Virus record (IMG/VR): IMGVR_UViG_3300045988_140747
Length of the DNA stretch: 64,000 nucleotides
Origin: a virus
Direction: 5' to 3' (one strand)
Part shown: one piece after another, positions 1-64,000 of the stretch
How positions within the stretch are numbered: the first letter of the stretch is position 1
Layout of the letters: the number at the start of each line of letters is the position of its first letter
Notes under the pieces: generated by a model
What the model was told of the DNA's origin: nothing
The model's input: only the letters and a program-made list of their open reading frames with translations
Databases searched by the model: none
Position numbers and translations under genes: made by a program

Positions 1-1
1 T

Positions 2-283
2 GTAAGCAAGTATTTCCAGAAAGGTAGTCTGATTGCCATTGAAGGCAGTCTTCAGACCCGAAACTATCAAGACAAGAATGGCAACAAGCGTACAGCAGTA
101 GAGGTCGTTGCAAACAACATTAACTTCGCTGGCCCCAAGAACAACGGCTCTGGCGGAGGCAATGATTATCAAAACGCATCCTCTAACACGAGCTATGACG
201 CTGCGGATCCTGCGCCCGCAGAGGATGCAACAGCGGCTGACGATTTCGCTGTCATTGACGATACAGATGACCTGCCATTCTAG
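2..283 (+). CDS. ssb: Single-stranded DNA-binding protein, C-terminal part (5' end outside window)
   Basis: Frame 2 is open from the window edge to TAG 281-283. It shows an OB-fold end (IAIEGSLQTRNYQDKNGNKRTAVEVVANNINF), a Gly/Asn-rich linker and the canonical acidic tail ending DDLPF. Confidence 0.85.
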   Translation, partial: VSKYFQKGSLIAIEGSLQTRNYQDKNGNKRTAVEVVANNINFAGPKNNGSGGGNDYQNASSNTSYDAADPAPAEDATAADDFAVIDDTDDLPF

Positions 284-296
284 CGAGGTGTGAAAA

Positions 297-704
297 ATGA
301 GTCTTGCCCGTAAAATGATTCGTTGCAGTCTGCGTACTGGCGGAAAGAGCATAGAGCAAATCCGAGAGATGTTCAAAGGGCAGGGGCTGACTTACCGGGA
401 CTTTGAAAACCTTCAGAAAATGTATGAAGAGTTTGACGGCGCGGAAGTTGTCCTGTCGCTGTGGGACTGGGATCGGAGAGAAAGCTATCATCTTGATAGT
501 TGGTCAGCTGCTGATGATGAGAAGGTGATGCGCGGCGTATACTTCGCCGAGCAGACTCATCCGTTCCCGCGGTACAAAGACAATTTTGAAAAGTTCCAAT
601 GCGACTGGAAGGCTGGAAAATATGACTTCGGAGGAGCTTCTTTGACATTTTCACCCGAGGACGTTGAAGAAATCGAAGAGGTTATCGGAATGGAGATGCC
701 CTGA
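297..704 (+). CDS. Hypothetical early protein (135 aa)
   Basis: ORF packed tightly after ssb; no motif recognised. Confidence 0.5.
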   Translation: MSLARKMIRCSLRTGGKSIEQIREMFKGQGLTYRDFENLQKMYEEFDGAEVVLSLWDWDRRESYHLDSWSAADDEKVMRGVYFAEQTHPFPRYKDNFEKFQCDWKAGKYDFGGASLTFSPEDVEEIEEVIGMEMP

Positions 705-707
705 AAT

Positions 708-1124
708 TTGAACAAGAGCTGTGCTATCTGGCTTGACGGGCGCTCTTTTTCTATGAAAGATGAAATTTTACTGCAATTGGGTAATGATGGAAATCTCAAA
801 AAGTACAATGATGAGTTTGACATCATCATTCATTGCGAAACCGAAAAGGATAGGGAAGATACCATAAGGCTCCTCAAGAGAGCCGATAGGCTTAGATGGC
901 ACGATGTCAACAAGGAAATGCCTAAAGATGACGTGGATCCTTTGGCCAAAGATTGTAGCGTTGAGGTGTATGTTGTAACCAATGATGGATGGACGGGCAT
1001 TGCCTTTCATGTCAAAGGTGATCCGGCAGACGAATGGATGTTCGCCGAAGGCTCTGCAAGCTTCGGAACGTCTTTTGACGGCGTGACCCATTGGATGTAT
1101 CAACCTGATGCGCCAGACAAATGA
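708..1124 (+). CDS. DUF551-like phage protein
   Basis: C-terminal pattern W-H-D-V..MPKDD..VEVYVV...THWMYQPDAP resembles DUF551. Start uncertain (TTG 708 or ATG 753). Confidence 0.45.
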   Translation: MNKSCAIWLDGRSFSMKDEILLQLGNDGNLKKYNDEFDIIIHCETEKDREDTIRLLKRADRLRWHDVNKEMPKDDVDPLAKDCSVEVYVVTNDGWTGIAFHVKGDPADEWMFAEGSASFGTSFDGVTHWMYQPDAPDK

Positions 1125-1142
1125 AAGGAATAGACAAGATAT

Positions 1143-1640
1143 ATGAGCGTAGTAGCAGCAAAGGTATATACCGACCACATCGAAGTGGCAGCGGATTCTA
1201 TCATTGTCCAAGGCGACATGAAGAGATCTGGCTTTTTTTCAAAGCTTGAATGCATCAACGATATGATTATTGGAGCTTGTGGGACTGCGAGAGAGGCTTC
1301 TTTAATGTGGCAATTTGCAAAGACCCACAAGCCAGAATCTGCCACTGAGAGAGATGTTCTTGCGTACATGGTCGAATTTCTTAAATGGAAAAAGGATTTC
1401 GGAGGAGACGCCGAAATTGAGAATGATTACGTTATTGCTTACCAAGGGCGTCTTTTTGAAATCGAGGAAACGTTTGTGAATCGAGTGAAAGACTACGTTG
1501 CGATCGGAGCCGGCATGTACTTTGCAACTGCAGCTCTTTACCTCGGCCAGAGTCCCAAAAATGCGGTTAAGGTGGCGTGCGATCTTAACTGCTATGTGGC
1601 CGAACCTATTGTGTCTTATGAGATGAAAACAGTTGACTAA
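1143..1640 (+). CDS. HslV/proteasome-beta-like Ntn-hydrolase peptidase
   Basis: After Met removal the residues Ser1, Asp17 (AADS) and Lys33 (FFSKL) fall at proteasome/HslV catalytic positions. IIGACGTAREASL aligns with HslV VIAGFAGGTADAF. Confidence 0.55.
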   Translation: MSVVAAKVYTDHIEVAADSIIVQGDMKRSGFFSKLECINDMIIGACGTAREASLMWQFAKTHKPESATERDVLAYMVEFLKWKKDFGGDAEIENDYVIAYQGRLFEIEETFVNRVKDYVAIGAGMYFATAALYLGQSPKNAVKVACDLNCYVAEPIVSYEMKTVD

Positions 1641-1652
1641 GGAGGTTTTAGT

Positions 1653-2069
1653 ATGAAAGTCATTATCAATACCCACGGAAACCCGCTTCCCGCGTCTTAC
1701 GGCGAGTGGGTCGATCTTTACACCGCAGAAGATGCAACCCTCGAACCGCTGGAGTTTAAGATCATCTCTCTTGGCGTGTCCATGCAGTTGCCCAAAGGAA
1801 AGTATGCCGTCGTGGTCCCACGCTCTTCTGCCTGCAAGAACTATGGTGTCATCATGGCGAACAGCATTGGCATCATTGAGAACAGCTATTGCGGCAACAA
1901 TGACATCTGGGGATTTCCTGCTGTTGCCATCCGGCACACTGAGATTCCGAAGGGAACACGGCTGTGCCAGTTCCGGCTTGTTGACCAGTCCGAAGCGATC
2001 GTGTTTGAACCCGTTGATGACCTCGGGAACCCTGACCGTGGCGGGTTTGGAAGCACTGGCAGCAAGTAA
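1653..2069 (+). CDS. dut: dUTP diphosphatase (trimeric dUTPase)
   Basis: Motifs PRSS, GIIENSYCG, RLCQF and the C-terminal RGGFGSTG; 138 aa. Confidence 0.9.
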   Translation: MKVIINTHGNPLPASYGEWVDLYTAEDATLEPLEFKIISLGVSMQLPKGKYAVVVPRSSACKNYGVIMANSIGIIENSYCGNNDIWGFPAVAIRHTEIPKGTRLCQFRLVDQSEAIVFEPVDDLGNPDRGGFGSTGSK

Positions 2070-2149
2070 ACCTCTCTGTTGGGACATTTTCATTCCATTA
2101 TCTGCCCCTGCTAAAGGATAGAGTGATGACGATGTAGGAGGAAATCAAA

Positions 2150-2686
2150 GTGAGAAGCCCGGAAATCGAGATAAAAGAAAGACGGTATGACGTTGATGCC
2201 GTAAAGAATCGGCTCAACGCATACCGCGATAAAGAGCGGGAAATCGACGTCAAGGTCGAACGGCTTGAAACTTTGATTTCCAAAATGAAAAGCATAGAAT
2301 CCCAGAGGATGTCCGATATGCCTAAAGCTGCCGGAGCCGGAAGTGACAGAATGGCGCGTGATCTTGAGCATAAGGAAGACCTAGAAAATGCTATCAATGA
2401 AGCAATAATGTCGCAGAAGGTCGAAAAGGCCGCTATCAAGGAAGAACTCGAGCAGCTGAAACTTTCAGATGAAAGAGAAGTTATCCAGATTCGGTATTTT
2501 GATTGCAACGGGTGGAGCGATGTTGCCCGGATCATGTTTGGTATGAAACCTGACTATGAGCGAAAGCAAGATAGCTATCTTCGACGAGTGTTCAAAATAC
2601 ACGGCTCTGCACTCCTGCACATTGCGATGATCGAAGAGGAAGGAACAATGAATCCGTCCGAGAAGACTTCGGAAATTGCGAATTAA
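2150..2686 (+). CDS. Sigma-70 region-4-like phage transcriptional regulator (DUF1492/DUF722/ArpU-like)
   Basis: GTG start after GGAGGA. A coiled-coil N-terminus carries MSDMPKAAGAGSD, followed by IQIRYFDCNGWSDVARIMF...YLRRVFKIHGSALLHI (HTH). Confidence 0.5.
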   Translation: MRSPEIEIKERRYDVDAVKNRLNAYRDKEREIDVKVERLETLISKMKSIESQRMSDMPKAAGAGSDRMARDLEHKEDLENAINEAIMSQKVEKAAIKEELEQLKLSDEREVIQIRYFDCNGWSDVARIMFGMKPDYERKQDSYLRRVFKIHGSALLHIAMIEEEGTMNPSEKTSEIAN

Positions 2687-2696
2687 CGCAATTTAT

Positions 2697-2724
2697 TTGA
2701 CATGGACGGTAGTTGTGGTACGAT
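2697..2724 (+). promoter_or_regulatory. Sigma-70-type promoter, copy A of a conserved phage promoter
   Basis: TTGACA (2697-2702), 16-nt spacer, TACGAT (2719-2724), then a TTGTAAAAA box. It lies in the intergenic gap before the 2766 gene. Confidence 0.6.
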
Positions 2725-2765
2725 AACGTTGTAAAAACAAACCCACAACAAACGGAGGAAATACA

Positions 2766-2996
2766 ATGAAGGCCAAAATGAAGAAGTATTTCGCTGTCAA
2801 GAACGTTGAGCTTCCCGATTGCACTTATGTTCCCGGGTACTTCGGAAAGGAGCATTTTGCCTCAACACATCCGACCCCGAAGGAGATTGAGACGTTTGGC
2901 TTTGACACCAGAAATCAGGCGATCGATGAACTTTGCAACCTTGCGAAGATCTTCGGAACCGGGAACGTACACGGATACGCTGTTGTTGAACTATGA
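2766..2996 (+). CDS. Hypothetical protein (76 aa)
   Basis: GGAGGA RBS; downstream of promoter A. Confidence 0.5.
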   Translation: MKAKMKKYFAVKNVELPDCTYVPGYFGKEHFASTHPTPKEIETFGFDTRNQAIDELCNLAKIFGTGNVHGYAVVEL

Positions 2997-3019
2997 TTAC
3001 CGAAAAGGAGGCTGTTTGG

Positions 3020-3247
3020 ATGACCAAGATTGACGCTTTCAAGGAAACTATCAATATCGATATCGCAATGAAGCGCGGTATGATGAATCGCGACGTTGAA
3101 AGCATCAGGAACTGCATTGACAGTGATCCTGTTGCGTTCGCCGATCAGATTCTCAGCTACGCTGAGGATCTTTCAAGACTTAAGAACGAGATTATCAATC
3201 TGAAATCCACCTTGTCTATGCTTGATGCTATCAAAGTATCTGAATGA
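3020..3247 (+). CDS. Hypothetical protein (75 aa)
   Basis: ATG 3020 lies 8 nt after GGAGG and is in frame with track ORF 2993-3247. Confidence 0.45.
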   Translation: MTKIDAFKETINIDIAMKRGMMNRDVESIRNCIDSDPVAFADQILSYAEDLSRLKNEIINLKSTLSMLDAIKVSE

Positions 3248-3264
3248 TCGCGGAGGAAAAGAAT

Positions 3265-3678
3265 ATGAACATCAGCTTTGAAGAAAAGAAGACGGAAGCC
3301 ATCAACCGCATGAAGATGCTCGGAATCTTCCCGGAGACCATCAAGCAGTTCAAGCAGGGGGGCTATGTTAGCCGGAGTGATCCTCCCTTTGGAGCGTACT
3401 ACTGGGTAGAAGGCGATGAACTTGATGCCCTTAGAAAGTTTGAGCAAGCGCACAACTGCCTTGTCTACACTGTCGTTCGAGCTTACACAAGCATCGGCAT
3501 GATGGACAGCTACCTGTTTGTAAGCGACTGCAAGGATGACTGGGATTCCGATCGAGAGGATCTCAAGGAAGGGTATGCCTTCTCCTACACAGTCAACTAC
3601 GATGCCCCTGACTGCTCCGAGTTTGGCACTATTGGGATCAAGCTTGCCGCTGCCGCAGGACTCGTACGGACAGCGTGA
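3265..3678 (+). CDS. Hypothetical protein (137 aa)
   Basis: ATG 3265 follows GGAGGA and is in frame with track ORF 3244-3678. Confidence 0.5.
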   Translation: MNISFEEKKTEAINRMKMLGIFPETIKQFKQGGYVSRSDPPFGAYYWVEGDELDALRKFEQAHNCLVYTVVRAYTSIGMMDSYLFVSDCKDDWDSDREDLKEGYAFSYTVNYDAPDCSEFGTIGIKLAAAAGLVRTA

Positions 3679-3805
3679 TGGCTGTTTATCAATAAAAAGG
3701 AGGAGCGTCTTATGAACGGAAAACCGCCGAGAGATCCGAAGTATCCATACAAATTGCCTATTTGGTGGTGAAGTTCCAATCCATGCCGGGAGCACCCGGC
3801 TTTAT

Positions 3806-3881
3806 CGGGTATTGGCGCAGACGGTAGCGCGCCAGATTTGGGATCTGGAGGCCGTCAGTTCGAATCTGACATATCCGACCA
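3806..3881 (+). tRNA. tRNA-Pro (anticodon TGG), CCA encoded
   Basis: Hand-folded cloverleaf: acceptor cgggtat/atatccg, D stem gcgc/gcgc, anticodon stem ccaga/tctgg with loop tTTGGga, T arm gtcag-ttcgaat-ctgac. Confidence 0.85.
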
Positions 3882-3932
3882 GCGGATCATCTCCGCATCG
3901 ATTGTCAACACATATAGTCTGGAGGAAATGAA

Positions 3933-4100
3933 ATGCCTACGCAGAGAGAATTTTCTGAAGCTTTCAGGTGGATGTTCGGAAGCACTTGGAGAGGAGCTGT
4001 TGAGACGTACAAGGAAATGAAACGGAAGGATCCACAGTATATCGAAACAGTCGTGGCCGTCTACCGGAAAAATAGCCGAGATGCGTTTTATAACGACTGA
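3933..4100 (+). CDS. Small hypothetical protein (55 aa) between two tRNAs
   Basis: ATG follows GGAGGAAATGA. It translates to MPTQREFSEAFRWMFG...YRKNSRDAFYND and is below the ORF-track cutoff. Confidence 0.35.
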   Translation: MPTQREFSEAFRWMFGSTWRGAVETYKEMKRKDPQYIETVVAVYRKNSRDAFYND

Positions 4101-4110
4101 TTATCAATAC

Positions 4111-4187
4111 GGGCTAGTAGCTCAGTCGGTCAGAGCCGGCAGCTCATAACTGCTTGGTCGCGGGTTCAAGTCCTGCCTGGCCCACCA
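4111..4187 (+). tRNA. tRNA-Met (or Ile2) anticodon CAT, CCA encoded
   Basis: Acceptor gggctag/ctggccc, D arm gctc-agtcggtca-gagc, anticodon loop ctCATaa, T arm gcggg-ttcaagt-cctgc. Not initiator-like: there is no GGG/CCC anticodon stem. Confidence 0.85.
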
Positions 4188-4224
4188 TTTTTTTGAATAC
4201 TACCCCAAAAAGGAGAGATGGATA

Positions 4225-4470
4225 ATGAAAAATTCGAGCGTCAAGGAAATCGTTGAATGGGTTATTGCGAAGGGGAAAGAGAAGGCTTCGTCTCGTGTCG
4301 CGGTTATCCACGAAAGCGAGATTATCAAAGAGTTCGGTGTGGAACCTGGATGGCTTCAGAGCCATGGTCCCGAAATCTATCATGAGTGCGATCGGCACAC
4401 AGAAGTTTCGGATTCTCTGATCTACACCGGAAATGACAGGGACTATTGGTCTATTCAGCTCACTTTTTGA
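4225..4470 (+). CDS. Hypothetical protein (81 aa)
   Basis: ORF with AGGAGAGA RBS. Confidence 0.45.
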   Translation: MKNSSVKEIVEWVIAKGKEKASSRVAVIHESEIIKEFGVEPGWLQSHGPEIYHECDRHTEVSDSLIYTGNDRDYWSIQLTF

Positions 4471-4507
4471 GCAAATAATAAGTCAAACGTGAAGGAAGGT
4501 TTTCATT

Positions 4508-4879
4508 ATGTTTTATTCGTTCTGCTTCTTGAACGGCAAGATCGGCGTTACTCTTGATCGCTACACCACCATCTCACCGAAGTTCCGCTCTTGCATTACC
4601 GGAATGATCGTTTCCGAAGATGATACTGAGGCGCTTGGCGATATGATCGGTGAAGAGGGCATTCATCTCCTTGTTGAGAACGGCTTTCTGATCGAAGAAG
4701 GCGAATGGAAAAAGACTCCTGACACCAGATCGTGGCAGGAGCTTTGTGAGTATGGCGAGGTTATCAAAGCGGTAAGGAAATTCAGGGAAGATCACGATTC
4801 CACCCTGAGAGAAGCTCGTGATGCCATTGAGAACTACAAGGCGTTTCTGAAGAACAAGTACGGCAGGAAGGGAAAGTAA
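4508..4879 (+). CDS. Hypothetical protein (123 aa)
   Basis: The C-terminal VIKAVRKFREDHDSTLREARDAIENY is faintly reminiscent of the ribosomal L7/L12 C-terminal domain (weak). Confidence 0.45.
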   Translation: MFYSFCFLNGKIGVTLDRYTTISPKFRSCITGMIVSEDDTEALGDMIGEEGIHLLVENGFLIEEGEWKKTPDTRSWQELCEYGEVIKAVRKFREDHDSTLREARDAIENYKAFLKNKYGRKGK

Positions 4880-5145
4880 TGATGCATCCCAATTATTTCA
4901 CGGTTCTTGGTTACAACAAGGACGATGGCAGTTACACTCATTTTACGGACTGCTCAAGTTTTCCAAATGCAGAAAGGTATGCAAGGTACTTGCTTCGGAC
5001 GGCTCAGGCAAAGCCGGCTGGCGGAAGCTTTGACCAGTTCGAAGTATGGGATATCAACAAGAACCGGGTTGCAGTGCTATCCCCCGACGGGGGGAAGCGA
5101 ATCTGTGAGGGCGTGACAAATGCGGATCGAGAAGATTTTCTGTGA
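4879..5145 (+). CDS. Hypothetical protein (88 aa)
   Basis: Start overlaps the previous stop (TAATGATG). Confidence 0.45.
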   Translation: MMHPNYFTVLGYNKDDGSYTHFTDCSSFPNAERYARYLLRTAQAKPAGGSFDQFEVWDINKNRVAVLSPDGGKRICEGVTNADREDFL

Positions 5146-5374
5146 TCGTTGCGGCAAGGAGATTCCAAAGGTTACAGAGATGAACATTTTGGGCCATGAA
5201 GTAGAGAGATATCGGCTTGGGAAGCTAGATTTTGGATTTCCATTCCACGACATCGACCTTAGCCGGTATGGCACAGACGTTTGCGAGAAATGCGCTTTTG
5301 AAGTAAGCATATTGATGCGCGACCAGAAAGCTAAAATGATTGGAGGCAACGGCTATGGAACACTCAAGGAATGA
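5120..5374 (+). CDS. Small zinc-ribbon-like protein (84 aa)
   Basis: CDRCGKEI ... CEKCAF gives two CxxC pairs. Confidence 0.45.
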   Translation: MRIEKIFCDRCGKEIPKVTEMNILGHEVERYRLGKLDFGFPFHDIDLSRYGTDVCEKCAFEVSILMRDQKAKMIGGNGYGTLKE

Positions 5375-5837
5375 CGCCTACAATGCACTGGATACTCTGG
5401 CAAGCAACGTCAGAGAAACAGACAACTACGGCATGTTCTGCAGGGACGAGCTGAAAAGCCTGATTGATGACTATTTTTCAATTGTAGATCACCTCAAGCA
5501 AACGACACTCTGGGATGTCCTGACATATGAAGATCGGCTTGAAAGTCCGGTGCGAATCCTCACAGCAGACAATGAGCGGCTGAAGAATGAAAACAACGAG
5601 CTTCTTTGCAAGCTCAAACAGTCTGAAAAGTACATAGCTTACGAAGACATCGATGAACAGCTCCGCATTGGTGATGTAGTTTACTCGAAGATTTTGAAAA
5701 CGGCTGGAACGGTTCTCCGAGCCGATCCTGATGACTATATTATCGCAGACTTTGATATGAGAAATGGATCGTCAAAGAGATATGCGTGCAGATGGAATGA
5801 TATTGTTCTTATAGAACGGAAGGGGGAGCAAAAATGA
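5355..5837 (+). CDS. Hypothetical coiled-coil protein
   Basis: ATG 5355 lies 8 nt after GGAGG and is in frame with track ORF 5340-5837. Confidence 0.45.
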   Translation: MEHSRNDAYNALDTLASNVRETDNYGMFCRDELKSLIDDYFSIVDHLKQTTLWDVLTYEDRLESPVRILTADNERLKNENNELLCKLKQSEKYIAYEDIDEQLRIGDVVYSKILKTAGTVLRADPDDYIIADFDMRNGSSKRYACRWNDIVLIERKGEQK

Positions 5838-6076
5838 AGTATTTTGTTGAAGCGAACGTTAAGTACCCTTACATGAGCACGACTGCCACGTTTATCATTG
5901 ATTGCGATTGTACGATCGAATCTGTTGATGGCATCACGTGGCTTGAATCTCAAGCAAAAAGGGCTTTCGATGAAGAGCCATCCAACCGCAAAGACTACGA
6001 TGAGTTCATTATTATCTCGTTTTCTCCGCTTGACACACCTACGGGCCCCATTTGCGGAGGTGCAGCTTTGTTATGA
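5834..6076 (+). CDS. Hypothetical protein (80 aa)
   Basis: ATGA overlap with the upstream gene. Confidence 0.4.
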   Translation: MKYFVEANVKYPYMSTTATFIIDCDCTIESVDGITWLESQAKRAFDEEPSNRKDYDEFIIISFSPLDTPTGPICGGAALL

Positions 6077-6258
6077 AAAAGAAAGAAAAAACATGCGATC
6101 CTGGCACCTGCGACTATTGCCAGTACATTGGCGAAGGTGACTTTTTGTGCGACAAATATCTCGAAGTCGTCGTAGAGGACTGGGAACCCACCAAAAACTT
6201 TTTGATGTGTGCCAAGAAAAAACGGAGGATTTCAAATGACTTTTCTGTGCGTCCCTGA
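6073..6258 (+). CDS. Small Cys-rich protein (61 aa)
   Basis: ATGA overlap with the upstream gene; CDPGTCDYC...FLCD. Confidence 0.4.
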   Translation: MKKKEKTCDPGTCDYCQYIGEGDFLCDKYLEVVVEDWEPTKNFLMCAKKKRRISNDFSVRP

Positions 6259-6475
6259 AAAGTGCGATATCAGTATTATCACACCTGCAGACAAAGAGAC
6301 TCCAATTCTCTGCACTGCCCACAATTGCGAGAGAAGAGTCTCTCCTACATGTGGAAGCTGTAAGTTCTATGCGGAACATGAAGGCGTGTGCTGCTACTAC
6401 AAGTCGGAACATGTGGCGGATTTTACCGCTCCTGATGATGAATGCCGCTGTTGGAGGAAGAAAGAAGATGCTTGA
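6236..6475 (+). CDS. Small Cys-rich protein (79 aa)
   Basis: ATG follows GGAGGA. Contains 10 Cys (CTAHNC...CGSC...CC...CRC). Confidence 0.4.
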   Translation: MTFLCVPEKCDISIITPADKETPILCTAHNCERRVSPTCGSCKFYAEHEGVCCYYKSEHVADFTAPDDECRCWRKKEDA

Positions 6476-6713
6476 TATCGTTCTGAAGATTTCGCAGATC
6501 GCTGCCGCCGGCGCTGCGATTTTTATGATTTATCAAAGCGTTAAGCCAAGACCGCTTTGTGATAGATGCAAACATCTGATCTGCAAAAGGACGGATGACT
6601 ACTTCAAATATGTGTGCGGAGCTGGCTCTTTTAGAGAGTTCTATCATAAAGCCCCTGAGATCTGTAACTGTTTTGAGAAAAAAGTGGAAGGCAATACGTC
6701 CCATTTTCAATAA
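6468..6713 (+). CDS. Small membrane-anchored Cys-containing protein (81 aa)
   Basis: ATG overlaps the upstream stop. Hydrophobic N-terminus IAAAGAAIFMIY, then CDRCKHLIC...C..C. Confidence 0.4.
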   Translation: MLDIVLKISQIAAAGAAIFMIYQSVKPRPLCDRCKHLICKRTDDYFKYVCGAGSFREFYHKAPEICNCFEKKVEGNTSHFQ

Positions 6714-6746
6714 TGACAGGAGATAATCTTTAGGAGGAGCTTGTGG

Positions 6747-6944
6747 ATGAAAAAAGCAAACGGCAGGTATATGGATGTAGTGTGCGACCGTTGTGGGCGC
6801 GATATCCGAGTGGATGACACAAGCAGGGCGCTACTACACGGATGGGGATGGCGAAAAGACACTGGAGACTTATGCCCGGGGTGTTATAGCGACTACAGAA
6901 AAATGATCTCTGAATTCAAATCCGAGAAGCGCAAAATCCGATAA
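6747..6944 (+). CDS. Small zinc-ribbon protein (65 aa)
   Basis: AGGAGG RBS; CDRCGR ... CPGC. Confidence 0.45.
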   Translation: MKKANGRYMDVVCDRCGRDIRVDDTSRALLHGWGWRKDTGDLCPGCYSDYRKMISEFKSEKRKIR

Positions 6945-6970
6945 ATGTTAAGATTTAGGAGGAACTAAGC

Positions 6971-7198
6971 ATGGAAGAATGCAGATTAAAACCATGTCCC
7001 TTTTGTGGTGGCGAGGTCACCATCGCTGAAGGCGGCGATGATTTAACTAAGTGGATGTTTGTCACAAGAGGAAACAAAGAAAACGCTTGCAAGTGCCGCG
7101 TATTTATGGAAAGTAAACCGTACTATTCTGATTGCGAAGAAAATGATAAACAAAGTATCAAGCGGAAGCTTATCAATGAGTGGAATAAGAGGATTTGA
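6971..7198 (+). CDS. Lar-family restriction-alleviation-like zinc-ribbon protein
   Basis: N-terminal LKPCPFCGG signature plus a second Cys pair (CKC); 75 aa. Confidence 0.6.
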   Translation: MEECRLKPCPFCGGEVTIAEGGDDLTKWMFVTRGNKENACKCRVFMESKPYYSDCEENDKQSIKRKLINEWNKRI

Positions 7199-7227
7199 TA
7201 AAAGCTGAGATTTAAGGGAGATACATT

Positions 7228-7425
7228 ATGAAAAAGTTCGTTGTTCTTTTTGAAGGTTGGAATGATAAGCACGACCGTGAATGTATGCGCTATGTTGTTG
7301 ATGCAGATGATGGCTTTGAAAGTATTTTGAGTGTTGAAGAACGGGCGGAAAAGATGGCTCGAAGCAAACATCCTAATCTGAAAAATTTTAAGACGCTTTA
7401 CATCAAAGAACTGCTTAACAGATAA
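7228..7425 (+). CDS. Hypothetical protein (65 aa)
   Basis: ORF with GGGAGA RBS. Confidence 0.4.
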   Translation: MKKFVVLFEGWNDKHDRECMRYVVDADDGFESILSVEERAEKMARSKHPNLKNFKTLYIKELLNR

Positions 7426-7450
7426 AAACTAAGTTTTAATTAGAGTTGTG

Positions 7451-7630
7451 ATGGAAGAACATGAACTGAAACCATGCCCGTTTTGCGCATCGGAGTATCC
7501 TCATGTCATGCTAAACGATAGAGGAGCGAAGGCTGGAATGTGGAGATACTTTGTAGAATGCCTTAACTGCGAAAGCAAAACTGGCATCTATAAAACAAAG
7601 GAAGGCGCAATGCAGGCATGGGAGCTGTGA
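7451..7630 (+). CDS. Lar-family restriction-alleviation-like zinc-ribbon protein (second paralog)
   Basis: ELKPCPFCAS ... CLNC; 59 aa. Confidence 0.6.
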   Translation: MEEHELKPCPFCASEYPHVMLNDRGAKAGMWRYFVECLNCESKTGIYKTKEGAMQAWEL

Positions 7631-7665
7631 GCATATAAAAAATAGGTTCTATGGAGGTTTGTCTC

Positions 7666-7983
7666 ATGGAGAAAATTAAATTGGTTGATGCAATTTCCAT
7701 TTCTGATGGATTCAAGAAGGCTGGACTGGAGAAAAAATCTGAGGCAAAGAGGCTTATGGATTCAAAAGATATCTATAAGCAACGGAAGGGGATAGTCAAG
7801 GACTGTGGAGCTGATATGATCATTGGCCTTGCTGAAGACCTCGCTACATTTCGAGGAATTGATATTGTTGCACTCCTCACCGAATATGAGTCGATAAAGA
7901 CATATACAGATTGTGAAGAATACAGAAAGCAGGGTGCCATTGAGGTTCTCGAGAGGATGATCGACATGCTCTCTTCAAATTAA
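7666..7983 (+). CDS. Hypothetical protein (105 aa)
   Basis: ATG lies 7 nt after GGAGG and is in frame with track ORF 7651-7983. Confidence 0.45.
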   Translation: MEKIKLVDAISISDGFKKAGLEKKSEAKRLMDSKDIYKQRKGIVKDCGADMIIGLAEDLATFRGIDIVALLTEYESIKTYTDCEEYRKQGAIEVLERMIDMLSSN

Positions 7984-8006
7984 ATCTGTAATCGGAGGTT
8001 CAATTT

Positions 8007-8306
8007 ATGCCATATTTTGTATGTGAGGAATGCAAAGCTGGCCATTGCGCACGAAGGTCTCCCGGACCGAATATCGTAGTGGATAGAATGTGCGATTTTT
8101 TCATTGGATGGTGCGATATCGAAAAATACAAACCGCCGGAATGTACGGAGATTGTAGTCAAGGATTCAAAAGGCAAAATGCATCTTGCTTTTTATCAGCC
8201 TGGTTGGGATGTTGGCTACGCTCATAAGGATCCTGTAGTTATGGACAGCAATACGGGAGAAAAAATCGAGGATCCGGCAAAATGGCTCAAAGGAATGCAG
8301 CTATAG
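8007..8306 (+). CDS. Hypothetical Cys-containing protein (99 aa)
   Basis: CEECKAGHC at the N-terminus; GGAGG RBS. Confidence 0.45.
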   Translation: MPYFVCEECKAGHCARRSPGPNIVVDRMCDFFIGWCDIEKYKPPECTEIVVKDSKGKMHLAFYQPGWDVGYAHKDPVVMDSNTGEKIEDPAKWLKGMQL

Positions 8307-8317
8307 GAGGAATAAAG

Positions 8318-8836
8318 ATGAACGAAGCAAAGATTTTCAAATTTTCCGGGTACGCGGTCGATTCGATTGATCCGTACTCAAAAGATCAGGTTAAGGATAG
8401 CCTTTACGACTGGGCTGACGATCAGTCTTTCCAGTTCCTGCAGCATGTACATGTCGAGGAGGCTGTGTTGCAAGATGATGATCTGGATGATCTGAGCGTC
8501 AAGAACTGCGACTTGTCGCACTGCGAGAAACATTTTCAAAAGCAAGCAAGCGCAGCTGAGTATGACCGGCCCATTCCTAAGCCGGGCGAGCACTGGATGC
8601 ACTTCAAGGCAGGAAAGATGGTCGAGATCGTTGCGGTCAGCCGATGCAGCGAAAGCCCCGATTCTTTCAGCGTGATCTATCGAGATCCAAACGGCATCGT
8701 GTGGGACCGCCCTCTTGATATGTTTATGAGTGAAGTGGATCGCGAGAAATATCCGAATGCTCTCACGAAATACCGTTTCGAGAAAGTTGTTGCAAGCTAT
8801 ACGGCGTATTCTGATACCGTTGAACACTACGAATAA
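8318..8836 (+). CDS. DUF1653-domain protein
   Basis: C-terminal HFKAGKMVEIVAVSRCSESPDSFSVIYRDPNGIVWDRPLDMFMSEV matches the DUF1653 pattern. Confidence 0.55.
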   Translation: MNEAKIFKFSGYAVDSIDPYSKDQVKDSLYDWADDQSFQFLQHVHVEEAVLQDDDLDDLSVKNCDLSHCEKHFQKQASAAEYDRPIPKPGEHWMHFKAGKMVEIVAVSRCSESPDSFSVIYRDPNGIVWDRPLDMFMSEVDREKYPNALTKYRFEKVVASYTAYSDTVEHYE

Positions 8837-8846
8837 GGAGGATCGC

Positions 8847-9119
8847 ATGAAAACCATTTTTTACCCGGCTATCTTTCACCCGGAAACAACAGGCTATTCC
8901 GTTTCCGTCCCTGATATTGAAGGCTGCTTCACTCAGGGAGAGAACATGGAAGATGCCATGTCTATGGCAAAAGAGGCTGTTAGCCTTATGCTCGAAGAGG
9001 CGAGCATATTTCCAAAACCGTCACTCGCCGCTACGATTCGGCTCCACCGTGGAGACTTCATTTCCATGATCCCATTTGAGCCAAAGGATGCTAAAGCTAA
9101 AGGAGATTCTCTGCGATGA
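8847..9119 (+). CDS. HicB-like (UPF0150) antitoxin-fold protein, no adjacent HicA
   Basis: MKTIFYPAIFHPETTGYSVSVPDIEGCFTQGENMEDAMSMAKEAVSLMLE is a typical HicB N-terminal domain. AGGAGG RBS. Confidence 0.6.
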   Translation: MKTIFYPAIFHPETTGYSVSVPDIEGCFTQGENMEDAMSMAKEAVSLMLEEASIFPKPSLAATIRLHRGDFISMIPFEPKDAKAKGDSLR

Positions 9120-9415
9120 ATGAAAAAATTGTCGGCCTTTTCAAGTGCCGTAACTGTGGGTCAATCTTTAATGAAAAAGTGGAAGTGACGCAGTCTGTAA
9201 GTTGGGCAATCAAAGACATGTCCAAGGAAGTTGAATATACCACGACCGCGGCATTCCACGGAACTTCTCTCCCGGGGCGCTTTATCATTCACCGGTGCAA
9301 AAAAGGATGGTTCTGCATTTGCGACCTTGTTGGATGGAAGATTGGAGAGGAGGCGCAGGACGGTTGTGAATTTGGATGGAATATTGGAGAGGAGACGCAG
9401 GACGGTGGTGAATGA
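9116..9415 (+). CDS. Hypothetical zinc-ribbon protein with duplicated C-terminal 14-aa unit
   Basis: CRNCGS...HRC. The C-terminus GWKIGEEAQDGCEF/GWNIGEETQDGGE is encoded by the 42-bp tandem repeat. Confidence 0.45.
   Translation: MNEKIVGLFKCRNCGSIFNEKVEVTQSVSWAIKDMSKEVEYTTTAAFHGTSLPGRFIIHRCKKGWFCICDLVGWKIGEEAQDGCEFGWNIGEETQDGGE
9329..9412 (+). repeat. Tandem direct repeat, 2 x 42 bp
   Basis: gttggatggaagattggagaggaggcgcaggacggttgtgaa / tttggatggaatattggagaggagacgcaggacggtggtgaa, with about 36/42 identical positions. Confidence 0.9.
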
Positions 9416-9758
9416 GGTTAGGCCTGTAGATGCCAATGAGCTGCTGAAGCAGTCTGTCTACTGTAAAGGCGAGGACGGGACTATGTTTTATGCTGTACCC
9501 GCTAGTTCTATTATCAAAGCTTCAACACTGACACCGAAATACATATGGAACACACCAGACAAGAAGCCAACCGAGGCGGATGTTGATCGAAGCGGTTACG
9601 TTTTGGCAATCCACAAGAACGATACCCATATTGAGAGGTGGCTCGCATACATAGTTGCGGAGCACCCGGAAAAATTTTATTGCTGGTATCCGTTGCCGGA
9701 GCCCAAACTGGAGGTTTTCGATCATGAGCAAAATGAAAAAGCTGATTCTTGCAGATGA
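9405..9758 (+). CDS. DUF551-like protein (start uncertain)
   Basis: The frame is open from 9231. Candidate starts are GTG 9405/9408 inside the repeat, or ATG 9483. C-terminal YIWNTPDKKP...VLAIHKND...FYCWYPLPEP. Confidence 0.4.
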   Translation: MVNEVRPVDANELLKQSVYCKGEDGTMFYAVPASSIIKASTLTPKYIWNTPDKKPTEADVDRSGYVLAIHKNDTHIERWLAYIVAEHPEKFYCWYPLPEPKLEVFDHEQNEKADSCR

Positions 9759-10149
9759 CCTGTACGACAAGGTCTCAAGCATGGGTTTGCAGAATGGCTC
9801 TGCTCTTGGTCATCACAGCGGCACCGCTGATGTCATTGCGGAGATGATTTGGCGTGCCCCTGCTGTTGACCCTGCAAGCTGCCTGAACTGGCACACCGGA
9901 ATGCCGCCCGAGCATGATTCTCAATCAGCAAAGCTGAAAGGAACAGAAAAGTGGCATCCATGGATGTTTGAAAAAATATCCGACAAGGTTCTTGTGACCA
10001 TTGAAGATGCAGAAGGCAATCGATGCACCGATGTGTCGCAGACGTTTGACGGGAAATGGAAGGGGTACTACCAGATGGATGCTTTGAAACTCAAAATCGT
10101 TGCATGGACCGAATTTCCATCACCTGCAAAGGAGGCCGACAATGACTGA
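9724..10149 (+). CDS. DUF551-like protein
   Basis: WHTGMPPE...KVLVTIED...IVAWTEFPSP; the ATG overlaps the upstream gene end. Confidence 0.45.
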   Translation: MSKMKKLILADDLYDKVSSMGLQNGSALGHHSGTADVIAEMIWRAPAVDPASCLNWHTGMPPEHDSQSAKLKGTEKWHPWMFEKISDKVLVTIEDAEGNRCTDVSQTFDGKWKGYYQMDALKLKIVAWTEFPSPAKEADND

Positions 10150-10426
10150 AATAGAAAAGCTGGATGCCGCTCTTACCGAAATGAACATCGGCCACGAGCA
10201 CGTCATTCAGCCTATTGGTGGTGGCGATATGATAATCGCTTACGGTGGAAGATTCGGAACAAAGTATCTGTTTGACGCGATCTGCAATGAATTTTCATAC
10301 GGCGGAAGGCAGGGCCTTTTGGAAGTCATGGGCAAATGGCTTATCGGAAACAGGGATGTTATGGGGGGGCTCACTGCCGATGAGGTCGTCAAACTCATCA
10401 ACAAGAAGTTGGAGGAAAAGAAATGA
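10142..10426 (+). CDS. Hypothetical protein (94 aa)
   Basis: ATGA overlap; RBS AGGAGG. Confidence 0.45.
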   Translation: MTEIEKLDAALTEMNIGHEHVIQPIGGGDMIIAYGGRFGTKYLFDAICNEFSYGGRQGLLEVMGKWLIGNRDVMGGLTADEVVKLINKKLEEKK

Positions 10427-10674
10427 CAGAAAAGATATATGGGCTCACTGAAAAAAGGCGAGGACTCTACGAAGTTCCCATCGAATATACAAAGCGAGGG
10501 AAGATGATAGTTCATGCTGATTCTTATGAAGAGGCCATCCAGAATGCGCTGGATCCGATGTCTGGATCACTTCCGGTTGATGATGAGGTTGTAATGGGGA
10601 GCCTACACATTCCGTTCGAAAAGGAAAATGCTCCATTACACATCAGATTCAAAGAATTGCCAAAATGGCTATGA
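10423..10674 (+). CDS. Hypothetical protein (83 aa)
   Basis: ATGA overlap with the upstream gene. Confidence 0.45.
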   Translation: MTEKIYGLTEKRRGLYEVPIEYTKRGKMIVHADSYEEAIQNALDPMSGSLPVDDEVVMGSLHIPFEKENAPLHIRFKELPKWL

Positions 10675-10894
10675 GATGCAACAGCTGCATTTTGTATCGC
10701 AAACCATTGCTTTCGTGCATTTTGCATAAAAAATCATATAATCGCATAAAAAGTCATTGTAGTACATTATCGACCTATGGTATCCTGTATCCTGTCAAGA
10801 ATGAGCGAGAGGCAAACAGCATCTTGCGATTTCCGATCGGCAACAGCAGGAAACCGATCCGACATGTTCCCGACATTTTGCCGGGAACATTCAT

Positions 10895-10970
10895 GCAGCT
10901 GTAGTTCAATTGGCAGAGCATCGGATTTCCAATCCGAGTGTTGCGGGTTCGATCCCCGTCAGCTGCTCCA
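10895..10970 (+). tRNA. tRNA-Gly (anticodon TCC), CCA encoded
   Basis: Acceptor gcagctg/cagctgc, anticodon stem tcgga/tccga with loop ttTCCaa, T arm gcggg-ttcgatc-cccgt. Confidence 0.85.
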
Positions 10971-11397
10971 CCTGCGTAATGCAGGCCATGAATTGACCAA
11001 CCTTCACACTGCCATGCTCGGCTCTCCATCACGGTGGAGCGGCAGGCTGCAAGCCGAGCGCTTTATATGCGGATAATGGATGCCTTAAATGCGAGGCCCG
11101 GTTCGATACCGGAAATCCGCGCGAAAGGGGTGGATGAGATGCTGGAGCTATATTATGTGAAAGGCACTGACCTTGTATACGTCCGTCTCATCTGTCCGAA
11201 AGTGCGATCGATTTCGGCTAAAGGCAACGGAATCCACTCCAATCGTATCAACCGTTCAGCAAAGGCTGAGACTGGAGGCGGAGGTTGTAGATACTCTAGG
11301 GGCCGACCTGCAACTCGGTTTGAAAGCGGATGTTAAGTAAAGTGGAAGATTATCATTCCCATTGCTGCTGATACCAGCTGATAGTCTTCCACTTTTA
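10971..11397 (+). ncRNA. Candidate structured non-coding RNA, unclassified, ending in a 15-bp terminator-like hairpin
   Basis: No credible ORF. Hairpins and helices seen: cctgc-gtaat-gcagg, nested gctcggc...gccgagc, a T-arm/acceptor-like fragment ccgg-ttcgata-ccgg + tccgc (about 11069-11116), and a long-range 9-bp helix 11127-11135/11232-11240. The terminal hairpin is 11341-11355/11379-11393 followed by TTTT. Confidence 0.35.
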
Positions 11398-11400
11398 TAA

Positions 11401-11486
11401 GGGCGTGTAGCTCAGAAGGTAGAGCACGCGTGAGTCCAAAAGGTCTCCGCCAGAAGAAGTCGTCGGTTCGATTCCGACCACGCCAA
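11401..11486 (+). ncRNA. tRNA-like RNA without an anticodon loop (pseudo-tRNA or tRNA mimic)
   Basis: Canonical acceptor (gggcgtg/cacgcc), D arm (gctc-agaaggta-gagc) and T arm (gtcgg-ttcgatt-ccgac). The anticodon-arm position is occupied by a closed hairpin GCG(t)GAG-t-CC-aaaa-GG-t-CTCCGC. No CCA is encoded. Confidence 0.45.
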
Positions 11487-11590
11487 GACCGAAAGTATTG
11501 AAAGATCATGTGTGGTGCGCAACATACGCGGTCTGGAGACACATAGTAGGCAACAAGGCTCGTGTTAGGTACAAGCACGGGTCAAATGCA

Positions 11591-11624
11591 AGAGAGCTGA
11601 AGACGTTCAGCTCTCTTTCTTTAT
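11591..11624 (+). terminator. Rho-independent terminator
   Basis: 11-bp stem agagagctgaa/ttcagctctct, loop gacg, then TTCTTT. Confidence 0.7.
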
Positions 11625-11714
11625 GCAGTCGTACTCAAGTCTGGTTTAAGAGGGCTGTTTTGAAAACAGCTAGGTGGGTAACACGCGCGGGTTCGAATCC
11701 TGCCGGCTGCGCCA
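11625..11714 (+). tRNA. tRNA-Ser (anticodon TGA), type II, CCA encoded
   Basis: Acceptor gcagtcg/cggctgc, anticodon stem gctgt/acagc with loop ttTGAaa, long variable arm taggtgggtaacacgc, T arm gcggg-ttcgaat-cctgc. Confidence 0.8.
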
Positions 11715-11743
11715 TGAAAATAAAAATGAAGGAAGGCCATTTT

Positions 11744-12418
11744 ATGAAAGTTGAAAGACCCAGTTATCAAATCCTTACTGAGATCTCAAAAGACGGCATC
11801 GAAGAGCTGCAGCGAATTGAACGCGTAGCACGAGTCTGCTATAAGAGCGAGGATAAGATCGTCCCGGATGGCTCATCGGCGAAGAAGCTGGTGAGCTTTC
11901 TTATTAAGCAGGAGCATGAGGCCATGCTGGAGCACTCCCAGCTGTCTGTGCTGTTCACCTGTGACAGGGCCATTGCAAATGAACTGGTACGTCACCGCAT
12001 TGCATCCTTCGCGCAGGAGAGCACCCGCTACTGCAACTATGCAGGGGAGAAATTCGGATGGGAGACTACGGTTATCAAACCGTACTACATTCCCGGCGAT
12101 GGGTCTGACGCATATAAAGCTTGGTTCGATGCCTGCTGGGAAGCAGAGCAAAGCTATCTGAAGCTCATTCGGAGTGGTCTTCGTCCTGAACAAGCACGCT
12201 GCGTATTGCCGTTGTGCCTGAAGACAGAGATCGTGGTGACTGCCAACTACCGTGAGTGGCGTAACATTTTCAAATTGCGTACACATATCGCCGCTCACCC
12301 TCAGATGCGCCAGCTTATGTGCCCGCTTCTTCTCGAGCTGCAGAAGAAGATCCCGGTTGTGTTTGATGATATCTACACCTACTGGCCGAATGATGACCAG
12401 ACCGGTAAGAAAGCTTAA
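11744..12418 (+). CDS. thyX: Flavin-dependent thymidylate synthase ThyX
   Basis: ThyX signature RHRIASFAQESTRY (RHRxxSxxxxSxRY). ATG 11744 follows GAAGGAAGG. The upstream part of the track ORF runs through tRNA-Ser. Confidence 0.85.
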   Translation: MKVERPSYQILTEISKDGIEELQRIERVARVCYKSEDKIVPDGSSAKKLVSFLIKQEHEAMLEHSQLSVLFTCDRAIANELVRHRIASFAQESTRYCNYAGEKFGWETTVIKPYYIPGDGSDAYKAWFDACWEAEQSYLKLIRSGLRPEQARCVLPLCLKTEIVVTANYREWRNIFKLRTHIAAHPQMRQLMCPLLLELQKKIPVVFDDIYTYWPNDDQTGKKA

Positions 12419-12444
12419 CCCAAAGCCGTGGAAACACGGCACAT

Positions 12445-12534
12445 CGAGGATTCGCCAAGATGGTAATGCAGCGGAATTTGACTCCGCCAGTGCTGAATAA
12501 GCGATCGCAGGTTCGAGCCCTGCATCCTCGGCCA
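12445..12534 (+). tRNA. Atypical tRNA, anticodon TTG (Gln) with a 19-nt variable region
   Basis: Acceptor cgaggat/atcctcg, Gln-like D arm tcgccaagatggtaatgca, anticodon stem gcgga/tccgc with loop atTTGac, extra segment cagtgctgaataagcgatc, T arm gcagg-ttcgagc-cctgc, G73 and CCA. Confidence 0.5.
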
Positions 12535-12557
12535 TAAAAGCAATCTGGAGGTCGTTC

Positions 12558-13187
12558 ATGGAAAGCAAAGAACAGCTGGTGATTTTCGGTGCCGGCCAGC
12601 AGGGGCGCGTATGTAAGCGCCTTGCCATTGAAAACGGTTATGATGTGGCAGCATTCATTGATGACTTTGCCGCAGGATTAGTAGAGGATGTCCCCGTTTA
12701 TCAAACCATCTATGATATCCCGGACTTCCGAAAATACAAATATTTCGTTGCCATTGGGGATGTCAAGGCAAGACGGAAGTTCGTTGACCAGATCTACTCT
12801 CAGAAACTTGAATCTGTCAATTTGATCGACAAAGCCGCCTATATCGAAGATGGAGCGCAGCTCGGTACAGGAAACTACATCTGCAAGCTTGCGATCATCT
12901 ACGCATCTGCAAAGATCGGAAGCCACAACATTATCAACTGTAAGGCAGTTCTCGCCACGGATACGGTGGTAGGCACCAACAATAACATCTCAATGGGATG
13001 CAACCTATGCGGAAGCGTCCGTGTCGGGAACAACTGCTACATAGGATGTCAGGCGTCCATTGTGAGCGAACGAACTATTGGAAACGGCTCTACTGTCGCA
13101 GCTGGCGCTGTTGTCCTGAAGAATGTCCCTGAGAATTCTTTCGTTGCTGGTGTACCTGCCATTCCGAAGGAGAGGAAAAGACGATGA
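12558..13187 (+). CDS. NeuD/PglD-family sugar O/N-acetyltransferase (hexapeptide-repeat), copy 1
   Basis: N-terminal LVIFGAGQQGR Rossmann-like domain followed by left-handed beta-helix repeats (IGSHNIINCKAVLATDTVVGTNNNISMG...). Confidence 0.7.
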   Translation: MESKEQLVIFGAGQQGRVCKRLAIENGYDVAAFIDDFAAGLVEDVPVYQTIYDIPDFRKYKYFVAIGDVKARRKFVDQIYSQKLESVNLIDKAAYIEDGAQLGTGNYICKLAIIYASAKIGSHNIINCKAVLATDTVVGTNNNISMGCNLCGSVRVGNNCYIGCQASIVSERTIGNGSTVAAGAVVLKNVPENSFVAGVPAIPKERKRR

Positions 13188-13846
13188 AAGTTCTTGTTAT
13201 CGCACCTCACCCTGATGACGAGATTCTCGGTGTTGGCGGAACGATAGCAAAAAGGGCTGCTGTCGGCGATGAAGTTACCGTGTGCATCTGTACAAAGGGC
13301 GTACACCCTATGTTCGATCAAAAGATTATTAAAGCTGGACGTGATGAAGCCAGAAAGGCTCACACATACCTTGGTGTCTCAGAAACCATATTTCTGGATC
13401 TTCCTGCTGCAGAGCTTGATAGTCTGCCTATGACTGATATCGTGGGAAGGCTCGAGAATGTGGTTTGCGAAACACGTCCAGATGAGATTTTCATTCCTCA
13501 TCATGGTGACATCCACAATGACCATAAGGCTATCTCTGCTGCCGCGATGGTTGCTTTGAGGCCGAAACGGTTCAAGAAGCCTGTTCGCATTCTCAGCTAT
13601 GAGGTTCCGTCTGAGACAGGATGGGATACTCCTACTCCAGAAAATGCATTTAGCCCGAATGTATATGAGGATATCACCGACACAATCGGAAAGAAGCTCG
13701 ACGCTGTTCTTATATACAGATCGCAAGCTGAACAGTGGCCGGGCGCTCGTTCCGCGGGCGCTGTTGAAGCTCTTGCAAAATATCGGGGATCTACCGTCTG
13801 CATCCCTTACGCCGAGGCATTTCAGCTTGTAAGGCAGACACTGTGA
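13184..13846 (+). CDS. PIG-L/LmbE-family de-N-acetylase
   Basis: VLVIAPHPDDEILGVGGTI and the HGDIHNDH metal-site motifs. Confidence 0.75.
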   Translation: MKVLVIAPHPDDEILGVGGTIAKRAAVGDEVTVCICTKGVHPMFDQKIIKAGRDEARKAHTYLGVSETIFLDLPAAELDSLPMTDIVGRLENVVCETRPDEIFIPHHGDIHNDHKAISAAAMVALRPKRFKKPVRILSYEVPSETGWDTPTPENAFSPNVYEDITDTIGKKLDAVLIYRSQAEQWPGARSAGAVEALAKYRGSTVCIPYAEAFQLVRQTL

Positions 13847-13873
13847 CCAACATCTAAAGAAGAGGGTTCGTCA

Positions 13874-14527
13874 ATGGAAAAACGAATTGAAGTTTGCAAG
13901 ATGAGAGCTGGAGATATCAAAACCGGCTTCGGGAATCCCAGAAAGATCAGCAACAAAAAAATGGATGAGCTCGAGCAGAGCATGAGCACCTTCGGAGATT
14001 TCGGGATTTTCCTCATCGACGAAAAGAACAACGTCATCGGCGGAAACCAGCGGTTGAAAGTTGTCAAGAAGCTTTATGGCGAAGATGCCATGATTGATTG
14101 CAAACGGCTCATCGGATATTCTCAATCCGAGCTCAAGGCGATCAACATCAAGGACAACACACACTCTGGTGAATGGGACCTTGACTTGTTGGCTGACTGG
14201 ACTTCTGAACTCGTCATGGACTTCAGCGTTGAGGCCGAGGAGAAGAAGCAGATCGAAGAGCGCGAGATCCCGGAGATGGAGCTTATCCACTACGAAAAGT
14301 ACGATTATGTCATGATCGTATGCAACAACGAGCTGGATTACAACAATCTGGTGAGAGCACTTGGCATCGAAGGCAAGAAAGTTCGGATTTCCAAACGCAA
14401 GATCAACGCGCGTGCGGTCTGGTATCACAAGATGAAGGCGAAGGTCATTCCTTACGATGAACTTCCTGAAGAACTTCTTGATGATTCTGACATCAAGGCA
14501 AGGGATGGCGGTGGCGAAGATGAGTAA
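13874..14527 (+). CDS. ParB/Srx-like N-terminal-domain protein
   Basis: GFGNPRKIS (box I-like) and VIGGNQRLKV (GxxR box II-like). Embedded between sugar-modifying enzyme genes. Confidence 0.5.
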   Translation: MEKRIEVCKMRAGDIKTGFGNPRKISNKKMDELEQSMSTFGDFGIFLIDEKNNVIGGNQRLKVVKKLYGEDAMIDCKRLIGYSQSELKAINIKDNTHSGEWDLDLLADWTSELVMDFSVEAEEKKQIEEREIPEMELIHYEKYDYVMIVCNNELDYNNLVRALGIEGKKVRISKRKINARAVWYHKMKAKVIPYDELPEELLDDSDIKARDGGGEDE

Positions 14528-15143
14528 CAATACTCTCGTTATCCTTGGTGCCGGCCAGCAGGGAAGAAACTGCCATAGACTGGCTCCCATCAACGGTTAT
14601 CAAACGGTTGCCTTCGTCGATGATTTCATCACTGACCCAGTGGAAGACATCCGGGTGTATAGCAAGATCGAAGATATTCCGGATTTCATGGATCATAAGT
14701 ACATCGTTGCTGTTGGGGATCTTGCGGTCAGAAAAAAGTTCATTGAGCAGATCAATCTGCTTGGCCTTGAGTGCGCAAACCTGATTGATCCCACCGCTGA
14801 TATCGAACCCGGAGCCAAGATTGGAACTGGCAACTACATCTACAAGTTCGCCAGCGTGTATGCTTCGGCCACAATCGGAGACCACAACATTATCAATTGC
14901 AAAGCTGTACTTGCTACCGACAGCGTTATTGGCAACAACTGCAATATCTGCATGGGAAGCAACATCTGTGGCGCGGTTCATGTAGGAGACAATAGCTATA
15001 TTGGGTACAACGCAACGGTCGTCAGCGGGAACAACGTGGGGGCGAACGCCACAGTGGAGGCTGGATCTGTGGTTATGGAGGATGTGCCGGACTGGCTCCG
15101 CGTTTCTGGTATTCCGGCTCGAGACGCCGAAGAACTGTGGTAA
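14520..15143 (+). CDS. NeuD/PglD-family acetyltransferase, copy 2 (paralog of 12558-13187)
   Basis: LVILGAGQQGR plus hexapeptide repeats. Roughly half the residues are identical to copy 1 by eye. Confidence 0.7.
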   Translation: MSNNTLVILGAGQQGRNCHRLAPINGYQTVAFVDDFITDPVEDIRVYSKIEDIPDFMDHKYIVAVGDLAVRKKFIEQINLLGLECANLIDPTADIEPGAKIGTGNYIYKFASVYASATIGDHNIINCKAVLATDSVIGNNCNICMGSNICGAVHVGDNSYIGYNATVVSGNNVGANATVEAGSVVMEDVPDWLRVSGIPARDAEELW

Positions 15144-15158
15144 ACGTAGAGGTGTAAT

Positions 15159-15875
15159 ATGGAAAAGCCAGATATTTTCGGAATCTACATTCCGAGCTAT
15201 AAGAGATCTGATACGATTACCACTCATAAGCTTCTCGAATACTACAAGGTTGTTATTCGCCAGAGCGAATATGAAGACTACCTCAAGACCATCCCTGCAG
15301 AAAACATCATTGCCGTTCAGGACGATCTTATCGATAGCGTTCCGAAGGTGTGGAACTGGATCATCGACAATGCAGAGGAGGACTACTTCTGCATTATCGG
15401 TGATGATGTTCCAAGGTTCTACTACCGGCTTGAGAAGAGCGAGGCCATCACAGATCCTGAGATTATCACTTCTGAGATAGAGCGAATCGGCCAGCTTATG
15501 ATCGATCTCAATATCGGATGGGGATGTGATGATGCCACCAACGTGCCTTGGGGATACGATGCTGAGTTCACGTTCAAGGGGACTACCGGCGGAATCAACT
15601 GGATTAACAGGAAGAAGCTCAAGGGAAGGTTCAATGCGGAAATCGGATACTGCTGCGATACCGATGTCGTTATGCAGGAACTTCTGGTAAACCGGATTAT
15701 TCTCAAACCCAAGTATTTGTGTCCCGGCGGTGGAGCTGACAAAAACAAAGGCGGCAACTCAAAGAAGAGCCGAGAGAGTATGATTGCCAGCTTCGAACTT
15801 ATGAAAACGAAGTGGGGCAAGTATTTCGACTACGACCTGAAGACCAACAAGATCTATGTGAGGGTTCCGCGATGA
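15159..15875 (+). CDS. Putative GT-A-like glycosyltransferase
   Basis: N-terminal beta-strand motif GIYIPSYKRSD and a DxD-like CIIGDDV about 80 aa later. No closer family recognised. Confidence 0.35.
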   Translation: MEKPDIFGIYIPSYKRSDTITTHKLLEYYKVVIRQSEYEDYLKTIPAENIIAVQDDLIDSVPKVWNWIIDNAEEDYFCIIGDDVPRFYYRLEKSEAITDPEIITSEIERIGQLMIDLNIGWGCDDATNVPWGYDAEFTFKGTTGGINWINRKKLKGRFNAEIGYCCDTDVVMQELLVNRIILKPKYLCPGGGADKNKGGNSKKSRESMIASFELMKTKWGKYFDYDLKTNKIYVRVPR

Positions 15876-16555
15876 CCGATGTAAGAGTGTTCTCAGGCCA
15901 TCAGCCAAACTTCCTTCCATACATGGGCGTGTTCTACAAGATGTACCGTTCCAACGTGTTTGTCTTGGATGACGATGTGCAGTATTCTAGGGATGGACTT
16001 CACAACGCCAACTTTATCAAAGTGAATGGGTCTAAGCACAGGATTACCGTGCCGGTCAAATACAACTTTGGAGATCCGATCAACAAGGTTGAGATATGCA
16101 ACGACATGGATTGGGCTGGCAAGATGCTCAAGACTATGAAGTGCGCTTATGCAAAGGCTCCGCATTTTGAAGAAGGATATGGGCTCTTGGAAAGGCATTT
16201 TCAAAACATGCCAACCCGCTTGTCGGACTTGAACATTGGCCTCATCCGCGAAATCGCAGATAGATTCGGGATGACGTGCAAAATTGTCGTTGCCAGCGAA
16301 TCTGTTCCTACGGATCTCAAGAAGAACGAAAGAAACCTCTACCAATGCATCACCCTCGGGGGAAGTGAGTACCTGTCAGGAGAGGGAGGAAGGGTATACA
16401 ACGACGAAGAGCTGTTTGCTGGGCACGGGATCGACGTGAAGTACTCCGATTATCATCCACTCCATTACAGGCAAGTCGGTAGGGAGTTCATCGAGAACTT
16501 ATCCGTTATTGACTACATTTTTAATGTTGGATTTGCGATTCCTGAAGAATGGTGA
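15872..16555 (+). CDS. WbqC-family protein
   Basis: HQPNFLPYMGVFYKM at the N-terminus and LSVIDYIFNVG at the C-terminus match the WbqC-like pattern. ATGA overlap with the upstream gene. Confidence 0.6.
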   Translation: MTDVRVFSGHQPNFLPYMGVFYKMYRSNVFVLDDDVQYSRDGLHNANFIKVNGSKHRITVPVKYNFGDPINKVEICNDMDWAGKMLKTMKCAYAKAPHFEEGYGLLERHFQNMPTRLSDLNIGLIREIADRFGMTCKIVVASESVPTDLKKNERNLYQCITLGGSEYLSGEGGRVYNDEELFAGHGIDVKYSDYHPLHYRQVGREFIENLSVIDYIFNVGFAIPEEW

Positions 16556-16584
16556 AATAATTCTCGGTGATACGTCAAAAATAC

Positions 16585-16612
16585 TTTACAAATGGAATGG
16601 TTGTGTTACGAT
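16585..16612 (+). promoter_or_regulatory. Sigma-70-type promoter, copy B of the conserved phage promoter
   Basis: TTTACA, 16-nt spacer, (tgt)TACGAT, then TTATATAAAAA. Confidence 0.55.
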
Positions 16613-16646
16613 ATAGTTATATAAAAACCACATCAGGAGGTTAAAT

Positions 16647-17807
16647 ATGGCTTATCCGTACACAGAGAATGGCTACAACATGTTCGACATGCTCAGCCTG
16701 ATTCAGAAATCCATCCGCCGTTCCGACTACAATCATGCAAGCTTCGCAGCAAAACAACTCAAGGGGCGATACCGCAGTACAATGTGGAATCGCCTTTTTG
16801 TCACCGCATCGGAAGACTGTTTTGGCGTATTATCAAAAGAACTCGTCGAGCTGAGGAAATGTGATGAAGTGCATCCCAGCGACCAGAACCTCAGTGATGC
16901 ACTCGCTCTGATGTGCAGAGCAAAGAAAAGCCGGGATGCCTGCTACTTTGCCTGCAATTTCGTCCTTGCAAACAGAAAGCCGCGCAACTTCGAGTTTTCG
17001 GAATCGGAGATGTACGGTTTTCATTTGCAGTTGAATAGAATCCATGATCGTATTGCCGGGAAGATCAATCCTGATGGATGCGATCAGCTCTCTATCGAAG
17101 AGAACGGATTCAAAGAAGCTGACATTGACTACTGCGATCTGTTCTGTGAACTCAGCGAGGGAGAAGCCGCAGTGGCATACAATGGCCTTGCTCTCCAGAA
17201 GGCTATGAAACACCGCGACATGGATATGATCGGCTATCACACCAACTTCTTCCGGGAAAATTGCCGAGAGAAGTTTTGGGAGACACTGCTCGATTACACC
17301 CTGACCAATGCGCTGGATCTCTATAGTGAGATTGACGCCCTGCGGATCTGCGATGAAGTTGTCAACAAGAGGAGAGCACCTCTCGATAAGGACAACATCT
17401 TCGTGGCGAAGGCGGTCATGCTGCTGTGCTACTACGAAGATGACCGGTTCGACTCCGTATTATCAAACAAGATTGTCAAGTTCGATGAGCTTATCGACTG
17501 GTCGCAGTGGGACATTCCTTCCATTGAGCGGGCAAGGCTCGTGAATGGTGAAATCCCTGAGTGGGTATATGACTGCCACACCCTGAAGGGAAAGAAAGCG
17601 GGGAAAACCGACTGGGATATGACCGTTAGTGAGCAGGCAGCTCTTACACCTCTCCAGCCGGCATACTTCGATGAAGCAAGCTGGCTGTACACCTACGAGC
17701 AGGACGTGGAGATGGGAGTTCTCGATGAGGTGGGGATGAAGCCCATCCGGGAATTCGCAAAAACGCATCCAGTGAATCCCGTGGAGGTAATCCCCTATGA
17801 GGAGTGA
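16647..17807 (+). CDS. Stand-alone MgsA/RarA C-terminal-like helical-domain protein (386 aa)
   Basis: MLSLIQKSIRRSD..A...A.QL...WNRLFVTASEDCFG ... ALMCRAKKSRDACY parallels the MgsA_C pattern (SAfiKSiRGSD...RRl.i.AsEDiG...KSNa.Y). No AAA+ module is present. Confidence 0.45.
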   Translation: MAYPYTENGYNMFDMLSLIQKSIRRSDYNHASFAAKQLKGRYRSTMWNRLFVTASEDCFGVLSKELVELRKCDEVHPSDQNLSDALALMCRAKKSRDACYFACNFVLANRKPRNFEFSESEMYGFHLQLNRIHDRIAGKINPDGCDQLSIEENGFKEADIDYCDLFCELSEGEAAVAYNGLALQKAMKHRDMDMIGYHTNFFRENCREKFWETLLDYTLTNALDLYSEIDALRICDEVVNKRRAPLDKDNIFVAKAVMLLCYYEDDRFDSVLSNKIVKFDELIDWSQWDIPSIERARLVNGEIPEWVYDCHTLKGKKAGKTDWDMTVSEQAALTPLQPAYFDEASWLYTYEQDVEMGVLDEVGMKPIREFAKTHPVNPVEVIPYEE

Positions 17808-18048
17808 GCCTGAAAGAAAGTCCGATAAGGTCCGGAGGTTGGTGGCAGAGGGAAGATACAAGGAAGCCCTGAGAATTGCCAAGGATTTCCATTTTGGCAT
17901 ATCCAAGGAAGACTCCGACACCATGAAGCGGGGATATGAATGTATGGTATGGCCGGACTTTTACAGGCAGATAGGGAAGATGCCCTCTGAAATCTCACAA
18001 AAAGCCATAGAAACCGTGCAACGGCTGTATGGAATAAAATCAATCTAA
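17797..18048 (+). CDS. Hypothetical protein (83 aa)
   Basis: Overlaps the upstream stop and is followed by a terminator. Confidence 0.4.
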   Translation: MRSEPERKSDKVRRLVAEGRYKEALRIAKDFHFGISKEDSDTMKRGYECMVWPDFYRQIGKMPSEISQKAIETVQRLYGIKSI

Positions 18049-18070
18049 GAAGATAAAAAACGCTCATAAA

Positions 18071-18107
18071 CAGCCTCTACGATCAATGCGTAGGGGCTGT
18101 AATTTTT
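18071..18107 (+). terminator. Rho-independent terminator
   Basis: 11-bp stem cagcctctacg/cgtaggggctg, 7-nt loop, then TAATTTTT. Confidence 0.7.
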
Positions 18108-18115
18108 GAAAAAGG

Positions 18116-18727
18116 TTGGTGAAACTAGTGGACGAAAACAAGGAACGGAATGACGCTCCCGAAACGGCGCTTAAAAGCGCGAAGAAAACGCGAAGAAAAC
18201 TTTCCCCTCAACTGAAGGAAAATCAATACACCAAGGGGTCCGAAAAGGCAAGAGAGAATGGTCGGAAGGGCGGGATCAAATCCGGCGAGTCCAAACGGAA
18301 CAAGAAGGATGCCAGAGAGTCTATCCGGTATATGCTTCAGTTGTCCGCCAAGAAGGGCTGGGAAGCAAACCTCAAGGAGTTTGGCGTTGCTACGGAAGAG
18401 CTGACCAACATGAACGCCCTTAGCGCCAGGCTGTTTTCAATGGCTTTGAGCGGAAACCTTGATGCCTATCTGACCCTCATGAAGATGGGAGGATATGATC
18501 CCGAAGAAATCCGTAGAGAGCGCGAGAGCATTGCATCCGATGCCCGCCGGGATAAGGAAGTCAATGCTAAGGTGGAAGCTCTCGGTAATGGGCCGGATGG
18601 ATCCAGCGCCGCGCTCAACATGAATGACGAGGAAGGCCACAGCGATGTCGTAATCTACATGCCGCAGGTAGAAAAGTTCGAGGATCTTGAGGAAAAAGAC
18701 CAAGAGGGCGGCAAGACTGAGGAATAA
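18116..18727 (+). CDS. Putative terminase small subunit
   Basis: Lies immediately upstream of the large terminase. Basic N-terminus and helical core; 203 aa. Assigned by position and composition only. Confidence 0.5.
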   Translation: MVKLVDENKERNDAPETALKSAKKTRRKLSPQLKENQYTKGSEKARENGRKGGIKSGESKRNKKDARESIRYMLQLSAKKGWEANLKEFGVATEELTNMNALSARLFSMALSGNLDAYLTLMKMGGYDPEEIRRERESIASDARRDKEVNAKVEALGNGPDGSSAALNMNDEEGHSDVVIYMPQVEKFEDLEEKDQEGGKTEE

Positions 18728-18760
18728 TTTTCCAAATTCCGTTCGGAAGGGGTGATGAGT

Positions 18761-20163
18761 ATGCCACAGATCCTGAAGCCGCAGGAAGGACCTCAGACAC
18801 GGTTCATGTCTACCCCCGCGAGCATTTGTATCTATGGCGGCTAGGAGCAGCCGGCGGAGGGAAAAGCTTTGGATTGCTCATGTCTGCCCTTCGGTACAAG
18901 AACGTGCCCGGGTTTGGCTGCACCATATTCCGAAAGAACTTCAACCAGATATTTGCACAGGGCGGTCTGTGGGATGAATCCATGCAGATCTACCAAGACG
19001 TCAAGGGAGCTTGTCCCAAGTTCGCTCGAGGGCAATGGTTGTTCTGCAATGACAAAGGTGAGGTTTTATCAAAGGTCACGTTTGCTCATATTGAGAAGGA
19101 TGAGGACGTCCATAAATGGCAAGGCTCTCAGATCTGCGAATTGGGATTTGACGAGCTAACTCATTTTACCGAGAAAACGTTCTTCTATATGCTATCCCGT
19201 AACCGATCTGCCTGTGGTGTTGAGCCATTTGTCAGGGCTACATGCAACCCTGATGCGAATTCATGGGTGGCAAAGTTCATTGAGTGGTGGATCGATCAGG
19301 ATACTGGATACCCAATCCCTGAACGGAGTGGGAAGATTCGATGGTTTATCCGCCGGGATGAAGTGCTCTACTGGGCTAATACCCGGCAAGAGCTCTGGAA
19401 AAGATTCAATCTCACTACAGAAGAGGAGAAAAGTGAGCCAAGGTCTGTCACGTTCATAATGTCTAAGTTGAGCGACAACAAGGAACTTATGAAGGTGAAC
19501 CCGGGCTACCTTGCAAACCTAAAGGCGCTGTCTCAGATCGAGAGAGAGCGCCTTCTTTATGGAAACTGGAAGATCAAGGCCGCTGCTGGTCTCTACTTCA
19601 AGAGATCACAGCTTGGAGAGATTCTCAATAGTGTCCCTGCGGATGTCATCCAGTGGGTAAGATGCTGGGACTTGGCTGCTACGGAAAAGGACGACAAGGG
19701 AGACCCGGCATATACTGCTGGCGTCCTTATGGGAAAGCGGAAGAATGGACGATATGTCATTGCCAACGTTGTCAACAAGCAGATGTCCGCATCTGATGTC
19801 CGAAAGACCATCAAGCTCACGGCACAGTCTGATAGAGCTGCCTATAAGCGAGTCCGAGTTCGATTGCCACAGGATCCCGGACAGGCCGGTAAGGAACAGG
19901 CGGAGTCCTACATAAAGTTCTTGGCCGGCTTTGATGTTACGACTGTGGCAGAAAGCGGAACCAAAGAGGCAAGAGCGGAGCCAATGGCTGCACAATGGCA
20001 GGCTGGAAACTTCGACATTGTATACGGCGAGTGGAATGAAGAGTACCTGCTTCAGCTTGAAAACTTCCCAGATGGAAAGTTCAAGGATATGGTCGATGCT
20101 TCCGCAAATGCTTTTGCAGAGATCGAATCCAGATGCGCATTCAACCTCAGCAACCTGATTTGA
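18761..20163 (+). CDS. Terminase large subunit, apparently split by a frameshift at ~18842
   Basis: RBS plus ATG 18761 gives MPQILKPQEGPQTRFMSTPASICIYGG and then TAG. The -1 frame continues (L)GAAGGGKSFGLL (Walker A), LGFDE (Walker B) and nuclease-domain acidic residues through to 20163. Confidence 0.8.
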
Positions 20164-20189
20164 TTACCATACCGGAAGGAGATATAAGC

Positions 20190-23100
20190 GTGGATAAGAT
20201 GACACAAGAGGATCGCATCAAGCACTATGCGCATCTGATTCAGCGTCAGACTGGCAAGGCTGTGCGACCGTACCGTGCTGACGGATACGTCAACATGGTT
20301 AACCGGTATGGCACATCGAAAGATTCGTCCGAGCAGTACAACTTCGTACCGGATGCGCCGGTTGCTGACGATGTGCTTGAAATGCACTATGAAAACAACG
20401 GCCTGTTTTCCAAAATCATCGATATGCCGGCAGAGGAAGCCATCAAGCACGGCTTTACCATCGAAGACGTAGAGGACGGAAAGCTGGCTGACTTCTACAG
20501 CGAAGCTCTCGACGAACTCAACTGGGAAGAGAACGCCATGACCGCCGTTAAGTGGGCAAGACTGTTCGGCGGCTCCATTGCCATTATGCTTGTGAACGAT
20601 GGTCGTGGGCTCGAGGAACCTCTCGATTGGAAGAACATTCAATCCATTGACGATATCCGAGTGTACGACAGATCGCTCATTAGCCCTGACTACAGTAGCG
20701 TGTTCAACTACGATCCGCAGGATCCATTCCGAGTTCGCGGCAGTCGGCTTGGTATGCCCGAATACTATGATGTCTATAGCAAGTATGGATCATTCCGAGT
20801 ACACGACAGCAGATGCCTTGTTTTCCAAAACGGCGTCCTGCCTGAAAATGCAACTAACTCCATCTACCAGTTTTGGGGAATCCCGGAGTACATCAGGCTG
20901 AACAAGGCCATCCGGGATGCGGACATTGCACACCGCAGCGCACCCAAGTTGCTGGAACGGTCTGTGCAGCCCATCTATAAGATGAAGGATCTCGCGGCTG
21001 AGTTGGCTACAGAACAGGGCGAAGACCGCATTCTCAAACGTCTGCAGGTTATCGACACTGCACGAGGAATCCTCAACAGCCTTGTCATCGATGCCGATGG
21101 CGAAGACTATGACTTCAAGACGTTCCAGTACAACGGTATCACTGACGTTATCAGTGCATCCTGCAATATGCTCGCTGCCCTGTCCAATATTCCACAGATC
21201 ATTCTGTTTGGGCAGACCATCAGCGGAATGAGCAGCACTGATGACACCAGCATGGAGAACTACTACAACTACGTTGAGCGCATTCAGAAAAGGATGCTGC
21301 GGAGTAATCTCCGATATCTACTGTCTGTTGTTTTTCAAGCCGGCCTTGCAACCGGAGAGGTTGATGAAGTCCCAAAGCTGAAGGTTCAGTTCAATCCTCT
21401 GTGGTCTGTCAGCGATTCCGACCAAGCAACTCTGGATCAGCAGAAGGCCCAGACCGAGCAGATCAAGGCGCAGACTGCCCAGATCTATGTCGGTATGGAA
21501 GCCATTGATCCCAGCGAGGTTCGTTCCAAGCTTGCAGATAGCGATGACTTTGATGTCGAGAATATGCTTGATGAGTATACTGAAGAGGAACTCGAAGCTG
21601 GAATGCCAAGCAATGATGAGAGCCAAGAGCAAACGCCTGATGATGGACAGCCTGCTACTCCTGATTCTCAACCTACTGGAAATGATGAAAAAGCCGGACC
21701 TGGTCAGCTCCTGAACGAAAAGACTCTCTCTGCTGTTGGAAACAATGCAAAAGATCCTGCCACCATGGAGACTAAGGTTAGCTCCGATCCTCATGAAAAC
21801 AAGGAAGGCACTGAAGGTGATGCCCCTGCATCCGCCCCTGCTGCGACGAAAAAGCCTTCCGACATGGACCCTGAAGAAAAGGCCAAAGCTGCACAATCGC
21901 GCCAAAACAAGGCAAAAGACCGGGAGGACTCACTTCGTACCGATGACAACAATTCTCACTCCGAAGATCAAAAAGGCTCGGTGGGCGTTATTGTGGTCAA
22001 TGGGGGCAGAGTCCTGAATGGTACTCGGCACAACGATTTTGGCTACGGCCTTGTCTGTGGCCCCGGCGGTCACATTGAAGAAGGTGAAACTCCGGAACAG
22101 GCTGCATTCCGAGAGACCAAAGAAGAATTCGGTATTACGCCCAAAAGCCTTATGTGCCTTGGACAAGGGCCTAAAGAAAAAGATACCGGCCTGAAGCCGT
22201 ACCTGTTCCTGTGCACCGAATACTACGGCACTCCGAACTGCGAAGATCTCGAGATGACCGGCGCCAAGTTCAGTACCATTGAGGAATTGAACGAAAAGGC
22301 CGAATCCTTGTTCGGCCCGTTCGCAGACGGCCTGAACATCCTGATGGACTGCCTTGAAACCGGCATCTTCTATACAGACCCAGCGGAAGGCGTAACTGGC
22401 GAGAAACTGAATTCTCATCTGGAAAAGGCTATGAATGCCGATGGAGGTCAAGGATCTGGCAATTTTGGACACGAAGGAAGGCCAGGAAAAGTAGGAGGAA
22501 GCGCCGAGTCGCACAACTTTGGAGGGCTCAAAAACAGCGAGCTTTCATCTAAGATGAATGGCGTGTTCGATGATGCAAAGATAGGAACTCGCTTTTCCGT
22601 AAAGATGAACGGCGTTGCCGGAAAAGATGATTATGAAATCTATAAAGTTTCAGATGGATTCTACGTTCGGAGCAAAAAAGGCGGAAACGATATTGTCAAA
22701 TCAGTTGACAAGCTCGTCGAGAATTGCGGTGTATACGTCACAAATCTGACCTCTGACAAGGTCATGTATAAGGAAGCCAACATTGAAGTTGGTGAACCCG
22801 AAACAGAAGAAGCACAAAGTTTTACTAGAGCATACGAATCTTGCAGAAAGGAAAGAGAGCGACTTGCATCTGGGAATTATAAAATCACTGAAGTTGATGA
22901 TGCTACCGCAAAAAAGTATGCTGACACTTTGAACAAAGCAAGCAAGGCAAAAATCGCAAAACTTGCTATTGATGACCCACAGTTCAAGGCTGTTGTTGAT
23001 AACATTTCTGCGTATACACAGGGAGAATATGTATATCAGCGAAAAGCGACTGAAAAATTCATCAGCAACGGATATGACCCATCTAACGATGCAATCCTCG

Positions 23101-26100
23101 GAGATCGACTTACCGATTCTTTGTATTTATGCAAAGACATGTACAAGGGACAAAATCTTTCCGTTTCCAGTGCAAGTGTAACGGAAGGCATGGCGAACTT
23201 GACAAAGGCTGTGAATTGCTCCGATCCGTTTGACGGAGAGCTGTACCGAGTTGCTCAGGACAGAAGCCTGATGAAAACTGCAGACTCTGGAAACCAGGGA
23301 GTATACACTCCGCCAAAACCCGGAGAAACAATATCCATAGTTGCTCCTACTTCGTTCTCAAAGGACAAAGCGGCTATTGATAAGATTGCCAAAGATAAGT
23401 CCGGTGATATCATCTATTACACTGTTCAACCGGGTGCTCATGCCGTAGATGTATCAAAGCTGTCACCGTATAAGCAAGCTGAACTCCTTACCTGCGGAGA
23501 ATATGAGGTTGTCAGTGTTGATTCCAAGCCTCAGAGAGTTGTTATGACTCAGATCGATCGTTTCACAAGTGAAACAATCGATTCGCTGAAGGCCAACAGA
23601 GGGGCAACAGTTGACGACGGTTTTGTTAAATTTCCAATCCTTGAAACTCATGTGACTCTTCGCCAGAAAGAACCTATTCACATGGATTCTTGCGATGATA
23701 GCATCCACAGATACAGACCCGACGATTTTTCCGAACGGATGGTCTATGATGACGAGATTGATCTCGATGGTGGCCCAGGGTCTGGGAACTATGGGCACGA
23801 GGGCGTTCCGGGGCAAGTGGGCGGAAGCGCCCCTAGCACAAGCGGTCCGATTTCCAAAAGTAGCTTTCAGAAGGGCTCTGGTCACTTTGAAGTAACTGGT
23901 GACGTGAAAGATATGTATCTCACAAAGCCGGCAAGAACCAGAATTGAAGGGGCTATTAAAACGGTGAAAACCGCTAATGACCTCAAGAAATATCTTGAAA
24001 ATCAAGGAATCAAGCTTGAAACGTCTTATGAACCACTCAAGAAAGCGATGGATAGAGAGATCCCGTCCATCAAGGAGCAGGCTGATTATGTGATTGCCGC
24101 TATTGAGCAGTACAAGGATCTCGGTGGGCTTAAAGCGCTTAAAGCGGTTCACATCTATGACCATGATATTGATGCACAGGCGCAGTACAGCTATCGCGCA
24201 AAAGGGGAAGGTGATGTTCCAGACGAGGGACATTTGTATATCAGCTACATGGCTAATGGAGAGCAAATTATGCATGAGTTTGCTCACGCCTATGCTGACT
24301 CCACAAAGCCTGATGGAATGGATGTTGTCGAATGGTCAGCGAAGCTCAACCAAGAAGCAGGCCTTTCGAAAAACGTAAAATCATACTTCGGCGCGGACAG
24401 CGATGCTAAAGAAGCTGAGCGTTTTGCCAATGCGATTGGGTACGCAATTGCGGATGGAGATGGACCGGATGGCCGACTTGCATTTGCTGCAAATGTTGCG
24501 AATATCGTAAGAAATTCCAATGGATCGTCCGCAGGAATGTCCGGCGGAAACCTTGCATTTAGAAGCATGATTCCGAAAGACAGCTACTTCAACTCTCCAT
24601 CCTACAAGAAGGCTGTTGAAGCCTACCGCGGAGCCATCAGAAAGCATGACGATGCATGGAAGAAATATAGCGACCTCAAGGAAGATCTCAAAGCAGAGTC
24701 CGCTCCGAAGCCTGAATCTGAATGGGATGATAACGACATCTTCGAAGATCTCATTGGCCATCGTCCCATGACCTACACAGAAAAAGGCAAGAAGATCAAG
24801 TCTGAGATGGACAAAGCCTTCAAGGATTCACAGGAATATGACCATGAGCAGACCGAGACTGGCGACAAGCTTCGCGAGATCAAGAAAAAAGAGCATGACA
24901 AGCAGGTGAAGGGCATCCATTTCCAACCGCCTGCTGATGCCTCCTCCGATGATTATGAGGGCTTTACCACTAAGACCACCGGAACGTCCGCCTATGATGA
25001 CTACATCAACGGAGAAAGGAACGGAGGCCGAATTGCAGAGATGTCCCCGGCGGAATATCTTCAAAGATGCGCCTATCAGGTCTTTGAAGATGCTACCATT
25101 GAGTCCACTCTGGCTGCTATCGATGAGTCCAACGTTAAGAAGTATGCCGATATGATGAAGAATGGCACAAAGTTTGACATGCCGTATCTCAATTTCATGT
25201 CTGGTCAGCAGGAAGGACGGCATCGAGCCGCTGCTGCCATGCAAGCTGGTATCGATAAGATCCCTGTGCTTGTGGTCGGAGAAAGGTTTGCCAAGTATGA
25301 CGGAGGAAAAGGCTCTGGCAACTGGGGCCATGAAGGCCGAAAAGGGAAGCTCGGTGGATCGGCCCCCGGCGGAGGCGTGCACAACCGGATTTCCGAAGAG
25401 GGCGGATCCTACACCTCATTCTCAAAGAAGCAGAAGAAACTTGCCACAACGCACTTTGCCGGCAAGGGGGAATTTCACAATCTCCCGGACAAGACTAAGA
25501 TTGTTGCCGATCTTGTGTTTGGACCGTACTCTATGGTCTATAACGCCAAGCATGGCATGTTCATCGGCGAAGACGGTGCCGAAATGAACCCGGATGATGT
25601 GACAGACGCTTGCGACAAAGACACTCCTGTTCGAGTGTTCATTCCGAATGAGGCGAGCACGAACTACAACAAGCTCAAGCAGTCCTTTGATGTTTCCCCG
25701 TCCAGAATGGCTGAAGCAAAAGCCTATTCACAGCCAAAGCAAGCCGACAAAGACCTCCGAAAGAAAACCGGAGAGGTGTGGAAAACGCTTACTGATGGTC
25801 AGAAAAAGTCACTTTATGATTATACCGGCGGCTTTTTTATGGACATCAACCACTCCCTGAGAAGTGGTCATGGAACTGTGCAGAACCAGTCCAAGGCCTC
25901 TGACATCACGACCGCCATAGCTAAGAGCAAAACTCAAGAGGATATGTGGCTGTATCGAGGAGTTGGCTTGGAGGCTGTTCCTAAGATGTTTGGTATTGAC
26001 TGGGGAAAAATACAGAAGAATGACATTGGTTCTATTGTTGGAATGTCCGGCTCTGACGACGGCTTTATGTCGTGCGGTACAACTGCTGGCACTGGATATG

Positions 26101-26369
26101 GAGACGTAACCGATGTCAACATGAAGATTTTCGTTCCGAAGGGGTCTGAGGCTCTATACGCAGAGCCGTTCTCAAAGTATGGAAGCAACCCGGATGCCAA
26201 GAACTGGAACGGCGAAAGCGATCAGACCTATTTTTCCTCCGAAATGGAGACTATCTTGCAAAGAGGGTCTCATTTCCAATGCACAAAAGCCTACTACGAT
26301 GAGGACAAAAAGAAATACAGTATCGAAGTGGCTGTCACCGGACAAGAATACAAGGAGCTCAATTGGTGA
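20190..26369 (+). CDS. Portal protein (DUF1073-type) fused to a polyvalent effector array: Nudix, ART-like, zincin, ParB-like, C-terminal ADP-ribosyltransferase
   Basis: A single ORF is open 20133-26369, with a likely GTG start at 20190 after GGAAGGAG. It carries the Nudix box GGHIEEGETPEQAAFRETKEEFG, HEFAH, QQEGRHRAAAA, and the ART triad LYRG / FMSCGTT / SEMETILQRG. Confidence 0.75.
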   Translation: MDKMTQEDRIKHYAHLIQRQTGKAVRPYRADGYVNMVNRYGTSKDSSEQYNFVPDAPVADDVLEMHYENNGLFSKIIDMPAEEAIKHGFTIEDVEDGKLADFYSEALDELNWEENAMTAVKWARLFGGSIAIMLVNDGRGLEEPLDWKNIQSIDDIRVYDRSLISPDYSSVFNYDPQDPFRVRGSRLGMPEYYDVYSKYGSFRVHDSRCLVFQNGVLPENATNSIYQFWGIPEYIRLNKAIRDADIAHRSAPKLLERSVQPIYKMKDLAAELATEQGEDRILKRLQVIDTARGILNSLVIDADGEDYDFKTFQYNGITDVISASCNMLAALSNIPQIILFGQTISGMSSTDDTSMENYYNYVERIQKRMLRSNLRYLLSVVFQAGLATGEVDEVPKLKVQFNPLWSVSDSDQATLDQQKAQTEQIKAQTAQIYVGMEAIDPSEVRSKLADSDDFDVENMLDEYTEEELEAGMPSNDESQEQTPDDGQPATPDSQPTGNDEKAGPGQLLNEKTLSAVGNNAKDPATMETKVSSDPHENKEGTEGDAPASAPAATKKPSDMDPEEKAKAAQSRQNKAKDREDSLRTDDNNSHSEDQKGSVGVIVVNGGRVLNGTRHNDFGYGLVCGPGGHIEEGETPEQAAFRETKEEFGITPKSLMCLGQGPKEKDTGLKPYLFLCTEYYGTPNCEDLEMTGAKFSTIEELNEKAESLFGPFADGLNILMDCLETGIFYTDPAEGVTGEKLNSHLEKAMNADGGQGSGNFGHEGRPGKVGGSAESHNFGGLKNSELSSKMNGVFDDAKIGTRFSVKMNGVAGKDDYEIYKVSDGFYVRSKKGGNDIVKSVDKLVENCGVYVTNLTSDKVMYKEANIEVGEPETEEAQSFTRAYESCRKERERLASGNYKITEVDDATAKKYADTLNKASKAKIAKLAIDDPQFKAVVDNISAYTQGEYVYQRKATEKFISNGYDPSNDAILGDRLTDSLYLCKDMYKGQNLSVSSASVTEGMANLTKAVNCSDPFDGELYRVAQDRSLMKTADSGNQGVYTPPKPGETISIVAPTSFSKDKAAIDKIAKDKSGDIIYYTVQPGAHAVDVSKLSPYKQAELLTCGEYEVVSVDSKPQRVVMTQIDRFTSETIDSLKANRGATVDDGFVKFPILETHVTLRQKEPIHMDSCDDSIHRYRPDDFSERMVYDDEIDLDGGPGSGNYGHEGVPGQVGGSAPSTSGPISKSSFQKGSGHFEVTGDVKDMYLTKPARTRIEGAIKTVKTANDLKKYLENQGIKLETSYEPLKKAMDREIPSIKEQADYVIAAIEQYKDLGGLKALKAVHIYDHDIDAQAQYSYRAKGEGDVPDEGHLYISYMANGEQIMHEFAHAYADSTKPDGMDVVEWSAKLNQEAGLSKNVKSYFGADSDAKEAERFANAIGYAIADGDGPDGRLAFAANVANIVRNSNGSSAGMSGGNLAFRSMIPKDSYFNSPSYKKAVEAYRGAIRKHDDAWKKYSDLKEDLKAESAPKPESEWDDNDIFEDLIGHRPMTYTEKGKKIKSEMDKAFKDSQEYDHEQTETGDKLREIKKKEHDKQVKGIHFQPPADASSDDYEGFTTKTTGTSAYDDYINGERNGGRIAEMSPAEYLQRCAYQVFEDATIESTLAAIDESNVKKYADMMKNGTKFDMPYLNFMSGQQEGRHRAAAAMQAGIDKIPVLVVGERFAKYDGGKGSGNWGHEGRKGKLGGSAPGGGVHNRISEEGGSYTSFSKKQKKLATTHFAGKGEFHNLPDKTKIVADLVFGPYSMVYNAKHGMFIGEDGAEMNPDDVTDACDKDTPVRVFIPNEASTNYNKLKQSFDVSPSRMAEAKAYSQPKQADKDLRKKTGEVWKTLTDGQKKSLYDYTGGFFMDINHSLRSGHGTVQNQSKASDITTAIAKSKTQEDMWLYRGVGLEAVPKMFGIDWGKIQKNDIGSIVGMSGSDDGFMSCGTTAGTGYGDVTDVNMKIFVPKGSEALYAEPFSKYGSNPDAKNWNGESDQTYFSSEMETILQRGSHFQCTKAYYDEDKKKYSIEVAVTGQEYKELNW

Positions 26370-26401
26370 TTCTTGCAATATTCTGAAATGTTTGTTGTTA
26401 T

Positions 26402-26430
26402 TTGACAAAACAGAATGTATCTGTTACGAT
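26402..26430 (+). promoter_or_regulatory. Sigma-70-type promoter, copy C of the conserved phage promoter
   Basis: TTGACA, 17-nt spacer, (tgt)TACGAT, then TTTGTAAAAAA. Confidence 0.6.
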
Positions 26431-26467
26431 ACGTTTGTAAAAAACATCATGTTCTAGGAGGGATAAA

Positions 26468-26695
26468 ATGGCGAAATGGGACAATGAAGAACTGTCGTGG
26501 GTACGGCCTGACAAGAATAAAATCCAATGTTCAAAGTGCATGCTGCGAGAGAAGGACCGACTGGACGGAGAAATCGACGGGGCCACACTTGGTGTGTGTG
26601 AAGCCTTCCAATTTAAGCCGACGGAGATTCTTTTCAACGGCGCTGAGTGTCCGTATTTCATTGACGAGAACACGCCAGACGACGAAGAAGAGTGA
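26468..26695 (+). CDS. Hypothetical small protein (75 aa), acidic tail
   Basis: AGGAGGG RBS; CSKC...C...C. Confidence 0.45.
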   Translation: MAKWDNEELSWVRPDKNKIQCSKCMLREKDRLDGEIDGATLGVCEAFQFKPTEILFNGAECPYFIDENTPDDEEE

Positions 26696-26710
26696 CTTGA
26701 AAGGGAACAG

Positions 26711-27529
26711 GTGGCAGGATTGAAGAACACCAATCGAATCATCGGAGGAATCGTTGGCGATATCGTCGGATCTGTATATGAGTTCGACAATATCAAGTCC
26801 AAGGACTTCGTTCTGTTTGGGGATCATCACGGTCAGAAATGCTTCGCAACCGATGACAGCATAATGACTCTGGCGGTTTGCGATGCGTTCACCAAGAGTG
26901 CTCCGTACTACGAATTCCTTTACGAAAACCTCATGAAGTCCATGCAGGAAATCGGAAGACCGTATCCGGATTGCGGATACGGAGGAAGATTTTATAGCTG
27001 GATGTACTCTGATAACCCACAGCCGTATAACAGCTTTGGGAATGGCGCTGCGATGCGCGTAAGTGCTGCAGCATACGCTGCGAATACGCTCTCTGAAGCT
27101 CTCGACTTCGCAAGAATCACTGCAGAAGTCACCCATAATCACCCTGAAGGCATCAAGGGCGCACAGGCTACTGCTGGATGCATTTACCTTGCGCTTCATG
27201 GATATGACTTCCGAAAGATCCTGCGATTTGCCGATCACTACTATGACCTAGACTTCACCCTTCACGGTATCCGTGACAGCTATCGGTTCAATGAGTCCTG
27301 CCAGGAAACAGTTCCACAGGCTATTGTCGCTTTCCTTGAATCCACTGATTTTGAGGATTCAATCCGCAACGCGATTTCCATTGGCGGGGACAGCGACACA
27401 CTGGCCTGTATTACTGGATCTATTGCCGGAGCCTACTATGGTGTTCCCGTAAACATCGCAGATAAGGCCATCGGATATTTGGATCCTCGCCTCCGTGAAA
27501 TCTACGATCGGTTTGTTGAAGAGTTCTGA
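26711..27529 (+). CDS. ADP-ribosylglycohydrolase (ARH/DraG family)
   Basis: GGIVGDIVGSVYEF, TDDSIMT, FGNGAAMRV, THNHPEGIKGA and GGDSDTLACITGSIAGAYYG. GTG start. Confidence 0.8.
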   Translation: MAGLKNTNRIIGGIVGDIVGSVYEFDNIKSKDFVLFGDHHGQKCFATDDSIMTLAVCDAFTKSAPYYEFLYENLMKSMQEIGRPYPDCGYGGRFYSWMYSDNPQPYNSFGNGAAMRVSAAAYAANTLSEALDFARITAEVTHNHPEGIKGAQATAGCIYLALHGYDFRKILRFADHYYDLDFTLHGIRDSYRFNESCQETVPQAIVAFLESTDFEDSIRNAISIGGDSDTLACITGSIAGAYYGVPVNIADKAIGYLDPRLREIYDRFVEEF

Positions 27530-27556
27530 TCTGCTACAATTCCATAAGCACCTGTG

Positions 27557-27590
27557 AGCAGGGCCATCTTTTTGATGGTCCTGCTTTTTT
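27557..27590 (+). terminator. Rho-independent terminator
   Basis: 12-bp stem agcagggccatc/gatggtcctgct, loop TTTTT, then TTTTT. Confidence 0.75.
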
Positions 27591-27666
27591 GCTAGTGTAG
27601 CTCAACCGGAAGAGCAGACGTCTTGTAATCGTCAGGTTGCGGGTTCAAGTCCCGCCGTTAGCTCCA
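27591..27666 (+). tRNA. tRNA-Thr (anticodon TGT), CCA encoded
   Basis: Acceptor gctagtg/cgttagc (two G-U pairs), D arm gctc-aaccggaa-gagc, anticodon loop ctTGTaa, T arm gcggg-ttcaagt-cccgc. Confidence 0.75.
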
Positions 27667-27920
27667 ATAGCCGTACACCGTAATCGGCACGTCGAATGGC
27701 ACATGGATCATCGCAACGTTTTTGTTTGCGCGTTACGGTTTCCAACAGAAGCTGGCAATGGGAGCAAGTTTGTCCATAACGCCTCCGCCCATTGTCTGTC
27801 GGATGCGCTGTAAGCAATCAGCTGTGTGCCATAAAGCTCTGTACTCGTAAAAAGGTGCAGGGCTTCTTTTATGAACACTTCACCAAATCTAAATAAAAGG
27901 CCGGGAAAGGGGACATCTCT

Positions 27921-28856
27921 GTGAACAATAAAATTCACCAAGAAGCTGTCAAACAGGCCACACAGGCCAAATTCCGCGGCAAAAAGACCATCAAGTGCAA
28001 AACCAAACCATTATACCCGGAATCTGCCGAACGAGAGTATGCCCGAGTTACAAACGGCTACATGAAAATCCTCGACGATACTGTCAAGAAGCACATGCCA
28101 GCTATCATGAAAGCATACAAGGCAGATCTCGATGCAAGCATCCGAGAAGATGACATCCATGATGTTTTCGACAAAACCCGCCGGGAATTCCAAAGAATGG
28201 CTGAAGAGCTTGAACGGAAACTTGCAAAGTATGGGCTGCAGAACCTCGTTGGCAAAGTCGCTCGCGTCGCAAGAAAGAGCTCATATAGGCAGTGGAAACG
28301 GGCCTGCAAGCAAACTCTCGGCATCGACCTTATGGACGATTACTACAACGGAGACTTCTATCGGCAAGCTGTTCAGAAATGGGTTGACGACAATGTCTTG
28401 AAGATTAAGAGCCTTCCGAATGACTCTCTCGGGTCAATGCAGCAGATTGTCTATAAGGGTTTTCAAAGTGGTGCAAGCGTCAGAGACATCTCGAAGGAGA
28501 TTCAGGACGAGTACCAAACATCCAAGCATCAGGCACAAATGCTTGCTAGGGATCAGCTGTCCACCCTGAATTCTCAAATCACCCGACTTCAGCAAGAGGA
28601 TGCCGGCTGTAAGCGATATAGGTGGTCAACGTCCAAAGACTCCCGAGTCCGGGACTGCCACAAGTCCTTCGAAGGAAAAGTGTTCAGCTGGGACGACCCA
28701 CCTGAAGGATGGTATAAGACCAAGAACGGAATCAAGTACACTGGACGAAGATGCCACCCCGGGGAGGACTACATGTGTAGATGCGTAGCGATCCCCGTTT
28801 TCGACTGGGAAACCATAGACGTCCCTATGCAGACTGATGGTGAAAAGGAGAGCTGA
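27921..28856 (+). CDS. MuF / SPP1 gp7-like head morphogenesis protein
   Basis: C-terminal YRWSTSKDSRVRDCHKSFEGKVFSWDDPP...HPGEDYMCRCVAIPV matches the Phage_Mu_F pattern. GTG start. Confidence 0.7.
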   Translation: MNNKIHQEAVKQATQAKFRGKKTIKCKTKPLYPESAEREYARVTNGYMKILDDTVKKHMPAIMKAYKADLDASIREDDIHDVFDKTRREFQRMAEELERKLAKYGLQNLVGKVARVARKSSYRQWKRACKQTLGIDLMDDYYNGDFYRQAVQKWVDDNVLKIKSLPNDSLGSMQQIVYKGFQSGASVRDISKEIQDEYQTSKHQAQMLARDQLSTLNSQITRLQQEDAGCKRYRWSTSKDSRVRDCHKSFEGKVFSWDDPPEGWYKTKNGIKYTGRRCHPGEDYMCRCVAIPVFDWETIDVPMQTDGEKES

Positions 28857-28861
28857 TTTCA

Positions 28862-29050
28862 ATGGAAACCAAAGAAAAGATCGAAGTTTTCATTGACATT
28901 GAGAACGGGAACACGGTCTGCATCTGCAAACGCACTCGAAAAGGATGCAAAAAGTTCTGCGAAGCAGCTGTTGTTGAGAGGGATAAGTACCTCGGCTGGG
29001 AAAAGACGTTCCGACAGAACCGATACGGAAAATGCGATGGAATAGACTGA
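28862..29050 (+). CDS. Hypothetical small protein (62 aa)
   Basis: ORF packed between MuF and the next gene. Confidence 0.35.
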   Translation: METKEKIEVFIDIENGNTVCICKRTRKGCKKFCEAAVVERDKYLGWEKTFRQNRYGKCDGID

Positions 29051-29138
29051 AGGGGTGGCAGACTTGAGGTCGAGATCGCGATCACTGGTCAGAATACCAA
29101 GAAGCTCAACTGGTAGATCATAGAAAGGAACTTTTTAC

Positions 29139-30038
29139 ATGAAAAACACAATACAAGATATTCGAGAGAGACAGATGCTTCGAAGGAAAGCGATGGACAG
29201 CCGAAAGCTTGTTATTTTTCGAAAAGACGGTTTGCCGGTTGTTGTTAGCGAGGATGGAGGCCCGGGGTCCGGTAATTTCGGACATGGAGGGCGTCCTGGA
29301 AAGGTTGGCGGTTCATCTGGCGGAGAAGGCTCTAAAAGCGCATCTGCTCCCAGCAGTAAAGCACCAAAAGCCAAGACTTACAACAATGAGATATCAAAAG
29401 CGTATAAGTCGAAGAACTACGCAGATGTTGGCAAAGCAATTAGAAAATGCGTTACGGATGCACCTATCGGCTCGAAATTCACCTCAAACGGAAACTCCTA
29501 CACCAAAACAGGAGACGATACATTCGAGTATACAATCGCTTCGTTTCCGAATAAAAAGTTTCCTGCCAATACGAACATGGTTGTAAATAACGCCGACTTG
29601 TTCAAATCCGAAAACGCTCTGAAGTTTGAAGAAAGTGAAGAAAAAGCATCGAAAGCCAGTGAAGAACAGGCATCCGCTCCGCAGAAAAAAACTTCAGATA
29701 AAGAAACTTCGTCCCGAAAGCCGACCTTTAGCGGAAGCAAAAAGACCGAAGGAATTCGTTCTTTTGGTGGCATCAAGTGGAACGAAAGAAATGAAATTCT
29801 CGAGAAAGCCCCAGTTGGAGCTAAAATCGAAGGAATTGTCAGCAATTCCGGGCGCCCGGTTGTCATTGAAAAGACGAGCGGTATTGTTTCCAAAACGTCT
29901 TATTTCGGAGACATCTTCAAAGAGAAGGAGGATTACTGGGAAGTCAACGGAGAAAGGGCTAACGGAAGCTCGCAGATTGCTGAGATTATTGGTCAGACTC
30001 TGAAGGGCACGAGCAAGTACTACAAGCTGAAGGAATAA
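29139..30038 (+). CDS. Lys-rich hypothetical head-module protein carrying the DGGPGSGNFGHGGRPGKVGGS motif
   Basis: This is the fourth copy of the 21-aa motif (29253-29315), placed 38 aa from the N-terminus. The remainder is unrecognised. Confidence 0.5.
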   Translation: MKNTIQDIRERQMLRRKAMDSRKLVIFRKDGLPVVVSEDGGPGSGNFGHGGRPGKVGGSSGGEGSKSASAPSSKAPKAKTYNNEISKAYKSKNYADVGKAIRKCVTDAPIGSKFTSNGNSYTKTGDDTFEYTIASFPNKKFPANTNMVVNNADLFKSENALKFEESEEKASKASEEQASAPQKKTSDKETSSRKPTFSGSKKTEGIRSFGGIKWNERNEILEKAPVGAKIEGIVSNSGRPVVIEKTSGIVSKTSYFGDIFKEKEDYWEVNGERANGSSQIAEIIGQTLKGTSKYYKLKE

Positions 30039-30083
30039 CGGCTATAGTCGTGCCATCACTTGATTGAATGAAAGGTGTTGTTT

Positions 30084-30368
30084 ATGCAAAATTCTGCGGC
30101 TGTAGGTAGTATCTGCGCACAACTTATCAAGTCGTGCGAGAAGGTTCAAACGATCACATCGGCTATGGATGCTTTTGAGCAGACTAACGAGAAGCTCGTT
30201 GAATCTTATGGGAACATTCGGTTTGACGAACTCGAGCACATCCAGATTCTCACGCTGATGCTCACGGAGCTTGTCTCCGTTGAGAACGAGGAGAACATGG
30301 ATGGAGAGGGGAGCGTATTTGCCCCCGGAGATCTCAACGACGTAAAGAAATGTGAGGGCGAGGAATGA
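30084..30368 (+). CDS. Hypothetical protein (94 aa)
   Basis: In frame with track ORF 30075-30368. ATGA overlap with the downstream gene. Confidence 0.4.
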   Translation: MQNSAAVGSICAQLIKSCEKVQTITSAMDAFEQTNEKLVESYGNIRFDELEHIQILTLMLTELVSVENEENMDGEGSVFAPGDLNDVKKCEGEE

Positions 30369-31924
30369 CAAGAAATACCGAAAATGCACCGCCCAAGCTT
30401 TCTAGGGTCTACCGGCTCGATAGCTCTCCTGTGAATTCCACCTATTTCACTGAGGAAGGTTATCTGATCGACCACCCGATTCTGACAAGCATCGGAATCT
30501 TCGAATACACGAACCCTGACGGAACCACTCGCAGGGAACTGCGAATTCCTGAAGAGGTTTTTAAGCCTGAAAGCCTCAAGTCCTATAAGGGTAAGCCTAT
30601 CATCGTGACTCATGATGCCGGGCTTATCACCAAGGATAACGTTGGCGAAGAGGCAATCGGAACAATCCTGTCTGAAGGATACCAGGACAAGGATGACGTC
30701 CGAGCCGAAATCATCATCCATGATACGGATGAGATGAAATCTGTTGGGTTGAAGGAGCTGTCGCTCGGCTATAACCTCACGCTCGATGAAACGCCGGGCG
30801 TGTGGGAAGGCAAGCCGTATGACGCTATTCAGCGAGATATTACCATCAATCACCTTGCGCTGGTTCTTCAAGCGAGAGCTGGCGACCAAGCACGGCTTAA
30901 CATCGATAGCCGTGACCGCACTACGAAAGGAGTAAAAACCACCATGAGCAAGAAGATCAAAAAGTTCGGCTCTCGCGCCGACGGTGTTCTGAGCCCCGAA
31001 GAGCTGCAGAAGGCAATCGCCGACTACAAGAAGCGCCGCGCAGAGCGCATCGAGGGTCAGAAGGATGCAGATGACGTTGCTCCTGCAGAAGCAGAGAACA
31101 AAAAGCCTGCTGCTGTCGAGACCGACGGAGATGAGACTGCTCCAACTGGCGCTGACGACCAGAAGAACGCAGTTCAGGCTGTCAAGGACCGCCGCGATCG
31201 TCGCGATGAGGAAGGCGACCCGAAAGATAAGGATGCCGCAATGGGCGTTATTGCCCAGCAGGATAGCGACATGGATATCCTGTTTGACATCATCGACACC
31301 CTGCTGGCCGAGCGCGACATGAAGACTTCCGCCACCGATGGAGAGGAATGCGATCCCGAGGATCCCAACACCGACGCCGATGACGAGGAGAACAAGCCCG
31401 CATCTGCACTGGCTGCGGTCAACGGCGATGAGGACGAGGACGAGGATGAGGATCTCAACTCCGACGAGGATGATGAAGAGGAAGTCAATGCCGATGAGGA
31501 CGACGATGAGGTGCCTTCCACGAACGAGGGAGATGTCGGCAGCGCTGTCGTCAAGGAACCCACTTCCAATATGGACTCTATCGATGCCATCGTTCGCCAG
31601 CGCGTCCAGCTCGGCATCGCAGGATCCAAGCTCGGCATCAAGGGCCTTGAGAACATGAAGCTGTCAAAGGCCAAGAAGACCGTCATTCGCGCAGTCAACC
31701 CCGGCATTCGTCTGGATGGCAAGAGCGATGCCTACATCAACGGCGCGTTCAGCTGCGCAATGGCTGCAATCAATGCTCCTGCAAAGAAGGGCATTGCCTA
31801 TCAGAAGAAGCAGATGTTCAACGGCGATTCCCGCGACTTTGCTTCTCGCACCACCAAGATGACTTCTGCTGATGCAGCACGCGCTCGCATGATCGAGCGC
31901 CGTATGAACAAGGAGGTAAAGTAA
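30365..31924 (+). CDS. DUF2213-type capsid scaffolding / prohead-core protein with long D/E-rich segment
   Basis: SIGIFEYTNPDGTTRRELRIPEEVFKPESLKSYKGKPIIVTHD...LSLGYNLTLDE...INHLALV matches the DUF2213 pattern. There is an acidic run GDEDEDEDEDLNSDEDDEEE. Confidence 0.6.
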   Translation: MTRNTENAPPKLSRVYRLDSSPVNSTYFTEEGYLIDHPILTSIGIFEYTNPDGTTRRELRIPEEVFKPESLKSYKGKPIIVTHDAGLITKDNVGEEAIGTILSEGYQDKDDVRAEIIIHDTDEMKSVGLKELSLGYNLTLDETPGVWEGKPYDAIQRDITINHLALVLQARAGDQARLNIDSRDRTTKGVKTTMSKKIKKFGSRADGVLSPEELQKAIADYKKRRAERIEGQKDADDVAPAEAENKKPAAVETDGDETAPTGADDQKNAVQAVKDRRDRRDEEGDPKDKDAAMGVIAQQDSDMDILFDIIDTLLAERDMKTSATDGEECDPEDPNTDADDEENKPASALAAVNGDEDEDEDEDLNSDEDDEEEVNADEDDDEVPSTNEGDVGSAVVKEPTSNMDSIDAIVRQRVQLGIAGSKLGIKGLENMKLSKAKKTVIRAVNPGIRLDGKSDAYINGAFSCAMAAINAPAKKGIAYQKKQMFNGDSRDFASRTTKMTSADAARARMIERRMNKEVK

Positions 31925-31925
31925 C

Positions 31926-32432
31926 ATGAGCGCACAGATCAATTACGGATTTTCTACCCCGATCGGCTCTGCTGGCGGCATTGTCGATCTGGCTCCCTAT
32001 GCCATTGACAGCTTCCTGAACGATGAGGATAACGGCAAGCTGAAGTTCGGCATCGGCGTTGTCCGCGGAGAGAAGCCCGGCGTTGGCATTAAGCTGCCTG
32101 CCACCGATTCCACCGCTGCCAAGTTTGAAGGCATCACCACAAACAACCGTACCACTGAGTACAATATGGACGGTGACCTGTCCATCCGTAAGGGCGCATC
32201 CGTTGGTGTCATGCGTTATGGTCGCATCTATGCTCGCGTTGCAGATGGTGTGACGGTCAAGTATGGTGATGCACTGTATCTGCTGACCGATGGCGAAAAT
32301 GCCGGCATGTTTACCAACGCTGCATCTGCTACCACTCCCAAAGCTGTGGCTGTCAAGGGACGCTTCCTTGGCGCAGCTGATCTCAGCACCAAGGTCGCCG
32401 CCGTCGAGCTGTTCGATCAGGCACAGGCTTAA
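31926..32432 (+). CDS. Putative capsid decoration/cement protein
   Basis: Lies between the scaffold and major capsid genes; beta-rich, 168 aa. Assigned by position. Confidence 0.35.
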   Translation: MSAQINYGFSTPIGSAGGIVDLAPYAIDSFLNDEDNGKLKFGIGVVRGEKPGVGIKLPATDSTAAKFEGITTNNRTTEYNMDGDLSIRKGASVGVMRYGRIYARVADGVTVKYGDALYLLTDGENAGMFTNAASATTPKAVAVKGRFLGAADLSTKVAAVELFDQAQA

Positions 32433-32452
32433 ACAGAAAGGAGAAAATCACA

Positions 32453-33496
32453 ATGGCTATTAAGAAAGCTTCTTACAACAAGGATGAAGCAAAGGCTCTG
32501 CGCAACTCTGCCATTCCCGCAGCCGTCATGGCCTCCGAGGGTACTCGCTTCGACAGCGCTGATGACGCTTCCGTCTTTTTTGCCCGCGAGCTGGATCACG
32601 TCAAGGCTGAGTCCTACGACGTTGAGTACCCGGAGTTCACGGCTCTGAACCTTTTCCCGGTCAGCAACGAGACTGATCCTGGCGCAGAGACCGTCACCTA
32701 CTACACCTACGACAAGACCGGTCTGGCAAAGGTCATCGACAACTACAGCACCGACCTGCCCCGTGCTGATGTGACCGGCAAGCCCAGCTATGCTCAGGTG
32801 AAGTCCATCGGCGACAGCTATGGCTACTCCGCACAGGAGATGCGTGCATCCCGCATGGCCGGCAAGTCTCTGGACTCCCGCAAGGCTGAGTCTGCTCGCT
32901 ACCAGATCGACAACCTGACCAACCGCATTGCATGGGCTGGTGATGAAAACTCCGGCCTGATGGGTGTTCTGTCTACTGGTCAGAATGTCCCTCTGTACAC
33001 CATCGGAAATGGTGCTGGAAACAAGGCTGACTGGGCAAGTAAGACTGCCGATGAGATTCTGGCCGATGTCAACGGTATGCAGAAGCAGGTCGCCCGCGTC
33101 ACCAAGAACGTTGAGCGTCCTGATACTCTGTGCGTGCCTTCTGATGTCTACATGGATATCAGCACCCGCCGCATTCCCGATACCGCTACCACCGTCAAGG
33201 CTTTCCTGCTGGAGAACGCTCCCTACCTGAAGGATATCGTTTCCGCCGCAGAGCTGGATGCTGACTCCGTTGATACCAACCCCTATGCAAAGGCCGCCAC
33301 TGGCGGCAAGGGCGTTGCGTTCCTGTTCAAGAATGACAAGCGCAAGATGTCTCTGGAGAACCCCATGCCCTTTATGCAGTACCCGCTGCAGGTCAAGGGC
33401 CTGGAAACCGTCATTCCCTGTGAGGCTCGTACCGCCGGTGTCATTTTCTACTACCCGCTGTCCGCTCTGATCGCCGTTGGCGTTTCCGTGAACTGA
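32453..33496 (+). CDS. Major capsid protein (DUF2184/HK97-fold type)
   Basis: FFARELDHVKAESYDVEYPEFTALNLFPVS...; 347 aa. High-codon-bias gene followed by a strong terminator. Confidence 0.7.
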   Translation: MAIKKASYNKDEAKALRNSAIPAAVMASEGTRFDSADDASVFFARELDHVKAESYDVEYPEFTALNLFPVSNETDPGAETVTYYTYDKTGLAKVIDNYSTDLPRADVTGKPSYAQVKSIGDSYGYSAQEMRASRMAGKSLDSRKAESARYQIDNLTNRIAWAGDENSGLMGVLSTGQNVPLYTIGNGAGNKADWASKTADEILADVNGMQKQVARVTKNVERPDTLCVPSDVYMDISTRRIPDTATTVKAFLLENAPYLKDIVSAAELDADSVDTNPYAKAATGGKGVAFLFKNDKRKMSLENPMPFMQYPLQVKGLETVIPCEARTAGVIFYYPLSALIAVGVSVN

Positions 33497-33520
33497 TCTT
33501 TAACGACTATAAGATTCTCG

Positions 33521-33556
33521 AAGAGGTTGTCCATGAGGGCAACCTCTTTGTTTTTT
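33521..33556 (+). terminator. Rho-independent terminator after capsid gene
   Basis: Stem aagaggttg/caacctctt, 10-nt loop, then TGTTTTTT. Confidence 0.7.
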
Positions 33557-33578
33557 ATGAAAGTGAAAGGACGAGACT

Positions 33579-33842
33579 ATGATTCTCTCTAATATTGGCA
33601 CGAAGATTATCAATGTTGGCTCTACTGTTCTCATGCCTGGTGACAATATGAAGATCGATGCAGAAATTGCCACTCTGCCCGCCATCGAGGCATTCAAGGA
33701 AATGGGGTTTGTGGCTGTCATCGGTGAAGAGCCTGAGCACACCTCTGAACCTAATACAGCAGATGAAAACGTTGCTGACGAGGCGGCAACCGTTAAGCGC
33801 CGTGGCCGCAAGCCTGCTGCTGAGGAAGCTCCACAGGAGTAA
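33579..33842 (+). CDS. Hypothetical protein (87 aa)
   Basis: ORF in the head module. Confidence 0.4.
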   Translation: MILSNIGTKIINVGSTVLMPGDNMKIDAEIATLPAIEAFKEMGFVAVIGEEPEHTSEPNTADENVADEAATVKRRGRKPAAEEAPQE

Positions 33843-33854
33843 CGGAGGAATTTC

Positions 33855-34244
33855 ATGCCCGCCATCGAGATTATTCGGCTCATCGGAGCGGAGTTTAGCG
33901 AAGTTGATGAAGATACCATTTTGAAATGGATCGAGCTGGTCAAACCGATGGTCAGCAAAAAGCAGTTTGGAGATCTCTATGAACAGGCTATTGCTTATCT
34001 GGTGTGTCACAAGCTGAAGATGTCCGGCAATGGTCAGAACCCCCTCGGAGAAATTGGCGCCATTGGCGTTGGGTTTTCCATCAGCAGCGTATCTGAAGGT
34101 GGAACCAGTGTTAGCTTTGGAGCTGGACAGAGTTCAAACCTCGCTACGGATGCAGAGCTCACGCTCACCGCCTATGGCCTGCAGTATCTGTCTCTCCGTC
34201 GGCTTGTAATTATTCCTATTCGATGCAGTGGAGAAAACCAGTAA
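33855..34244 (+). CDS. Head-tail connector (DUF4054/gp6-like)
   Basis: [18 protein letters not shown]...[17 protein letters not shown] matches the DUF4054 pattern. Confidence 0.5.
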
Positions 34245-34254
34245 GGAGGACTTC

Positions 34255-34734
34255 ATGGGTGAGATTGCAAACGCTCTCGGACTTAATCTGACTCCAGAAG
34301 GCGCTGTTGCTATCGCAAGACTCGAAGAGCTGAACGGACTCACCATCGAGGTCGGCTATCACGAAGATCAGATTGCTGATGATGGAAAGACTCCACTCGC
34401 AGCTATCGCCTACTGGAACCACTTCGGAACTGTATCTGAAAATGGTTCCGTTGCTATACCAGCTAGACCGTTCATGGACGCGCTTAATACGCATAAGGAT
34501 CAAGTTCAACAAATTGCGCAAAGTGCCCTTTCATCTGCGGCATCTGGACAAGAAACAGCCTCGATTATCGGAGCTGCTGCCGTTGGCATCATACAGAAAG
34601 AAATTGTTGATGGAAAGTGGGTTCCGAATGCTCCTTCCACCATCAAGAAAAAGGGAAGTGCTCAACCCCTGATCGATACAGGTCATATGCGCCAGTCCTG
34701 CCATTTCGTAGTCAAGAATAAGGAGGAGCAGTAA
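34255..34734 (+). CDS. Head-tail joining protein (hypothetical)
   Basis: ATG follows AAGGAGGA; assigned by position. Confidence 0.4.
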   Translation: MGEIANALGLNLTPEGAVAIARLEELNGLTIEVGYHEDQIADDGKTPLAAIAYWNHFGTVSENGSVAIPARPFMDALNTHKDQVQQIAQSALSSAASGQETASIIGAAAVGIIQKEIVDGKWVPNAPSTIKKKGSAQPLIDTGHMRQSCHFVVKNKEEQ

Positions 34735-34739
34735 CTGCT

Positions 34740-35111
34740 ATGGTTTTCTTCAAAAAGCCGTACAAGGTAAGACGGTACGGAAAAACAGAGTGGACAAACG
34801 GCTATGCAGCTGCTCCGTATGAAGATATTACGCTGCATCTTGATGTTCAAGGAACCACTCGCACAAATCAAGATGATCCTGCCGGCAGATATCCAACTGG
34901 ATCTCTTACAGTGTACAGCGATGAAGCACTTCACCCTGCCGAGCCAGACAATCAGGAAACTGGCGACCGTCTTGAAATGATGGGGCGATGGTATATCTGC
35001 AAAAGTTCAGTGTACTGGGGGAACACAATACTCAAGCACTGGGTTTCCCAGTTTGAAGCTATCGATGGCGAACCGACCGGAGGTGAAAAAGGTGATAGCA
35101 TCAGCATGTAG
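34740..35111 (+). CDS. Head-tail joining protein (hypothetical)
   Basis: Assigned by position. Confidence 0.4.
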   Translation: MVFFKKPYKVRRYGKTEWTNGYAAAPYEDITLHLDVQGTTRTNQDDPAGRYPTGSLTVYSDEALHPAEPDNQETGDRLEMMGRWYICKSSVYWGNTILKHWVSQFEAIDGEPTGGEKGDSISM

Positions 35112-35682
35112 GGAGTACATAAGAAAACTCTTTTCTGATCTGTACCCCGGCTGCACCGTTATCTATTCGTATCCCGGGATCTCTCCAAGACCACCGCTTC
35201 CATATATCGTGCTTGACTTTGGAAAGGTGCAAACATCCAAAGTTAATGCCGCTATCGAAGACGGCATTCTTCAGCAAGCATGGTACAAAACCATTCCGTT
35301 TACTGCTGAGCTTGTCGCATCAAGCAAAGTGACCCACTCTGATGGAAGCATGAGCGTTTCTGCCTCTACTGTTGTAGATGATCTCGATAGGTCAATTCAG
35401 TTTCTGAGGAGTGATTACGTTGCAGATCAGTCCAGAGCTGTCAACATTGCAATCTCGGTCGCCGGAGACCCCGAGCCTGTTTACAATGCTGCACCCAGCG
35501 TTGAACGAGCAAAGTGTTCCTACTCCGTTGATTTTATTGAATCTACAGATGAATATGCTGCGCTCCATCCGGCAGATGGCGTCTATTCTGCAGATCATCC
35601 GAGTGCCGCATCCGAAAAGCTCACAAATATGCAAGCGGGTTGGTTCAACGAAGCTGAAATCATCCCAAAGGTTAATGAATAA
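35065..35682 (+). CDS. Tail completion/neck protein (hypothetical; start uncertain)
   Basis: Frame is open from 35053. Candidate starts are ATG 35065 or GTG 35095. Confidence 0.4.
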   Translation: MANRPEVKKVIASACREYIRKLFSDLYPGCTVIYSYPGISPRPPLPYIVLDFGKVQTSKVNAAIEDGILQQAWYKTIPFTAELVASSKVTHSDGSMSVSASTVVDDLDRSIQFLRSDYVADQSRAVNIAISVAGDPEPVYNAAPSVERAKCSYSVDFIESTDEYAALHPADGVYSADHPSAASEKLTNMQAGWFNEAEIIPKVNE

Positions 35683-35696
35683 AGGAGCGATTACGT

Positions 35697-36743
35697 ATGA
35701 ATATCGACAAGATCGTACAGTGCGATATTGCTATTTCTGAAGCGGTTTCCATCGATGGAGGATACGATACCATCCTGCTTATTGGTCCGCTTCCCAAGAA
35801 TCCCGGGGGACGGAGCACTCCCGATATTGCTGGATACTCCAGCACTCAGGAACTCAAAGAGGCTGGATTCGATACCGAAGATCCTATCTATATCGCAGCC
35901 TCAAAGGCTTTTTCCCAAACGCCGAAGCCCACAATGGTCATGGTCGCGGTACAGAAACTGATTTCTGGCTCGACAGAAAAGGTCGATGTCACTCTCGAAC
36001 GTGCCATGGGTGTTCCTGGCTGGTATTGCGTATGCCCTGCAGGAATCAAGGAAGACTTCTACCAGTCCATTGCTGACTGGGTTGAAGCCAATGAAAAACT
36101 TTGCGTTTGTGAAACCACCGGCATCTCCGCATCTCCTGTCACAGACTCTATGATGCGAACAGCTGTTATTCACGCATCTGCTGAAAACGACTGTATCAAT
36201 GTCGCATTTGCCGCAAAGTTCTTGGCCTATGACCCCGGTTCTGAGCAGTGGTCTTTCAAGACCCTGAATGCTATTTCCGCGCAGAGCCTGTCTTCTTCTG
36301 ACACGACAAAGCTCGAAGAGCGTAACATTTCCTACTACATCAGAATTGGGAATATGGCTATGGTTCAGGGCGGCAAGGTCTCTGGCGGAGAATGGATCGA
36401 TACTATCCGGTTCCGTGACTGGCTAAAGGCCACAATTCAGCAGAAGGTCTTGAACCTGATCGTGTCCGTTCCCAAAATTCCGTACACTGACCCGGGCATT
36501 GGCCTTGTTTATAACGCCGTCAAGGATGCACTTGAAGCCGGCGTTGCAGCTGGCGGTATCGCCGCCCCGTCTGCTTCTGAAGACAATTCGGCTCTTGTAC
36601 CAGCATACACCATTGAAGTTCCCCGCGCTGCTGACCTCGACGCATCTGAGCGCAAGTCTCGTAGGCTTCCCAGTGTCAAATGGTCCGCACAGCTTGCTGG
36701 CGCTATCATTGCTGTAAAGATCAGCGGCGTGCTGAACTATTGA
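35697..36743 (+). CDS. Tail sheath protein (DUF3383-type)
   Basis: 348 aa, immediately upstream of the tube, chaperone and tape-measure genes. The N-terminal pattern is typical of DUF3383 structural proteins. Confidence 0.55.
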   Translation: MNIDKIVQCDIAISEAVSIDGGYDTILLIGPLPKNPGGRSTPDIAGYSSTQELKEAGFDTEDPIYIAASKAFSQTPKPTMVMVAVQKLISGSTEKVDVTLERAMGVPGWYCVCPAGIKEDFYQSIADWVEANEKLCVCETTGISASPVTDSMMRTAVIHASAENDCINVAFAAKFLAYDPGSEQWSFKTLNAISAQSLSSSDTTKLEERNISYYIRIGNMAMVQGGKVSGGEWIDTIRFRDWLKATIQQKVLNLIVSVPKIPYTDPGIGLVYNAVKDALEAGVAAGGIAAPSASEDNSALVPAYTIEVPRAADLDASERKSRRLPSVKWSAQLAGAIIAVKISGVLNY

Positions 36744-36758
36744 GAAGGGAGAAGTTAA

Positions 36759-37178
36759 ATGCGAAACGATATCCACGTTTACAGCCCCGATAATGTTATT
36801 ACCGCTCTTGGCAACCATATGCCGAGCGGTTTCGCCCCGGACAGCTTCATCACCATTACTGAGCTTGGTGATGGTGTCACTGATGAGGCTGGTGCTGACG
36901 GAGAGGTCGTTGTGAATGTTTCCAACGATCCTCGATATGAGGTTAAGATGGTGTTCCTGTACGGCTCTCAAACGAACCAGTGGCTGCTGAATCGATACAA
37001 TCTGCTCAAGAACAATCCGAACAGCGGATTTTTCTCTATGCTGATTACCGATCTCGGCGATAACCCTAAGTTCACTGCGACTCAGGCATGGATCACAAAG
37101 CCTGCAGGCATTGCTTACGGAAAGGCCGGCAACAATCAGGAGTGGACACTGCACTGCATTGGCAAGCTTGGTGAGTAA
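36759..37178 (+). CDS. Tail tube protein (DUF3277-type)
   Basis: 139 aa, lying between sheath and chaperone. Confidence 0.55.
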   Translation: MRNDIHVYSPDNVITALGNHMPSGFAPDSFITITELGDGVTDEAGADGEVVVNVSNDPRYEVKMVFLYGSQTNQWLLNRYNLLKNNPNSGFFSMLITDLGDNPKFTATQAWITKPAGIAYGKAGNNQEWTLHCIGKLGE

Positions 37179-37195
37179 CAGGAGGGCAACTACCA

Positions 37196-37714
37196 ATGAA
37201 AATGAAGCGAATGTCCGTTAAAGAAGTTGACATCGGCGGTTTTTCCTTTAAAATCCGCCCGTTCGGTGCTATGGATGCAAGCTATATCTTTGGTGATGTT
37301 GTTTCCATTGTTCTGCCGATCATAGGAACAGTTGCCTTATCTTCTAACGATAGTGAAAAGGCATCCATTGCTGTCTCCGATAACATGAAGCTTGATGCCG
37401 AGTCGATTGCAACCTCTCTTGGAAAGCTGAACGGTAAAGAGCTTACGAATCTTATCCGCGAGCTGCTGCTCGATCACAACAATGTTTCCTTCAGAGACAA
37501 TGAAGCCGGCGGAGAGTTTCAGCGGCTCACACGGGACGATTTCGACGAGATCTTCTGTATGTACTTTGCCGGAGCTTTAAAGCTTTGCGCGGAGGTGCTG
37601 ATTCAGAACTACGGAAATTTTTTCGGAGATGCCAACACCCTCTTTGGAAGCCTGCTCGATCGTTTTCTGGCGGAGAAATCAAAGAGTACGGCCAGTTTGA
37701 CAACGAACGCCTAA
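37196..37714 (+). CDS. Tail assembly chaperone (G-like, short product)
   Basis: Lies upstream of the tape measure and contains the slippery site. Confidence 0.6.
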   Translation: MKMKRMSVKEVDIGGFSFKIRPFGAMDASYIFGDVVSIVLPIIGTVALSSNDSEKASIAVSDNMKLDAESIATSLGKLNGKELTNLIRELLLDHNNVSFRDNEAGGEFQRLTRDDFDEIFCMYFAGALKLCAEVLIQNYGNFFGDANTLFGSLLDRFLAEKSKSTASLTTNA

Positions 37715-37887
37715 GCGACCTGGAATGGCGTATGTATGCGCTCATCATGGATCATTCTGCATCCATGCAGGAGCTGAAGTACGTTTATACGTTGGATGAA
37801 GCTCTCATGCTCTATGATCTGCTTGAAATGCGCCAAGATCAGCAAAGAATCGAGTACGAACGTCAATCGGAGAAGGGAGGTGAGTAG
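37196..37887 (+). CDS. Tail assembly chaperone, -1 frameshift fusion product (GT-like)
   Basis: The -1 frame is open from 37585 to 37887. After a slip at T_TTT_TTC it reads NFFRRCQHPLW... Confidence 0.5.
37618..37624 (+). promoter_or_regulatory. Programmed -1 ribosomal frameshift slippery heptamer T TTT TTC
   Basis: An X_XXY_YYZ heptamer in the 0 frame (aaT TTT TTC) inside the chaperone gene. Confidence 0.5.
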
Positions 37888-37889
37888 CT

Positions 37890-39707
37890 TTGGCAGAAAC
37901 GATTATCAGTAAGTTCGTCAGCCTTATACAGACCAAGGTTGACCCTAAGAGCGTTCAGCAGACGCAAGCAACCCTGAAAAGTGTAAGGAGCTTTGCCGCT
38001 AAAACGCTTGGAGTCCTTGGTATTGGATTTTCTTTGTCATGGTTAAAGAACATTACAGAGGAGTTCAAAGGCGCCAATGACCAAATCCGTGGGGCTACAG
38101 AAGGATTGGGAGAGCAAGCAGAAATCCAGAAGAAAATTCTGGCTGCGGCAAACTCATGCCGTGAGTCTTACAGCGATATGGCCGGCTATGTTACCAGCCT
38201 GACGAGCAACAGTTCAAAAATCTTCCCAGTTGATGATGCAACGCGGTTTGCATCTATTGTGGCAAAGCTTGAAAAAGCTTCCGGCAAATCTGGAAACACG
38301 AATGCAACCATGACTGCCATGACAAAGATGGCGTCTACCGGAAATATTGACAAAACGAGTTTTGCTTCGCTTTCTCCTGAAGTTCTGAGCGTTCTTGAAA
38401 AGTCCCTCGGAAAGAGCAAGAAGCAGCTTGAATCAATGGCTGCGGCAGGCACACTCACCGCCAAAACGATAAAGAGTGCCTTCTTTGCAGCTGAAGAAGA
38501 TATCCAGAAAAAGTTCAACAATCTGGATCTGACGATTACGGATGCTACAAAGCATATTCGAAATAGTTGGGGTTTCTGGTTTGAAGATCTGGGCTCCACC
38601 TATAAGATCACTGATAAAATTGCGCGATTTCTCGTGGATGTCAGTGATAGGTTGATGTCCAAAGCCCAGAAAATCACAAGCTGGCTAAAAATCCTTGGCG
38701 ACAAGCTAGAAGGAACCGATAAGGTGTTGAAACTTATTGCGTTCTCTGCTGCAGCCATATTCCTCGCGATGAACGCCCAGAAAATCACGGCATTCCTTCT
38801 TACGGCCGTGAATTTTCTGAAAAGCTTTAACATTCAGACGGCGCTTGCTGCAGCTAAGTGGTTGCTTCTGTTCCTTGTGCTTGAAGATATCTGGACCTTT
38901 TTCCAAGGCGGGGACAGCGTTTTGGGCCGATTGCTTAAAGACGCTGGTGTTGATGTTGATGCTCTGCGAGAAAAAATCAGCACATTCTTTGATAATGCAA
39001 AGCAATGGTGCCAAGATACACTCTCCTCTATTGGCTCATGGTGGCAAGAACATAAAGACACTGTGCTCGCCGTCCTTCAATGGATTTGGCAAGGCTTTGT
39101 TGATTTGACCGCTGACATCATTACCCTCGGAGAACATTTGTTTGATCTTTTGGCCGGCCTTATCACTGGATTTCAAACTGGTGACTGGACTCAGTTCCTT
39201 ACTGGATGCAAAGAGCTGTGGCAAGATTTCCTTGATGTATTGAATAGACTTGGCGAGATTTGCTTTGGCGAGACATGGGAACCAATGAAGGAAAGTGCCA
39301 AGGAAATCTGGGACTATCTGACCGGATTTTTCGACTGGTTCGGAGACAAAATCAAGTGGGCAAAAGATCTTTGGAGTGGAGCTAAGGACATCTTGAACAA
39401 AGTCACCGGGAAGGATCAGGATGATCCTAAGCCAATGGGTGGTGGAAGCACATCCTCTGGAAATGGCTCTGGACGAAAAGGTGTCAGTGATTTCTTGGCT
39501 GGTGGACAAGGTGTATCTGGAAGGACCGCCGCAACAGCTCCCGTGTCCAACAACACTACGAACACCACTATAAAGCAGGAGAACAATCAGCAGTATACCT
39601 TCCATGTGTCTGAACGGGATGCTGCGGATAAGCTCCAACGGGAGGCCTATGCTCAAGGCAACAATTCTGCCATTCAGCTTTCACATGCTTTGAATTACGG
39701 GAGGTGA
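37890..39707 (+). CDS. Tail tape measure protein
   Basis: 605 aa, helical, with hydrophobic segments. TTG start 2 nt after the GT stop. Confidence 0.7.
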   Translation: MAETIISKFVSLIQTKVDPKSVQQTQATLKSVRSFAAKTLGVLGIGFSLSWLKNITEEFKGANDQIRGATEGLGEQAEIQKKILAAANSCRESYSDMAGYVTSLTSNSSKIFPVDDATRFASIVAKLEKASGKSGNTNATMTAMTKMASTGNIDKTSFASLSPEVLSVLEKSLGKSKKQLESMAAAGTLTAKTIKSAFFAAEEDIQKKFNNLDLTITDATKHIRNSWGFWFEDLGSTYKITDKIARFLVDVSDRLMSKAQKITSWLKILGDKLEGTDKVLKLIAFSAAAIFLAMNAQKITAFLLTAVNFLKSFNIQTALAAAKWLLLFLVLEDIWTFFQGGDSVLGRLLKDAGVDVDALREKISTFFDNAKQWCQDTLSSIGSWWQEHKDTVLAVLQWIWQGFVDLTADIITLGEHLFDLLAGLITGFQTGDWTQFLTGCKELWQDFLDVLNRLGEICFGETWEPMKESAKEIWDYLTGFFDWFGDKIKWAKDLWSGAKDILNKVTGKDQDDPKPMGGGSTSSGNGSGRKGVSDFLAGGQGVSGRTAATAPVSNNTTNTTIKQENNQQYTFHVSERDAADKLQREAYAQGNNSAIQLSHALNYGR

Positions 39708-39713
39708 CACGGA

Positions 39714-40295
39714 ATGACTGCTGCCAAGCCTGCCACTCTCGGAACGCTCGAATTCGATGCTGTCGTCTCAAGATCTGAAACTATGGATGCAGATATTCCT
39801 GAGTACGCCACCGAAGCTGGTTATTCTGTTAGCGATAACATCTGCCTCAAGGCATTAACACTTGATGTTGAAGCGGTTATAAGCAACACTCCCGTGACAT
39901 GGGCGAACATTCACTCCCCGTCGCAATCTCGTGTTGAAACGCTGTGCGATGAATTCCGAAAGCTGTGGAAAGAAAAGAAAACCCTCACTTTTTCCGCTGG
40001 CAGCGATGTATATGAGAACATGTGCATCGAAAGCCTGACACTGCCAAGAAAGGCCGAAAACGGAAGCAGCGTCTACATTTCTCTTACCTTGAAACAGGTC
40101 ACTGTTGCACAAAGTGATACCGCTGCTATTTCTATCAACTATGCCCGTGGCGGAAAATCTGGACAGAACACAGGATCAGGACAGCGTAAAACCACCTCTA
40201 CATCATCCGGGAAAAGTCAAGGGACAAAGAAAAGTCAAGGGACAAAATCTAGTATTTTGTGCTCTGGAGCAAAAGCGCTCGGCTTATTCAAGTAA
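39714..40295 (+). CDS. Tail/baseplate-associated protein
   Basis: Assigned by position after the tape measure. Has an S/G/K-rich C-terminus. Confidence 0.4.
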   Translation: MTAAKPATLGTLEFDAVVSRSETMDADIPEYATEAGYSVSDNICLKALTLDVEAVISNTPVTWANIHSPSQSRVETLCDEFRKLWKEKKTLTFSAGSDVYENMCIESLTLPRKAENGSSVYISLTLKQVTVAQSDTAAISINYARGGKSGQNTGSGQRKTTSTSSGKSQGTKKSQGTKSSILCSGAKALGLFK

Positions 40296-40304
40296 GGAGA
40301 AGAC

Positions 40305-40622
40305 ATGCAGTATTATGAAATATCTGTCCCTGACAGAAACGATTCTATTATGCGTGTTAGCTTCGATGGCGCGTATTACTACCTGCGAACGACTTGGAAT
40401 GAACACGGAGGATTCTGGCTACTCAGTATTTACGATGCTGACATGAATCTGCTTATCGGCATGGCAAAGCTTGTGTCCGGTGTGATATGGAACTTTTACG
40501 AAATTGAAAGTGTAGGTCCTCCTGGCATAATTGGCGTTCTTACGGACAATGAGAGAATCGGAAGAAACGACTTTGTTTCTGGCACAGCAAAGCTGGTTTA
40601 TCTTCCGTCGGATCAAATGTAA
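40305..40622 (+). CDS. Small baseplate-module protein
   Basis: Assigned by position. Confidence 0.4.
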   Translation: MQYYEISVPDRNDSIMRVSFDGAYYYLRTTWNEHGGFWLLSIYDADMNLLIGMAKLVSGVIWNFYEIESVGPPGIIGVLTDNERIGRNDFVSGTAKLVYLPSDQM

Positions 40623-40654
40623 GTTGCTCTGCACAAACTGGAACGGATGATTAC

Positions 40655-41533
40655 ATGGAATACTTCAATCGACAGTACCGTGTCCAAATCGGAAAGAACG
40701 GTACGATGGGCAAAGAAATCGGCAAGCCGGATCCTGAAACAGGTAGGTCAATTAGATGCCAATTCTCTTGTGAAATCGGAGATTCTTCCGCATCGAATAC
40801 GGGCAAGATCACTCTGTGGAATCTTTCCGACGAGACTCTCCGCCTTCTGGATCAAGAAGCTTGTCTCATTGAGCTTCGAGCTGGATATGGAGATGATCTC
40901 CCTGTAATAATGGGCGGCTCCTTGGTATCGTGCGTTACGTCTCCCGATGGAGCTGACTCTCAAACAGAAATTGAGTTCGTTGACGGATTCAAAAGCGCCC
41001 GTGACAACACCTTGAGCCTAAGCTACTCCGGTTCTGTAAACGGAAAGAAAATCGTTGAGGACGCTGCTAAAAAAATCGGCTGTGAAGTTCGCTATTCCAA
41101 CAGCGTAAAATTTTCTGATCTCAAAAATTTTGCGTTTGTTGGAAACGGAAAAACGCTCATAGGGAAAATATGCAACAAGTCCGGCCTCCGATGGAGCGTT
41201 CAGAATGGAATTGTCCAGATATGCACGCTTGATGAGCCGATCACGACAGCTGCATATCGCCTTGCCGCCGATACAGGACTTATTGGTTCTCCAAAGCCTG
41301 TCTATGAATCATCCCAAACCAGCAATAATAAGGGAAAGAACTCAACTAAGCGAAAGGCAAAAAAGGGTCTTGAAATTGAATACCTTTTGAACGGCCATAT
41401 CCTGATTGATGACTACATCAAGTTGGAATCTCGCAAATATAGCGGTAATTACCGAATGTCAAAAATAGCCTTTGATGGTGATACCGAAGGCGGAGACTGG
41501 ATCTGTAAAGCCCAGATTGTGGAGGTGAAGTGA
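40655..41533 (+). CDS. Baseplate hub protein (XkdQ / gpD-like)
   Basis: 292 aa; N-terminal YRVQIG...ITLWNLSDETLRLL...IELRAGYGDD pattern. Confidence 0.45.
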   Translation: MEYFNRQYRVQIGKNGTMGKEIGKPDPETGRSIRCQFSCEIGDSSASNTGKITLWNLSDETLRLLDQEACLIELRAGYGDDLPVIMGGSLVSCVTSPDGADSQTEIEFVDGFKSARDNTLSLSYSGSVNGKKIVEDAAKKIGCEVRYSNSVKFSDLKNFAFVGNGKTLIGKICNKSGLRWSVQNGIVQICTLDEPITTAAYRLAADTGLIGSPKPVYESSQTSNNKGKNSTKRKAKKGLEIEYLLNGHILIDDYIKLESRKYSGNYRMSKIAFDGDTEGGDWICKAQIVEVK

Positions 41534-41534
41534 G

Positions 41535-42176
41535 GTGAAGGATCGAGACTTCAAACAAGATGTTTATGAAGCACTGGATGAATTGATCTCATCGAAGATC
41601 AATGAAAGCATCCATACTTCAGCTCCCGGAAAGATCGGAAATATTACGGATAACTTCACCGCTGAAGTAAAGCCTGATCTCGAAGTTACAACTGACGATG
41701 GAGAGAAAATCCCGTATCCGAATCTTTCAGGAGCAAAGGTACTTATGCCATGTGGAGCAGGCGGCACAATCGGATTTGCATTTCCCGTCAAAAGCGGCGA
41801 TGGGTGTATTTCGCTGTTTAGCGAAGGGGGTACCGGATCCGATCTTAAGTTCGATCTTTCAAATTCTCTTTTGCTTCCCGGCCTATGTGGATCTTCTGGA
41901 GAACAGACAAAAAGATCTGGTACGGAGGATGCTGCCATTATGTATGCTCCCACCGCAACCATTACGGTAAAAAAAGACTGCATAGAGCTGAAGAAGAATG
42001 GAACCACGGTCAAAATTACTGACAGTTCTATTGATATCACCGGAGATGTAGCGGTCAAAGGGACCGTTCAGGTTAATGGAAATGTTACGATCTCTGGAAC
42101 ATTGACACTTGGCGGCATTGTGATGAACTCTCATACCCATGCCGGAGTGCACGGCCCGACAAGCGGTCCGCAGTGA
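41535..42176 (+). CDS. Baseplate central spike (gpV / Mu gp45-like)
   Basis: C-terminal beta-helix with the terminal NSHTHAGVHGPTSGP (HxH apex). Confidence 0.5.
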   Translation: MKDRDFKQDVYEALDELISSKINESIHTSAPGKIGNITDNFTAEVKPDLEVTTDDGEKIPYPNLSGAKVLMPCGAGGTIGFAFPVKSGDGCISLFSEGGTGSDLKFDLSNSLLLPGLCGSSGEQTKRSGTEDAAIMYAPTATITVKKDCIELKKNGTTVKITDSSIDITGDVAVKGTVQVNGNVTISGTLTLGGIVMNSHTHAGVHGPTSGPQ

Positions 42177-42571
42177 TTGGAGATTCAATTATGGCATTGA
42201 AAGATCTTGCCCTCAACTCGCAAGGAGATTTGTTCATCAATGAAAAAGGTGACTTTGAAATCATTGACTCAGTTCGCCAAGCTGTATCCATAAAGCTGAG
42301 ATGGATAAAAGGCGAATGGATCTTCAACAAAGCGCTCGGAACCCCGTACTTTGAATCCATCCTCATAAAAAATCCAAGTGAGCATTTGATTGAGAAGCTC
42401 ATCAAAGATCAAATCTTGAGCGTTGATGGGATTATCGGCGTTAGCTATATCAACTTGGTCAATGATCGCTCGAAGCGAACACTGACAGTCAAATTTGCGG
42501 CGAAAACTTCTGAAGAAGAAATAGAGAGCGAGGTGGAATTGTCTCATGCCGGATCTTGGAATAACACCTAA
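42173..42571 (+). CDS. Baseplate wedge protein (gpW/gp25-like)
   Basis: 132 aa, directly upstream of the Baseplate_J gene. Confidence 0.45.
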   Translation: MIGDSIMALKDLALNSQGDLFINEKGDFEIIDSVRQAVSIKLRWIKGEWIFNKALGTPYFESILIKNPSEHLIEKLIKDQILSVDGIIGVSYINLVNDRSKRTLTVKFAAKTSEEEIESEVELSHAGSWNNT

Positions 42572-44063
42572 AGGCTTTGTCATGCGCCGTTTGGACGAAA
42601 TCTATGATACTGCCTGCAAAAGGTTCAAAACAGAAGTTGGAATAGACCCGTCCGAGAATCCTCAGAGCTTTATGAATGTGCTCTTCACCATCTTTTCTGA
42701 TGAGCCTTCAATGCTTTGGGAGATATTCGCAGCCGGATATCAAAACCTTTTTCCTAATACTGCCGAAGGGATTGCGCTTGACAACTGTATGCAGCTTGGC
42801 GGAGTCAGCCGTATTGGACAGTCAAAAACAAAATACACTCTTGCCTGCACAGGGCGAGAAGGAACCACTATTCCCGTTGGCGCTATCGTTCAGACAAGCT
42901 CTTTTCCTCAAAGGCAGTTCCAAGCATCAGAAGTCTCTCAGATTTCAAGTGTAAATTGGAATGTCCTTGATATCGCTCCAATTGAGAGCATTTCTGGAGA
43001 CATTACTTTCACATTTGGCGTTGTGCGAAGCTCAACATCTGGCGAGGTTGGAGCCTACGACGAGTCAATATCTGTTACTAAAGATCTTTCGGTGTCCTCT
43101 TATGACGATGCCTTCAGTCAGATTTTTAGTGTGCTCCAAAATTTTAGCGATCTGAAAAAATACGGAATCTCCGTTTCAAAGATCGCTGATGATAGTGGAG
43201 GATCCGTTATCCGGTTCAAGTCCTCTGGTTCTTCTGATAGCTTTTCCGCCACGCTCTGCCGCTACATAACGGTGGTCTCGGTCACAAGCAATATTGCCTT
43301 TGAGAGCGTCGATTATGGAAGCGTCGTTTTGGCAAACGGAACCATAACAGATATCGTTACTACAGTAGATGGATGGAGCTCTTGCACCAATTGCATCGCT
43401 CCGATAAAGGGAAGACTTGTTCAGACTGATGCTGAAGCAAGATCCAGCTACACAAATCGAGTTGCCATGCGCGGAACCGGAACGGTTCTTAGCATCGCTT
43501 CTCTGCTGTACAACGATGTTGATGGGGTCACATTTTCCACTGGATACCAAAACGATGGTGATGAACCCGATTCTGCCGGAAGACCGCCTCATAGCATTGA
43601 AATGATCGTTCAGGGCGGAAGCGACGATGACGTTGCAAAAGTAATCTGGGAAAACAAGTCTGCTGGTATTCGGGCGTATGGATCTCATTATGCCTACGCT
43701 GTTGATTCCAACGGCCAAAAACAGTATGTGGAATTTACTCGCGTTCTGGATGTCTACTTGCTTGTGTCTGTTAAGATCACAAGTTCTGATGGACTGGATG
43801 ATGATTATGTCTCCAGAATTCAGACCCTTCTCCTTGATGAGCAGCTTCATACGGGTCAGGTGATCCGACTGCAAAAATTCATCAGGCCAATTCTCGAATC
43901 TGTTTCTGGAGTTGATTTTGTCGAAATCAGAGGGATGCTCAGTAGAACCCCTGACATTTCTGATGTGTCTGATGATGAGCTGTTGAACGGAGTTGTTCCC
44001 GTCAAAATCAATCAGCAACCGATTCTGACTCCCAAATGCATTAGGGTGGTGAAGACAACTTGA
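42546..44063 (+). CDS. Baseplate J-like protein
   Basis: 505 aa; assigned by position and size. Confidence 0.55.
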   Translation: MPDLGITPKGFVMRRLDEIYDTACKRFKTEVGIDPSENPQSFMNVLFTIFSDEPSMLWEIFAAGYQNLFPNTAEGIALDNCMQLGGVSRIGQSKTKYTLACTGREGTTIPVGAIVQTSSFPQRQFQASEVSQISSVNWNVLDIAPIESISGDITFTFGVVRSSTSGEVGAYDESISVTKDLSVSSYDDAFSQIFSVLQNFSDLKKYGISVSKIADDSGGSVIRFKSSGSSDSFSATLCRYITVVSVTSNIAFESVDYGSVVLANGTITDIVTTVDGWSSCTNCIAPIKGRLVQTDAEARSSYTNRVAMRGTGTVLSIASLLYNDVDGVTFSTGYQNDGDEPDSAGRPPHSIEMIVQGGSDDDVAKVIWENKSAGIRAYGSHYAYAVDSNGQKQYVEFTRVLDVYLLVSVKITSSDGLDDDYVSRIQTLLLDEQLHTGQVIRLQKFIRPILESVSGVDFVEIRGMLSRTPDISDVSDDELLNGVVPVKINQQPILTPKCIRVVKTT

Positions 44064-44299
44064 TATCTGCTTACAACAATATGGTTGAAAAGCTCCCACT
44101 GCAATTTCGTCTGGAAGCTTGTGACGAATCTTATTTCGGAGACTTTATTTGTGATACGAAAGACGATCTTAAAAGCTTGCCAACCGATTGTGCAATGGGA
44201 AGCATCGCCAGAGTTATCGAGCCGCCATCTATTTATAGAAAAAGTGCATCTGGCACTTGGGTTCTGCAAAAAAGCGTCGGGGAGGATGAAGAAATTTGA
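44060..44299 (+). CDS. Hypothetical tail protein (79 aa)
   Basis: TTG start. The motif DLKSLPTDCAMGSIARV is shared with the N-terminus of the 49177 fibre protein. Confidence 0.4.
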   Translation: MISAYNNMVEKLPLQFRLEACDESYFGDFICDTKDDLKSLPTDCAMGSIARVIEPPSIYRKSASGTWVLQKSVGEDEEI

Positions 44300-44877
44300 G
44301 CTACGAAATCATCGAAACCACCCCCATACGGATAGAAAAAATGTCCGTCATAGATGGTATCCCCTGGGCATTTTCTCCGGCATATGAAGAATTGGAGCTT
44401 GCACTCGGTCAGATTGAAAGTCTGAATGATATTGATTCGTGTTCTGGCGTTCTACTTGATCGCATAGGGCAAATTGTTTGCTTGTCCAGACAGGAAGCGG
44501 GCATCATGATCGGAAGCCGTGAGCTTGCTGACGACGACAGCATCTATAGGGTATGCCTTAAATATAAGGCTTATGTCAACAGCTGTCGCTGTACCCCGGA
44601 TGAAATCATTGAAGCGACAAAAATTATTTTTGGGGCTTCACAGGTTTTGTACAGCGAGCAGCGAGACACACCAGCCACATTTCATCTGTCAATATCTGCG
44701 CCTTTTTCCGATCTAGTTCTTTCGATTCTTGGATCTCACGATCTTATCGTTCATCCTGCCGGCGTAAAGGTCAAAGCGGATTGTTCTACAGTAGATACAG
44801 ATACATTCGGATTTGTTGACATAAATCCAAATGTTGCGGGGTTCGGAAACGGAAAATTCGCGCAATCGATTAACTAA
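44296..44877 (+). CDS. Baseplate/tail-fibre adaptor (XkdT/gpI-like)
   Basis: Assigned by position; TTG start. Confidence 0.4.
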   Translation: MSYEIIETTPIRIEKMSVIDGIPWAFSPAYEELELALGQIESLNDIDSCSGVLLDRIGQIVCLSRQEAGIMIGSRELADDDSIYRVCLKYKAYVNSCRCTPDEIIEATKIIFGASQVLYSEQRDTPATFHLSISAPFSDLVLSILGSHDLIVHPAGVKVKADCSTVDTDTFGFVDINPNVAGFGNGKFAQSIN

Positions 44878-44895
44878 AGGAAAGGAGGATTTTTT

Positions 44896-45930
44896 GTGGC
44901 CGAAACACGATCCGGATTAGTTGTGGATGACTATTCAAAAGTTGCCTTTTCTGTAGATGGCACCAAACAGGAGCTATCTATTGACGAATGGAAGGCCGGC
45001 TGGGCTACCATTGTTGGCGGCATTAACGGAAAGCCGACAAGCCAGCAGTTCAACATGGTTACATACATTCTGTCAAGCTTGCTGAATCAAGCCATTTCAG
45101 ATCTTTCAACTGTTAAAAGCACCGCCAATGACGCACTGCCAAAGACCGAATTCACAGCGGATCAAATTGCAAAGATGCTTGCAGAACTGGATCTGATGAA
45201 TGGATGCAACGCCGATAAGCTTGACGGAAAACATGGCGATGAATATGCGTCTGCAGACCATAAGCATTCTGCAGACGACATTGAAGTCGGAACATTGCCC
45301 ATCGAACGAGGTGGAACATATGCCACTACCGCTCCTGAGGCGTGTGCAAATCTTGGCGCAATGCAGACAGCCGGCGGTACGTTCATTGGTGATGTTTACT
45401 TTGCAAACGGAACTGCGCATTATGTTTTGTCAACAGGCGACGCGCATCTTAAATCTTTGACGGTATCTGGTGATATCAATGCAAAGCGAGTCTACGATGC
45501 AGTTTATAACGACTATGCTGAGTTGATGCCGCGTGGCGAACAAACAGAACCGGGCGACATCGTTGCTCTCGATACCAGCAGTCAGACGGAACGATACATC
45601 AAGGCAACGAATTTGTCTGACCGTATCGCTGGAGTCCACACTGATGAGTTTGCAATGCTTATCGGCGGCAATAAAGTTAGAGAAGGGCAGGATTTCCTTG
45701 CGGAAAACCTGCCCTCTTTTATTCCTGTTTCTCTTGCTGGCCGTGTGCATACCAAAGTGATCGGGCCTGTTCATACGGGTGACTACATTGTTTTGTCTGA
45801 AACGCCAGGAATCGGACGTGCCGTTGGTTCGTGTGAATCCTGCCCGACCGATAAAATTGTTGGCTACGCTTGTGAAGGCGATGACCGAACAGATCTTAGA
45901 CTGGTAAAAGTCAGAGTAGGGGGCAAGTGA
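44896..45930 (+). CDS. Tail fibre protein
   Basis: GTG follows AAAGGAGGA. KLDGKHGDEYASADHKHSADDI...GGT is a fibre motif, and the C-terminal domain resembles the Peptidase_G2/IMC type. Confidence 0.6.
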   Translation: MAETRSGLVVDDYSKVAFSVDGTKQELSIDEWKAGWATIVGGINGKPTSQQFNMVTYILSSLLNQAISDLSTVKSTANDALPKTEFTADQIAKMLAELDLMNGCNADKLDGKHGDEYASADHKHSADDIEVGTLPIERGGTYATTAPEACANLGAMQTAGGTFIGDVYFANGTAHYVLSTGDAHLKSLTVSGDINAKRVYDAVYNDYAELMPRGEQTEPGDIVALDTSSQTERYIKATNLSDRIAGVHTDEFAMLIGGNKVREGQDFLAENLPSFIPVSLAGRVHTKVIGPVHTGDYIVLSETPGIGRAVGSCESCPTDKIVGYACEGDDRTDLRLVKVRVGGK

Positions 45931-46916
45931 TGATAAAAAAGGATTCACGGTGCTATGCTTCTGACTTTTCTGAAATAAAGAAAGCACTTGATGCTGAGCT
46001 TGGCCGTCGCGGAAAAGCTGAGGGAACAGCGCGTGGGCAGAGCGTTGGCAGCATGGCTTCATACAAACAAGAGTTCTCAAATGCTATTGCAGTAGGAGAA
46101 ACTATCAGAAATGAACACATTCAGAAGCTCACTCAGCCTTTGAGCGCCATTACGGGTTCATCCATTGCACCTGAAAATGGAAACAAGGTTACTGCCGATG
46201 TACTGGCTCAAGCTGCATCGATGCTCAGTGAACTCAGTTCGGTCGAGGAGACATCCTCATCAAGCGGATGCGCAGGAGCGTGCTCCGGCCTTTGCGCAAC
46301 TGGTTGCTATTCCTCGTGTTCTGGATGTACCGGTAGCTGCACGGGTGGTTGTTTAGACTCTTGCGTTGCGACTTGCGCAGATGATTGCGTTGGTGGCTGC
46401 AAGACAACATGCTCTGGATTGTGCACCGGGACATGCACTGGAACGTGCACGCAAGCATGTGCAAATACTTGCGGAGGAACATGTACCGGCACTTGCATGG
46501 GCACCTGCGTAAATTCCTGCACTGGCAACTGCGTTGGAAAATGTACAGGTACATGCACAGCAGCCTGTGCCGATAGCTGCACAAGGAACTGTAAGACAAC
46601 CTGTAGTGGCGGATGCTCCGGTTCATGTGATGGTTGTTCAAGTTCCTGCGAGGGAAGCTGCAGCACCAATTGTGCTGATAGCTGCGATAACAATTGCACG
46701 ACTGGGTGCAAATCTTATTGTGCAAATAGCTGTCAGGATAGTTGCGCTGGAACGGGTTGCCTTGCTAACTGCGAAAGCGGCTGCTCGAACTCTTGCAGAG
46801 GCGACTGTAATTCGCACTGCGGTTCACAGTGCACTAGCGGTTGCGATTCAAGCTGCGATGGATGTTCTGGATCGTGTTCCGGTGGCTGCACAAGCTGCTC
46901 TGGATTCTTATTTTAA
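45927..46916 (+). CDS. Cys-x3-repeat (CXXX-repeat) protein, 329 aa
   Basis: A 113-aa non-repetitive N-terminus is followed by about 54 Cys with an almost invariant 4-residue period (GCAGACSGLCATGC...CSGSCSGGCTSC). ATGA overlap with the upstream fibre gene. Confidence 0.75.
   Translation: MMIKKDSRCYASDFSEIKKALDAELGRRGKAEGTARGQSVGSMASYKQEFSNAIAVGETIRNEHIQKLTQPLSAITGSSIAPENGNKVTADVLAQAASMLSELSSVEETSSSSGCAGACSGLCATGCYSSCSGCTGSCTGGCLDSCVATCADDCVGGCKTTCSGLCTGTCTGTCTQACANTCGGTCTGTCMGTCVNSCTGNCVGKCTGTCTAACADSCTRNCKTTCSGGCSGSCDGCSSSCEGSCSTNCADSCDNNCTTGCKSYCANSCQDSCAGTGCLANCESGCSNSCRGDCNSHCGSQCTSGCDSSCDGCSGSCSGGCTSCSGFLF
46269..46913 (+). repeat. Imperfect 12-nt periodic coding repeat (TGY NNN NNN NNN)n
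   Basis: Encodes the Cys-x3 array and generates spurious long ORFs in other frames and on the minus strand. Confidence 0.85.
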
Positions 46917-46934
46917 AAAATACAGGAGGAAAAG

Positions 46935-47519
46935 ATGGACGCTACTATTCATTATGCAAGTAACGGCGACTCAGATGCAGATGCATCGTATCTCAGAAAT
47001 CTGCCGATCATTAAGCTCCTTCAAAAGGCCACCATCGATGTCGATGACTGGAGTGTGCTCTTGTCTGCCGCTCCTAACGGCGAAGATAAGCTTTTCTGGT
47101 GTCTTGGATATGCTGGCGCTCTTTGTGCTATCGACGCAACAGACTTTGATGACTGGTTTATCTACTGCCTTACAGTCGTGGACTCCGCTTTGCAAGCCTG
47201 CAAAATCGAGAGTGCTTCTGATGAGCGCCGAAACCTGCTTGCTCTTGGGCTTGCATCGAGAACTTTTAATTTTGCAGCAAATCCTGTCACCAAAGATCTG
47301 AAATGTAAGGACGCATTACTCGGCGCTGGCGATTACCGTTGTTCTGAAGATGCTGATATCTTTGCCATGTGGTTTGCTCTTCGCATCTTGACTGAATATC
47401 TGAGGCTTGACTTCAACAGCAATCTGCGGGCTTTGACAAATGCCATGGTGTCCATGAACAAAATTCGGGAACGGTACAGCCAGATTGCAGACAGGCTTCC
47501 GAAAATGGATGCCTGCTGA
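46935..47519 (+). CDS. Hypothetical protein (194 aa) within the CXXX/rSAM cassette
   Basis: AGGAGGA RBS; no motif recognised. Confidence 0.45.
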   Translation: MDATIHYASNGDSDADASYLRNLPIIKLLQKATIDVDDWSVLLSAAPNGEDKLFWCLGYAGALCAIDATDFDDWFIYCLTVVDSALQACKIESASDERRNLLALGLASRTFNFAANPVTKDLKCKDALLGAGDYRCSEDADIFAMWFALRILTEYLRLDFNSNLRALTNAMVSMNKIRERYSQIADRLPKMDAC

Positions 47520-47539
47520 GATCTGAAAAGGGGAAGAGT

Positions 47540-47842
47540 ATGAAAATTGTAGAGTTGACTACCATCGAGAGCGAAACTGTAGAGCGTGCTTTTTATGAGG
47601 CACAGTCGTATGAGTCGCTCATGGCGGTTCTCAGCCGACAGCTGAATGCCAATGCGAATCCTGAAACTGCCAAGATCCTTATGCATTATGCAGAGCTGTG
47701 CAGAGCTGCACAAATGAAGCTTAAAATGGCACAGGATACCGTCGTTTCGCGGTATATCGACCTGAACGATCCGCGATATGTCCGATACCAATTCGATTTC
47801 GGCAGGGAGGAGGTCCATCTCCTTGAAAAACAAGAGATTTGA
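47540..47842 (+). CDS. Small helical protein (100 aa) immediately upstream of and overlapping the rSAM gene
   Basis: GGGGAAGAG RBS. Its position resembles the accessory proteins of rSAM peptide-maturation cassettes. Confidence 0.45.
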   Translation: MKIVELTTIESETVERAFYEAQSYESLMAVLSRQLNANANPETAKILMHYAELCRAAQMKLKMAQDTVVSRYIDLNDPRYVRYQFDFGREEVHLLEKQEI

Positions 47843-49172
47843 GGACTACGGAAATACAGTCCAAAGACTGTACTGCCGAGACCTTCCTGAAACCAGCAGT
47901 GCATGCCGCAATATCACATTTCAGGTTACGAACGGCTGCAATCTTCGGTGTTCTTATTGCTATGAGCATCACAAGGGATCGGAGCATATGAGCGTCGAGA
48001 CCGGCAGAAAAATTGTTGATTACTTGCTTGACCAGTACGAACGCAACGATTCGGACTTCATCAACTGGAATACACGGGCTGTCGTTCTCGACTTTATCGG
48101 CGGAGAACCGCTGCTTGAGGCCACTTTGATTGAACAGATCTGTGATTACTGGTTTTCAGAATGCTTCCGTCGCGACATTCCACTGGCTCCGTTCACAAGG
48201 ATCTCTTTTGCTACGAATGGTCAACTCTGGTTTAGCTCTGAAGCGCAGCATTTGATTGAAAAGTATCACGACCTCATGTCAATCACAGTTAGCATTGACG
48301 GTGTTCAGGATCTTCACGATATGTACCGCCTCGATGAACACGGTAACGGGAGCTTTTCAAAAGCATGGGTCGCATTTCAAGATGGAAAGCGCCGCTTTGG
48401 ATGGGCCAACAGCAAAATGACTTTTGTTCCCGGGTCATTCCCGTACATTTCCGATAGTCTCAAGATGATGTTAGATGAAGGATGCTCTGATGTCGCTTGT
48501 AACTACGCATATGAACCTGTGTATACGCCTGCAGATGGACGGTCTCTGTATGAGCAGCTGAAGATTGTGTCCGACTACATTGTAGACAACAAACTGGATG
48601 TTGTTGTCACGATTCTCGATAGTCTGCTCGGCGGAAAAGCTAAAGACGACAAGAATTTCTGCGGTGGCACAGGCGCTATGTTATCGTTTGCGCCGGATGG
48701 GAGCGCCTATCCATGTATTCGATATGCTCCTATTAGCATTGGTGTGGAAAAAGCCAAGAAAGTCCGCTTTGGAAGCGTCTACGATGGACTATATGTCACT
48801 GATGAGCAAAAACGTGTAAAAGCGGATCTTGACGCAATTACTCGTACAACACAGTCTCCAAAAGAATGCTTGGAATGCCCTGTGTCTGCAGGGTGCGGCT
48901 GGTGTTCTGGCATGAATTATGAGGTGTTCGGTACAGCCAATAAGCGTACCACCTCTATTTGCTGGGCACACAAGGCCCGTGTCCTTGCAAGTGCCTATTA
49001 TTACAATCACCGGTATGTTGAGATCGGCGATTGCCTGCCAATCAAGGTCGAACTGCCTGAAACCGATGCGCTGAAGATCCTCTCCAAGCAAGAGTATTCT
49101 AAGTTTCAGAACTTAGAAAAAAAGGCGCTGCTGAAATTTGCTGATGCAGCAGGAATTAGAAGAAAGGAGTGA
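47778..49172 (+). CDS. Radical SAM / SPASM-domain maturase (anSME-like)
   Basis: CNLRCSYCYE (Cx3Cx2C), GGEPLL, and C-terminal auxiliary-cluster cysteines CGGTGAMLSFAPDGSAYPC ... CLECPVSAGCGWCSG ... C. The start may instead be TTG 47823, after GGGAGGAGG. Confidence 0.8.
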   Translation: MSDTNSISAGRRSISLKNKRFEDYGNTVQRLYCRDLPETSSACRNITFQVTNGCNLRCSYCYEHHKGSEHMSVETGRKIVDYLLDQYERNDSDFINWNTRAVVLDFIGGEPLLEATLIEQICDYWFSECFRRDIPLAPFTRISFATNGQLWFSSEAQHLIEKYHDLMSITVSIDGVQDLHDMYRLDEHGNGSFSKAWVAFQDGKRRFGWANSKMTFVPGSFPYISDSLKMMLDEGCSDVACNYAYEPVYTPADGRSLYEQLKIVSDYIVDNKLDVVVTILDSLLGGKAKDDKNFCGGTGAMLSFAPDGSAYPCIRYAPISIGVEKAKKVRFGSVYDGLYVTDEQKRVKADLDAITRTTQSPKECLECPVSAGCGWCSGMNYEVFGTANKRTTSICWAHKARVLASAYYYNHRYVEIGDCLPIKVELPETDALKILSKQEYSKFQNLEKKALLKFADAAGIRRKE

Positions 49173-49176
49173 AAAA

Positions 49177-50781
49177 ATGGCTGTTTTAATTGCAGAAACC
49201 AAGCTCGAAACAATTGATACAGCATGGTACCACTTCTACATTGACAAAGTTGCCGATATAGAGTCACTTCCCACTAGTTGTTCGATTGGCATTGCCTTTT
49301 CTGTAAAAAAATATGCTCGGCCAACCAGCGTTGCCTACTGCATAGAAGACGCGCATGTATATATGCTCGACAGCCATGACAAGTGGCGTCCCATGTACGG
49401 CTTCTCTGATGATGTTCTTGACGCCCTTGATGTCAAAACAAGTGATTTCTTCAAGATCTGCTCCGAGACAAAGAACTATAGGGATGAAGCAGTTTCAAAT
49501 GCTAATTCCTCCGCTAAAAGTGCAGCTGCTGCTCTCGCAAGTCAAAATGCCGCCAAGAACAGCGAGACAAAATCTGCTGCAAGTGAAGCCGTAGCAAAAA
49601 GAAGTGAGCAAAGTGCAGCAGCTGCAGCTGCAGCTGCAAGCAGCAGTAAAACTTCTGCCGCTGCAAGTGAGGCAACAGTCAAAGCATCTGCAACTGCTGC
49701 CGCTGAATCTCAGGCTAAAGCCGCCGAATCAGAGAAAAATGCAAAGGCTAGCGAGACTTTAGCTGGTACAAGCGCCACAAACGCATCCACGTCCGCAAAA
49801 AATGCAGCCTCTTCCGCCACTACAGCAACTGACGCCGCTACGACAGCTTCCGAAAAGGCTACTGCCGCTAGCTCTAGTGCCACCAATGCAGCTGCAAGCG
49901 CAAAAACTGCAGAAAAAAGCGAAGCAAACGCTAAAATTTATGCTGAGAAAGCTCAACTTATCGGCGACAGTTACAAAGGCTGGTACCAAACAGAAAAAGA
50001 ACTGGCCGCAGATCTGACAGAAGCAAAAAACGGTGACTGGGCGATCGTCGGCGAGTCTGACACCATGTGGGTGTGGGATGGCGACACCGGCGCGTGGGTC
50101 AATACCCGCAAAGAGGTGGACCTGTCGGACTACATGACGCAGGACCAGATCATGAAGCTGCTTGAGCAGTACATGCCACTTCGCCCCGCCACCGCAACCA
50201 CACTGGGCGGAATTAAGGTCGGCAGTGGACTTTCTGTGACCGAAGATGGAATGCTGAGCGCCGATGCTCAGGAATACACCCTCCCCGCCGCCACCGCAAC
50301 CACGCTGGGCGGTGTGAAGGTTGGCAGCGGTCTGACGGTCGATGCGGACGGAACACTTTCTGCGGACAGCGCTTTGGCTGCCTACCCCGTTGGCAGTATT
50401 TTTCAAACAGTCAGCACTACCAGTCCCGCCGAACTGTTCGGCGGTACATGGCAGGAGATTGCATTTAACCGCGTGCTGATGGGTGCTGGCACAGGCTACA
50501 CAGCGGGAAGCACGGTGGAGGCCGGACTGCCGAACATCACGGGCAGCTTAATAGAAACAAACGCAGAATCCTCCCCATTCCGTGGTTCAAAAGCGTCTTT
50601 GAAATCATCGGGAGCTTTAAAATTCGTAGAAATCAATACTTCTTGGGGTGGCTACAGTGGTATGTCAGGTTCGACGTATGATGTTTACTTTGATGCTTCC
50701 CGCTCGAACTCAATCTACGGTCGCAGCTATACCGTGCAGCCCGCCGCCTACTATGTGCACATCTGGAAGCGCGTGGCATGA
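49177..50781 (+). CDS. Tail fibre protein with Ala/Ser-rich coiled coil
   Basis: ATG follows AAAGGAG. It has a long SA(A)K/E coiled coil and a duplicated PA(A)TATTLGG(I/V)KVGSGL(S/T)V unit. Confidence 0.6.
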   Translation: MAVLIAETKLETIDTAWYHFYIDKVADIESLPTSCSIGIAFSVKKYARPTSVAYCIEDAHVYMLDSHDKWRPMYGFSDDVLDALDVKTSDFFKICSETKNYRDEAVSNANSSAKSAAAALASQNAAKNSETKSAASEAVAKRSEQSAAAAAAAASSSKTSAAASEATVKASATAAAESQAKAAESEKNAKASETLAGTSATNASTSAKNAASSATTATDAATTASEKATAASSSATNAAASAKTAEKSEANAKIYAEKAQLIGDSYKGWYQTEKELAADLTEAKNGDWAIVGESDTMWVWDGDTGAWVNTRKEVDLSDYMTQDQIMKLLEQYMPLRPATATTLGGIKVGSGLSVTEDGMLSADAQEYTLPAATATTLGGVKVGSGLTVDADGTLSADSALAAYPVGSIFQTVSTTSPAELFGGTWQEIAFNRVLMGAGTGYTAGSTVEAGLPNITGSLIETNAESSPFRGSKASLKSSGALKFVEINTSWGGYSGMSGSTYDVYFDASRSNSIYGRSYTVQPAAYYVHIWKRVA

Positions 50782-50799
50782 GAAAGGAGGTTTTGATCG

Positions 50800-51102
50800 A
50801 TGATCCCTGTGACATTTGATACTGTGGCAACATTGCAGTTTGGCAGTGAGGGTCACCCGACCAGTCTGCACTTTGCCATCCCGGAAGAGTGGAAAACCTG
50901 CAAAATCAGACTCCACCTGCGGCGCAGCGACGGTAGCTTTGTGCCCCCGATGCAGCTGGACGAAAATGGGTGCGTAAAAGTAGACCGCAGTGACTCCGGC
51001 AAGACCGGCGGACAGTGGATGCTGTCGGCTGAAAGTCCTGACGGAAAAGTATCTTACTCGCGAATCGGCAAATATGTGACCCCCATGGAGGTGACACAAT
51101 GA
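50800..51102 (+). CDS. Hypothetical tail-fibre-module protein (100 aa)
   Basis: AAAGGAGG RBS. Confidence 0.4.
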   Translation: MIPVTFDTVATLQFGSEGHPTSLHFAIPEEWKTCKIRLHLRRSDGSFVPPMQLDENGCVKVDRSDSGKTGGQWMLSAESPDGKVSYSRIGKYVTPMEVTQ

Positions 51103-51821
51103 AGATCCTTGACGAGACCGGCGCGGTCGTGGAAAACCCCGACCTGACCCTTGGCTACCTGACCGACGACACCGAAGAAGTTACCCACCCCGCCGTAGAG
51201 GGCGTGGAGGAGCAGTGGCACTGGGAGACCGTGACCGAGTATCCGAACGGCGGCAAGGATGTGCAGAAGGTCATCGACGTGCCGGGCGTGCCTGCGCAGG
51301 CCGCATGGACCGAACAGGTGCCGGTGCAGAGATACATCCGTTACACGGAAGAAGAGCTGGCCGAAATAAAAGAATCTCTACGCACAGAAAAACTAAAAGA
51401 GGTTTCTGCTGATTGTGAAAAGGCAATTTACGCAGGTATCGATGTGATATTTGCAGATGAATCACAAAAACATTTTAGTCTTCAACCCAATGACCAAACT
51501 AATATTGATAGTGTTTTTAATGCAATTGTATTGGGCGCAACAGAATACCCGTACCATGCCGATGGTGAGCCGTGTGTTATGTATAGTGCAGCTGACATTA
51601 TGACTTTGTATGTGGCTTACAAAAGCTTTATCACCAGGCAGACCACGTATTGCAACTTTTTGCGTCAGTGGATTAAGCGCGTTGACAACAAAGAAGCTCT
51701 GAACGCGATTGAGTACGGCGCAACTCTTCCGGATGATTTGGAGGCTGGCGTTGAAAAGATTCTGAGTGCAGCGGAGCAGCAGGTTCAGTCTATCATCGCA
51801 AAGCTTACAGAAGGTAATTGA
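51099..51821 (+). CDS. DUF4376-domain (XkdW-like) tail-fibre-module protein
   Basis: The C-terminal half, CEKAIYAGIDV...FSLQPNDQTNI...LYVAYKSFITRQTTYCNFLRQWI, matches the DUF4376 pattern. Confidence 0.5.
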   Translation: MKILDETGAVVENPDLTLGYLTDDTEEVTHPAVEGVEEQWHWETVTEYPNGGKDVQKVIDVPGVPAQAAWTEQVPVQRYIRYTEEELAEIKESLRTEKLKEVSADCEKAIYAGIDVIFADESQKHFSLQPNDQTNIDSVFNAIVLGATEYPYHADGEPCVMYSAADIMTLYVAYKSFITRQTTYCNFLRQWIKRVDNKEALNAIEYGATLPDDLEAGVEKILSAAEQQVQSIIAKLTEGN

Positions 51822-51936
51822 TATGAGTGCATGGGTAAATGAGTCTCATGGTATTCGTCCAGCGTTTATTGTTACATACGATACAAAACTTAAAGTGGTG
51901 TAAGAATAAAATAAGCTAGAATCGATGTGATGAAAT

Positions 51937-52359
51937 TTGAATAGATTAAAAGAGATTTTGAAGTGTCTTGTTCTATTTTTAATTGGCGGAACTCTTTACT
52001 GCTGCCTCGAAGTTCTATGGCGCGGATATACCCACTGGACGATGGCTGTTGTGGGCGGTTGCTGCTTTATTGTTATCGGTGGATTAAATAACTATATTCC
52101 TTGGGAAATGAAAATCTGGAAGCAAGGAGTTGTTGGCGCGGTATTCGTTACCGCGATGGAACTTGTTGTTGGCGTTCCTCTCAACCTGTTCATGGGCTTA
52201 AATATCTGGGATTACTCTCAGGTGCCTTTTAACTTTCTTGGACAGATTTGTTTGCCGTTTACTGTTCTTTGGTTCTTTCTGTCAATTCTGTGCATTTTTG
52301 TTGATGACTGGCTACGTCATATTTTGTTCAAAGAAGAAAAGCCTAAATATTATTGGTAA
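51937..52359 (+). CDS. Polytopic membrane protein (PF06541-like 'putative ABC-transporter type IV' family)
   Basis: Four hydrophobic segments; LEVLWRGYTHWTM...NIWDYS. An AT-rich gene between GC-richer fibre genes. TTG start. Confidence 0.45.
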   Translation: MNRLKEILKCLVLFLIGGTLYCCLEVLWRGYTHWTMAVVGGCCFIVIGGLNNYIPWEMKIWKQGVVGAVFVTAMELVVGVPLNLFMGLNIWDYSQVPFNFLGQICLPFTVLWFFLSILCIFVDDWLRHILFKEEKPKYYW

Positions 52360-52570
52360 AGGTGGTGAGAAAAATGAGTTGATATATTGAAGTTGGCTGG
52401 ACGACTAGTGACAACAGTAGATTTCCCGAGGATAGCGTTCTGCTGGCGTACTTTGGCAACAGCTCCGGCGGTAACAGCAAGCGTATCGCATACAACGGCG
52501 GCAGCGCTGCAGGCCGCTCTGGCCGACGATGAAACAACTGAAACTGCATGAGCAGAAAGGAAGGAATACT

Positions 52571-52687
52571 ATGGAATTTTATAACGCCTGTAATCTCATG
52601 ATCGAGCGCGGCCAGACCGCGGGCATGGCAAAGAAGCTGGACATCTTATACGCCGCCGTCAAGCTGACCGAAAAGACCAGCGCCTGA
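52571..52687 (+). CDS. Small protein (38 aa), XkdX-position
   Basis: ATG follows AGGAAGGAA. Translates to MEFYNACNLMIERGQTAGMAKKLDILYAAVKLTEKTSA. Confidence 0.35.
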   Translation: MEFYNACNLMIERGQTAGMAKKLDILYAAVKLTEKTSA

Positions 52688-52725
52688 CCGGGCCGGAAAA
52701 GGACGCACCAAGGAGGTGTTGCTTT

Positions 52726-55641
52726 ATGATCGAGTTCCCCATCACGCTGACATCCGGCGGCAGCGTATGCATGCCCGGGTACGTATTTGCGCTGGCCCTC
52801 GGCTACACCAAGAACCTGGGCGTGTACCGCCTGCACGTCGATGCAACCGGCGAGTGGGAAGGGCTGACTATCCGCTGCTTCTGGCACGTGCCGGACGGCA
52901 AAGATCCGTCATCCTCGTTGGTGGTGGACGGCTATGTGGACGTGCCCGCCAGCGTGACCGCACAGCCCGGGAGCGGGTGCATCACCTTTGAGGGCAGCGA
53001 TGACACCAAGAACATCACCAGCGCAGACCTGCACTACCGTGTAAGTGCCAACTCAGGCACAGAGGATGGCACAGAGCCGGAACCGGGCACCCCTGCATGG
53101 CAGCAGCTGGTGGATGCCGTGCACACTGACGCCACCGCCGCAGAGCAGGCCAAGACCGATGCACAGACGGCAGCACAGCAGGCCGGGGCATCTGCCCAAA
53201 AGGCTGGGAATGCCCTTTCTGACACCATTACCGCCAAAGAGGATGCTCTGAAAGCCACCAAAGACGCACAGACCGCTGCTAGTGAAGCCAGTGCATCAGC
53301 CGAAAATGCTGCGCTTGCACAAGTTACAGCATCTCAACTTGCAGGACAGGCAGCGGGCAGTGCGTCTGAAGCTCAAAACAGTGCCACTAAGGCTGCTGCG
53401 AGTCAACAGACCGCCGAAAGCAATGCAGCAGCTGCACAAGGGAGCGCCACAAAGGCCGAGGCATCAGCTTCTACAGCTGTTCAGGGACAACAGCGTGCGG
53501 AGGCGGCAGCAGCCCGTGCCGAAACCGCACAGCAGCAGACTGAAAGTGCCAGCACTGACGCGCTGGATAAAATCAGCTCTGCAAAAACTGATGCACTGAA
53601 AGCCATCGGTAACAAGCAGACTTCTGCCACCACTGCAGTAGAAAGCGCTCAGGGAAAAGCTCTTGACGCTGTGGCTGATGCCAAGAACACCGCCGTAACA
53701 GCCGTGACCGATGCTCAGACCGCCGCCACACAGGCAGTGGGCACTGTCCAAGCTAATGCCATTCAGCAGATGAAATCCACAAAAACAGACGCTCTGAAAG
53801 CCATCGGTGACAAGCAGACCGCCGCCACGCAGGCTGTGGACACGGCCCGGGACAAGGCCCTCCAGCAGGTGGGAGCCTCTACAGAAGCCGCACAGACCGC
53901 AGCCAATAAAGCCGCCACCAGTGCGGGCAATGCAGACCAGAGCGCTCAGAAGGCCGCTGGCAGTCTGCAGGAGCTCAAGAACGGCATCGCAAGCGGTGAC
54001 TTCAAAGGCGAGCCCGGCAACGACGGGAAATCTCCAGTTGTAACTGTACTTGGCATCGAAAATGGCCATCGTGTTAGCATCACTGACAAAGACGGTACCA
54101 AAACAATTGATGTCTTGAATGGCAAAGACGGCAAAGATGCTCCACAAATTGATGACACCACTGTGGGGCTTGACGCATGGAGCAGCAAGCACATCGTGGA
54201 TATGCTCTGTCCGCCGCTTGAGGAGACCGGGAACCCGGTGCAGTGTTATCCTGTGGCGGAATATCCGCTGGGCTGTAAGGTGAGCTGGGAACCCGTGCAG
54301 GAAGGCAGTGGAACACCGTATCCGGCAGGTGGCGGAAAAAACCTGTTTAATCCTGCATGGATGCCAGAAAAAACCTTGAACAATGGATTAACATGGACAA
54401 CGACCTCCGATGGCACTGTAACAGCAAACGGAACGGCAAATGGGACTTCATACTACAATTCTGATTATTTTTCGCTCCCTGCGGGCACATACACGATTAG
54501 CGCAATGCCGTATTCCCGTATGTCAATTCTCAATAGGGATGTAGGCGATACTACAGTTGCTGCCCAACAGGTTGGGCAGCCGTGTACATTTACGGTAGAG
54601 ACTGACATACAAAATGCCTCCTTGTTTTTTGCCACCTCTGGCATACTGGATAATGTTTCGGCAAAACCGCAGATAGAGAAAGGCACGACTGCAACAGCCT
54701 ATGCACCCTACGAAAACATTCGCTCGATTAAGGGCAAGGGCAGCGTGACGGTCGAGCGGTGCGGGGGAAATCTGCTGAATCCAAAAGAGAACGCCAATGA
54801 TACATATACTCCGTATGGCCTAACGATAACTTATATTGGGGATAACAAGGTTCATTTAAGTGGAACTTACCAAGAAAACGGCGGCAGCTTTGCCATCCTT
54901 GACACTCAGCAAAAACTTCTTGCGGGAAAAGGGCTGAAAATCACCGGATTTACGGTAGCCGGAACAAAACAAAGCTACACTCTTTACGGACTACGGACAA
55001 AAAACGAAACCGTTATTGCTATGAGTGCACAGTTTGCAAAAGGCGATGTTATTGATATGACTGTCGCTGTTGTCGTGTCAGGCACCACCGCCCCTACCAC
55101 TTACGCCCCTTACACCGGCCAAACCGCCACCCTCACTCTGCCCCGCACCATCTACGGCGGCACGGTGGATGCAGTGACAGGAGAGGGAAACGAAAACGCA
55201 AAGATTATCACGCTGGACGGCAACGAACTGAAATTTGTCAAAGCCAACATCTATATCAACCTCCCGAATCATTCTGCACCGGGGATTTCAAAAGGTGGAA
55301 TTGTTTGTTGTAGTCACTTTAACAAAAGGCTTTTTGCCGTGAATACGACTTACGAGTTTTGTTTTTTGTTAGAGTCTGATATGACTAGTCTTTTTGCCAG
55401 TGTTGACGACCTGAATGCCTACCTTGCTGCCCAGTACGCAGCCGGAACTCCCGTGCAAATCGCTTACAAGCTGGCAGAGCCTATGCCCTTCACTGCACCT
55501 GGTGCACAGCCCATCCCCGCTCTGAGCGGCGTGAACACAGTCCTGACCGATGCAGACAGTGCAACCGTTACCGGCAAGGCTGACCCCATCAAACGCATTA
55601 CTGACCTTGAGGACGCAGTAGCGTCCATGACAACGACCTAA
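52726..55641 (+). CDS. Large tail fibre / receptor-binding protein (971 aa)
   Basis: AAGGAGG RBS. It contains an Ala/Gln/Thr-rich coiled coil with internal duplicated units (TDALKAIGNKQTSATTAV / TDALKAIGDKQTAATQAV), a short collagen-like GEPGNDGKSP and a beta-rich C-terminal half. Confidence 0.6.
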   Translation: MIEFPITLTSGGSVCMPGYVFALALGYTKNLGVYRLHVDATGEWEGLTIRCFWHVPDGKDPSSSLVVDGYVDVPASVTAQPGSGCITFEGSDDTKNITSADLHYRVSANSGTEDGTEPEPGTPAWQQLVDAVHTDATAAEQAKTDAQTAAQQAGASAQKAGNALSDTITAKEDALKATKDAQTAASEASASAENAALAQVTASQLAGQAAGSASEAQNSATKAAASQQTAESNAAAAQGSATKAEASASTAVQGQQRAEAAAARAETAQQQTESASTDALDKISSAKTDALKAIGNKQTSATTAVESAQGKALDAVADAKNTAVTAVTDAQTAATQAVGTVQANAIQQMKSTKTDALKAIGDKQTAATQAVDTARDKALQQVGASTEAAQTAANKAATSAGNADQSAQKAAGSLQELKNGIASGDFKGEPGNDGKSPVVTVLGIENGHRVSITDKDGTKTIDVLNGKDGKDAPQIDDTTVGLDAWSSKHIVDMLCPPLEETGNPVQCYPVAEYPLGCKVSWEPVQEGSGTPYPAGGGKNLFNPAWMPEKTLNNGLTWTTTSDGTVTANGTANGTSYYNSDYFSLPAGTYTISAMPYSRMSILNRDVGDTTVAAQQVGQPCTFTVETDIQNASLFFATSGILDNVSAKPQIEKGTTATAYAPYENIRSIKGKGSVTVERCGGNLLNPKENANDTYTPYGLTITYIGDNKVHLSGTYQENGGSFAILDTQQKLLAGKGLKITGFTVAGTKQSYTLYGLRTKNETVIAMSAQFAKGDVIDMTVAVVVSGTTAPTTYAPYTGQTATLTLPRTIYGGTVDAVTGEGNENAKIITLDGNELKFVKANIYINLPNHSAPGISKGGIVCCSHFNKRLFAVNTTYEFCFLLESDMTSLFASVDDLNAYLAAQYAAGTPVQIAYKLAEPMPFTAPGAQPIPALSGVNTVLTDADSATVTGKADPIKRITDLEDAVASMTTT

Positions 55642-55654
55642 AGGAGGACTGACT

Positions 55655-55873
55655 ATGGCTATCAAAAGCAAAGCCCGCCATGACCTGACCCTGCGCTCCA
55701 TCAAGCGGGAGATTTCCGCAGGACGTGACGTGGCATACTGGCTGGACAAAGCGTACACCCATCTGGACAGCGGATTGTTGGACGCCGACGACGTCGCAGA
55801 GGTGGAAGCCCTTGCACAGGCGTACTACGATGCACTGGATGCGGCGGACGCTGAGGAAATCACGCAGGAGTAA
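55655..55873 (+). CDS. Hypothetical protein (72 aa)
   Basis: AAAGGAGGA RBS. Confidence 0.4.
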   Translation: MAIKSKARHDLTLRSIKREISAGRDVAYWLDKAYTHLDSGLLDADDVAEVEALAQAYYDALDAADAEEITQE

Positions 55874-56166
55874 AAAATCAGCAGATTGGAAGCAGATTGC
55901 TCTTTTATACCTTATTATAATAGGACAGTCCGCAAAATGTCCGTCGGACAATCCAACGGACATTCCGAAACGGTATTTAAAAATTTGTCGAAAAATTGCC
56001 GTGATTTGTTGCGCTCTCAAAAAAATCGGTCAAATTTTGCTGCCCAGAAGCGCAATATATGTGTCATTTTCTGACAATGAACACAATATTTGCACTATTA
56101 TGGACAGTACTGTGGATTTTCCGCGTGACAATCCACAGCAAATCCAGACATATACCGTAACCGTAA

Positions 56167-56260
56167 CCATATAGTTATATATTATATATATTTTATGATT
56201 ATATATTAAGCTTAGAGTATTAAATATATTATTAGATGGATGTATAGTATAACTATATGG
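56167..56260. repeat. 13-bp inverted repeat flanking a ~68-bp almost pure A/T segment
   Basis: CCATATAGTTATA (56167-56179) and TATAACTATATGG (56248-56260). Confidence 0.8.
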
Positions 56261-56286
56261 ATGGCATCTGTTGATGAACCTTGGCG

Positions 56287-56313
56287 GGCTGATTTTATCG
56301 GCCTTTTTATTTT
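56287..56313 (+). terminator. Rho-independent terminator
   Basis: Stem ggctgat/atcggcc, loop TTT, then TTTTTATTTT. Confidence 0.55.
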
Positions 56314-56364
56314 GCAAAAAATCAGCTAGTGTCTTACGGCTGACCGGATTGGAGGTGAATCGAA

Positions 56365-56823
56365 ATGAGCCTGAAAGCCATCTGGGAAGCATGGGGACCA
56401 GCTATGGTCACGCCTGCCGTCATTGTTCTGCTGTCTCTTGTGGAGATTGCTCCCATCAAACTCAACCCGTGGTCAGCTATTATTGGATTTTTAAGCAAAA
56501 ACCTAAACGCCGATGTAACGCAGCGGCTTTCTGTTTTGCAGCAGCGGTTGGAGGAAATGCAAAAGAAGCTGGACGAACATGTTGTTACCGATGATGACCG
56601 AGAAGCTAGATCGTGGAGAACGCAAATTTTGCGTTTCAACGATGAACTGATACACGGGGTTCGTCACACAAAAGAGCACTTTGACGAAATGCTCGACATC
56701 GTGCATGACTATGAGAACTACTGCCAAAAGCACAAGAATTTCCCGAATGGAAAGTGCGTCCATGCCATCGACAACATCAACCGCGTGTACGACGAGCTGC
56801 TGGAAAGCCATGATTTTCTATGA
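56365..56823 (+). CDS. N-terminally membrane-anchored protein of the lysis cassette (152 aa)
   Basis: One hydrophobic helix (AMVTPAVIVLLSLVEIA), then a coiled coil. Lies directly upstream of the endolysin. Confidence 0.45.
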   Translation: MSLKAIWEAWGPAMVTPAVIVLLSLVEIAPIKLNPWSAIIGFLSKNLNADVTQRLSVLQQRLEEMQKKLDEHVVTDDDREARSWRTQILRFNDELIHGVRHTKEHFDEMLDIVHDYENYCQKHKNFPNGKCVHAIDNINRVYDELLESHDFL

Positions 56824-56838
56824 AAGGAGATGGTGCCG

Positions 56839-57492
56839 ATGAGCATCGTAACGTTTAAGCGTGGAGACCACACAGCACTGACAAGAAACTTCACCCGTAA
56901 CGAATTTGAGTGTCCCTGCGGCTGCGGACAGCAGTCGGTTGATACGGAGCTGGCCGAAAAGCTCCAGCTCATCCGGGACAAGGTAGACCGCCCGCTGAAG
57001 ATCACATCCGGCTACCGTTGTATTCCGCATAATGCGGCGGTTAAAGGAAGTTCGGGCAGTAAGCACCGCTATGGCATGGCGGCGGACTGGAGGACGGAGA
57101 ACCGCAGCATCAACCCGGTGGCACTGGGCATCCTTGCTCAGGCCGTGGGGTTCGGCGGCATCGGTATCTACTGGCACAGCCGTGGGGCTTTTGTTCACGC
57201 CGACACCCGTGGCACGAAAGCGACGTGGCTCTGCACCACACCGGGAAAGTACCCCAGCACGACCTACAACAAGTTCTTGTTGCCCACCATCCGTCGGGGC
57301 TGCACCGGGGACTCGAACCGCAGTGCTACCATCATGCTCCAGAAGCTCCTGAAGCTGAAGGCTGATGGTCTGTTCGGCGAGGCCACCGAAAACGCCCTGC
57401 TGAAGGCGCAGGAGGCGCATGGCCTGACTGTGGACGGCATCTGCGGCCCTGCATCGTGGAAGGCGCTGTCTGGCGCTGACAAGTACCTGTGA
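56839..57492 (+). CDS. Endolysin: peptidase M15A-like domain + PG_binding_1 domain
   Basis: FTRNEFECPCGCG...SGYRC..HN...G.S.S.H..G.AAD...HADTR (Zn ligands H, D, H). C-terminal LQKLLKLKADGLFGEATENALLKAQEAHGLTVDGICGPASW. Confidence 0.8.
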   Translation: MSIVTFKRGDHTALTRNFTRNEFECPCGCGQQSVDTELAEKLQLIRDKVDRPLKITSGYRCIPHNAAVKGSSGSKHRYGMAADWRTENRSINPVALGILAQAVGFGGIGIYWHSRGAFVHADTRGTKATWLCTTPGKYPSTTYNKFLLPTIRRGCTGDSNRSATIMLQKLLKLKADGLFGEATENALLKAQEAHGLTVDGICGPASWKALSGADKYL

Positions 57493-57507
57493 GAGGAGAT
57501 AGGCTCT

Positions 57508-57759
57508 ATGACGAATAGCAAAGTGTCCATCGCTACGCTGGCCCGCACGGCCGCTCTGGCGTTCGCTCTTACGAATCAGGTTTTGAGTGCCTGTGGCAAA
57601 CCGATACTTCCTATCGAGAGCCAGACGGTTGAACAGTTTGTGTCTGCTGGCCTGACTGTCGCTGCCGCTATTCCTGCTTGGTGGAGCAACAACAGCTTTA
57701 CCGCAGCCGCTATCGAAGGCGACAAGCTGATGAACAATCTAAAAAATCGGATTCACTGA
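57508..57759 (+). CDS. Holin (phi LC3 / Phage_holin_4_1-like)
   Basis: Two hydrophobic segments and the AWWSNNSFTAAA signature. Confidence 0.6.
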   Translation: MTNSKVSIATLARTAALAFALTNQVLSACGKPILPIESQTVEQFVSAGLTVAAAIPAWWSNNSFTAAAIEGDKLMNNLKNRIH

Positions 57760-57774
57760 AAGGAGTAAAAAACA

Positions 57775-58179
57775 ATGAATGATCTTCTTCGCAATTTGGT
57801 GTACATTGCACTGCTGGTTTGCATTCCTTTTGCCACAGCATGCGTGAAGAAAGGAATCTCTCTGCTGGTTGAAATGGCAACCGACAAGATCGAGAATGAC
57901 AAGATTGACCGTATCGTCCGAGAAATCGGTAATGCCGTTTCTGATGCTGTTGCCGCTTGCAATCAGACGTACGTTGATGACCTCAAGAAAGTTGGAAAAT
58001 TCGACGAGAAGGCACAGAAGGAGGCACTGCAGCGTGCCCTGTCTGCCGCAATCAAGTCCTTGAGCTCTGATGCAATGAAGTATATTAAGGACAACTACGG
58101 CGACACCACCAGCTATCTGGAAGATAAAATCCATGCAACCATTGGAGAGAATAAGCTGGCAAAGAAAATCTCTGCTTGA
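57775..58179 (+). CDS. LL-H-family holin-like protein
   Basis: A single N-terminal TM (LVYIALLVCIPFATA) followed by a long helical domain. Confidence 0.5.
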   Translation: MNDLLRNLVYIALLVCIPFATACVKKGISLLVEMATDKIENDKIDRIVREIGNAVSDAVAACNQTYVDDLKKVGKFDEKAQKEALQRALSAAIKSLSSDAMKYIKDNYGDTTSYLEDKIHATIGENKLAKKISA

Positions 58180-58223
58180 CGCCTCCTGAAAAACGAATAG
58201 TATCTGAATTTCCCCCGTCTTGG

Positions 58224-58256
58224 CTCCCGCCGAGGCGGGGGATTTTTTGTTTTTTG
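58224..58256 (+). terminator. Rho-independent terminator ending the late operon
   Basis: Stem ctcccgc/gcggggg, loop cgag, then ATTTTTTGTTTTTT. Confidence 0.75.
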
Positions 58257-58465
58257 CAGAAAGTGCTCCAAATACGCAATAGACATAATTAACAAACTTT
58301 AGAACAATTTTTTTACATTTACGTCTCACCGGGTTTTCAGAAAAAACCAATACACACATACCCCGAATCAAAAAACGCCGCAAATAGGCTAAAATTGACC
58401 TCTTACGCAAAATGACCCCGAAAGAAAATACTCTGAACAATATTTTTGAAAATAGCGAAAAATAC

Positions 58466-58493
58466 TTGACTTTACCAATCGGTATGGTATCGT
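58466..58493 (+). promoter_or_regulatory. Sigma-70-type promoter (variant D)
   Basis: TTGACT, 16-nt spacer, TATCGT; upstream of the 58532 gene. Confidence 0.45.
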
Positions 58494-58531
58494 AAAGATA
58501 CGGAAATATTCACAGAATACAGGAGGTCAAC

Positions 58532-58906
58532 ATGGAAGTAAAGAAGTTCAACAAAATCTCGGAACTCGCCGCTTACAGAAAGGACGATAACAGCTTCGAG
58601 AACGGAGAATACATCGCGGTTGTCGATGTCCTTGGGAAGATTGAGCAGGCAGCTGCATTCGTCCAGAAGCACAGCTGGCGGGAGGCCGTGGATGAATTCT
58701 TCGGCTCCCTCACCGATGAGTTCTACGCTGCAAAACTGCACGACCACATTCTCGAATCTTGCGAGAATGGAGTATTCAATAAGCGCGATACGTCTAACGC
58801 CCCTTACGGATTAGACTGGAGCGTTGAGCCGTACGACTACTGCGGTGGCGGCTGCTTCGTCTTTGTTCAGGCTCCGAAAACTATTTCTTCAAAGGCTATT
58901 GCCTGA
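58532..58906 (+). CDS. Hypothetical protein (124 aa)
   Basis: AGGAGG RBS. Confidence 0.45.
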   Translation: MEVKKFNKISELAAYRKDDNSFENGEYIAVVDVLGKIEQAAAFVQKHSWREAVDEFFGSLTDEFYAAKLHDHILESCENGVFNKRDTSNAPYGLDWSVEPYDYCGGGCFVFVQAPKTISSKAIA

Positions 58907-58922
58907 TGGAGGACTGGATTCG

Positions 58923-59186
58923 ATGAAAAGAATCAAAGTGAACTACGAAGCTGCGAAGAATCTGTATACCAGAGATTATGAACACGGAGAAGCCACCACT
59001 GAACTTCTTGTTGATGACTATGTTGCCGCCGAATTGGCGTGGAATGGCAACGGACAGCCTACAGCTGACTCGAATTTGGCATCACTTGAGTTGCTTCTCG
59101 GCCAGCTCGAAAACCTTCGCCATCGGGCATACCTGCATGGAAGCATCAAAAGTGTGAAGATCGTGGAGGACAAAGGCAATGACTGA
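58923..59186 (+). CDS. Hypothetical protein (87 aa)
   Basis: ATG 58923 is in frame with track ORF 58824-59186. Confidence 0.4.
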   Translation: MKRIKVNYEAAKNLYTRDYEHGEATTELLVDDYVAAELAWNGNGQPTADSNLASLELLLGQLENLRHRAYLHGSIKSVKIVEDKGND

Positions 59187-59607
59187 GATTGTAAAAACCG
59201 TTCAGAAGAGACAGTATGTGGCGGATGATGGATCTGTTTTCAATGATCCGGATTCATGTCGGATCCATGAGGAAGAGACAAGGCGAAATGAAGTCGTCGC
59301 TTTGGTGAAGAAAATTCCGTATTTTTGCCATACTCCGGAGTTTGTCGATTCTGACTACACATGGGAGTGGTATCGGGTATCTTCAGATGACGACCTGAAC
59401 ATTGTGAAGGAATATTGTGAGGTCAATGAAGACTCGTTCTCGCATGACTTCAAACCAGGCTCCTACCCTGCATGGGTTGCTGTCTCAAAATGTGATTTCG
59501 ATGGTGCCTGCCAAGTCGAAGGAGCCGTGAAAGACATTGTCGAAAAACTGCATGAATACGAAAATGACCTCATTCAGTTGATTGAAAGCAAAGAAAAGGA
59601 GATTTGA
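59179..59607 (+). CDS. Hypothetical protein (142 aa)
   Basis: Overlapping start. Confidence 0.45.
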   Translation: MTEIVKTVQKRQYVADDGSVFNDPDSCRIHEEETRRNEVVALVKKIPYFCHTPEFVDSDYTWEWYRVSSDDDLNIVKEYCEVNEDSFSHDFKPGSYPAWVAVSKCDFDGACQVEGAVKDIVEKLHEYENDLIQLIESKEKEI

Positions 59608-60230
59608 AAATGGAAGACATGAAAGAAAAGTTCCTCAGTATCTACACGAGCAAAATCGCACGCCCTGGAGCAGATAAGCTCCTTGAGTGGCTGAAGAAGT
59701 CCGATTTCTTCAATGCGCCTGCTTCCACCAGATATCACCTTTCCGAACCCGGCGGGCTGGTTACGCACAGCATCCACGTCTATGAGAGATTGAGAGATCT
59801 GTATATCGCGGAGAAATATCGTGAAGTGAAAAAGAATGGAGCGGATAGAGCTGCATCTACCTGCGAACTGTCCGATCAGGAGGAAGAAACTCTTGCAATC
59901 TGTGGCTTGCTCCACGATGCGTGTAAAATCAACTTCTACGTCCCGGGAACGCGGAACGTCAAGAATGAAAAGACCGGCCAGTGGGAAAAGGTTCCGTGCT
60001 ACACTATCGATGACCAACTGCCATACGGCCACGGTGAAAAGAGCGTCTACATCATCAGTGGATTCATGCGCTTGAGCAGGGAAGAGGCAATGGCTATCCG
60101 CTGGCACATGGGCGGCTTTGGTGAAAACAATACGCAAAATGTTAGCGGTGCATTTAGCAAATACCCGCTTGCTGTATTGACTCACCTTGCTGACATGCAG
60201 GCTACCTATCTTGACGAAAACGAAAGCTGA
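59604..60230 (+). CDS. HD-domain phosphohydrolase
   Basis: THSIHVYERL (H..H) and ICGLLHDACK (HD). Confidence 0.6.
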   Translation: MKMEDMKEKFLSIYTSKIARPGADKLLEWLKKSDFFNAPASTRYHLSEPGGLVTHSIHVYERLRDLYIAEKYREVKKNGADRAASTCELSDQEEETLAICGLLHDACKINFYVPGTRNVKNEKTGQWEKVPCYTIDDQLPYGHGEKSVYIISGFMRLSREEAMAIRWHMGGFGENNTQNVSGAFSKYPLAVLTHLADMQATYLDENES

Positions 60231-60237
60231 GGATAGT

Positions 60238-60756
60238 ATGAAAAAAGCTGTACTTGCGAGGATTGACCCTGATGACATATCCCTGATTTTCAGTGGCCTG
60301 AAGACGGTGGATGTTCACCTCGGCATCCCCGACATAAGTGTTCCGTTCACGGTCTATATGTATGCGTCATCTAAAGACCCTGAATGTCCGGGGAATGTCT
60401 TTGGGGAGTTCAAATGCATTGATATCGACAGGTTTGATTGCTCCGGCCTTGGAGTTAAGTTTAAACGCTTTGGCGCATTGTATCAGAGTCGTATGTCGAT
60501 TGAAAAAATGAAAGGCCTTGCAAATGGTGGCGTTGTCTATGGATGGCAAATCGCAAGCATCTTGACGTACGACAAACCGGTTCCTATCACGCAGTTCTAT
60601 GAGCCCTGTGATAAAAACTGCGGCAAATGCACCTATTCCTGCTATGACCCGCACGATGAAATGCCCGGAATTGGTGAGAGCTACTGTGGCATGGGAGATG
60701 TGGAGTCAAACCTCCAGCCTCCTGAAGACTGGTGCTATGTTGAGCCGCTTTGGTAA
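60238..60756 (+). CDS. ASCH/PUA-like domain protein with C-terminal Cys cluster
   Basis: IFSGLKTVDVH... YGWQIASILTYDKPVPI ... PPEDWCYVEP matches the ASCH pattern. Also CDKNCGKCTYSC. Confidence 0.45.
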   Translation: MKKAVLARIDPDDISLIFSGLKTVDVHLGIPDISVPFTVYMYASSKDPECPGNVFGEFKCIDIDRFDCSGLGVKFKRFGALYQSRMSIEKMKGLANGGVVYGWQIASILTYDKPVPITQFYEPCDKNCGKCTYSCYDPHDEMPGIGESYCGMGDVESNLQPPEDWCYVEPLW

Positions 60757-60771
60757 ATCTATGGAGGAAAC

Positions 60772-60942
60772 ATGGAAAAAGACAACAAGAAGAAAAATCT
60801 GCGTCGGGTGAATGTGGTTATCACTGCACAGACCAAGTACAATCTCGAGCATCTGGCCGCAGCCTGCGGCTACAATGGAATCGGAGAGGTCATCGACAAG
60901 CTCACCCGGGAAAAGATGATTTCCCTTAAAGACTGGCAGTAG
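60772..60942 (+). CDS. Ribbon-helix-helix (CopG/Arc-like) small protein (56 aa)
   Basis: GGAGG RBS. LRRVNVVITAQTKYNLEHLAAACGYN fits a beta-strand plus two helices. Below the ORF-track cutoff. Confidence 0.45.
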   Translation: MEKDNKKKNLRRVNVVITAQTKYNLEHLAAACGYNGIGEVIDKLTREKMISLKDWQ

Positions 60943-60957
60943 AAATGGAGGATACCT

Positions 60958-61173
60958 ATGGATCGGACAATTCATGAATGCGCGGTTGACCTTGCGGAGA
61001 TTTTTGACGATCTTCTTGATGAAAAAGAAATCAATGTACCATGCGAAGACTGGCGTGATGAAGCAGAGCGGCGAAGTAACGCAAGTTCTGCCCGAGTGTA
61101 CGGTAGCGAGTACGGTGATCTCATTGATAAAATTGAGGCTCGTCTTGAAACTCTGAAGGAGGATTTGAAATGA
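60958..61173 (+). CDS. Hypothetical acidic protein (71 aa)
   Basis: GGAGGA RBS. Confidence 0.4.
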   Translation: MDRTIHECAVDLAEIFDDLLDEKEINVPCEDWRDEAERRSNASSARVYGSEYGDLIDKIEARLETLKEDLK

Positions 61174-62807
61174 AAAATGTTATCTCTCTTGGAGAAATGG
61201 ATCCCGCGCGATTCAATGATGGATATCCGCAGCTTCTTGGATCTATCAAAAGCACTTTCGACACTGCTGTTTACAACACCAACGAGCCGTTATTTCTGAC
61301 GGACGCATTCGGCCTTTACGACCTGTTCCTTGCGAATCTCCCTTCCGAAGCGCGTCAGCACTACAACTGCCGTGCGTGTCGGAACTTTGTGGAACGGTAT
61401 GGTGGACTTGTTTGCATCGATAAACACACCGGAGACCTTCATCCGGTTATGTGGAGCGACAAGAAGCGTGAAATTCCTCCGTTTTTTTATGCGGCCGTGT
61501 CTGCCATTCGTAAGCGAGTTCTTGATGCCACTGTTGTTGGCATTTTTGTTCCATCCAAGATGAACCTTGGCGTTGAGCGAACCGGATCGTGGGAGCACAT
61601 GTATGTAAGCATCCCTGCTCATGCGGTGTACTACAACCCGCTCAAAACAGCCGAGCAGAAGTTTGCGGAGAACAAGGAAGATTTCAGATGTCTGTTCGAC
61701 TACGTGAAGAAATACTCCAGAAATTCAAGGCAGTATGTCCAGACGGCGATCAATTACCTTGGAACAGGTGTTTTGTACCGGGGCGATAGATTTACACCGC
61801 AGGCTACATGGTTTCTTGATATCCTCAACGATCTTCTCAAAACGAGAAAGTGGAAAAACATTGTATGGTGGAGGACTGCAACCGCACCTACTGGATGGTG
61901 CCACATTGGGAACAGCGTTCTCGGAGCACTGATTGACGACATTGCTGCTGGATACAGCTTTGAAGATATCAAAGCACGATTCGAGTCTAAGATGGACTCT
62001 GCCCAGTACCAACGCCCACAGGCTGCACCTGCAGAAGGAAACATCGCCAGAGCCGAAAGCATCGTTGCGAAGCTTGGAATTGAAAACTCTTTAAAACGGC
62101 GCTTTGCTCGGCTTGATGAAATTCGGAAGATCTGGACCCCGAAAGGTAATGTCTCACGTTCTGAAAGCGGTGTGTTTCGTAACGTACAGCCAAAACAAAA
62201 GAAGCAGCAAGTTGATCCATGCACTGGCGGCATCGTTACCATGACTTGGGAAAAGTTCCGCAGAAAAGTTCTTCCCGAAGCGCTGAAAATCGAATACCTC
62301 GTTGGCTGCGAAAGGCATCCGTTCGGAGCTATCGTTACAGCGCAAGACCACGATGCCCCACCAATAATAAAATGGGACACCGAGCGGAACAGGAATCCGT
62401 TCTCGTGGTATGTGTACAGAGGCGGGTCGTTCCCAGAGAGTTGGAACCTTCCCAGAAACGCTTATGTTGAAGTTGACGGAATCACTCTCCAGCCTAACCT
62501 CTGGAACGATGAATTTGATCTGTACGGATGCGGGACTTCCGTGATCTTCATTCTTCATGGCGCTAAGGACACTGGGTACAAAGGATCTGGGTCGGCGTTA
62601 TTTCCTGAGCTTCTCAAGTCCGATCTGCGAGAAGTTCGATCCACGATCGAAGCCTTTTCCAAAAAGACTGATCTTGACGGATATGATTCGGCCTCTGCAT
62701 GCGGACTGCGCCTAGAAGGAAACGACAGTCGAACTTGGAACACGGAAATCTTCCGCGTCACTACCCAATATGGGGCTACGCTATACAAACTTGACCGTTG
62801 GGATTGA
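61170..62807 (+). CDS. Large conserved hypothetical early protein (545 aa)
   Basis: HYNCRACRNFVERYGG motif; no family confidently recognised. Confidence 0.5.
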   Translation: MKNVISLGEMDPARFNDGYPQLLGSIKSTFDTAVYNTNEPLFLTDAFGLYDLFLANLPSEARQHYNCRACRNFVERYGGLVCIDKHTGDLHPVMWSDKKREIPPFFYAAVSAIRKRVLDATVVGIFVPSKMNLGVERTGSWEHMYVSIPAHAVYYNPLKTAEQKFAENKEDFRCLFDYVKKYSRNSRQYVQTAINYLGTGVLYRGDRFTPQATWFLDILNDLLKTRKWKNIVWWRTATAPTGWCHIGNSVLGALIDDIAAGYSFEDIKARFESKMDSAQYQRPQAAPAEGNIARAESIVAKLGIENSLKRRFARLDEIRKIWTPKGNVSRSESGVFRNVQPKQKKQQVDPCTGGIVTMTWEKFRRKVLPEALKIEYLVGCERHPFGAIVTAQDHDAPPIIKWDTERNRNPFSWYVYRGGSFPESWNLPRNAYVEVDGITLQPNLWNDEFDLYGCGTSVIFILHGAKDTGYKGSGSALFPELLKSDLREVRSTIEAFSKKTDLDGYDSASACGLRLEGNDSRTWNTEIFRVTTQYGATLYKLDRWD

Positions 62808-62816
62808 GAGGCAAAA

Positions 62817-62990
62817 ATGAAGAAGAAGCTTTGCAAACCGTGCGCAATTAAGCTGACCAGCCTTGGCTACAAGGTTGTTCATGTGTATGGGAAAAATGAA
62901 AAGGTCACCTGTGATGAGTGTGGGAACCGCCGATTCGGATGCACCTACGAAGTTGATCTAAATACGGAGCACGTCAACGAAAAGGCGTGA
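62817..62990 (+). CDS. Small zinc-ribbon protein (57 aa)
   Basis: CKPC...CDECG. Below the ORF-track cutoff. Confidence 0.4.
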   Translation: MKKKLCKPCAIKLTSLGYKVVHVYGKNEKVTCDECGNRRFGCTYEVDLNTEHVNEKA

Positions 62991-63096
62991 AATCGCATCA
63001 AACCTTCATAAAGAACCGGGAGAACGTACATAAATAAGAATCCATCAAACTTCCCATTATCTGCAAAAAAGCCGTTAAACAGGCTTACAATTCGTT

Positions 63097-63137
63097 ATAA
63101 GGCGTAGGGCGAAATGCTCTGCGCCTTATATTTTTTT
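63097..63137 (+). terminator. Rho-independent terminator
   Basis: Stem ataaggcg/cgccttat, then ATTTTTTT. Confidence 0.55.
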
Positions 63138-63373
63138 GCAAACTGTCAATATCTGAACTTCAAGTTTCAGTTTTGAATTATTGCTCTTTACGTCCTGTGA
63201 TTTCCAAATGGTAATTCTTCATTATCTAAACGTCAGGTATTACAAAGAGGCTGACCGGGACGTTCGCAAAGGATGTGGCGAAAATCCCTATGAAAAGCAG
63301 ATCGACTCTATCATCATGGACCTTCTTGAAATGAAACGGAGTATCCAAAACGAAAAGAAATCCGTATAACATA

Positions 63374-63417
63374 AAAAGGCCCGATTTGTCACCGTTTGGC
63401 GACAGCTCGGGCCTTTT
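63374..63417. terminator. Bidirectional terminator between convergent transcription units
   Basis: 11-bp stem aaaaggcccga/tcgggcctttt, with A-run and T-run flanks. Confidence 0.65.
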
Positions 63418-63426
63418 GCATACCTG

Positions 63427-63969
63427 TTAATTTTTATTTCGAGCCTTTATGACCGCAAGAACGCCAGCAATCTCCTCCGCGTTAGCTGCCGCCTTTTTGT
63501 ACTGATCCCATTTCTTGTTGACCTCTGAATTGATGAGGCTTATGTAGATTATCGGTGTGTCGATGTCGTTTACGGATATTTTTATGCCGAGATCGCTGCA
63601 TACACTTGATACCTTACTTGCTGTTGCTCCCAGAAGAGCTCCGGTCAGCCCTCCGCCCATTGCTCCGACTGCCGTCCCGAGCAGACTTCCTCCGACAACA
63701 TCGTCGCCATTTTCCACCACGGAATAGTCGAGAAGCTCTGAAAATGAATACTGCCTAGGACTTACAGATGGAGCACACCATGTTTGGTCGTTTTCGTTCA
63801 CATAGAGATAGTCGCCCACACACTTTGTTGCACTGGACTTTGCCGCAGTTAGTGCTGTCTCTGTTTTCGCACGCTCATCTGCCGCACGCTTTTTGTCGAT
63901 GCTTTTTTTTGCGTTTCCGATAAAAAGAGCGGCAAATAAAAGCCAGATGATCATCCTAGTCAAGTGCAT
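63427..63969 (-). CDS. Membrane/secreted protein with glycine-zipper segment (180 aa)
   Basis: The only convincing minus-strand gene. N-terminal signal/TM MIIWLLFAALFIG and GGSLLGTAVGAMGGGLTGALLGA. Confidence 0.5.
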   Translation of the reverse strand: MHLTRMIIWLLFAALFIGNAKKSIDKKRAADERAKTETALTAAKSSATKCVGDYLYVNENDQTWCAPSVSPRQYSFSELLDYSVVENGDDVVGGSLLGTAVGAMGGGLTGALLGATASKVSSVCSDLGIKISVNDIDTPIIYISLINSEVNKKWDQYKKAAANAEEIAGVLAVIKARNKN

Positions 63970-64000
63970 ATCATCATCTGAAAATCCGGAAATAATTGCA

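Follow-up and report, generated by a model that had tools for sequence, protein, structure and literature searches.

The question raised by this locus is what occupies a 654-nt gap (10971-11624) between the tRNA-Gly and tRNA-Ser genes of a tailed-phage contig. The window, by which we mean the whole 64,000-nt stretch analysed, comes from IMG/VR record IMGVR_UViG_3300045988_140747. An earlier note, made from its letters only, had proposed that the gap holds no credible ORF and codes for either a ROOL/GOLLD-class RNA or a new structured RNA. The flanking genes are indeed the ones it had named:

10895-10970, + strand: tRNA-Gly(UCC), the left border; called by ARAGORN, 65.8 bits on the Rfam tRNA model, CCA encoded.
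11625-11714, + strand: tRNA-Ser(UGA), the right border; called by ARAGORN, 50.2 bits on the Rfam tRNA model, CCA encoded.

The answer that we favour, at about even odds (roughly 0.5), is that the interval is a modular cassette within a phage tRNA operon, expressed as a tRNA-punctuated transcript and not as one large non-coding RNA. From the 5' side, tRNA-Gly is followed by a hairpin and a pseudoknot, a D-armless tRNA-like element, and a helix sequestering a Shine-Dalgarno sequence together with a folded ORF; then come a 16-bp hairpin, a second tRNA-like element (M5), a hairpin with a conserved single strand and a terminator, and finally tRNA-Ser. The cassette is known from nine human-gut phage contigs, which belong to one phage clade and about five lineages and all carry the tRNA-Gly. 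One further member (L175) came from pattern scans of IMG/VR, whose remaining matches were attributable to chance. Outside the clade, 80 ThyX-related viral loci had no tRNAs and none of the modules, a scan of bacterial and archaeal genomes returned chance matches only, and DNA similarity to the GenBank phage collection was confined to the tRNA-Gly. Neither the ORF nor any module occurs a second time within the window. This RNA/gene cassette is new and narrowly distributed in human-gut phages, and is built from known kinds of parts. The same phage carries a second small ORF with a Shine-Dalgarno sequence, between tRNA-Pro and tRNA-Met.

Folding of the 654-nt stretch gave z = -4.0 relative to shuffled sequences. 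The consensus structure holds 133 pairs in 20 helices, and 94.8% of its 1063 pair cells are standard in the eight diverged homologs, compared with 35-44% paired in slid controls. Changes on both sides were seen for 49 of the 133 pairs in these homologs (5-10 in the controls), a count to be read with a set of nine sequences from about five lineages, from which the consensus itself was derived. The helices listed in the earlier note are real and are conserved, with compensatory changes, across the nine related contigs, so that the covariation it proposed to look for is present. Its suggestion of a new structured RNA is likewise supported, as the region is conserved and covarying and has no Rfam family except tRNA. 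The Rfam 15 cmscan that it had recommended matched none of ROOL, GOLLD, tmRNA, intron or Y RNA-like models. This was so for the window at gathering thresholds, for 10600-11800 with the cut-off relaxed to E<=10, and for six homologs with E<=5; tRNA was the sole family matched in the region.

None of the long-range helices placed between modules by RNAalifold shows compensatory changes in the homolog alignment, and hairpins specific to single lineages are inserted at the junctions, as in L001, where a 42-nt terminator-like hairpin stands between M1 and M2. Because of these insertions and the lack of any covarying inter-module helix, the region behaves as separable modules and not as one fold. 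The inter-module helices 10995-98/11627-30, 11290-94/11495-99 and 11545-51/11628-35 were rejected, being without compensatory change, as was 11010-13/11549-52, which has none either and is outcompeted by the pseudoknot partner. A search of the window for cis or trans targets of the invariant loops found none.

The structured elements that precede the coding part, together with the tRNA-like element that follows it, are as follows:

10971-10985, + strand: hairpin H1, CCTGC/GCAGG (10971-75/10981-85), directly 3' of the tRNA-Gly CCA.
11009-11059, + strand: pseudoknot M1, with helix a (11009-13/11041-45), helix b (11016-23/11052-59) and helix c (11024-29/11034-39).
11069-11121, + strand: tRNA-like element M2, with acceptor 11069-74/11115-20, central hairpin 11082-86/11093-97 and T arm 11098-101/11109-12.
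11401-11487, + strand: tRNA-like element M5, built of acceptor stem, D arm (containing GG) and T arm (T loop TTCGATT); Rfam tRNA match 11401-11486.

The H1 stem, noted earlier right after tRNA-Gly, holds in all homologs, its loop varying in sequence and length; since the stem itself is invariant, covariation cannot be assessed for it. The nested GCTCGGC/GCCGAGC (11016-22/11053-59) around CTCCAT/GTGGAG (11024-29/11034-39) is likewise genuine and corresponds to helices b and c of M1. Helix a (11009-13/11041-45), and hence the pseudoknot, had escaped the first reading. Helices a and b cross, while c is an embedded hairpin. On A5, 99.5% of the M1 cells are paired, as against 32-45% in slid controls, and both partners have changed in 6 pairs; helix a is paired throughout (100%) with 3 compensatory pairs, and when L175 is added one of its positions occurs as G-C, A-U and C-G.

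M2 confirms, at 11069-11121, the T-arm-plus-acceptor fragment without a D or anticodon arm that had been picked out by eye. Unlike a four-arm cloverleaf it consists of no more than an acceptor stem, a single hairpin and a T arm, with a TTCGATA T loop and no anticodon loop or encoded CCA, and it takes a Y shape in every homolog when folded alone. Its acceptor exists as four unrelated sequences that are all paired (GCGGAT, GCAGGC, GGAAATC, GGGAATC), while the middle part varies freely: in L014 and L175 it brings M2 closer to a full cloverleaf, and in L007 it includes an anticodon-like 7-nt loop. It was detected neither by ARAGORN nor by Rfam at E<=10 in the window or E<=5 in six homologs. M5, the tRNA-like unit noted earlier after the terminal hairpin, scores 41.3 bits on the Rfam tRNA model (RF00005, gathering score 29), with no ARAGORN call in the window; its orthologs score 24-36 bits, that of L007 falling under the threshold. 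In place of an anticodon arm M5 has a long interrupted stem (28 nt for 15 model positions) with 4-6-nt loops that are not conserved, so that the 5-bp anticodon stem and the 7-nt anticodon loop are absent, as is an encoded CCA; covariation is seen in its acceptor and T stems. CCA is encoded by each of the window's six true tRNAs but by neither M2 nor M5, and an A/U-rich 'TAT' leader right before the first G is common to M2, M5 and the true tRNAs. Both elements have what characterizes t-elements and mascRNA-type signals, namely a conserved acceptor stacked on a T arm with the T-loop consensus, the rest being variable. M2 and M5 keep only the tRNA 'top half' (acceptor/T-arm), and they flank a small gene.

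This gene and the folds that involve it are located as follows:

11139-11336, + strand: gene for a small protein (65 aa in the window), with a conserved core of 49 codons (11139-11285), MLELYYVKGTDLVYVRLICPKVRSISAKGNGIHSNRINRSAKAETGGGG.
11121-11246, + strand: closed domain found by RNAalifold, bounded by helix P (11121-36/11231-46).
11249-11287, + strand: hairpin within the ORF, CAACCG/AGGTTG plus TTCAGC-AAAG-GCTGAG, covering codons 35-44.
11302-11319, + strand: hairpin GCCGA/TCGGT with the conserved loop CCTGCAAC.

The claim that there is no credible ORF does not stand, since an in-frame ATG at 11139, inside an ORF already listed at 100 aa, opens a conserved small gene with a conserved AGGAG-type Shine-Dalgarno sequence 8 nt upstream and a start codon that is ATG, GTG or TTG among the homologs. 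Variable columns are in excess at third codon positions ([7,11,32], p=2e-5, and [8,11,31], p=8e-5, for the three positions), codons 2-47 contain neither gaps nor stops in the homologs, and codon differences in frame are 307 synonymous to 178 non-synonymous, as against 29/454 and 56/428 off frame. The segments flanking the core have no codon periodicity. The tail (11286-11336), which has none either and contains indels, lacks conservation at the protein level; at codon 50, L007, L008 and L175 have TGA and the others TGT, and the stop position varies, the frame of L009 and L014 running into the 16-bp hairpin. Judged by its codon pattern, a small conserved protein-coding gene lies inside the region and takes up about a quarter of its length, in an interval that the earlier note had expected to be free of such a gene if it were to code for a ROOL/GOLLD-type RNA.

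The predicted peptide is basic and hydrophilic and has no hydrophobic helix. Comparison with Pfam, PHROGs and NCBIfam gave nothing at E<=10, a profile search of 1.84 billion representative proteins recovered the clade itself only, and a word-index search with a seven-sequence profile found no further homologs; the AlphaFold model is poor (pLDDT 48). By these searches the protein appears to be a new family with no homologs beyond the clade. Codons 35-44 are nearly invariant at the nucleotide level, third positions included, which shows the RNA to be responsible for part of the protein's apparent conservation.

Helix P joins the Shine-Dalgarno region AAAGGGGTGG (11124-33) to codons 31-36 through 14 pairs that are 93.8% paired, 5 of them changed on both sides. 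The 9-bp long-range helix described earlier (11127-35/11232-40) is part of it, so that what was seen by eye extends to 11121-36/11231-46; the gatgaga/tctcatc pairing said to compete with it is weaker (47 of 56 cells paired). Inside the closed domain are the helices 11139-43/11223-27, 11145-49/11185-89, 11161-64/11171-74 and 11196-201/11212-17, the last being a hairpin with the loop GTGCGATCGA and both-side changes in 4 of 6 pairs. The Shine-Dalgarno sequence is, on this covariation, locked by the long-range helix with codons 31-36. Further along, one A-U to U-A swap in the 11249-11287 hairpin amounts to two synonymous changes, and in the 11302-11319 hairpin both partners differ in two pairs (CCGA/TCGG to CTGG/CCAG), giving amino-acid changes that are non-conservative.

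Beyond the small gene and on either side of M5 the interval contains:

11340-11394, + strand: 16-bp hairpin (11340-55/11379-94) with a 23-nt loop containing the invariant TGCTGCTGATAC (11363-74).
11504-11551, + strand: M6, a hairpin (11504-14/11523-33) with the conserved loop GTGCGCAAC, then the invariant single strand GGAGACACATAGTAGGC (11535-51).
11557-11583, + strand: extra hairpin, in the clade of the window only (window, L009, L013).
11590-11624, + strand: intrinsic-terminator-like hairpin (12 bp, 11590-11617, from the terminator scan) and T tract, ending one base before tRNA-Ser.

The first of these is the 15-bp terminal hairpin reported at 11341-11393, now lengthened by one pair. Its cells are 99.2% paired, with 6 pairs changed on both sides and a folding energy of -26.2 kcal/mol; it has only a short T run and was not called in the terminator scan. 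Candidate roles for it are those of a processing site, a weak terminator or a stabiliser of the 3' end. The M6 hairpin has both-side changes in 6 of 9 pairs, and its single strand has no complementary site elsewhere in the window. The 11557-11583 hairpin is missing from L001, L007, L008, L014, L015 and L175. The terminator scan agrees with the second strong terminator proposed earlier (11591-11624), and the other clades have at this site a different GC-rich hairpin plus T tract (-17 to -22 kcal/mol).

The promoter, RNA ends and cleavages used in what follows are those that we infer. The sigma-70 scan found no promoter on the + strand, and the upstream repeat GCATAAAAANTCAT, considered as a repeated promoter motif, occurs here only. 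The whole unit would be transcribed together with tRNA-Gly, which is probably the first RNA that this transcript yields. RNase P would cut M2 and M5 at their 5' ends (11068/11069 and about 11400/11401), and RNase Z might cut them at their 3' ends, as at true tRNAs. About four products would result, namely a 98-nt pseudoknot RNA, a small mRNA of ~330 nt, M5, and a terminator-ended small RNA of ~130 nt. The mRNA would be 'tRNA-like-capped' on its 5' side and would end in the 16-bp hairpin, and its translation would be restrained by the sequestered ribosome-binding site, occurring mainly on nascent transcripts or when the helix is opened. As the 5' strand of helix P begins at the discriminator base of M2, an RNase Z cut there would need to act on a paired trailer, and M2 may rather be integral to the mRNA as its 5' domain. 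A bolder proposal, which we regard as a minority possibility, is that 11069-11400 forms a single ~330-nt dual-function RNA of an undescribed kind, with a tRNA-like 5' domain stacked on the helix gating its ribosome-binding site, a folded coding body selected both as RNA and as protein, and a 3' hairpin with an invariant loop. Such an RNA might act with its own basic peptide as an RNA-protein unit, or its tRNA mimic might engage the host tRNA or translation machinery during infection.

Several of these features could also be accommodated by a cis-acting leader or attenuator, where translation of the small ORF as a leader peptide would decide termination at 11340-94 and 11590-617 before tRNA-Ser and thyX. 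Two terminator-like hairpins do follow a short ORF, its ribosome-binding site is sequestered, and its stop varies in position, the frame entering the 16-bp hairpin in L009 and L014. We nevertheless consider this unlikely, since selection at the amino-acid level over 47 codons is unusual for a leader peptide, no covarying alternative antiterminator pairing was found in the homolog alignment, the 16-bp hairpin combines a conserved 23-nt loop with only a short T run, and both tRNA-like elements are left unexplained. They would be dying pseudogenes if the locus were a decayed tRNA array, with ordinary terminators for hairpins and an unrelated small phage gene for the ORF. The more cloverleaf-like M2 of L014 and L175 and the anticodon-like loop in L007 fit such decay, as do the gain and loss of genes in phage tRNA islands and the ThyX relatives outside the clade that lack nearby tRNAs. 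Stems kept through complete compensatory replacement (the M2 acceptor, the T stems) are however unexpected for pseudogenes, and neither the pseudoknot, helix P nor the invariant loops are remnants of tRNAs, which makes this account less probable again.

The ROOL/GOLLD-class assignment, or more generally one large ornate non-coding RNA with a single ~650-nt fold and an incidental ORF, is improbable. Size, location beside phage tRNAs, many covarying helices and a pseudoknot speak for it, and ROOL and GOLLD have been described near tRNAs and in prophages (PMC5737381). Against this, covariance models match neither the window nor six homologs, the ORF has codon periodicity and a conserved Shine-Dalgarno sequence and start, and the layout is modular, with lineage-specific hairpins (one of them terminator-like) between modules and no covariation for inter-module helices. 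Least probable of all, and by our estimate very improbable, is a type I toxin-antitoxin-like arrangement in which an antisense RNA, together with fold-back pairing at the ribosome-binding site, silences a toxic-peptide mRNA. A small ORF with long-range Shine-Dalgarno sequestration is present, and there is a minus-strand promoter-like match (11179-11152) from which an RNA complementary to the start region would arise; that match is just 9/12 and lies in coding sequence, no antisense terminator is evident, and the peptide, hydrophilic as it is, does not have the hydrophobic helix.

The interval contributes two new families from human-gut phages, a well-supported structured RNA and a small protein, represented by nine contigs. 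It suggests that phage tRNA islands can carry non-decoding tRNA look-alikes maintained by selection. Should these serve as processing signals, punctuation by tRNAs as known from mitochondria would operate in phages as well, and annotation of phage genomes by tRNA scanning would be missing functional elements. With constraint acting on both RNA and protein within one 150-nt frame, the small gene offers a compact natural example of dual constraint.

Among known systems, ROOL (RF03087) and GOLLD (RF01998) are RNAs of several hundred nt with many helices and pseudoknots, found in phages and prophages beside tRNA genes (PMC5737381; PMC12286853). The region resembles them in size class (about 580 nt, six multistem junctions as well as three pseudoknots for the ROOL model), in its helices and pseudoknot and in its phage location adjoining tRNAs, which is a likeness of context and not of a family-defining fold. 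It differs in having no covariance-model match, in its translated-looking ORF and in being modular; ROOL and GOLLD are moreover known from several phyla, and this region from nine sequences of one phage clade. An anticodon-less tRNA-like domain, pseudoknots and a short reading frame occurring together recall tmRNA, which neither ARAGORN nor Rfam called here. The frame has its own Shine-Dalgarno sequence and start, unlike the tmRNA tag frame, and the region has no G3:U70 pair and no CCA end; tmRNA joins the 5' and 3' ends of one RNA, whereas the tRNA-like parts here are complete separate units. In the tRNA cluster of phage T4, the stable small RNAs species 1 and 2 are co-transcribed and co-processed with the tRNAs. 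They share with this locus the placing of non-tRNA RNAs within a phage tRNA cluster, where co-processing would be expected as well, but show no similarity in sequence or model and are not known to accompany a structured small gene.

The MS2 maturation gene and the hok mRNA are silenced through long-range pairing of the ribosome-binding site. Here too the Shine-Dalgarno sequence is paired ~100 nt downstream within the coding region, which predicts translation mainly from nascent or remodelled RNA; the kinetic mechanism, the activating 3' processing and the toxicity belong to the known systems, and sequestration is the part shared with this locus. The closest parallels to M2 and M5 are found among tRNA-like processing signals, of which mascRNA has a non-canonical fold that keeps the acceptor and the T arm. 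The t-elements of plant mitochondria are tRNA-like RNase P/Z signals that create mRNA ends within polycistronic transcripts (PMC1920247). M2 and M5 are similar to both as non-canonical tRNA-like folds with an acceptor and a T arm, at what would be mRNA borders and near true tRNAs. The t-elements direct RNase P/Z cuts, while M2 and M5 sit in a bacteriophage, where cleavage is predicted. M2 also differs from both t-elements and mascRNA in being stacked directly on the helix that hides the ribosome-binding site, and it may for this reason belong to the mRNA's own architecture instead of being a disposable signal.

The 654 nt between tRNA-Gly and tRNA-Ser fold more stably than shuffled sequences (z = -4.0). 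Covariation was counted in an alignment of eight diverged members, over 133 pairs in 20 helices. Standard pairs make up 94.8% of the cells and 49 pairs have changed on both sides, figures which are biased in favour of the consensus structure, since it was drawn from the same sequences in which it was then counted. Controls with pairing partners slid by 1-3 columns were 35-44% paired, with 5-10 pairs changed on both sides, and 0 of 500 shuffles equalled the observed values. The highly structured region described in the earlier note is thus borne out, and the covariation it proposed to look for in homologous loci is present. The elements of the locus are, in 5' to 3' order:

10895-10970, tRNA-Gly(UCC), called by ARAGORN
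H1, hairpin directly 3' of the tRNA-Gly CCA
M1, pseudoknot in which 11009-13/11041-45 crosses 11016-23/11052-59, plus a hairpin (11024-29/11034-39) embedded within
11069-11121, M2, with an acceptor stem, a single hairpin and a T arm (loop TTCGATA)
11121-36/11231-46, helix P, pairing the Shine-Dalgarno sequence of the small gene (11139-11336) with codons 31-36
11340-94, 16-bp hairpin with six compensatory pairs and the invariant loop TGCTGCTGATAC
11401-11486, M5, tRNA acceptor, D arm with GG, and T arm
M6, hairpin with the conserved loop GTGCGCAAC, then the invariant single strand GGAGACACATAGTAGGC
11590-11617, terminator adjoining tRNA-Ser
11625-11714, tRNA-Ser(UGA), called by ARAGORN

Several of these elements had been noticed before. 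The terminator is the second strong one of the earlier note, and helix P, which carries five compensatory pairs and whose domain encloses four smaller helices, corresponds to its long-range helix of 9 bp; the competitor gatgaga/tctcatc exists but is weaker (47/56 cells). Two helices of M1 (99.5% of cells paired) had also been seen, while the crossing helix 11009-13/11041-45 had been missed. The M2 shape is reached by each homolog folded alone, and its acceptor stem occurs as four unrelated sequences with pairing in all. M5, rightly recognised as a tRNA-like unit, scores 41.3 bits with the Rfam tRNA model (threshold 29) and is not called by ARAGORN; an interrupted long stem, capped by a short loop that varies, takes the position of the anticodon arm. 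A TAT-type leader just before the first G is common to M2, M5 and the true tRNAs. A CCA is encoded in each of the window's six true tRNAs and in neither M2 nor M5. Among the true tRNAs, tRNA-Gln(UUG) (12445-12534) is 90 nt long, with discriminator G and a variable region that bears an extra arm resembling class II; its counterparts in the relatives have the same form (87-92 nt), except in the homologous contig L007, where it is an ordinary 77-nt tRNA lacking the arm.

The claim that the region holds no credible ORF does not stand. The frame starting at ATG 11139 is preceded, 8 nt upstream, by the long Firmicute-style Shine-Dalgarno sequence AAAGGGGTGG; the relatives retain an AGGAG-type motif there and start with ATG, GTG or TTG. 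Codons 2-47 are free of gaps and stops in eight sequences, with 7, 11 and 32 variable columns at codon positions 1, 2 and 3 (p=2e-5), or 8, 11 and 31 when the most divergent member is added (p=8e-5). This third-position signal is found in each half of the frame ([6,8,22] and [2,3,9]) and is absent from the flanking conserved segments ([31,31,32] and [48,36,40]). Codon differences are 307 synonymous vs 178 non-synonymous in frame, and 29/454 and 56/428 in the two other frames. What is conserved is a product of 49 aa. In L007, L008 and L175, codon 50 (11286-11288) is TGA; all other members have TGT. The codon toggles between sister lineages (L007 vs L015, L175 vs L014), and the protein is therefore 49 aa where it stops there and 61-80 aa where the frame continues into an unconserved tail; this tail varies in length, has indels and lacks periodicity, and protein selection probably does not act on the 16 additional codons of the window. 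Within codons 35-44 even degenerate sites are near-invariant, which indicates an RNA-level constraint on top of the coding one. The 3' part of the frame forms two hairpins: an A-U to U-A swap in the first arises from two synonymous changes, and the compensatory changes in the second are non-conservative at the amino-acid level. The small protein matched no family in Pfam, PHROG or NCBIfam, its relatives among 1.84 billion representatives are confined to the clade, and its predicted structure is poor (pLDDT 48, with an N-terminal beta hairpin only). A 306-aa ORF listed at 11498-12418 is an artefact. The true start of thyX is ATG 11744, and the longer frame reaches it by reading across M6, the terminator and tRNA-Ser.

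Relatives were first sought with the 65-aa frame 11139-11336 as query, which gave four protein clusters from metagenome assemblies on contigs syntenic with the window; later scans added two metagenome and three IMG/VR contigs. The locus family is real but narrow, since nine distinct versions are known (98.6% down to ~71% identity), while 80 viral loci with a ThyX 70-78% identical to that of the window were devoid of tRNAs and of all the modules, and scanning 185,579 bacterial and archaeal species, each represented by one genome, yielded chance matches only. In the GenBank phage collection, tRNA-Gly was the sole similarity to the locus. The contigs bearing the locus are all 66-76 kb and come, where a source is given, from human gut; the window itself belongs to a tailed phage, encoding terminase, a portal fusion and a tape measure protein.

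Other features were observed around the locus. Upstream of tRNA-Gly, a block of ~90 nt (10715-10805) is the most conserved part of the entire locus, near-invariant even in the relatives of 71% identity. It contains TATAAT (10737-42) and a direct repeat, GCATAAAAA[A/G]TCAT, at 10724 and 10744 (spacing 20 nt, unique to here within the window), and is a candidate promoter or operator; a sigma-70 scan called no + strand promoter. The tRNA-Gly leader (10838-10863) forms a covarying hairpin, GATCGG/CCGATC, whose loop has a conserved CAGCAG(G) complementary to CTGCTG in the 16-bp hairpin loop (11363-11374), 500 nt downstream, so that kissing between the loops would be possible; the absence of the leader-loop motif from L001 counts against it. 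The invariant AGTAGGC of M6 (11545-11551) could base-pair with tRNA-Ser positions 4-11 (G(U)CGUACU, 11628-11635) and so enclose the terminator; the pairing occurs in 8/8 sequences, with no compensatory changes. Downstream of thyX, L001 (7432-10199, syntenic to window 12558-16555) encodes PIG-L deacetylase, WbqC and TAGT domains; these, with a radical SAM protein (window 47778-49172), are candidate parts of a module for modifying nucleotides or DNA. The 2078-aa ORF at 20133-26369 combines a phage portal domain, NUDIX and a C-terminal ADP-ribosyltransferase toxin-type domain.

The most likely mechanism, at a probability of about 0.5, is a tRNA-punctuated, processed transcript with a restrained small mRNA, whose anatomy is observed and whose processing steps we infer. 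The whole unit would be co-transcribed with tRNA-Gly, and RNase P would cleave M2 and M5 at their 5' ends, as it does tRNAs. This enzyme requires little beyond the acceptor/T-arm stack, exactly what selection retains in both. RNase Z may cut their 3' ends, since its substrates in Firmicutes are CCA-less tRNA precursors. A strand of helix P begins at the M2 discriminator and, because this site is paired, M2 may instead stay as the 5' domain of the mRNA. The RNAs predicted to result are one with the pseudoknot, a small mRNA whose 3' end is the 16-bp hairpin, M5 itself, and a small RNA that ends at the terminator. Translation would be restrained by the paired ribosome-binding site, as in the MS2 maturation gene and hok mRNA. 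A second tRNA island (3806-4187) likewise has a 55-aa ORF (3933-4100, strong Shine-Dalgarno) between tRNA-Pro and tRNA-Met; a 19-codon ORF with Shine-Dalgarno lies just upstream (3713-3772).

A leader or attenuator acting on tRNA-Ser and thyX is an unlikely alternative, and a decayed tRNA array, with M2 and M5 as its remnants, is slightly more doubtful. A single ornate ncRNA appears improbable. RNAalifold suggests a few inter-module helices, which show no compensatory changes, one losing to a pseudoknot partner. The module junctions tolerate insertions, which fits independent modules, since L001 alone has a 42-nt terminator-like hairpin (GAGA loop, T5 tract) exactly between M1 and M2 (5885-5930; -19.4 kcal/mol) and the clade of the window an additional hairpin within M6. 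Least probable is a type I toxin-like module.

With ROOL and GOLLD, the class proposed in the earlier note, the locus has in common only size, complexity and the tRNA/phage context (PMC5737381). Membership was rejected with the covariance models: curated Rfam thresholds returned tRNAs only, including the M5 match, and neither a permissive scan of 10600-11800 (E<=10) nor one of six homologous loci (E<=5) gave a ROOL, GOLLD, tmRNA, intron or Y-RNA-type match. The fallback of a new structured RNA is supported, the fold covarying without any Rfam family besides tRNA; a conserved small protein gene, which that note took to speak against its proposal, was found as well. A tRNA-like part, reading frame and pseudoknots recall tmRNA, but its defining features fail here. 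The closest documented analogues of the tRNA-like parts are the plant mitochondrial t-elements (PMC1920247). The cassette is solidly real and narrow in distribution, its RNA and protein both without a described family, yet built from known kinds of parts.

Follow-up and report, generated by a model that had tools for sequence, protein, structure and literature searches.

A conserved phage gene module next to the terminase genes may glycosylate phage DNA late in infection

Analysis of the 64,000-nucleotide stretch of viral DNA (hereafter the window) delimited a module of sugar-modifying genes whose constant core consists of a TAGT-clade GT-A glycosyltransferase, a short ParB-like protein and a protein resembling the C-terminal domain of MgsA. 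We propose, and give about an even chance of being correct, that phage DNA is glycosylated late, once it has been replicated, and that the sugar derives from GlcNAc by deacetylation, addition of an amide-linked group and N-acetylation. The module would be expressed late and its target would be a nucleic acid, most likely the phage's own replicated DNA before it is packaged; the variable genes surrounding the core would determine which sugar is installed. The virus that carries the module is a gut-bacterial virus, and the module itself is a very widespread gene set.

All seven ORFs described in the first-pass annotation are present on the plus strand at the coordinates given there, between thyX and the terminase (Table 1). 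They are tightly packed, as had been stated: the gaps within genes 1-6 are -4, +27, -8, +15 and -4 bases, with +91 bases ahead of gene seven, and GGAGG- or GAGG-type ribosome-binding sites are found upstream of module genes. The promoter copy noted before the last gene was also located, and the same motif is found again at 26402-26431; both are consensus matches only. The unit is closed by an eighth conserved gene, p83, and a terminator-like hairpin, ahead of the terminase genes. None of the module proteins contains a membrane-spanning segment. The family assignments made earlier proved essentially right and were refined for the GT-A-like, WbqC and MgsA/RarA C-terminal-like genes.

Table 1. 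Features of the module and its surroundings in the window
Feature	Position	Strand	Assignment and evidence
dut	1653-2069		
tRNA-Gln gene	12445-12534		between thyX and AT1
AT1	12558-13187	+	NeuD/PglD-type hexapeptide N-acetyltransferase
PIG-L family de-N-acetylase	13184-13846	+	PF02585, PHPDDE zinc motif
ParB/Srx-like protein	13874-14527	+	PHROG 620, PHROG 498
AT2	14520-15143 (likely ATG start; ORF opens 14457)	+	second NeuD/PglD-type acetyltransferase; TIGR03570
GT-A fold glycosyltransferase	15159-15875	+	PF20691 (TAGT), PHROG 842, AlphaFold2 model
WbqC-family protein	15872-16555 (likely start; ORF opens 15812)	+	PF08889
Promoter-like site	16585-16613	+	TTTACA, 16 nt, TG-extended -10; consensus match only
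p386	16647-17807	+	MgsA/RarA C-terminal-like, 386 aa; weak profile match to PDB 2qw6, 2r9g
p83	17797-18048	+	small basic protein; PHROG 18237, E 2e-24
Intrinsic-terminator-like hairpin	18070-18100	+	12-bp stem, 7 GC pairs, T-rich tail
TerS-like	18116-18727	+	constant downstream neighbour, outside enzyme set
TerL	18826-20163	+	constant downstream neighbour, outside enzyme set

A survey of whether ParB accompanies the enzymes had been suggested, and a census covered 55 viral loci whose context was complete and 30 bacterial-genome (prophage) loci, which are not independent, many coming from one metagenome. The ParB-like protein, the glycosyltransferase and the MgsA C-terminal-like protein occur together in 55/55 viral and 29/30 bacterial-genome loci, the thirtieth being without upstream sequence; the MgsA C-terminal-like protein alone was found in all 55 and all 30. 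Genes for p83 were detected in 46 of the 55 viral loci and are absent from the minimal version (L124). TerL homologues lie downstream of the module in 53/55 loci, and related loci have Terminase_6N/6C domains on record. Both thyX, present in 3/55 loci only, and dut are outside the conserved unit.

The module is found on several different phage backbones, downstream of a late-regulator-type gene and directly upstream of the terminase, a position that speaks for action on DNA. Its tailoring genes differ from relative to relative. Alternatively, the transferase could decorate the capsid, tail or portal with a variable amino sugar and so alter recognition by immune systems or receptors; ParB and p386 would then be mere late-operon or packaging neighbours. 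The module heads the late structural gene block, and glycan diversity among the relatives resembles surface-antigen diversification. However, ParB lies between sugar genes in each of two distinct gene orders, and the core trio has been retained from Firmicute phages through to Actinobacterial ones, which adjacency alone hardly explains. We consider virion glycosylation unlikely, also in view of the relatives of the transferase and of ParB described below.

The earlier assignment of the glycosyltransferase as GT-A-like holds for the fold and can be narrowed to a clade by comparison of models. The protein scores 25.4 bits against Pfam TAGT (PF20691), just below the cutoff of 27.5, and matches PHROG 842 (E 1.2e-11); a precomputed PF20691 match is on record for most of its homologues, and residues D82-D83 are invariant. 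Its AlphaFold2 model (pLDDT 88) matches TAGT-domain phage proteins in BFVD at TM 0.75-0.81, including B2ZYD7 of phiRSL1 (TM 0.77), and the T4-like beta-glucosyl-HMC-alpha-glucosyltransferase of PKO111 at TM 0.72. By predicted fold, the enzyme thus appears to group with the phage DNA glycosyltransferases, namely the TET-associated (TAGT) family and the T-even beta-glucosyl-HMC-alpha-glucosyltransferase. This argues against a virion protein as the acceptor, the nearest structural relatives being DNA-directed phage enzymes.

Matches in the PDB are generic GT-A folds or GT2 enzymes (TM about 0.5) and include the wall-teichoic-acid glycosyltransferases TarP and RmlT. Prophage-encoded TarP is a precedent for modification of an envelope polymer, and the module could act in the same way, in infected cells or lysogens, on a host polymer such as wall teichoic acid or a polysaccharide of the cell wall or capsule, blocking superinfection or the sticking of progeny to debris. 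Enzymes of the NeuD/PglD, PIG-L, WbqC, DegT, PglF-like and Gfo/Idh/MocA types are typical of surface-glycan pathways, WbqC forms a large family (8,371 cluster representatives in a public library) whose fusion partners are sugar-pathway enzymes, and carriers of the module are temperate prophages. On the other hand, the module contains no membrane protein, flippase or polyprenyl-phosphate transferase, its place is upstream of the terminase in the lytic late operon and not at the end of a prophage, and strictly lytic Microbacterium phages carry it too. In the census loci, members of the transferase family were confined to phages or prophages, alongside ParB and TerL, and none lay in a host glycan locus; homologues in host O-antigen loci without ParB, which had been named as contrary evidence, were likewise not seen. 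Modification of the host envelope therefore seems to us distinctly improbable.

The TAGT family is not exclusively DNA-directed, because its animal member GREB1 glycosylates a protein (PMC7968844), and because TarP and RmlT are among the fold neighbours. The activity of GREB1 as a protein glycosyltransferase is a point in favour of virion glycosylation.

The ParB-like gene has no Pfam match. Its product matches PHROG 620 (ParB-like) with E 5.7e-21 and the N-terminal part of PHROG 498 (DNA methyltransferase) with E 5.2e-20, and the NPR and GGNQR motifs were confirmed. It consists of an N-terminal ParB-type domain and a C-terminal domain of roughly 90 aa, which is too short for a helix-turn-helix DNA-binding domain. 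By tblastn, the ParB domain has just two kinds of relative in isolate phages: the N-terminal domains of DNA adenine methyltransferases, and the ParB protein of the Microbacterium EC-cluster module; the kinship with methyltransferases counts against a virion target. It is known that ParB-like proteins activate phage thymine dioxygenases on double-stranded DNA, and that thymine dioxygenase neighbourhoods are enriched in glycosyltransferase, ParB and terminase genes (PMC13229309). By analogy with these dioxygenases and with ParB-methyltransferase fusions, the ParB-like protein would hold or activate the transferase on double-stranded DNA.

The earlier designation of p386 as MgsA/RarA C-terminal-like was kept, and the protein can now be described as an MgsA C-terminal-like domain in two copies: two stretches, at about residues 1-165 and 183-340, both align with the same region of a single-copy homologue. 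Its profile resemblance to the MgsA C-terminal domain structures is weak (E 0.004-0.01). The protein is helical, has no ATPase domain and may serve as an oligomeric adaptor. The glycosyltransferase, ParB and p386 are all acidic (pI 4.9-5.3), which is atypical of DNA-binding proteins.

Both acetyltransferases score above the TIGR03570 (NCBIfam NeuD/PglB/VioB) cutoff of 160.8 bits, AT1 with 182 and AT2 with 168.5; AT1 contains PglD_N and Hexapep domains. They are paralogues with 57% identity (BLASTP E 2e-82). AT1, found in 16/55 related viral loci, is an accessory tailoring enzyme, and AT2 is missing from L005 and L006. The PIG-L protein matches PF02585 with 90.7 bits against a cutoff of 28.2 (E 1.4e-25) and has the zinc motif; its best named relative is BshB1 (TIGR04001, E 5.5e-22, under the model cutoff). 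It is present in 55/55 viral loci and absent from the most divergent prophage versions. The WbqC protein matches PF08889 with 196.5 bits (E 7e-58). The only significant PDB fold match of its AlphaFold2 model (pLDDT 96) is BshC (4wbd, E 4.8e-4), a modest match with TM 0.43, followed by class I tRNA synthetases. GNAT-WbqC fusions exist and are common. An ATP-grasp enzyme occupies the WbqC slot in L056, L060 and L117-L128, joined in L120 by a decarboxylase related to N-citrylornithine decarboxylase. The prediction for WbqC is an ATP-dependent carboxylate-amine (aminoacyl) ligase with the sugar amine as its substrate.

This set of enzymes recalls the synthesis of mycothiol and bacillithiol (MshA/B/C/D, BshA/B/C), in which GlcNAc transfer is followed by PIG-L deacetylation, ATP-dependent ligation and N-acetylation. 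Following the same logic, the transferase would attach GlcNAc from UDP-GlcNAc, the PIG-L enzyme would remove the N-acetyl group to leave a free amine, WbqC would use ATP to couple this amine to a carboxylate, which is probably that of an amino acid, and one or both PglD-type acetyltransferases would cap a remaining amine. Teicoplanin and aminoglycoside pathways share this deacetylate-then-reacylate logic. The parallel could also mean that the product is a soluble small molecule, an aminoacyl-glucosamine conjugate of the bacillithiol or mycothiol kind or a modified nucleotide-sugar, which manipulates host metabolism or defence; a macromolecular acceptor was not identified, and the ParB fold is common to sulfiredoxin and some kinases. 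We regard this as very unlikely: the module transferase is a GT-A enzyme of the phage TAGT clade, whereas BshA and MshA are GT-B enzymes of family GT4; the affinities of the ParB domain are with the N-termini of DNA methyltransferases; and minimal versions of the module dispense with PIG-L and the ligase but never with ParB or the MgsA C-terminal-like protein. The module also differs from the thiol pathways in that its acetyltransferases are of the LbH type and not of the GNAT type, its acceptor is probably a macromolecule and nothing points to a thiol.

In every characterised DNA glycosylation the sugar goes onto a pre-installed hydroxyl (PMC13326640). Neither a TET/JBP dioxygenase nor a hydroxymethylase or hydroxylase of the thymidylate-synthase type was detected among 56 non-structural ORFs of the window, in the left genome arm of a sister phage or among 115 representative neighbour ORFs from 80 loci. 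This counts against a DNA target and in favour of virion glycosylation, and strengthens the caveat of the first-pass annotation that no hydroxymethylase was evident. The suggestion of DNA hypermodification made there has gained support from the transferase fold, the ParB relatives and the precedent of ParB activators, although the enzyme that would make the acceptor was not detected.

Of the known systems, the phage 5mYOX (TET/JBP) clusters (Burke 2021, PMC8256090; Pyle 2023, bioRxiv 10.1101/2023.12.21.572611; O'Toole 2026, PMC13229309) also combine a TAGT-clade GT-A transferase with accessory sugar enzymes and a short ParB-like protein. The latter apparently joins a nucleotide-binding domain to a C-terminal one and, like the ParB of the module, is too small to hold a DNA-binding domain as well. 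They too are terminase-adjacent. GlcNAc is a known donor for such transferases, and phage glycosyltransferases put it onto 5hmC in DNA (PMC8256090). Unlike these clusters, the module has no 5mYOX dioxygenase, C5-methyltransferase partner or thymidylate-synthase homologue; it has a constant MgsA C-terminal-like partner, and deacetylase, ligase and acetyltransferase tailoring that was not reported for them. All 30 bacterial-genome loci belong to gut or rumen anaerobe lineages, in which a dioxygenase that needs oxygen could not function. Fusions of ParB with DNA adenine methyltransferase in temperate Streptococcus Javan, Blautia and Faecalimonas phages contain a homologous ParB N-domain (32-35% identity over about 100-115 residues) and have a similar position, between early genes and the terminase; in the module, however, ParB stands on its own and accompanies a glycosyltransferase, not a methyltransferase.

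The phages with sugar-hypermodified thymidine, SP-15, RP13, YerA41 and Carin-5 (PMC12686479), are large and lytic, have their own polymerase and use a pre-replicative 5hmdU route, and their glycosyltransferases are unrelated to that of the module. Carin-5 has a GlcNAc deacetylase-like gene within its sugar block, comparable to the PIG-L gene of the module. A PIG-L and WbqC pair adjoins the replication genes of Ralstonia phage RP13, an independent occurrence, and the part of RP13 that was inspected showed no ParB or MgsA C-terminal-like core. Heavily modified bases that hindered sequencing have been reported for RP13, and its annotation as thymine-modified is based on conserved biosynthetic genes.

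A related arrangement is found in cultured Microbacterium cluster EC phages (Quhwah, Gina), which encode a sigma factor, a ParB-like protein, a glycosyltransferase, a UDP-glucose dehydrogenase and an 'AAA-ATPase', with no function reported (PMC7302621). The three core families keep the order that they have in the module and lie at the end of the genome that borders the terminase. This recurrence of the core across phyla counts in favour of the proposed function. In Gina these are gp88 (ParB), gp89 (glycosyltransferase, hhalign E 1.7e-6) and, after the UDP-glucose dehydrogenase-like gene, gp91, which matches p386 with an hhalign probability of 99.7%; the four-gene layout of Lachnospiraceae prophages L124-L126 is identical. 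Sequence identity to the module is only about 25-30%, a uronic-acid-type dehydrogenase takes the place of the PIG-L, WbqC and acetyltransferase set, and the MgsA C-terminal-like protein is single-copy, in contrast to the duplicated p386.

The cluster between thyX and the terminase genes consists of seven ORFs on the + strand, which overlap or are separated by very short gaps and carry ribosome-binding sites, as the first-pass annotation had proposed. Both of its NeuD/PglD-type acetyltransferases (AT1 and AT2) pass the NCBIfam model TIGR03570 (182 and 168.5 bits; cutoff 160.8), contain PglD_N and Hexapep domains typical of the NeuD/PglB/VioB family and are 57% identical to each other, in agreement with their description as paralogues. 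The predicted PIG-L de-N-acetylase scores 90.7 bits against PF02585 (cutoff 28.2, E 1.4e-25), and its translation contains the PHPDDE motif noted earlier together with HHGDIHNDH, the metal motifs of the family. The WbqC assignment was likewise confirmed (PF08889, 196.5 bits, cutoff 21.3, E 7e-58). A 91-bp gap separates the WbqC gene from the seventh gene, which encodes a 386-aa protein (p386), and the promoter copy reported there was found as a promoter-like site, TT(T/G)ACA followed by TGTTACGATA, which is repeated downstream of the terminase. The 10-mer of this motif has seven occurrences at no more than one mismatch against 1.9 expected. No membrane-spanning segments were found in any module protein. 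The window is a gut Firmicutes phage sequence; its thyX, located upstream of the cluster, has 83% DNA identity to thyX of Faecalibacterium phage FP_oengus, which has no such cluster.

Positions of features in the window and in related loci (L-numbers)
Sequence	Feature	Position	Remark
Window	dut	1653-2069	
Window	promoter-like motif	2716-2725	one mismatch
Window	tRNA-Pro	3806-3881	
Window	tRNA-Met	4111-4187	
Window	HicB-like antitoxin domain and DUF1653 protein	8730-9119 and 8282-8836	early genes; both kept in L012-L014
Window	two tandem 42-nt copies, 93% identical	9330-9413	within ORF 9116-9415; duplicate 14-residue peptide
Window	tRNA-Gly	10895-10970	
Window	tRNA-Ser	11625-11714	
Window	tRNA-Gln	12445-12534	between thyX and the first cluster gene (acetyltransferase)
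Window	seven-gene cluster	12558-17807 (+)	
Window	PIG-L	13184-13846	
Window	ParB-like	13874-14527	
Window	transferase	15159-15875	
Window	WbqC	15872-16555	
Window	promoter-like motif	16585-16613	in the gap before p386
Window	p386	16647-17807	
Window	p83, small conserved gene	17797-18048	ends unit before TerS/TerL
Window	strong terminator-like hairpin	18070-18100	ends unit ahead of TerS and TerL
Window	2078-aa single ORF	20133-26369 (+)	directly after TerL
Window	promoter-like motif	26402-26431	
Window	tRNA-Thr	27591-27666	
L006 (= L024)	638-aa C5-cytosine DNA methyltransferase; Lar-like restriction-alleviation protein	2444-4360 and 4149-4634	~4-5 kb upstream of module
L015-L017	212-260 aa opposite-strand ORF	~7170-7952 (-)	directly upstream of ParB
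L008	212-260 aa opposite-strand ORF	6713-7351 (-)	directly upstream of ParB
L081; L038	neighbour ORFs, including ribosomal protein S6 homologue (E 1.5e-26) and RtcB RNA ligase (E 7e-63)	1404-1745; 1869-3077	
L120 (Lawsonibacter prophage)	ATP-grasp ligase and decarboxylase	6938-8023 and 8677-9912	instead of WbqC/PIG-L pair

A number of other features were recorded in the window and its relatives. Three of the six tRNA genes bracket thyX. The region occupied in the window by the 2078-aa ORF is divided in close relatives between a ~784-aa portal (Phage_portal_3) plus NUDIX protein and a ~1271-aa protein with the ADP-ribosylating toxin domain PF03496; four similar glycine-rich stretches, GxGxGNxGHEG(R/V)xGxxGGSA, were seen by eye in the window protein. 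The opposite-strand ORF upstream of ParB occurs in several prophage lineages and gave no Pfam match in the two copies scanned, and a similarly placed ORF (316-aa representative, without Pfam match) is present in 17 viral loci. Neighbour ORFs of related viral contigs also include one protein of FemAB/Acetyltransf_6 type (alignment A8).

The fifth product, described earlier as GT-A-like (the transferase), has a GT-A fold in its AlphaFold2 model (pLDDT 88) and an acidic DxD-type metal motif, with D82-D83 invariant in 22 homologues. That part of the description stands, and by fold the protein is now placed in the clade of TET-associated glycosyltransferases (TAGT) and HMC-glucosyltransferases. Its best matches among predicted viral structures are TAGT-domain phage proteins (TM 0.75-0.81, including phiRSL1 B2ZYD7), and the beta-glucosyl-HMC-alpha-glucosyltransferase of Klebsiella phage PKO111 gave TM 0.72. 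Only generic GT-A enzymes at TM ~0.5 (WrtF, AvpGT, RmlT, TarP) were found by the model among solved structures, and direct searches of these structures with the transferase or WbqC sequence gave nothing significant. At the profile level the transferase matches PHROG 842, annotated as beta-glucosyl-HMC-alpha-glucosyltransferase (E 1.2e-11). Its score of 25.4 bits against the Pfam TAGT family PF20691 is below the curated gathering score of 27.5, over profile positions 3-100 of 205 only; most close homologues have a precomputed PF20691 match. A tblastn search of 50,697 isolate phage records with the transferase found no match.

The ParB/Srx-like call is retained as ParB-like on the basis of PHROG families, no Pfam match being found for the window protein. 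Residues 1-125 form a ParB-type region matching PHROG ParB family 620 (E 5.7e-21), and the protein also matches the N-terminus of PHROG 498, a phage DNA methyltransferase family. Its homologue gp88 of Gina, a cultured Microbacterium cluster EC phage, passes ParB_N (PF02195; 33.9 bits, cutoff 26.3). Relatives in isolate phages fall into only two groups: N-termini of DNA adenine methyltransferases, in phages of Streptococcus, Blautia, Faecalimonas and others, and the ParB proteins of the Microbacterium modules. The C-terminal part is conserved and aligns with the Microbacterium ParB as well (75% coverage). Judged by its length of 217 aa, the protein can accommodate a C-terminal domain next to the ParB N-domain, but probably not a helix-turn-helix domain. 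A ParB-like stretch, EGRHRAAAA, was also seen by eye in the 2078-aa window protein.

The last product of the unit, p386, had been described as a stand-alone MgsA/RarA C-terminal-like protein. It indeed has no AAA+ ATPase module, and the likeness itself is weak: p386 has no Pfam match (PF12002 included), and a profile of 23 homologues aligned with the MgsA_C structures 2qw6 and 2r9g at E 0.004-0.01 over only ~57 residues. A new feature is an internal duplication, p386 being a doubled version of the protein that Gina and locus L124 have as a single copy (hhalign of Gina gp91 to p386, 99.7% probability). An iron-sulfur protein or oxygen-independent hydroxylase was considered and rejected, the conserved cysteines C90, C99 and C103 being absent from the Microbacterium homologue.

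Related loci were collected from IMG/VR viral contigs, public assemblies and GTDB bacterial genomes, and co-occurrence of the ParB-like gene with the enzyme set, which the first-pass annotation had left to be surveyed, was scored in the 55 viral loci whose sequence extends 5 kb or more upstream and 3.5 kb or more downstream of the transferase. These loci were gathered by transferase similarity, many of them from a single metagenome, and are not independent samples; ParB, PIG-L and p386 were present in all 55, WbqC and TerL in 53 each, p83 in 46, a DegT-type aminotransferase in 22 and a PglD-type acetyltransferase in 16. The neighbouring thyX and dut had earlier been counted among the reasons for testing DNA modification: they occur in just 3/55 and 4/55 loci, respectively, and thyX is 74% identical to that of the module-free FP_oengus, so both were rejected as pathway members. 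A further 30 loci were found in metagenome-assembled or isolate bacterial genomes assigned to the families Lachnospiraceae, Oscillospiraceae and Acutalibacteraceae or to the genera Ruminococcus, Lawsonibacter, Faecalibacterium, Roseburia and Coprococcus, with single loci in Peptostreptococcaceae, Treponema and Bacteroidales and several assigned only to Clostridia or Eubacteriales. Wherever the sequence reaches, these contain ParB, transferase and p386, and the remaining genes vary. In human-gut prophages the module ranks among the more frequent accessory units, a single ParB variant accounting for 649 indexed blocks of a public assembly collection.

Several arrangements surround the constant genes. 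The simpler ones are ParB, PIG-L, WbqC, transferase, and the same set with an acetyltransferase after ParB. Another has ParB, an aminotransferase (sometimes fused to an acetyltransferase), a UDP-GlcNAc 4,6-dehydratase-type enzyme (Polysacc_synt_2, E 1.6e-96), PIG-L, WbqC and transferase, which is bacillosamine-like logic. Where a Gfo/Idh/MocA oxidoreductase and an aminotransferase-acetyltransferase fusion replace PIG-L, the logic is that of a 2,3-diamino sugar. A further order is ParB, ATP-grasp, transferase and then a PLP-dependent decarboxylase most similar to N-citrylornithine decarboxylase (E 2.7e-35). L117, L118, L121, L122, L127 and L128 share the ATP-grasp replacement with L120; the L120 set suggests that an amide-linked ornithine might be turned into a putrescine-like amine on the sugar. 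The minimal form has ParB, transferase, a UDP-glucose dehydrogenase-like gene and a single-copy MgsA_C-like gene. This is exactly the layout of the cultured, lytic Microbacterium cluster EC phages: in Gina a sigma factor gene is followed by gp88, the glycosyltransferase gp89 (hhalign to the transferase family, 90% probability, E 1.7e-6), the UDP-glucose dehydrogenase-like gp90 and gp91. The core of ParB-like protein, transferase and p386 is found in phages of both Firmicutes and Actinobacteria, whose backbones differ in portal type. That three unrelated families are kept together across such a range argues that their products would work together.

For WbqC, three observations point to a predicted ATP-dependent carboxylate-amine ligase acting on an amino sugar. 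Firstly, the sole PDB match of the WbqC model (pLDDT 96) with E < 0.001 is BshC, bacillithiol synthase (4wbd; E 4.8e-4, TM 0.43); class I tRNA synthetases and cytidylyltransferases rank next. Secondly, the WbqC position is occupied by an ATP-grasp enzyme (PF15632, PylC-like_N) in viral loci L056 and L060 and by a homologous gene in seven bacterial-genome loci. Thirdly, bacterial WbqC proteins are often fused to an N-terminal GNAT acetyltransferase (the set of homologues P0402, P0415, P0425, P0473 and P0364) and once, in the same set, to a CMP-sugar-type cytidylyltransferase. The predicted fold rules out a dioxygenase or cupin. We found nothing relevant on WbqC function in the literature searched. 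The prediction would give this large family, with 8,371 cluster representatives, a testable function as ATP-dependent amino-sugar ligases.

Established pathways that combine a GlcNAc transferase with a PIG-L-family enzyme (those of mycothiol, bacillithiol, GPI anchors, aminoglycosides and teicoplanin, for example) first transfer the sugar, then strip off its acetyl group and finally acylate the amine exposed in this way. By analogy, the transferase would transfer GlcNAc, the sugar would be deacetylated, WbqC would catalyse amide formation, and one or both PglD-type enzymes would perform N-acetylation. 4-Amino sugars, 2,3-diamino sugars and uronic acids would be the products of variant modules, as would an amide-linked amine left by decarboxylation. 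In several cases the product would bear an amine that is free or can be masked, a feature often met with in phage DNA hypermodification. Mycothiol-like enzyme logic would also suit a soluble product, but it does not account for modules that dispense with the deacetylase and ligase yet always keep ParB and the MgsA_C-like protein, and we consider it very improbable.

We infer that the target is phage DNA, because the transferase falls by predicted fold in the clade of phage DNA glycosyltransferases and a methyltransferase-type ParB domain is embedded among the sugar genes, because the module has an MgsA_C-like partner and opens the late operon immediately ahead of the terminase, and because there are two published precedents. 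On double-stranded DNA, phage thymine dioxygenases have ParB-like proteins as activators, and the neighbourhoods of these dioxygenases are rich in glycosyltransferase, ParB and terminase genes (PMC13229309); phage glycosyltransferases put GlcNAc onto 5hmC (PMC8256090). A PIG-L and WbqC pair also adjoins the replication genes of Ralstonia phage RP13, for which heavily modified bases that hinder sequencing have been reported and which is annotated as thymine-modified on the basis of conserved biosynthetic genes (PMC12686479); its ORF105 and ORF110 were ruled out as TAGT-like transferases. Modification of an envelope polymer would be in keeping with the enzyme families, and TarP and RmlT are among the fold neighbours, but it is quite improbable given that the module lacks membrane components, lies inside a lytic operon, occurs in strictly lytic phages and has a transferase family never seen outside the ParB and terminase context.

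The main difficulty for a DNA target concerns the acceptor. In every characterised DNA glycosylation the sugar is placed on a hydroxyl that a TET/JBP-type dioxygenase or a homologue of thymidylate synthase has installed beforehand (PMC13326640). No PF12851 dioxygenase or ThyA-type thymidylate synthase was found among 56 window ORFs searched against Pfam (ORFs outside the structural region at 26-55 kb). Neither dioxygenase nor hydroxymethylase was detected in 26 ORFs, among them the complete left arm of a sister genome and uncharacterised prophage ORFs adjoining the module, or in 115 representative neighbour ORFs from 80 viral loci, one part of that scan giving results for 25 of 26 families. 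The original remark that no hydroxymethylase is evident is thus borne out. The sister-genome arm lacks a polymerase; it encodes RecT, SSB, RusA, a DnaC-like loader and dUTPase. The genomic association of the TAGT clade with an acceptor-making dioxygenase or hydroxymethylase was not seen here, only ThyX being present, in three loci of the census, and the cognate TET/JBP-type dioxygenase (5mYOX) that partners ParB-dependent systems (O'Toole 2026) was not detected. All 30 bacterial-genome loci belong to gut or rumen anaerobe lineages, where an oxygen-dependent enzyme could not work; this would explain the absence of a dioxygenase, though not what takes its place. The right half of the genome of the aerobic Microbacterium phages has no annotated dioxygenase either.

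Of the two options, one is that the core machine works on DNA bearing no added hydroxyl, which would be new chemistry, and the other is an acceptor other than DNA. In the latter case virion proteins might be glycosylated, as would fit the late-operon position and the glycan diversity, and GREB1, a TAGT-family enzyme, is reported to glycosylate a protein (PMC7968844); we regard virion glycosylation as unlikely. In the former, the core trio would be a self-sufficient machine that needs no oxygen and, in phages infecting strict anaerobes, glycosylates a canonical base or a DNA end, with the interchangeable tailoring genes producing a cationic or amino-acylated glycan. We put this forward as a doubtful proposal, and if true it would be the first DNA glycosylation without a 5-hydroxymethyl or 5-hydroxy handle. 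About 65% of ~25,000 phage glycosyltransferase contigs have no dioxygenase or thymidylate-synthase neighbour, which was left unexplained (Pyle et al., bioRxiv 10.1101/2023.12.21.572611); the module may be a large, coherent part of this set, and the proposed machine could account for some of these contigs.

Should the DNA prove to be modified, phage DNA glycosylation would be extended to temperate phages of strict anaerobes in which the regions examined encode no phage DNA polymerase, and to an amino-acylated or otherwise cationic amino sugar. ParB-like proteins would then partner glycosyltransferases besides dioxygenases and methyltransferases, and the identity of the acceptor in the absence of a hydroxylase would become the question. 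The modification could protect the DNA from restriction enzymes and CRISPR nucleases and distort metagenomic sequencing, and it could be relevant to gut-phage engineering. The cultured Microbacterium cluster EC phages (Gina, Quhwah) share the core and make the question directly testable.

We found no relevant description of the module in the literature searched. The individual families are already known, as are phage DNA glycosylation clusters with ParB. The present module is distinguished from them by the absence of a dioxygenase, by a core in which ParB, a TAGT-clade transferase and an MgsA_C-like protein are constant, and by interchangeable sets of amino-sugar tailoring genes.

Follow-up and report, generated by a model that had tools for sequence, protein, structure and literature searches.

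The portal gene of the window, a stretch of 64,000 nucleotides from IMG/VR virus record IMGVR_UViG_3300045988_140747, belongs to a phage or prophage of gut Clostridia that resembles Brigitvirus, and we consider it probable (about 0.6) that its product is a portal protein extended at its C-terminus into a polyvalent, polymorphic-toxin-like polyprotein that is carried in the capsid and whose modules are released and ejected. A sequence-only reading of this DNA had proposed that the portal is fused to a multi-domain effector array while the MuF-type protein is encoded separately, and this architecture is supported; we infer, in addition, that modules are released at their junctions and enter the host.

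The portal ORF and all other features described here lie on the + strand. It is open without interruption from ATG 20133 or GTG 20190 through 26369, directly downstream of the gene for the large terminase (18826-20163; Pfam Terminase_6N/6C, PHROG 979). A GGAGA ribosome-binding site precedes GTG 20190, which lies 27 nt past the terminase stop, as the called gene of a relative (L161) also does, so the extent originally proposed, one uninterrupted ORF at 20190-26369 encoding 2,059 aa, is right; ATG 20133 is the alternative start, and the amino acid positions given below are counted from it. A Pfam scan along the ORF finds Phage_portal_3, NUDIX and ADPrib_exo_Tox, and the portal, Nudix and C-terminal ExE-type ADP-ribosyltransferase (ART) assignments are solid. 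The portal domain, of the Phage_portal_3/DUF1073 type (20214-21632, aa 28-500), matches Phage_portal_3 over aa 84-442 (E 3.6e-72) and PHROG 15528 over aa 28-500 (E 7e-182). It is followed by an acidic, Ala/Ser/Pro-rich low-complexity spacer (21633-21962, aa 501-610; rich in D/A/E/S/P/K over aa 496-612), which is poorly conserved except in close relatives, and by a Nudix hydrolase module (21963-22439, aa 611-769; Pfam NUDIX over aa 615-720, E 5.9e-14) whose Nudix box (22068-22136) is complete (G646-x5-E652-x7-R660-E661-x2-E664-E665-x-G667) and which is found in 118 of the 120 family members listed. At the far end of the protein, the terminal ART (25764-26366, aa 1878-2078) matches Pfam ADPrib_exo_Tox over aa 1878-2067 (E 1.2e-20), a PHROG named 'Bxa ADP-ribosyl transferase' and VIP2/C3-type ARTs in the PDB, and its catalytic R1942, S1980 and E2037-x-E2039 are all present. 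It is preceded within module 4 by an N-terminal domain (25362-25763, aa 1744-1877) that accompanies the ART in P0003/4, P0006 and free-standing leader-type genes of L042. The portal region, acidic spacer, Nudix box and terminal transferase recognized by eye are therefore all borne out.

Each of the remaining proposed folds gains at least some support. The suggestion of an ART fold in the LYRV...APTSFS...KQAELL segment led to module 2 (22503-23765, aa 791-1211), in which N-terminal beta-rich and helical parts precede a QxE-type core (about nt 23175-23672) to which sequence-profile searches gave no match. An AlphaFold2 model of this module (pLDDT 82.6, pTM 0.76) produced 53 Foldseek matches in the PDB at E<=1e-3; all 50 of those listed are C3/VIP2-type ARTs, with the Vis toxin the best (3e-8), and the predicted catalytic residues R1039, T1073-S1074 and Q1115-x-E1117 are unchanged across 11 homologues. 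At the level of the model and its fold matches, the presence of a QxE-type ART in module 2 is confirmed.

The middle modules of the protein were not matched by the Pfam PolyVal/LPD models. Module 3a (23829-24512, aa 1233-1460) contains the HEFAH motif (24273-24287) that had been read as a zincin; H1381, E1382, H1385, E1427 and E1429 of its HExxH...ExE arrangement are unchanged in 11 of 11 homologues, whereas the fold evidence is weak to moderate, since the top PDB matches (PrpR, PprI/IrrE and M1 peptidases) all have E>=0.37 and a BFVD 'Metalloprotease' match reaches E 2.8e-3. Peptidase_M78 matches in six module 3a homologues are below threshold, and the module is probably an IrrE/M78-like zincin. 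Module 3b/c (24561-25298, aa 1477-1722) comprises a long helical region and the proposed ParB/Srx-like box, of which Q1693-R1698 (QEGRHR, 25209-25226) are unchanged in 17 of 17. ParB/Sulfiredoxin proteins recur among its BFVD fold matches (best E 1.1e-3), PDB ParB-N folds match at E 2.5-3.9 only, and hhalign against a ParB-N protein gave no significant match; support for the box is moderate and at the fold level only. Module 3b/c stands alone in some other proteins.

Most of the modules are separated by a 21-residue junction motif, DGGxGSGN[FHWY]GHxG[RV]xGxxGGS, of which the portal ORF holds three copies (22440-22502, DGGQGSGNFGHEGRPGKVGGS; 23766-23828, DGGPGSGNYGHEGVPGQVGGS; 25299-25361, DGGKGSGNWGHEGRKGKLGGS) and a separate head-module gene (29139-30038) a fourth (nt 29253-29315). 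These four copies in the window compare with 0.00 expected by chance, and the sequence-only reading had noted none of them. The motif is apparently undescribed: no account of it was found in the literature, and the polyvalent protein papers of Iyer et al. (PMC5512222, PMC9503650) make no reference to such a peptide at the junctions. It is carried by 115 of the 120 family members listed, and the 164 distinct instances in this set have 12 invariant positions (D, G, G, G, S, G, G, H, G, G, G, G), a near-invariant N and last S (98% of instances) and five consecutive G-X-Y triplets, a degree of constraint within 21 residues that is far above that of typical protease sites. A profile search recovered 4,048 protein cluster representatives at E<=1e-3, mostly from Clostridia prophages, and the top matches bear polyvalent domains such as ART-PolyVal, 2H, Zeta toxin, ParB_N, Fic, GNAT and Acb1. 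In 42 IMG/VR proteins the motif is preceded by a large domain, which is Phage_portal_3 in 37, DUF2213 in one and MuF in none. The motif may mark sites where modules are cut free, and its position at most module borders lends indirect support to proteolytic release of the array; it could alternatively be a structural, binding or self-processing element. It is absent from the spacer, and hence from between portal and Nudix, and also from between modules 3a and 3b, which indicates that not every module would be freed.

Portal domains form 12-subunit vertices, and in solved portals the C-termini face the capsid interior. By this analogy, the portal domain would build the 12-subunit vertex of the capsid and direct the C-terminal extension of about 1,570 aa into the lumen, so that about 12 copies of each module would be loaded with no separate targeting signal. 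Twelve copies of a 170-kDa extension amount to about 2 MDa to be fitted inside the head, a mass that is plausible judging by the internal proteins of P22 or T4.

It is conceivable, though in our judgement unlikely, that the motif, instead of being cleaved, serves in packaging or docking or as a structured spacer, and that the array stays covalently attached to the portal. The motif would then bind the capsid interior, scaffold, MuF or portal, much as encapsulin cargo-loading peptides bind their shell, and the array would work inside the head or thread through the channel while still tethered. The number of invariant and near-invariant positions and the G-X-Y triplets are more in keeping with a structural or binding role than with a simple protease site, free-standing cargo keeps the motif near its N-terminus (at times after just about 7-13 residues) as a targeting signal could, and 59 of the 64 motif loci of at least 8 kb bear homologues of the window's head genes, a linkage that counts for the favoured reading as well. 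However, a protein fused to the portal requires no targeting signal, yet portal fusions bear 1-4 copies set at module borders; the up to nine strict copies per protein, at a median spacing of 231 aa, suit junctions better than a single address tag; and chains of 1,570 aa that stayed attached to the 12 portal subunits would have no way of acting in the host cytoplasm.

The genes downstream of the array offer candidates for both a processing enzyme and a non-fused cargo. The MuF-type head protein is indeed a separate gene, as had been claimed (27921-28856; 311 aa, Pfam Phage_Mu_F E 1.4e-21), and has no effector extension. The gene at 29139-30038, kept in L042 and L161, encodes a 299-aa protein with a 38-aa basic leader, the fourth motif copy and a K/S-rich body, for which Pfam, PHROG and NCBIfam searches gave no match; it is a candidate free-standing packaged cargo protein. 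The product of 30365-31924, a DUF2213/Pa193_gp24-family protein (Pfam DUF2213 E 5e-30; PHROG 530 'head maturation protease') whose C-terminal half is acidic, could be a prohead protease and/or scaffold and is a putative processing enzyme. DUF2213 is not an established protease, and its homologue Pa193 gp24 has been described as a putative scaffolding protein. The zincin in cis was rejected as a general processing enzyme, as it occurs in only 13 of the 120 listed members versus 115 for the motif.

Two genes 3' of the terminal ART, which had escaped the sequence-only reading, resemble immunity genes. A 75-aa Cys-rich ORF with an AGGAGG ribosome-binding site (26468-26695) has homologues (38-100% identity) in 14 other loci, and in the 10 of these that were checked the homologue lies directly downstream of the ART-module gene. 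It is followed by a gene for an ADP-ribosylglycohydrolase (ARH; 26711-27529, Pfam ADP_ribosyl_GH E 5.7e-38), and an ARH also comes after the ART and small ORF in L161, L163, L042, L035, L092, L020, L016 and L052. This is the gene order of the Bxa-Bsi-BAH toxin and immunity genes, and by that analogy the small ORF may encode a structural immunity protein like Bsi against the terminal ART, and the ARH may be an enzymatic one of the BAH/Tri1 type. The Zeta-toxin-ended relative L162 has module 2's ART without an obvious ARH partner, and no ARH was found downstream of its gene.

Such gene pairs bear on the proposal, to which we give rather low credence, that the toxins are interbacterial or host-directed polymorphic toxins freed when the lysogen lyses, as has been proposed for Bxa, instead of being injected for host takeover, the portal being a mere conserved N-terminal carrier or co-expression platform. 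The polymorphic-toxin logic of a conserved N-terminus and variable C-termini (ART, Zeta toxin, Ntox50 and Gln_amidase in this family), the adjoining immunity-like genes and the precedent of Bxa, which has antibacterial activity and immunity proteins (PMC5576092; PMC11699363), all speak for it. However, the portal fusion places the array within a closed capsid; Nudix, 2H, Acb1 and ParB-like domains are typical counter-defence domains that act in the infected cell (PMC5512222); and the two readings are compatible with each other, virion production likewise requiring immunity genes.

The family has a polymorphic, cassette-swapping character that was not apparent from the window alone. P0003/4 lack exactly module 2, the segment between motifs 1 and 2; identity to P0001 falls from 100% to 69% at motif 3; proteins terminating after module 2 end just short of the would-be motif start; and modules are gained, lost or split off as 'leader + motif + module' genes, as for the ART module in L042 and L163. 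The VENN motif of CdiA is a conserved coding segment that allows cassettes to be swapped by homologous recombination, and the junction motif might mainly serve in the same way without a biochemical role. Breakpoints of module gain, loss and replacement do fall at motifs in a family that is mosaic at near-100% identity. We nevertheless regard this as very doubtful, because the peptide is invariant while the DNA of its copies is only loosely similar, the synonymous differences among the window's four copies pointing to selection on the peptide, and because a chemically unrelated motif, W[DN]E..HPRD..G[KR]F, takes the same position in other members, with both types mixed in one protein, which points to a peptide-level function. 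That the portal was joined to downstream genes artificially, by a chimeric contig or an overlooked frameshift or stop, has a negligible chance of being correct even though relatives carry some modules as separate genes, since portal, Nudix and a variable C-terminal part are fused in at least 120 listed proteins (268 matches in total) from many independent Logan, ENA, JGI and NCBI assemblies, including the full-length homologue P0001 (92% identity, 2,060 aa, a cluster of 67 sequences), the complete genome of a cultured strain (L125, AP018533) and, as a portal-Nudix fusion, isolate FP_Brigit, which sets aside the earlier worry about an assembly fusion.

The view that this domain combination was undescribed is overstated, because portal-effector fusion as such had already been reported. 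Portal domains fused to PBECR, 2H and InPase domains, as in BcepF1.124 (Iyer et al., 2017; PMC5512222), and to Nudix and ART domains are known, and MPTase autoprocessing was proposed (Iyer et al., 2017; 2022; PMC5512222; PMC9503650). With such polyvalent proteins the window's protein shares several unrelated effector domains per polypeptide, a location among terminase, portal and head genes, predicted packaging and injection, and a repertoire of ART, Nudix, ParB-like and metallopeptidase domains, and other motif-profile proteins carry ART-PolyVal, 2H, Zeta toxin and related domains. In contrast, the reported portal fusions are simple whereas the window's portal bears five or six modules, and the immunity-like gene pair lies outside that concept. 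MuF polymorphic toxins and Bxa (Jamet et al., 2017, PMC5576092; Alexei et al., 2024, PMC11699363) likewise place variable toxins C-terminal to a conserved head-protein part in temperate phages of gut bacteria. [quoted passage not shown] Module 3a is found elsewhere as the C-terminus of MuF proteins of about 599 aa, and these MuF fusions lack the junction motif.

The closest cultured relative, Faecalibacterium phage FP_Brigit (NC_047909), has an identical head-module gene order, and its gp30, annotated simply as 'portal protein', is 52% identical over portal and Nudix and carries an extra C-terminal domain behind a conserved junction peptide. This protein is just 828 aa long and has gained a single small domain, its junction is of the HPRD type (DFNEADHPRDENGQF) instead of the GSGN type, and it is not followed by an ART, ARH or small ORF. 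As in Tre1-Tri1-type pairs, an ART toxin would be neutralized by a neighbouring ADP-ribosyl(arginine) hydrolase; Tre1 (6dre_B) and Lmo0066 (8za7_B) are among the ARTs matching module 2's model, and Tri1 and DraG match the window's ARH below threshold, although those toxins are effectors of T6SS or other secretion systems and are not capsid-borne. T4 Alt is a head-packaged ART, and the CTS leaders of T4 internal proteins are removed by the gp21 prohead protease. In function, the CTS leader of these head-packaged, injected effectors comes closest to the 'leader + motif + cargo' genes; however, the T4 proteins show no sequence relationship to the window's proteins, gp21 sites are short (L/I-x-E) compared with a 21-residue Gly-rich motif, and T4 has no portal-fused cargo.

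MuF/gp7-type proteins presumably accompany the DNA out of the capsid, whereas the portal remains in the virion. In the capsid-borne polyprotein that we favour, a string of cassettes (Nudix; QxE ART; zincin-like and ParB-like modules; N-domain and ExE ART), most of them introduced by the motif, would be processed at that motif, its modules being freed within the head, through self-cleavage or a head protease, before they are ejected together with the DNA. Once in the host, the two ARTs may modify host targets, the Nudix module may strip ADP-ribose or nucleotide signals, and nucleic acids and proteins may be the targets of the ParB-like and zincin modules. In the producing cell, synteny and the Bxa-Bsi-BAH analogy suggest that the 75-aa binder-type protein and the ADP-ribosylhydrolase would restrain the terminal ART. 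Genes of the leader, motif and cargo type, represented here by 29139-30038, may then constitute a non-fused version of the same delivery system.

The gene that fuses a portal to a series of effector-type modules occupies the + strand from 20133 (ATG) or 20190 (GTG) to 26369 as a single ORF without interruption. A GGAGA ribosome-binding site serves the GTG at 20190, which lies 27 nt from the terminase stop with the spacing seen in the called gene of a close relative, so the coordinates 20190-26369 of the sequence-only reading are right and the product has 2,059 aa (positions in the protein are numbered here from the ATG at 20133). The gene is placed as expected for a portal, between the large terminase gene (18826-20163), which adjoins it upstream, and the MuF, scaffold and capsid genes of a classical head module. 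Directly after it come a 75-aa ORF (26468-26695), an ADP-ribosylglycohydrolase (ARH) gene (26711-27529), MuF (27921-28856), a 299-aa ORF (29139-30038), a gene for a DUF2213/Pa193_gp24-family protein (30365-31924) and, downstream of the latter, the genes for a cement protein and then the major capsid protein. Just upstream of the packaging genes, a + strand cluster at 11498-16555 encodes a ThyX-like Thy1 protein (E 1e-46), a PglD-like hexapeptide acetyltransferase, a PIG-L deacetylase and WbqC (E 7e-58), together with a weak match, under the cut-off, to the TET-associated glycosyltransferase TAGT (E 2e-5). This cluster resembles a module for hypermodification of DNA bases, and its genes are also present in two related genomes (L161, L162).

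No cultured phage with near-identical DNA was found. The closest cultured relative, Faecalibacterium phage FP_Brigit, is 52% identical across portal and Nudix, and among cultured phages its protein match alone extends past the portal; modules 2 to 4 have weak matches in just three cultured phages. With the full protein as query, 268 homologues were retrieved (E<=1e-5), the best 120 of which are 1,130-2,090 aa long and have portal (120 of 120) and Nudix (118 of 120) in common, followed by variable parts. The homologue P0001, from a cluster of 67 sequences, is 92% identical over its full length, and the family is also found in a cultured strain with a completed genome, Clostridiales bacterium CCNA10 (AP018533; L125), where a stop-to-stop open frame of 990 residues encodes portal and Nudix with two copies of the junction motif described below. 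An assembly artefact is ruled out, since the fusion is common to many independent assemblies and to the genome of a cultured strain; the uninterrupted fused ORF is real.

Profile searches upheld the portal, Nudix and C-terminal ADP-ribosyltransferase (ART) regions that had been read from the sequence. The portal matches Pfam Phage_portal_3 (E 3.6e-72; 243.5 bits vs a cut-off of 33.8) over profile positions 5-355 of 357, and scores 159 against NCBIfam TIGR01555, under its equivalog cut-off of 196; the match above the curated threshold and the genomic position bear out the DUF1073-like portal assignment. The Nudix domain (Pfam E 5.9e-14; 52.7 bits vs 21.1) has every residue of the box GX5EX7REUXEEXGU (aa 646-668). 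The C-terminal domain matches Pfam ADPrib_exo_Tox (E 1.2e-20; 74.2 bits vs 23.4), a PHROG named for Bxa, and VIP2/C3-type entries in the PDB, and with catalytic residues R1942 (in LYRG), S1980 and E2037-M-E2039 all in place it is a solidly predicted R-S-E ADP-ribosyltransferase of the C3/VIP2/exoenzyme type with an ExE motif.

For modules 2 and 3, sequence-only searches of the PDB and Pfam with single sequences or profiles gave nothing useful, so structure prediction was needed. A second ART (LYRV / APTSFS / KQAELL) had been guessed within module 2, which has no sequence or profile match and which drew just 4 new proteins in a homologue search. The AlphaFold2 model of aa 791-1213 (pLDDT 82.6, pTM 0.76) has 53 PDB matches at E<=1e-3, and the 50 listed are all C3/VIP2-type ARTs, including Vis, Certhrax, Plx2A, C3larvin, C3bot, Tre1 and Lmo0066. 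In addition, R1039, T1073-S1074 and Q1115-x-E1117 are unchanged in 11 homologues of 40-66% identity. The guess is thus vindicated by predicted fold and invariant catalytic residues and, taken with the C-terminal domain, gives a protein with two predicted ARTs, one of QxE and one of ExE type.

The predicted structure of aa 1233-1724 is confident (pLDDT 90.3) and comprises two modules, each found independently in other proteins. In module 3a (aa 1233-1460), H1381, E1382, H1385, E1427 and E1429 (HExxH + ExE) are invariant in 11 of 11 homologues. The best fold matches in the PDB, to PrpR, PprI/IrrE and M1 peptidases, are not significant (E>=0.37), a BFVD entry named ‘Metalloprotease’ matches at E 2.8e-3, Peptidase_M78 is sub-threshold in six homologues, and there is no match to the Pfam model MPTase-PolyVal. 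In module 3b/c (aa 1477-1722), QEGRHR is invariant in 17 of 17 sequences and ParB/Sulfiredoxin matches recur in BFVD (best E 1.1e-3, probability 1.0, with many weaker). ParB-N appears against the PDB at E 2.5-3.9, the Pfam ParB_N model has no match in this protein, and an hhalign comparison of the ParB-like region with the ParB-N protein gp22 of FP_Brigit aligned the expected loop at E 0.16. For the proposed HEFAH zincin and ParB/Srx box, the motifs stand and the folds are assigned with moderate confidence: module 3a is zincin-like, probably IrrE/M78-like, and module 3b/c is ParB/Srx-like.

Phage-type polyvalent proteins carry 2 to 15 distinct effector-type domains on one phage or mobile-element polypeptide (Iyer 2017, PMC5512222). 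The ORF holds at least five effector-type modules besides the portal and is encoded among virion, portal and terminase genes; this head-gene location and the fusion to the portal itself imply that the product would be packaged. Domain searches and the gene at 27921-28856 agree with the earlier proposal that the portal carries a polyvalent effector array and that MuF is separate. The family also has the organization of polymorphic toxins, a conserved N-terminal carrier followed by variable C-terminal toxin domains (ADPrib_exo_Tox, Ntox50, Gln_amidase, Zeta_toxin and the PF01129 ART in precomputed Pfam assignments), with Phage_portal_3 rather than MuF as the carrier.

Comparison of relatives reveals exchange of individual modules. 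Homologues P0003/4 differ by the absence of exactly module 2 and have a module 4 that is 100% identical; P0001 has a module 2 that is 99.5% identical and a module 4 that is just 63-69% identical; and P0002 is without the zincin module only. In the related locus L042, module 4 of the window is a free-standing gene (leader, junction motif, N-domain and ART), and MuF and the 299-aa gene flank a second copy of it, with 49% identity. In L163, a relative with a 91% identical portal, the portal protein ends in a Gln_amidase module and the ART is a separate leader-plus-motif gene. Module 3a is found elsewhere directly on the C-terminus of MuF proteins of ~599 aa, without the motif.

The borders between these modules are marked by a peptide, DGGxGSGN[FYW]GHEG[RV]xGxxGGS, present in the ORF at aa 770-790 (Nudix/module 2), 1212-1232 (module 2/module 3) and 1723-1743 (module 3/module 4), and absent between portal and Nudix and between modules 3a and 3b. 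The 299-aa gene has a fourth copy (29253-29315), behind a 38-aa basic leader, and a degenerate DNA pattern of the motif gives 4 matches in the window vs 0.00 expected. Across 164 distinct instances in the family, D, G, G, G, S, G, G, H, G, G, G and G are invariant and N and the final S are each 98% conserved; starting at the N, it can be read as five G-X-Y triplets in a row. At the DNA level the copies diverge at synonymous sites, which places the constraint on the peptide; this divergence, together with their loose similarity, rules out that they are long DNA repeats maintained for recombination. Because proteins of the family that have module 2 as their last module terminate just ahead of the expected start of the motif, the motif is best assigned to the downstream cassette.

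A portal-Nudix-Gln_amidase protein (L163:4001-7432) contains a degenerate copy, DGGPGSGNFNHGGRPGKVGGS, in which Asn replaces the otherwise invariant Gly before His, so the strict pattern undercounts copies. Another junction peptide, W[DN]E..HPRD..G[KR]F, has no chemical resemblance to the GSGN motif and takes the same position: it lies between Nudix and the C-terminal domain in gp30, the portal-Nudix protein of FP_Brigit (L001:10900-11000), behind the leader and ahead of module 3a in protein P0137 (aa 38), and mixed with GSGN motifs within P0264 (aa 646, 900) and P0341 (aa 29).

A DNA-pattern scan of IMG/VR found the motif in at least 115 stretches. Among the matches listed are 99 complete motif-bearing ORFs, about half with the motif 16-55 residues from the N-terminus (leader, motif and cargo, often as several genes in tandem) and the remainder with the motif behind a large carrier domain. 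In the same matches, the carrier-type proteins have Phage_portal_3 (37 of 42), Nudix (30 of 42) and DUF2213 (1 of 42), with MuF in 0 of 42, and the leader-type cargoes include ADPrib_exo_Tox (15 of 52), Zeta toxin, DUF3626, PBECR3 and CdiA_C. Homologues of the window's head genes accompany the motif in 59 of 64 listed loci of at least 8 kb. In one IMG/VR genome (L044, IMGVR_UViG_3300021387_000484), four tandem genes of 382-406 aa at 1853-7021 each combine a basic leader of 21-23 aa with the junction motif and a cargo of ART type beginning GKHNR/GEHNR...TSFS; by appearance, these are packaged ARTs encoded as free-standing genes in a tandem array.

Species-representative genomes gave 44 motif matches, almost all in Clostridia (Oscillospiraceae, Lachnospiraceae, Christensenellales and others). 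A few lie in MAGs labelled Chitinivibrionales, Elusimicrobiales, Succinivibrio, Gastranaerophilales and Eggerthellaceae (L122, L129, L146, L155 and L158), which reflect either binning contamination or a wider host range.

When a profile of the motif was run against 1.84 billion representative proteins, 4,048 matched at E<=1e-3 and 716 at E<=1e-10, with up to nine strict copies per protein at a median spacing of 231 aa and, in 90 of 145, a first copy no more than 70 residues from the N-terminus. The domains of the top 30 (ART-PolyVal, 2H, ADPrib_exo_Tox, Zeta toxin, PI3/PI4-kinase-like, ParB_N, Fic, GNAT, Acb1 and, once, an XkdF-type protease) identify them, by domain content, as phage-type polyvalent proteins (Iyer 2017, PMC5512222). 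Three proteins, P0194 (2,011 aa), P0195 (2,217 aa) and P0215 (2,574 aa), have 9 strict copies spaced ~160-360 aa apart and are by their layout extreme ‘beads-on-a-string’ polyproteins; P0194 and P0195 start with a short leader and have no portal, and in P0215, where HMMER gives 10 matched stretches, the first motif is at aa 304. The motif matches no Pfam or NCBIfam model and no PDB chain, no paper describing it was found in open-access text, and the text of Iyer 2017 (PMC5512222) has nothing on a junction peptide.

The genes that follow the terminal ART suggest a means of self-protection. The ART is followed by the 75-aa Cys-rich ORF, which has an AGGAGG ribosome-binding site, and then by the ADP-ribosylhydrolase. 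Homologues of the 75-aa ORF occur in 14 other loci, directly downstream of an ART-module gene in 10 of 10 checked, and in eight loci, with portal-fused and separate ARTs alike, the ARH comes next after the ART and the small ORF; where a relative has a terminal Zeta toxin, there are three different small ORFs and no ARH. Of the ORFs that separate the polyvalent gene from the ARH, the longest (26415-26723, 102 aa) was rejected, as it is in the wrong frame and overlaps the conserved 75-aa ORF; identity to L042 is 93% for the Cys-rich ORF vs 74.5% for the 102-aa frame. The ARH has sub-threshold matches to DraG and Tri1, the latter conferring immunity to Tre1, an ART of the T6SS. The order ART, small ORF, ARH is that of Bxa-Bsi-BAH, in which a prophage MuF-ART can be neutralised by either of two proteins, a small binder and an ARH (Alexei 2024, PMC11699363); by synteny and this analogy, the 75-aa ORF and the ARH are candidate immunity genes for the terminal ART.

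With the architecture, predicted folds, motif anatomy and distribution, cassette mosaicism and conserved ART/small ORF/ARH triad established, a mechanism can be proposed. A C-terminal extension of the portal would face the capsid lumen, so that ~12 copies of each module would be loaded; a load of ~2 MDa is comparable with the P22 ejection proteins or the T4 internal proteins. The modules would then be separated at the motif, by a head protease or by self-cleavage, and ejected with the DNA, and the immunity genes would shield the producing cell. In the fused proteins sampled, the motif follows portal carriers or short leaders and is found in none of the MuF fusions examined. This pattern fits a release function, because MuF/gp7-type proteins such as SPP1 gp7 are thought to exit the capsid with the DNA (Jamet 2017, PMC5576092) and the portal remains in the virion.

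The most far-reaching reading, to which we assign a probability of roughly one in three, is that the GSGN and interchangeable HPRD peptides are an undescribed polyprotein processing signal of tailed phages, either self-cleaving or recognized by a head protease. Phages of Clostridia would thereby load strings of up to nine effector modules into the capsid, on the portal or behind a short leader, and free them for injection, in a counterpart of viral polyprotein processing that has the portal among its carriers. Weak points of a cleavage reading are that the motif is far more constrained than ordinary protease sites and that no copy separates Nudix from portal or module 3b from 3a.

As to how cleavage might occur, one speculative route is self-cleavage through Asn cyclisation at N-x-G-H, reminiscent of the NPTH loop at which FlhB/EscU autocleave. 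The DUF2213 protein (30365-31924) is not established as a protease: PHROG 530 labels it ‘head maturation protease’, in conflict with its Pfam name, after Pa193 gp24, a homologue that a cryo-EM paper locates beneath the five-fold vertices and describes as a putative scaffolding protein; the C-terminal half of the window's DUF2213 protein is extremely acidic. The zincin acting in cis as a general processing protease is ruled out by its presence in just 13 of the best 120 of the 268 family members.

The suggestion that this domain combination was undescribed holds in part. It is not categorically new, because portal-fused effectors have been published, namely portal fusions with PBECR, 2H and InPase (BcepF1.124; Iyer 2017, PMC5512222) and Nudix and ART domains fused to portal or MuF (Iyer 2022, PMC9503650). 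What appears new is the size and composition of the portal-borne array, with two ARTs of differing catalytic type plus Nudix, zincin-like and ParB-like modules. Recognition of the portal-Nudix proteins as a putative polymorphic toxin family of Clostridia phages with Bxa-like immunity genes also appears new, as does the junction motif, with its HPRD-type alternative, as a probable general feature of phage polyvalent proteins.

This locus is an extreme case in that the carrier is the portal, which cannot leave the virion. To our knowledge, polyvalent proteins and MuF toxins are known almost solely from comparative genomics, and the conserved junction peptide, present in 4,048 protein clusters, offers a testable candidate release site. 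If it is a cleavage or self-cleavage signal, it would explain how phage effectors of a large class are processed, provide a rule for dividing uncharacterised giant phage proteins into functional modules, and possibly serve as a capsid-loading tag or protein-engineering tool. In addition, the locus carries the ART-plus-immunity logic of the Bxa type from Bacteroides MuF toxins to Oscillospiraceae/Faecalibacterium-type phages, which are abundant in the human gut.
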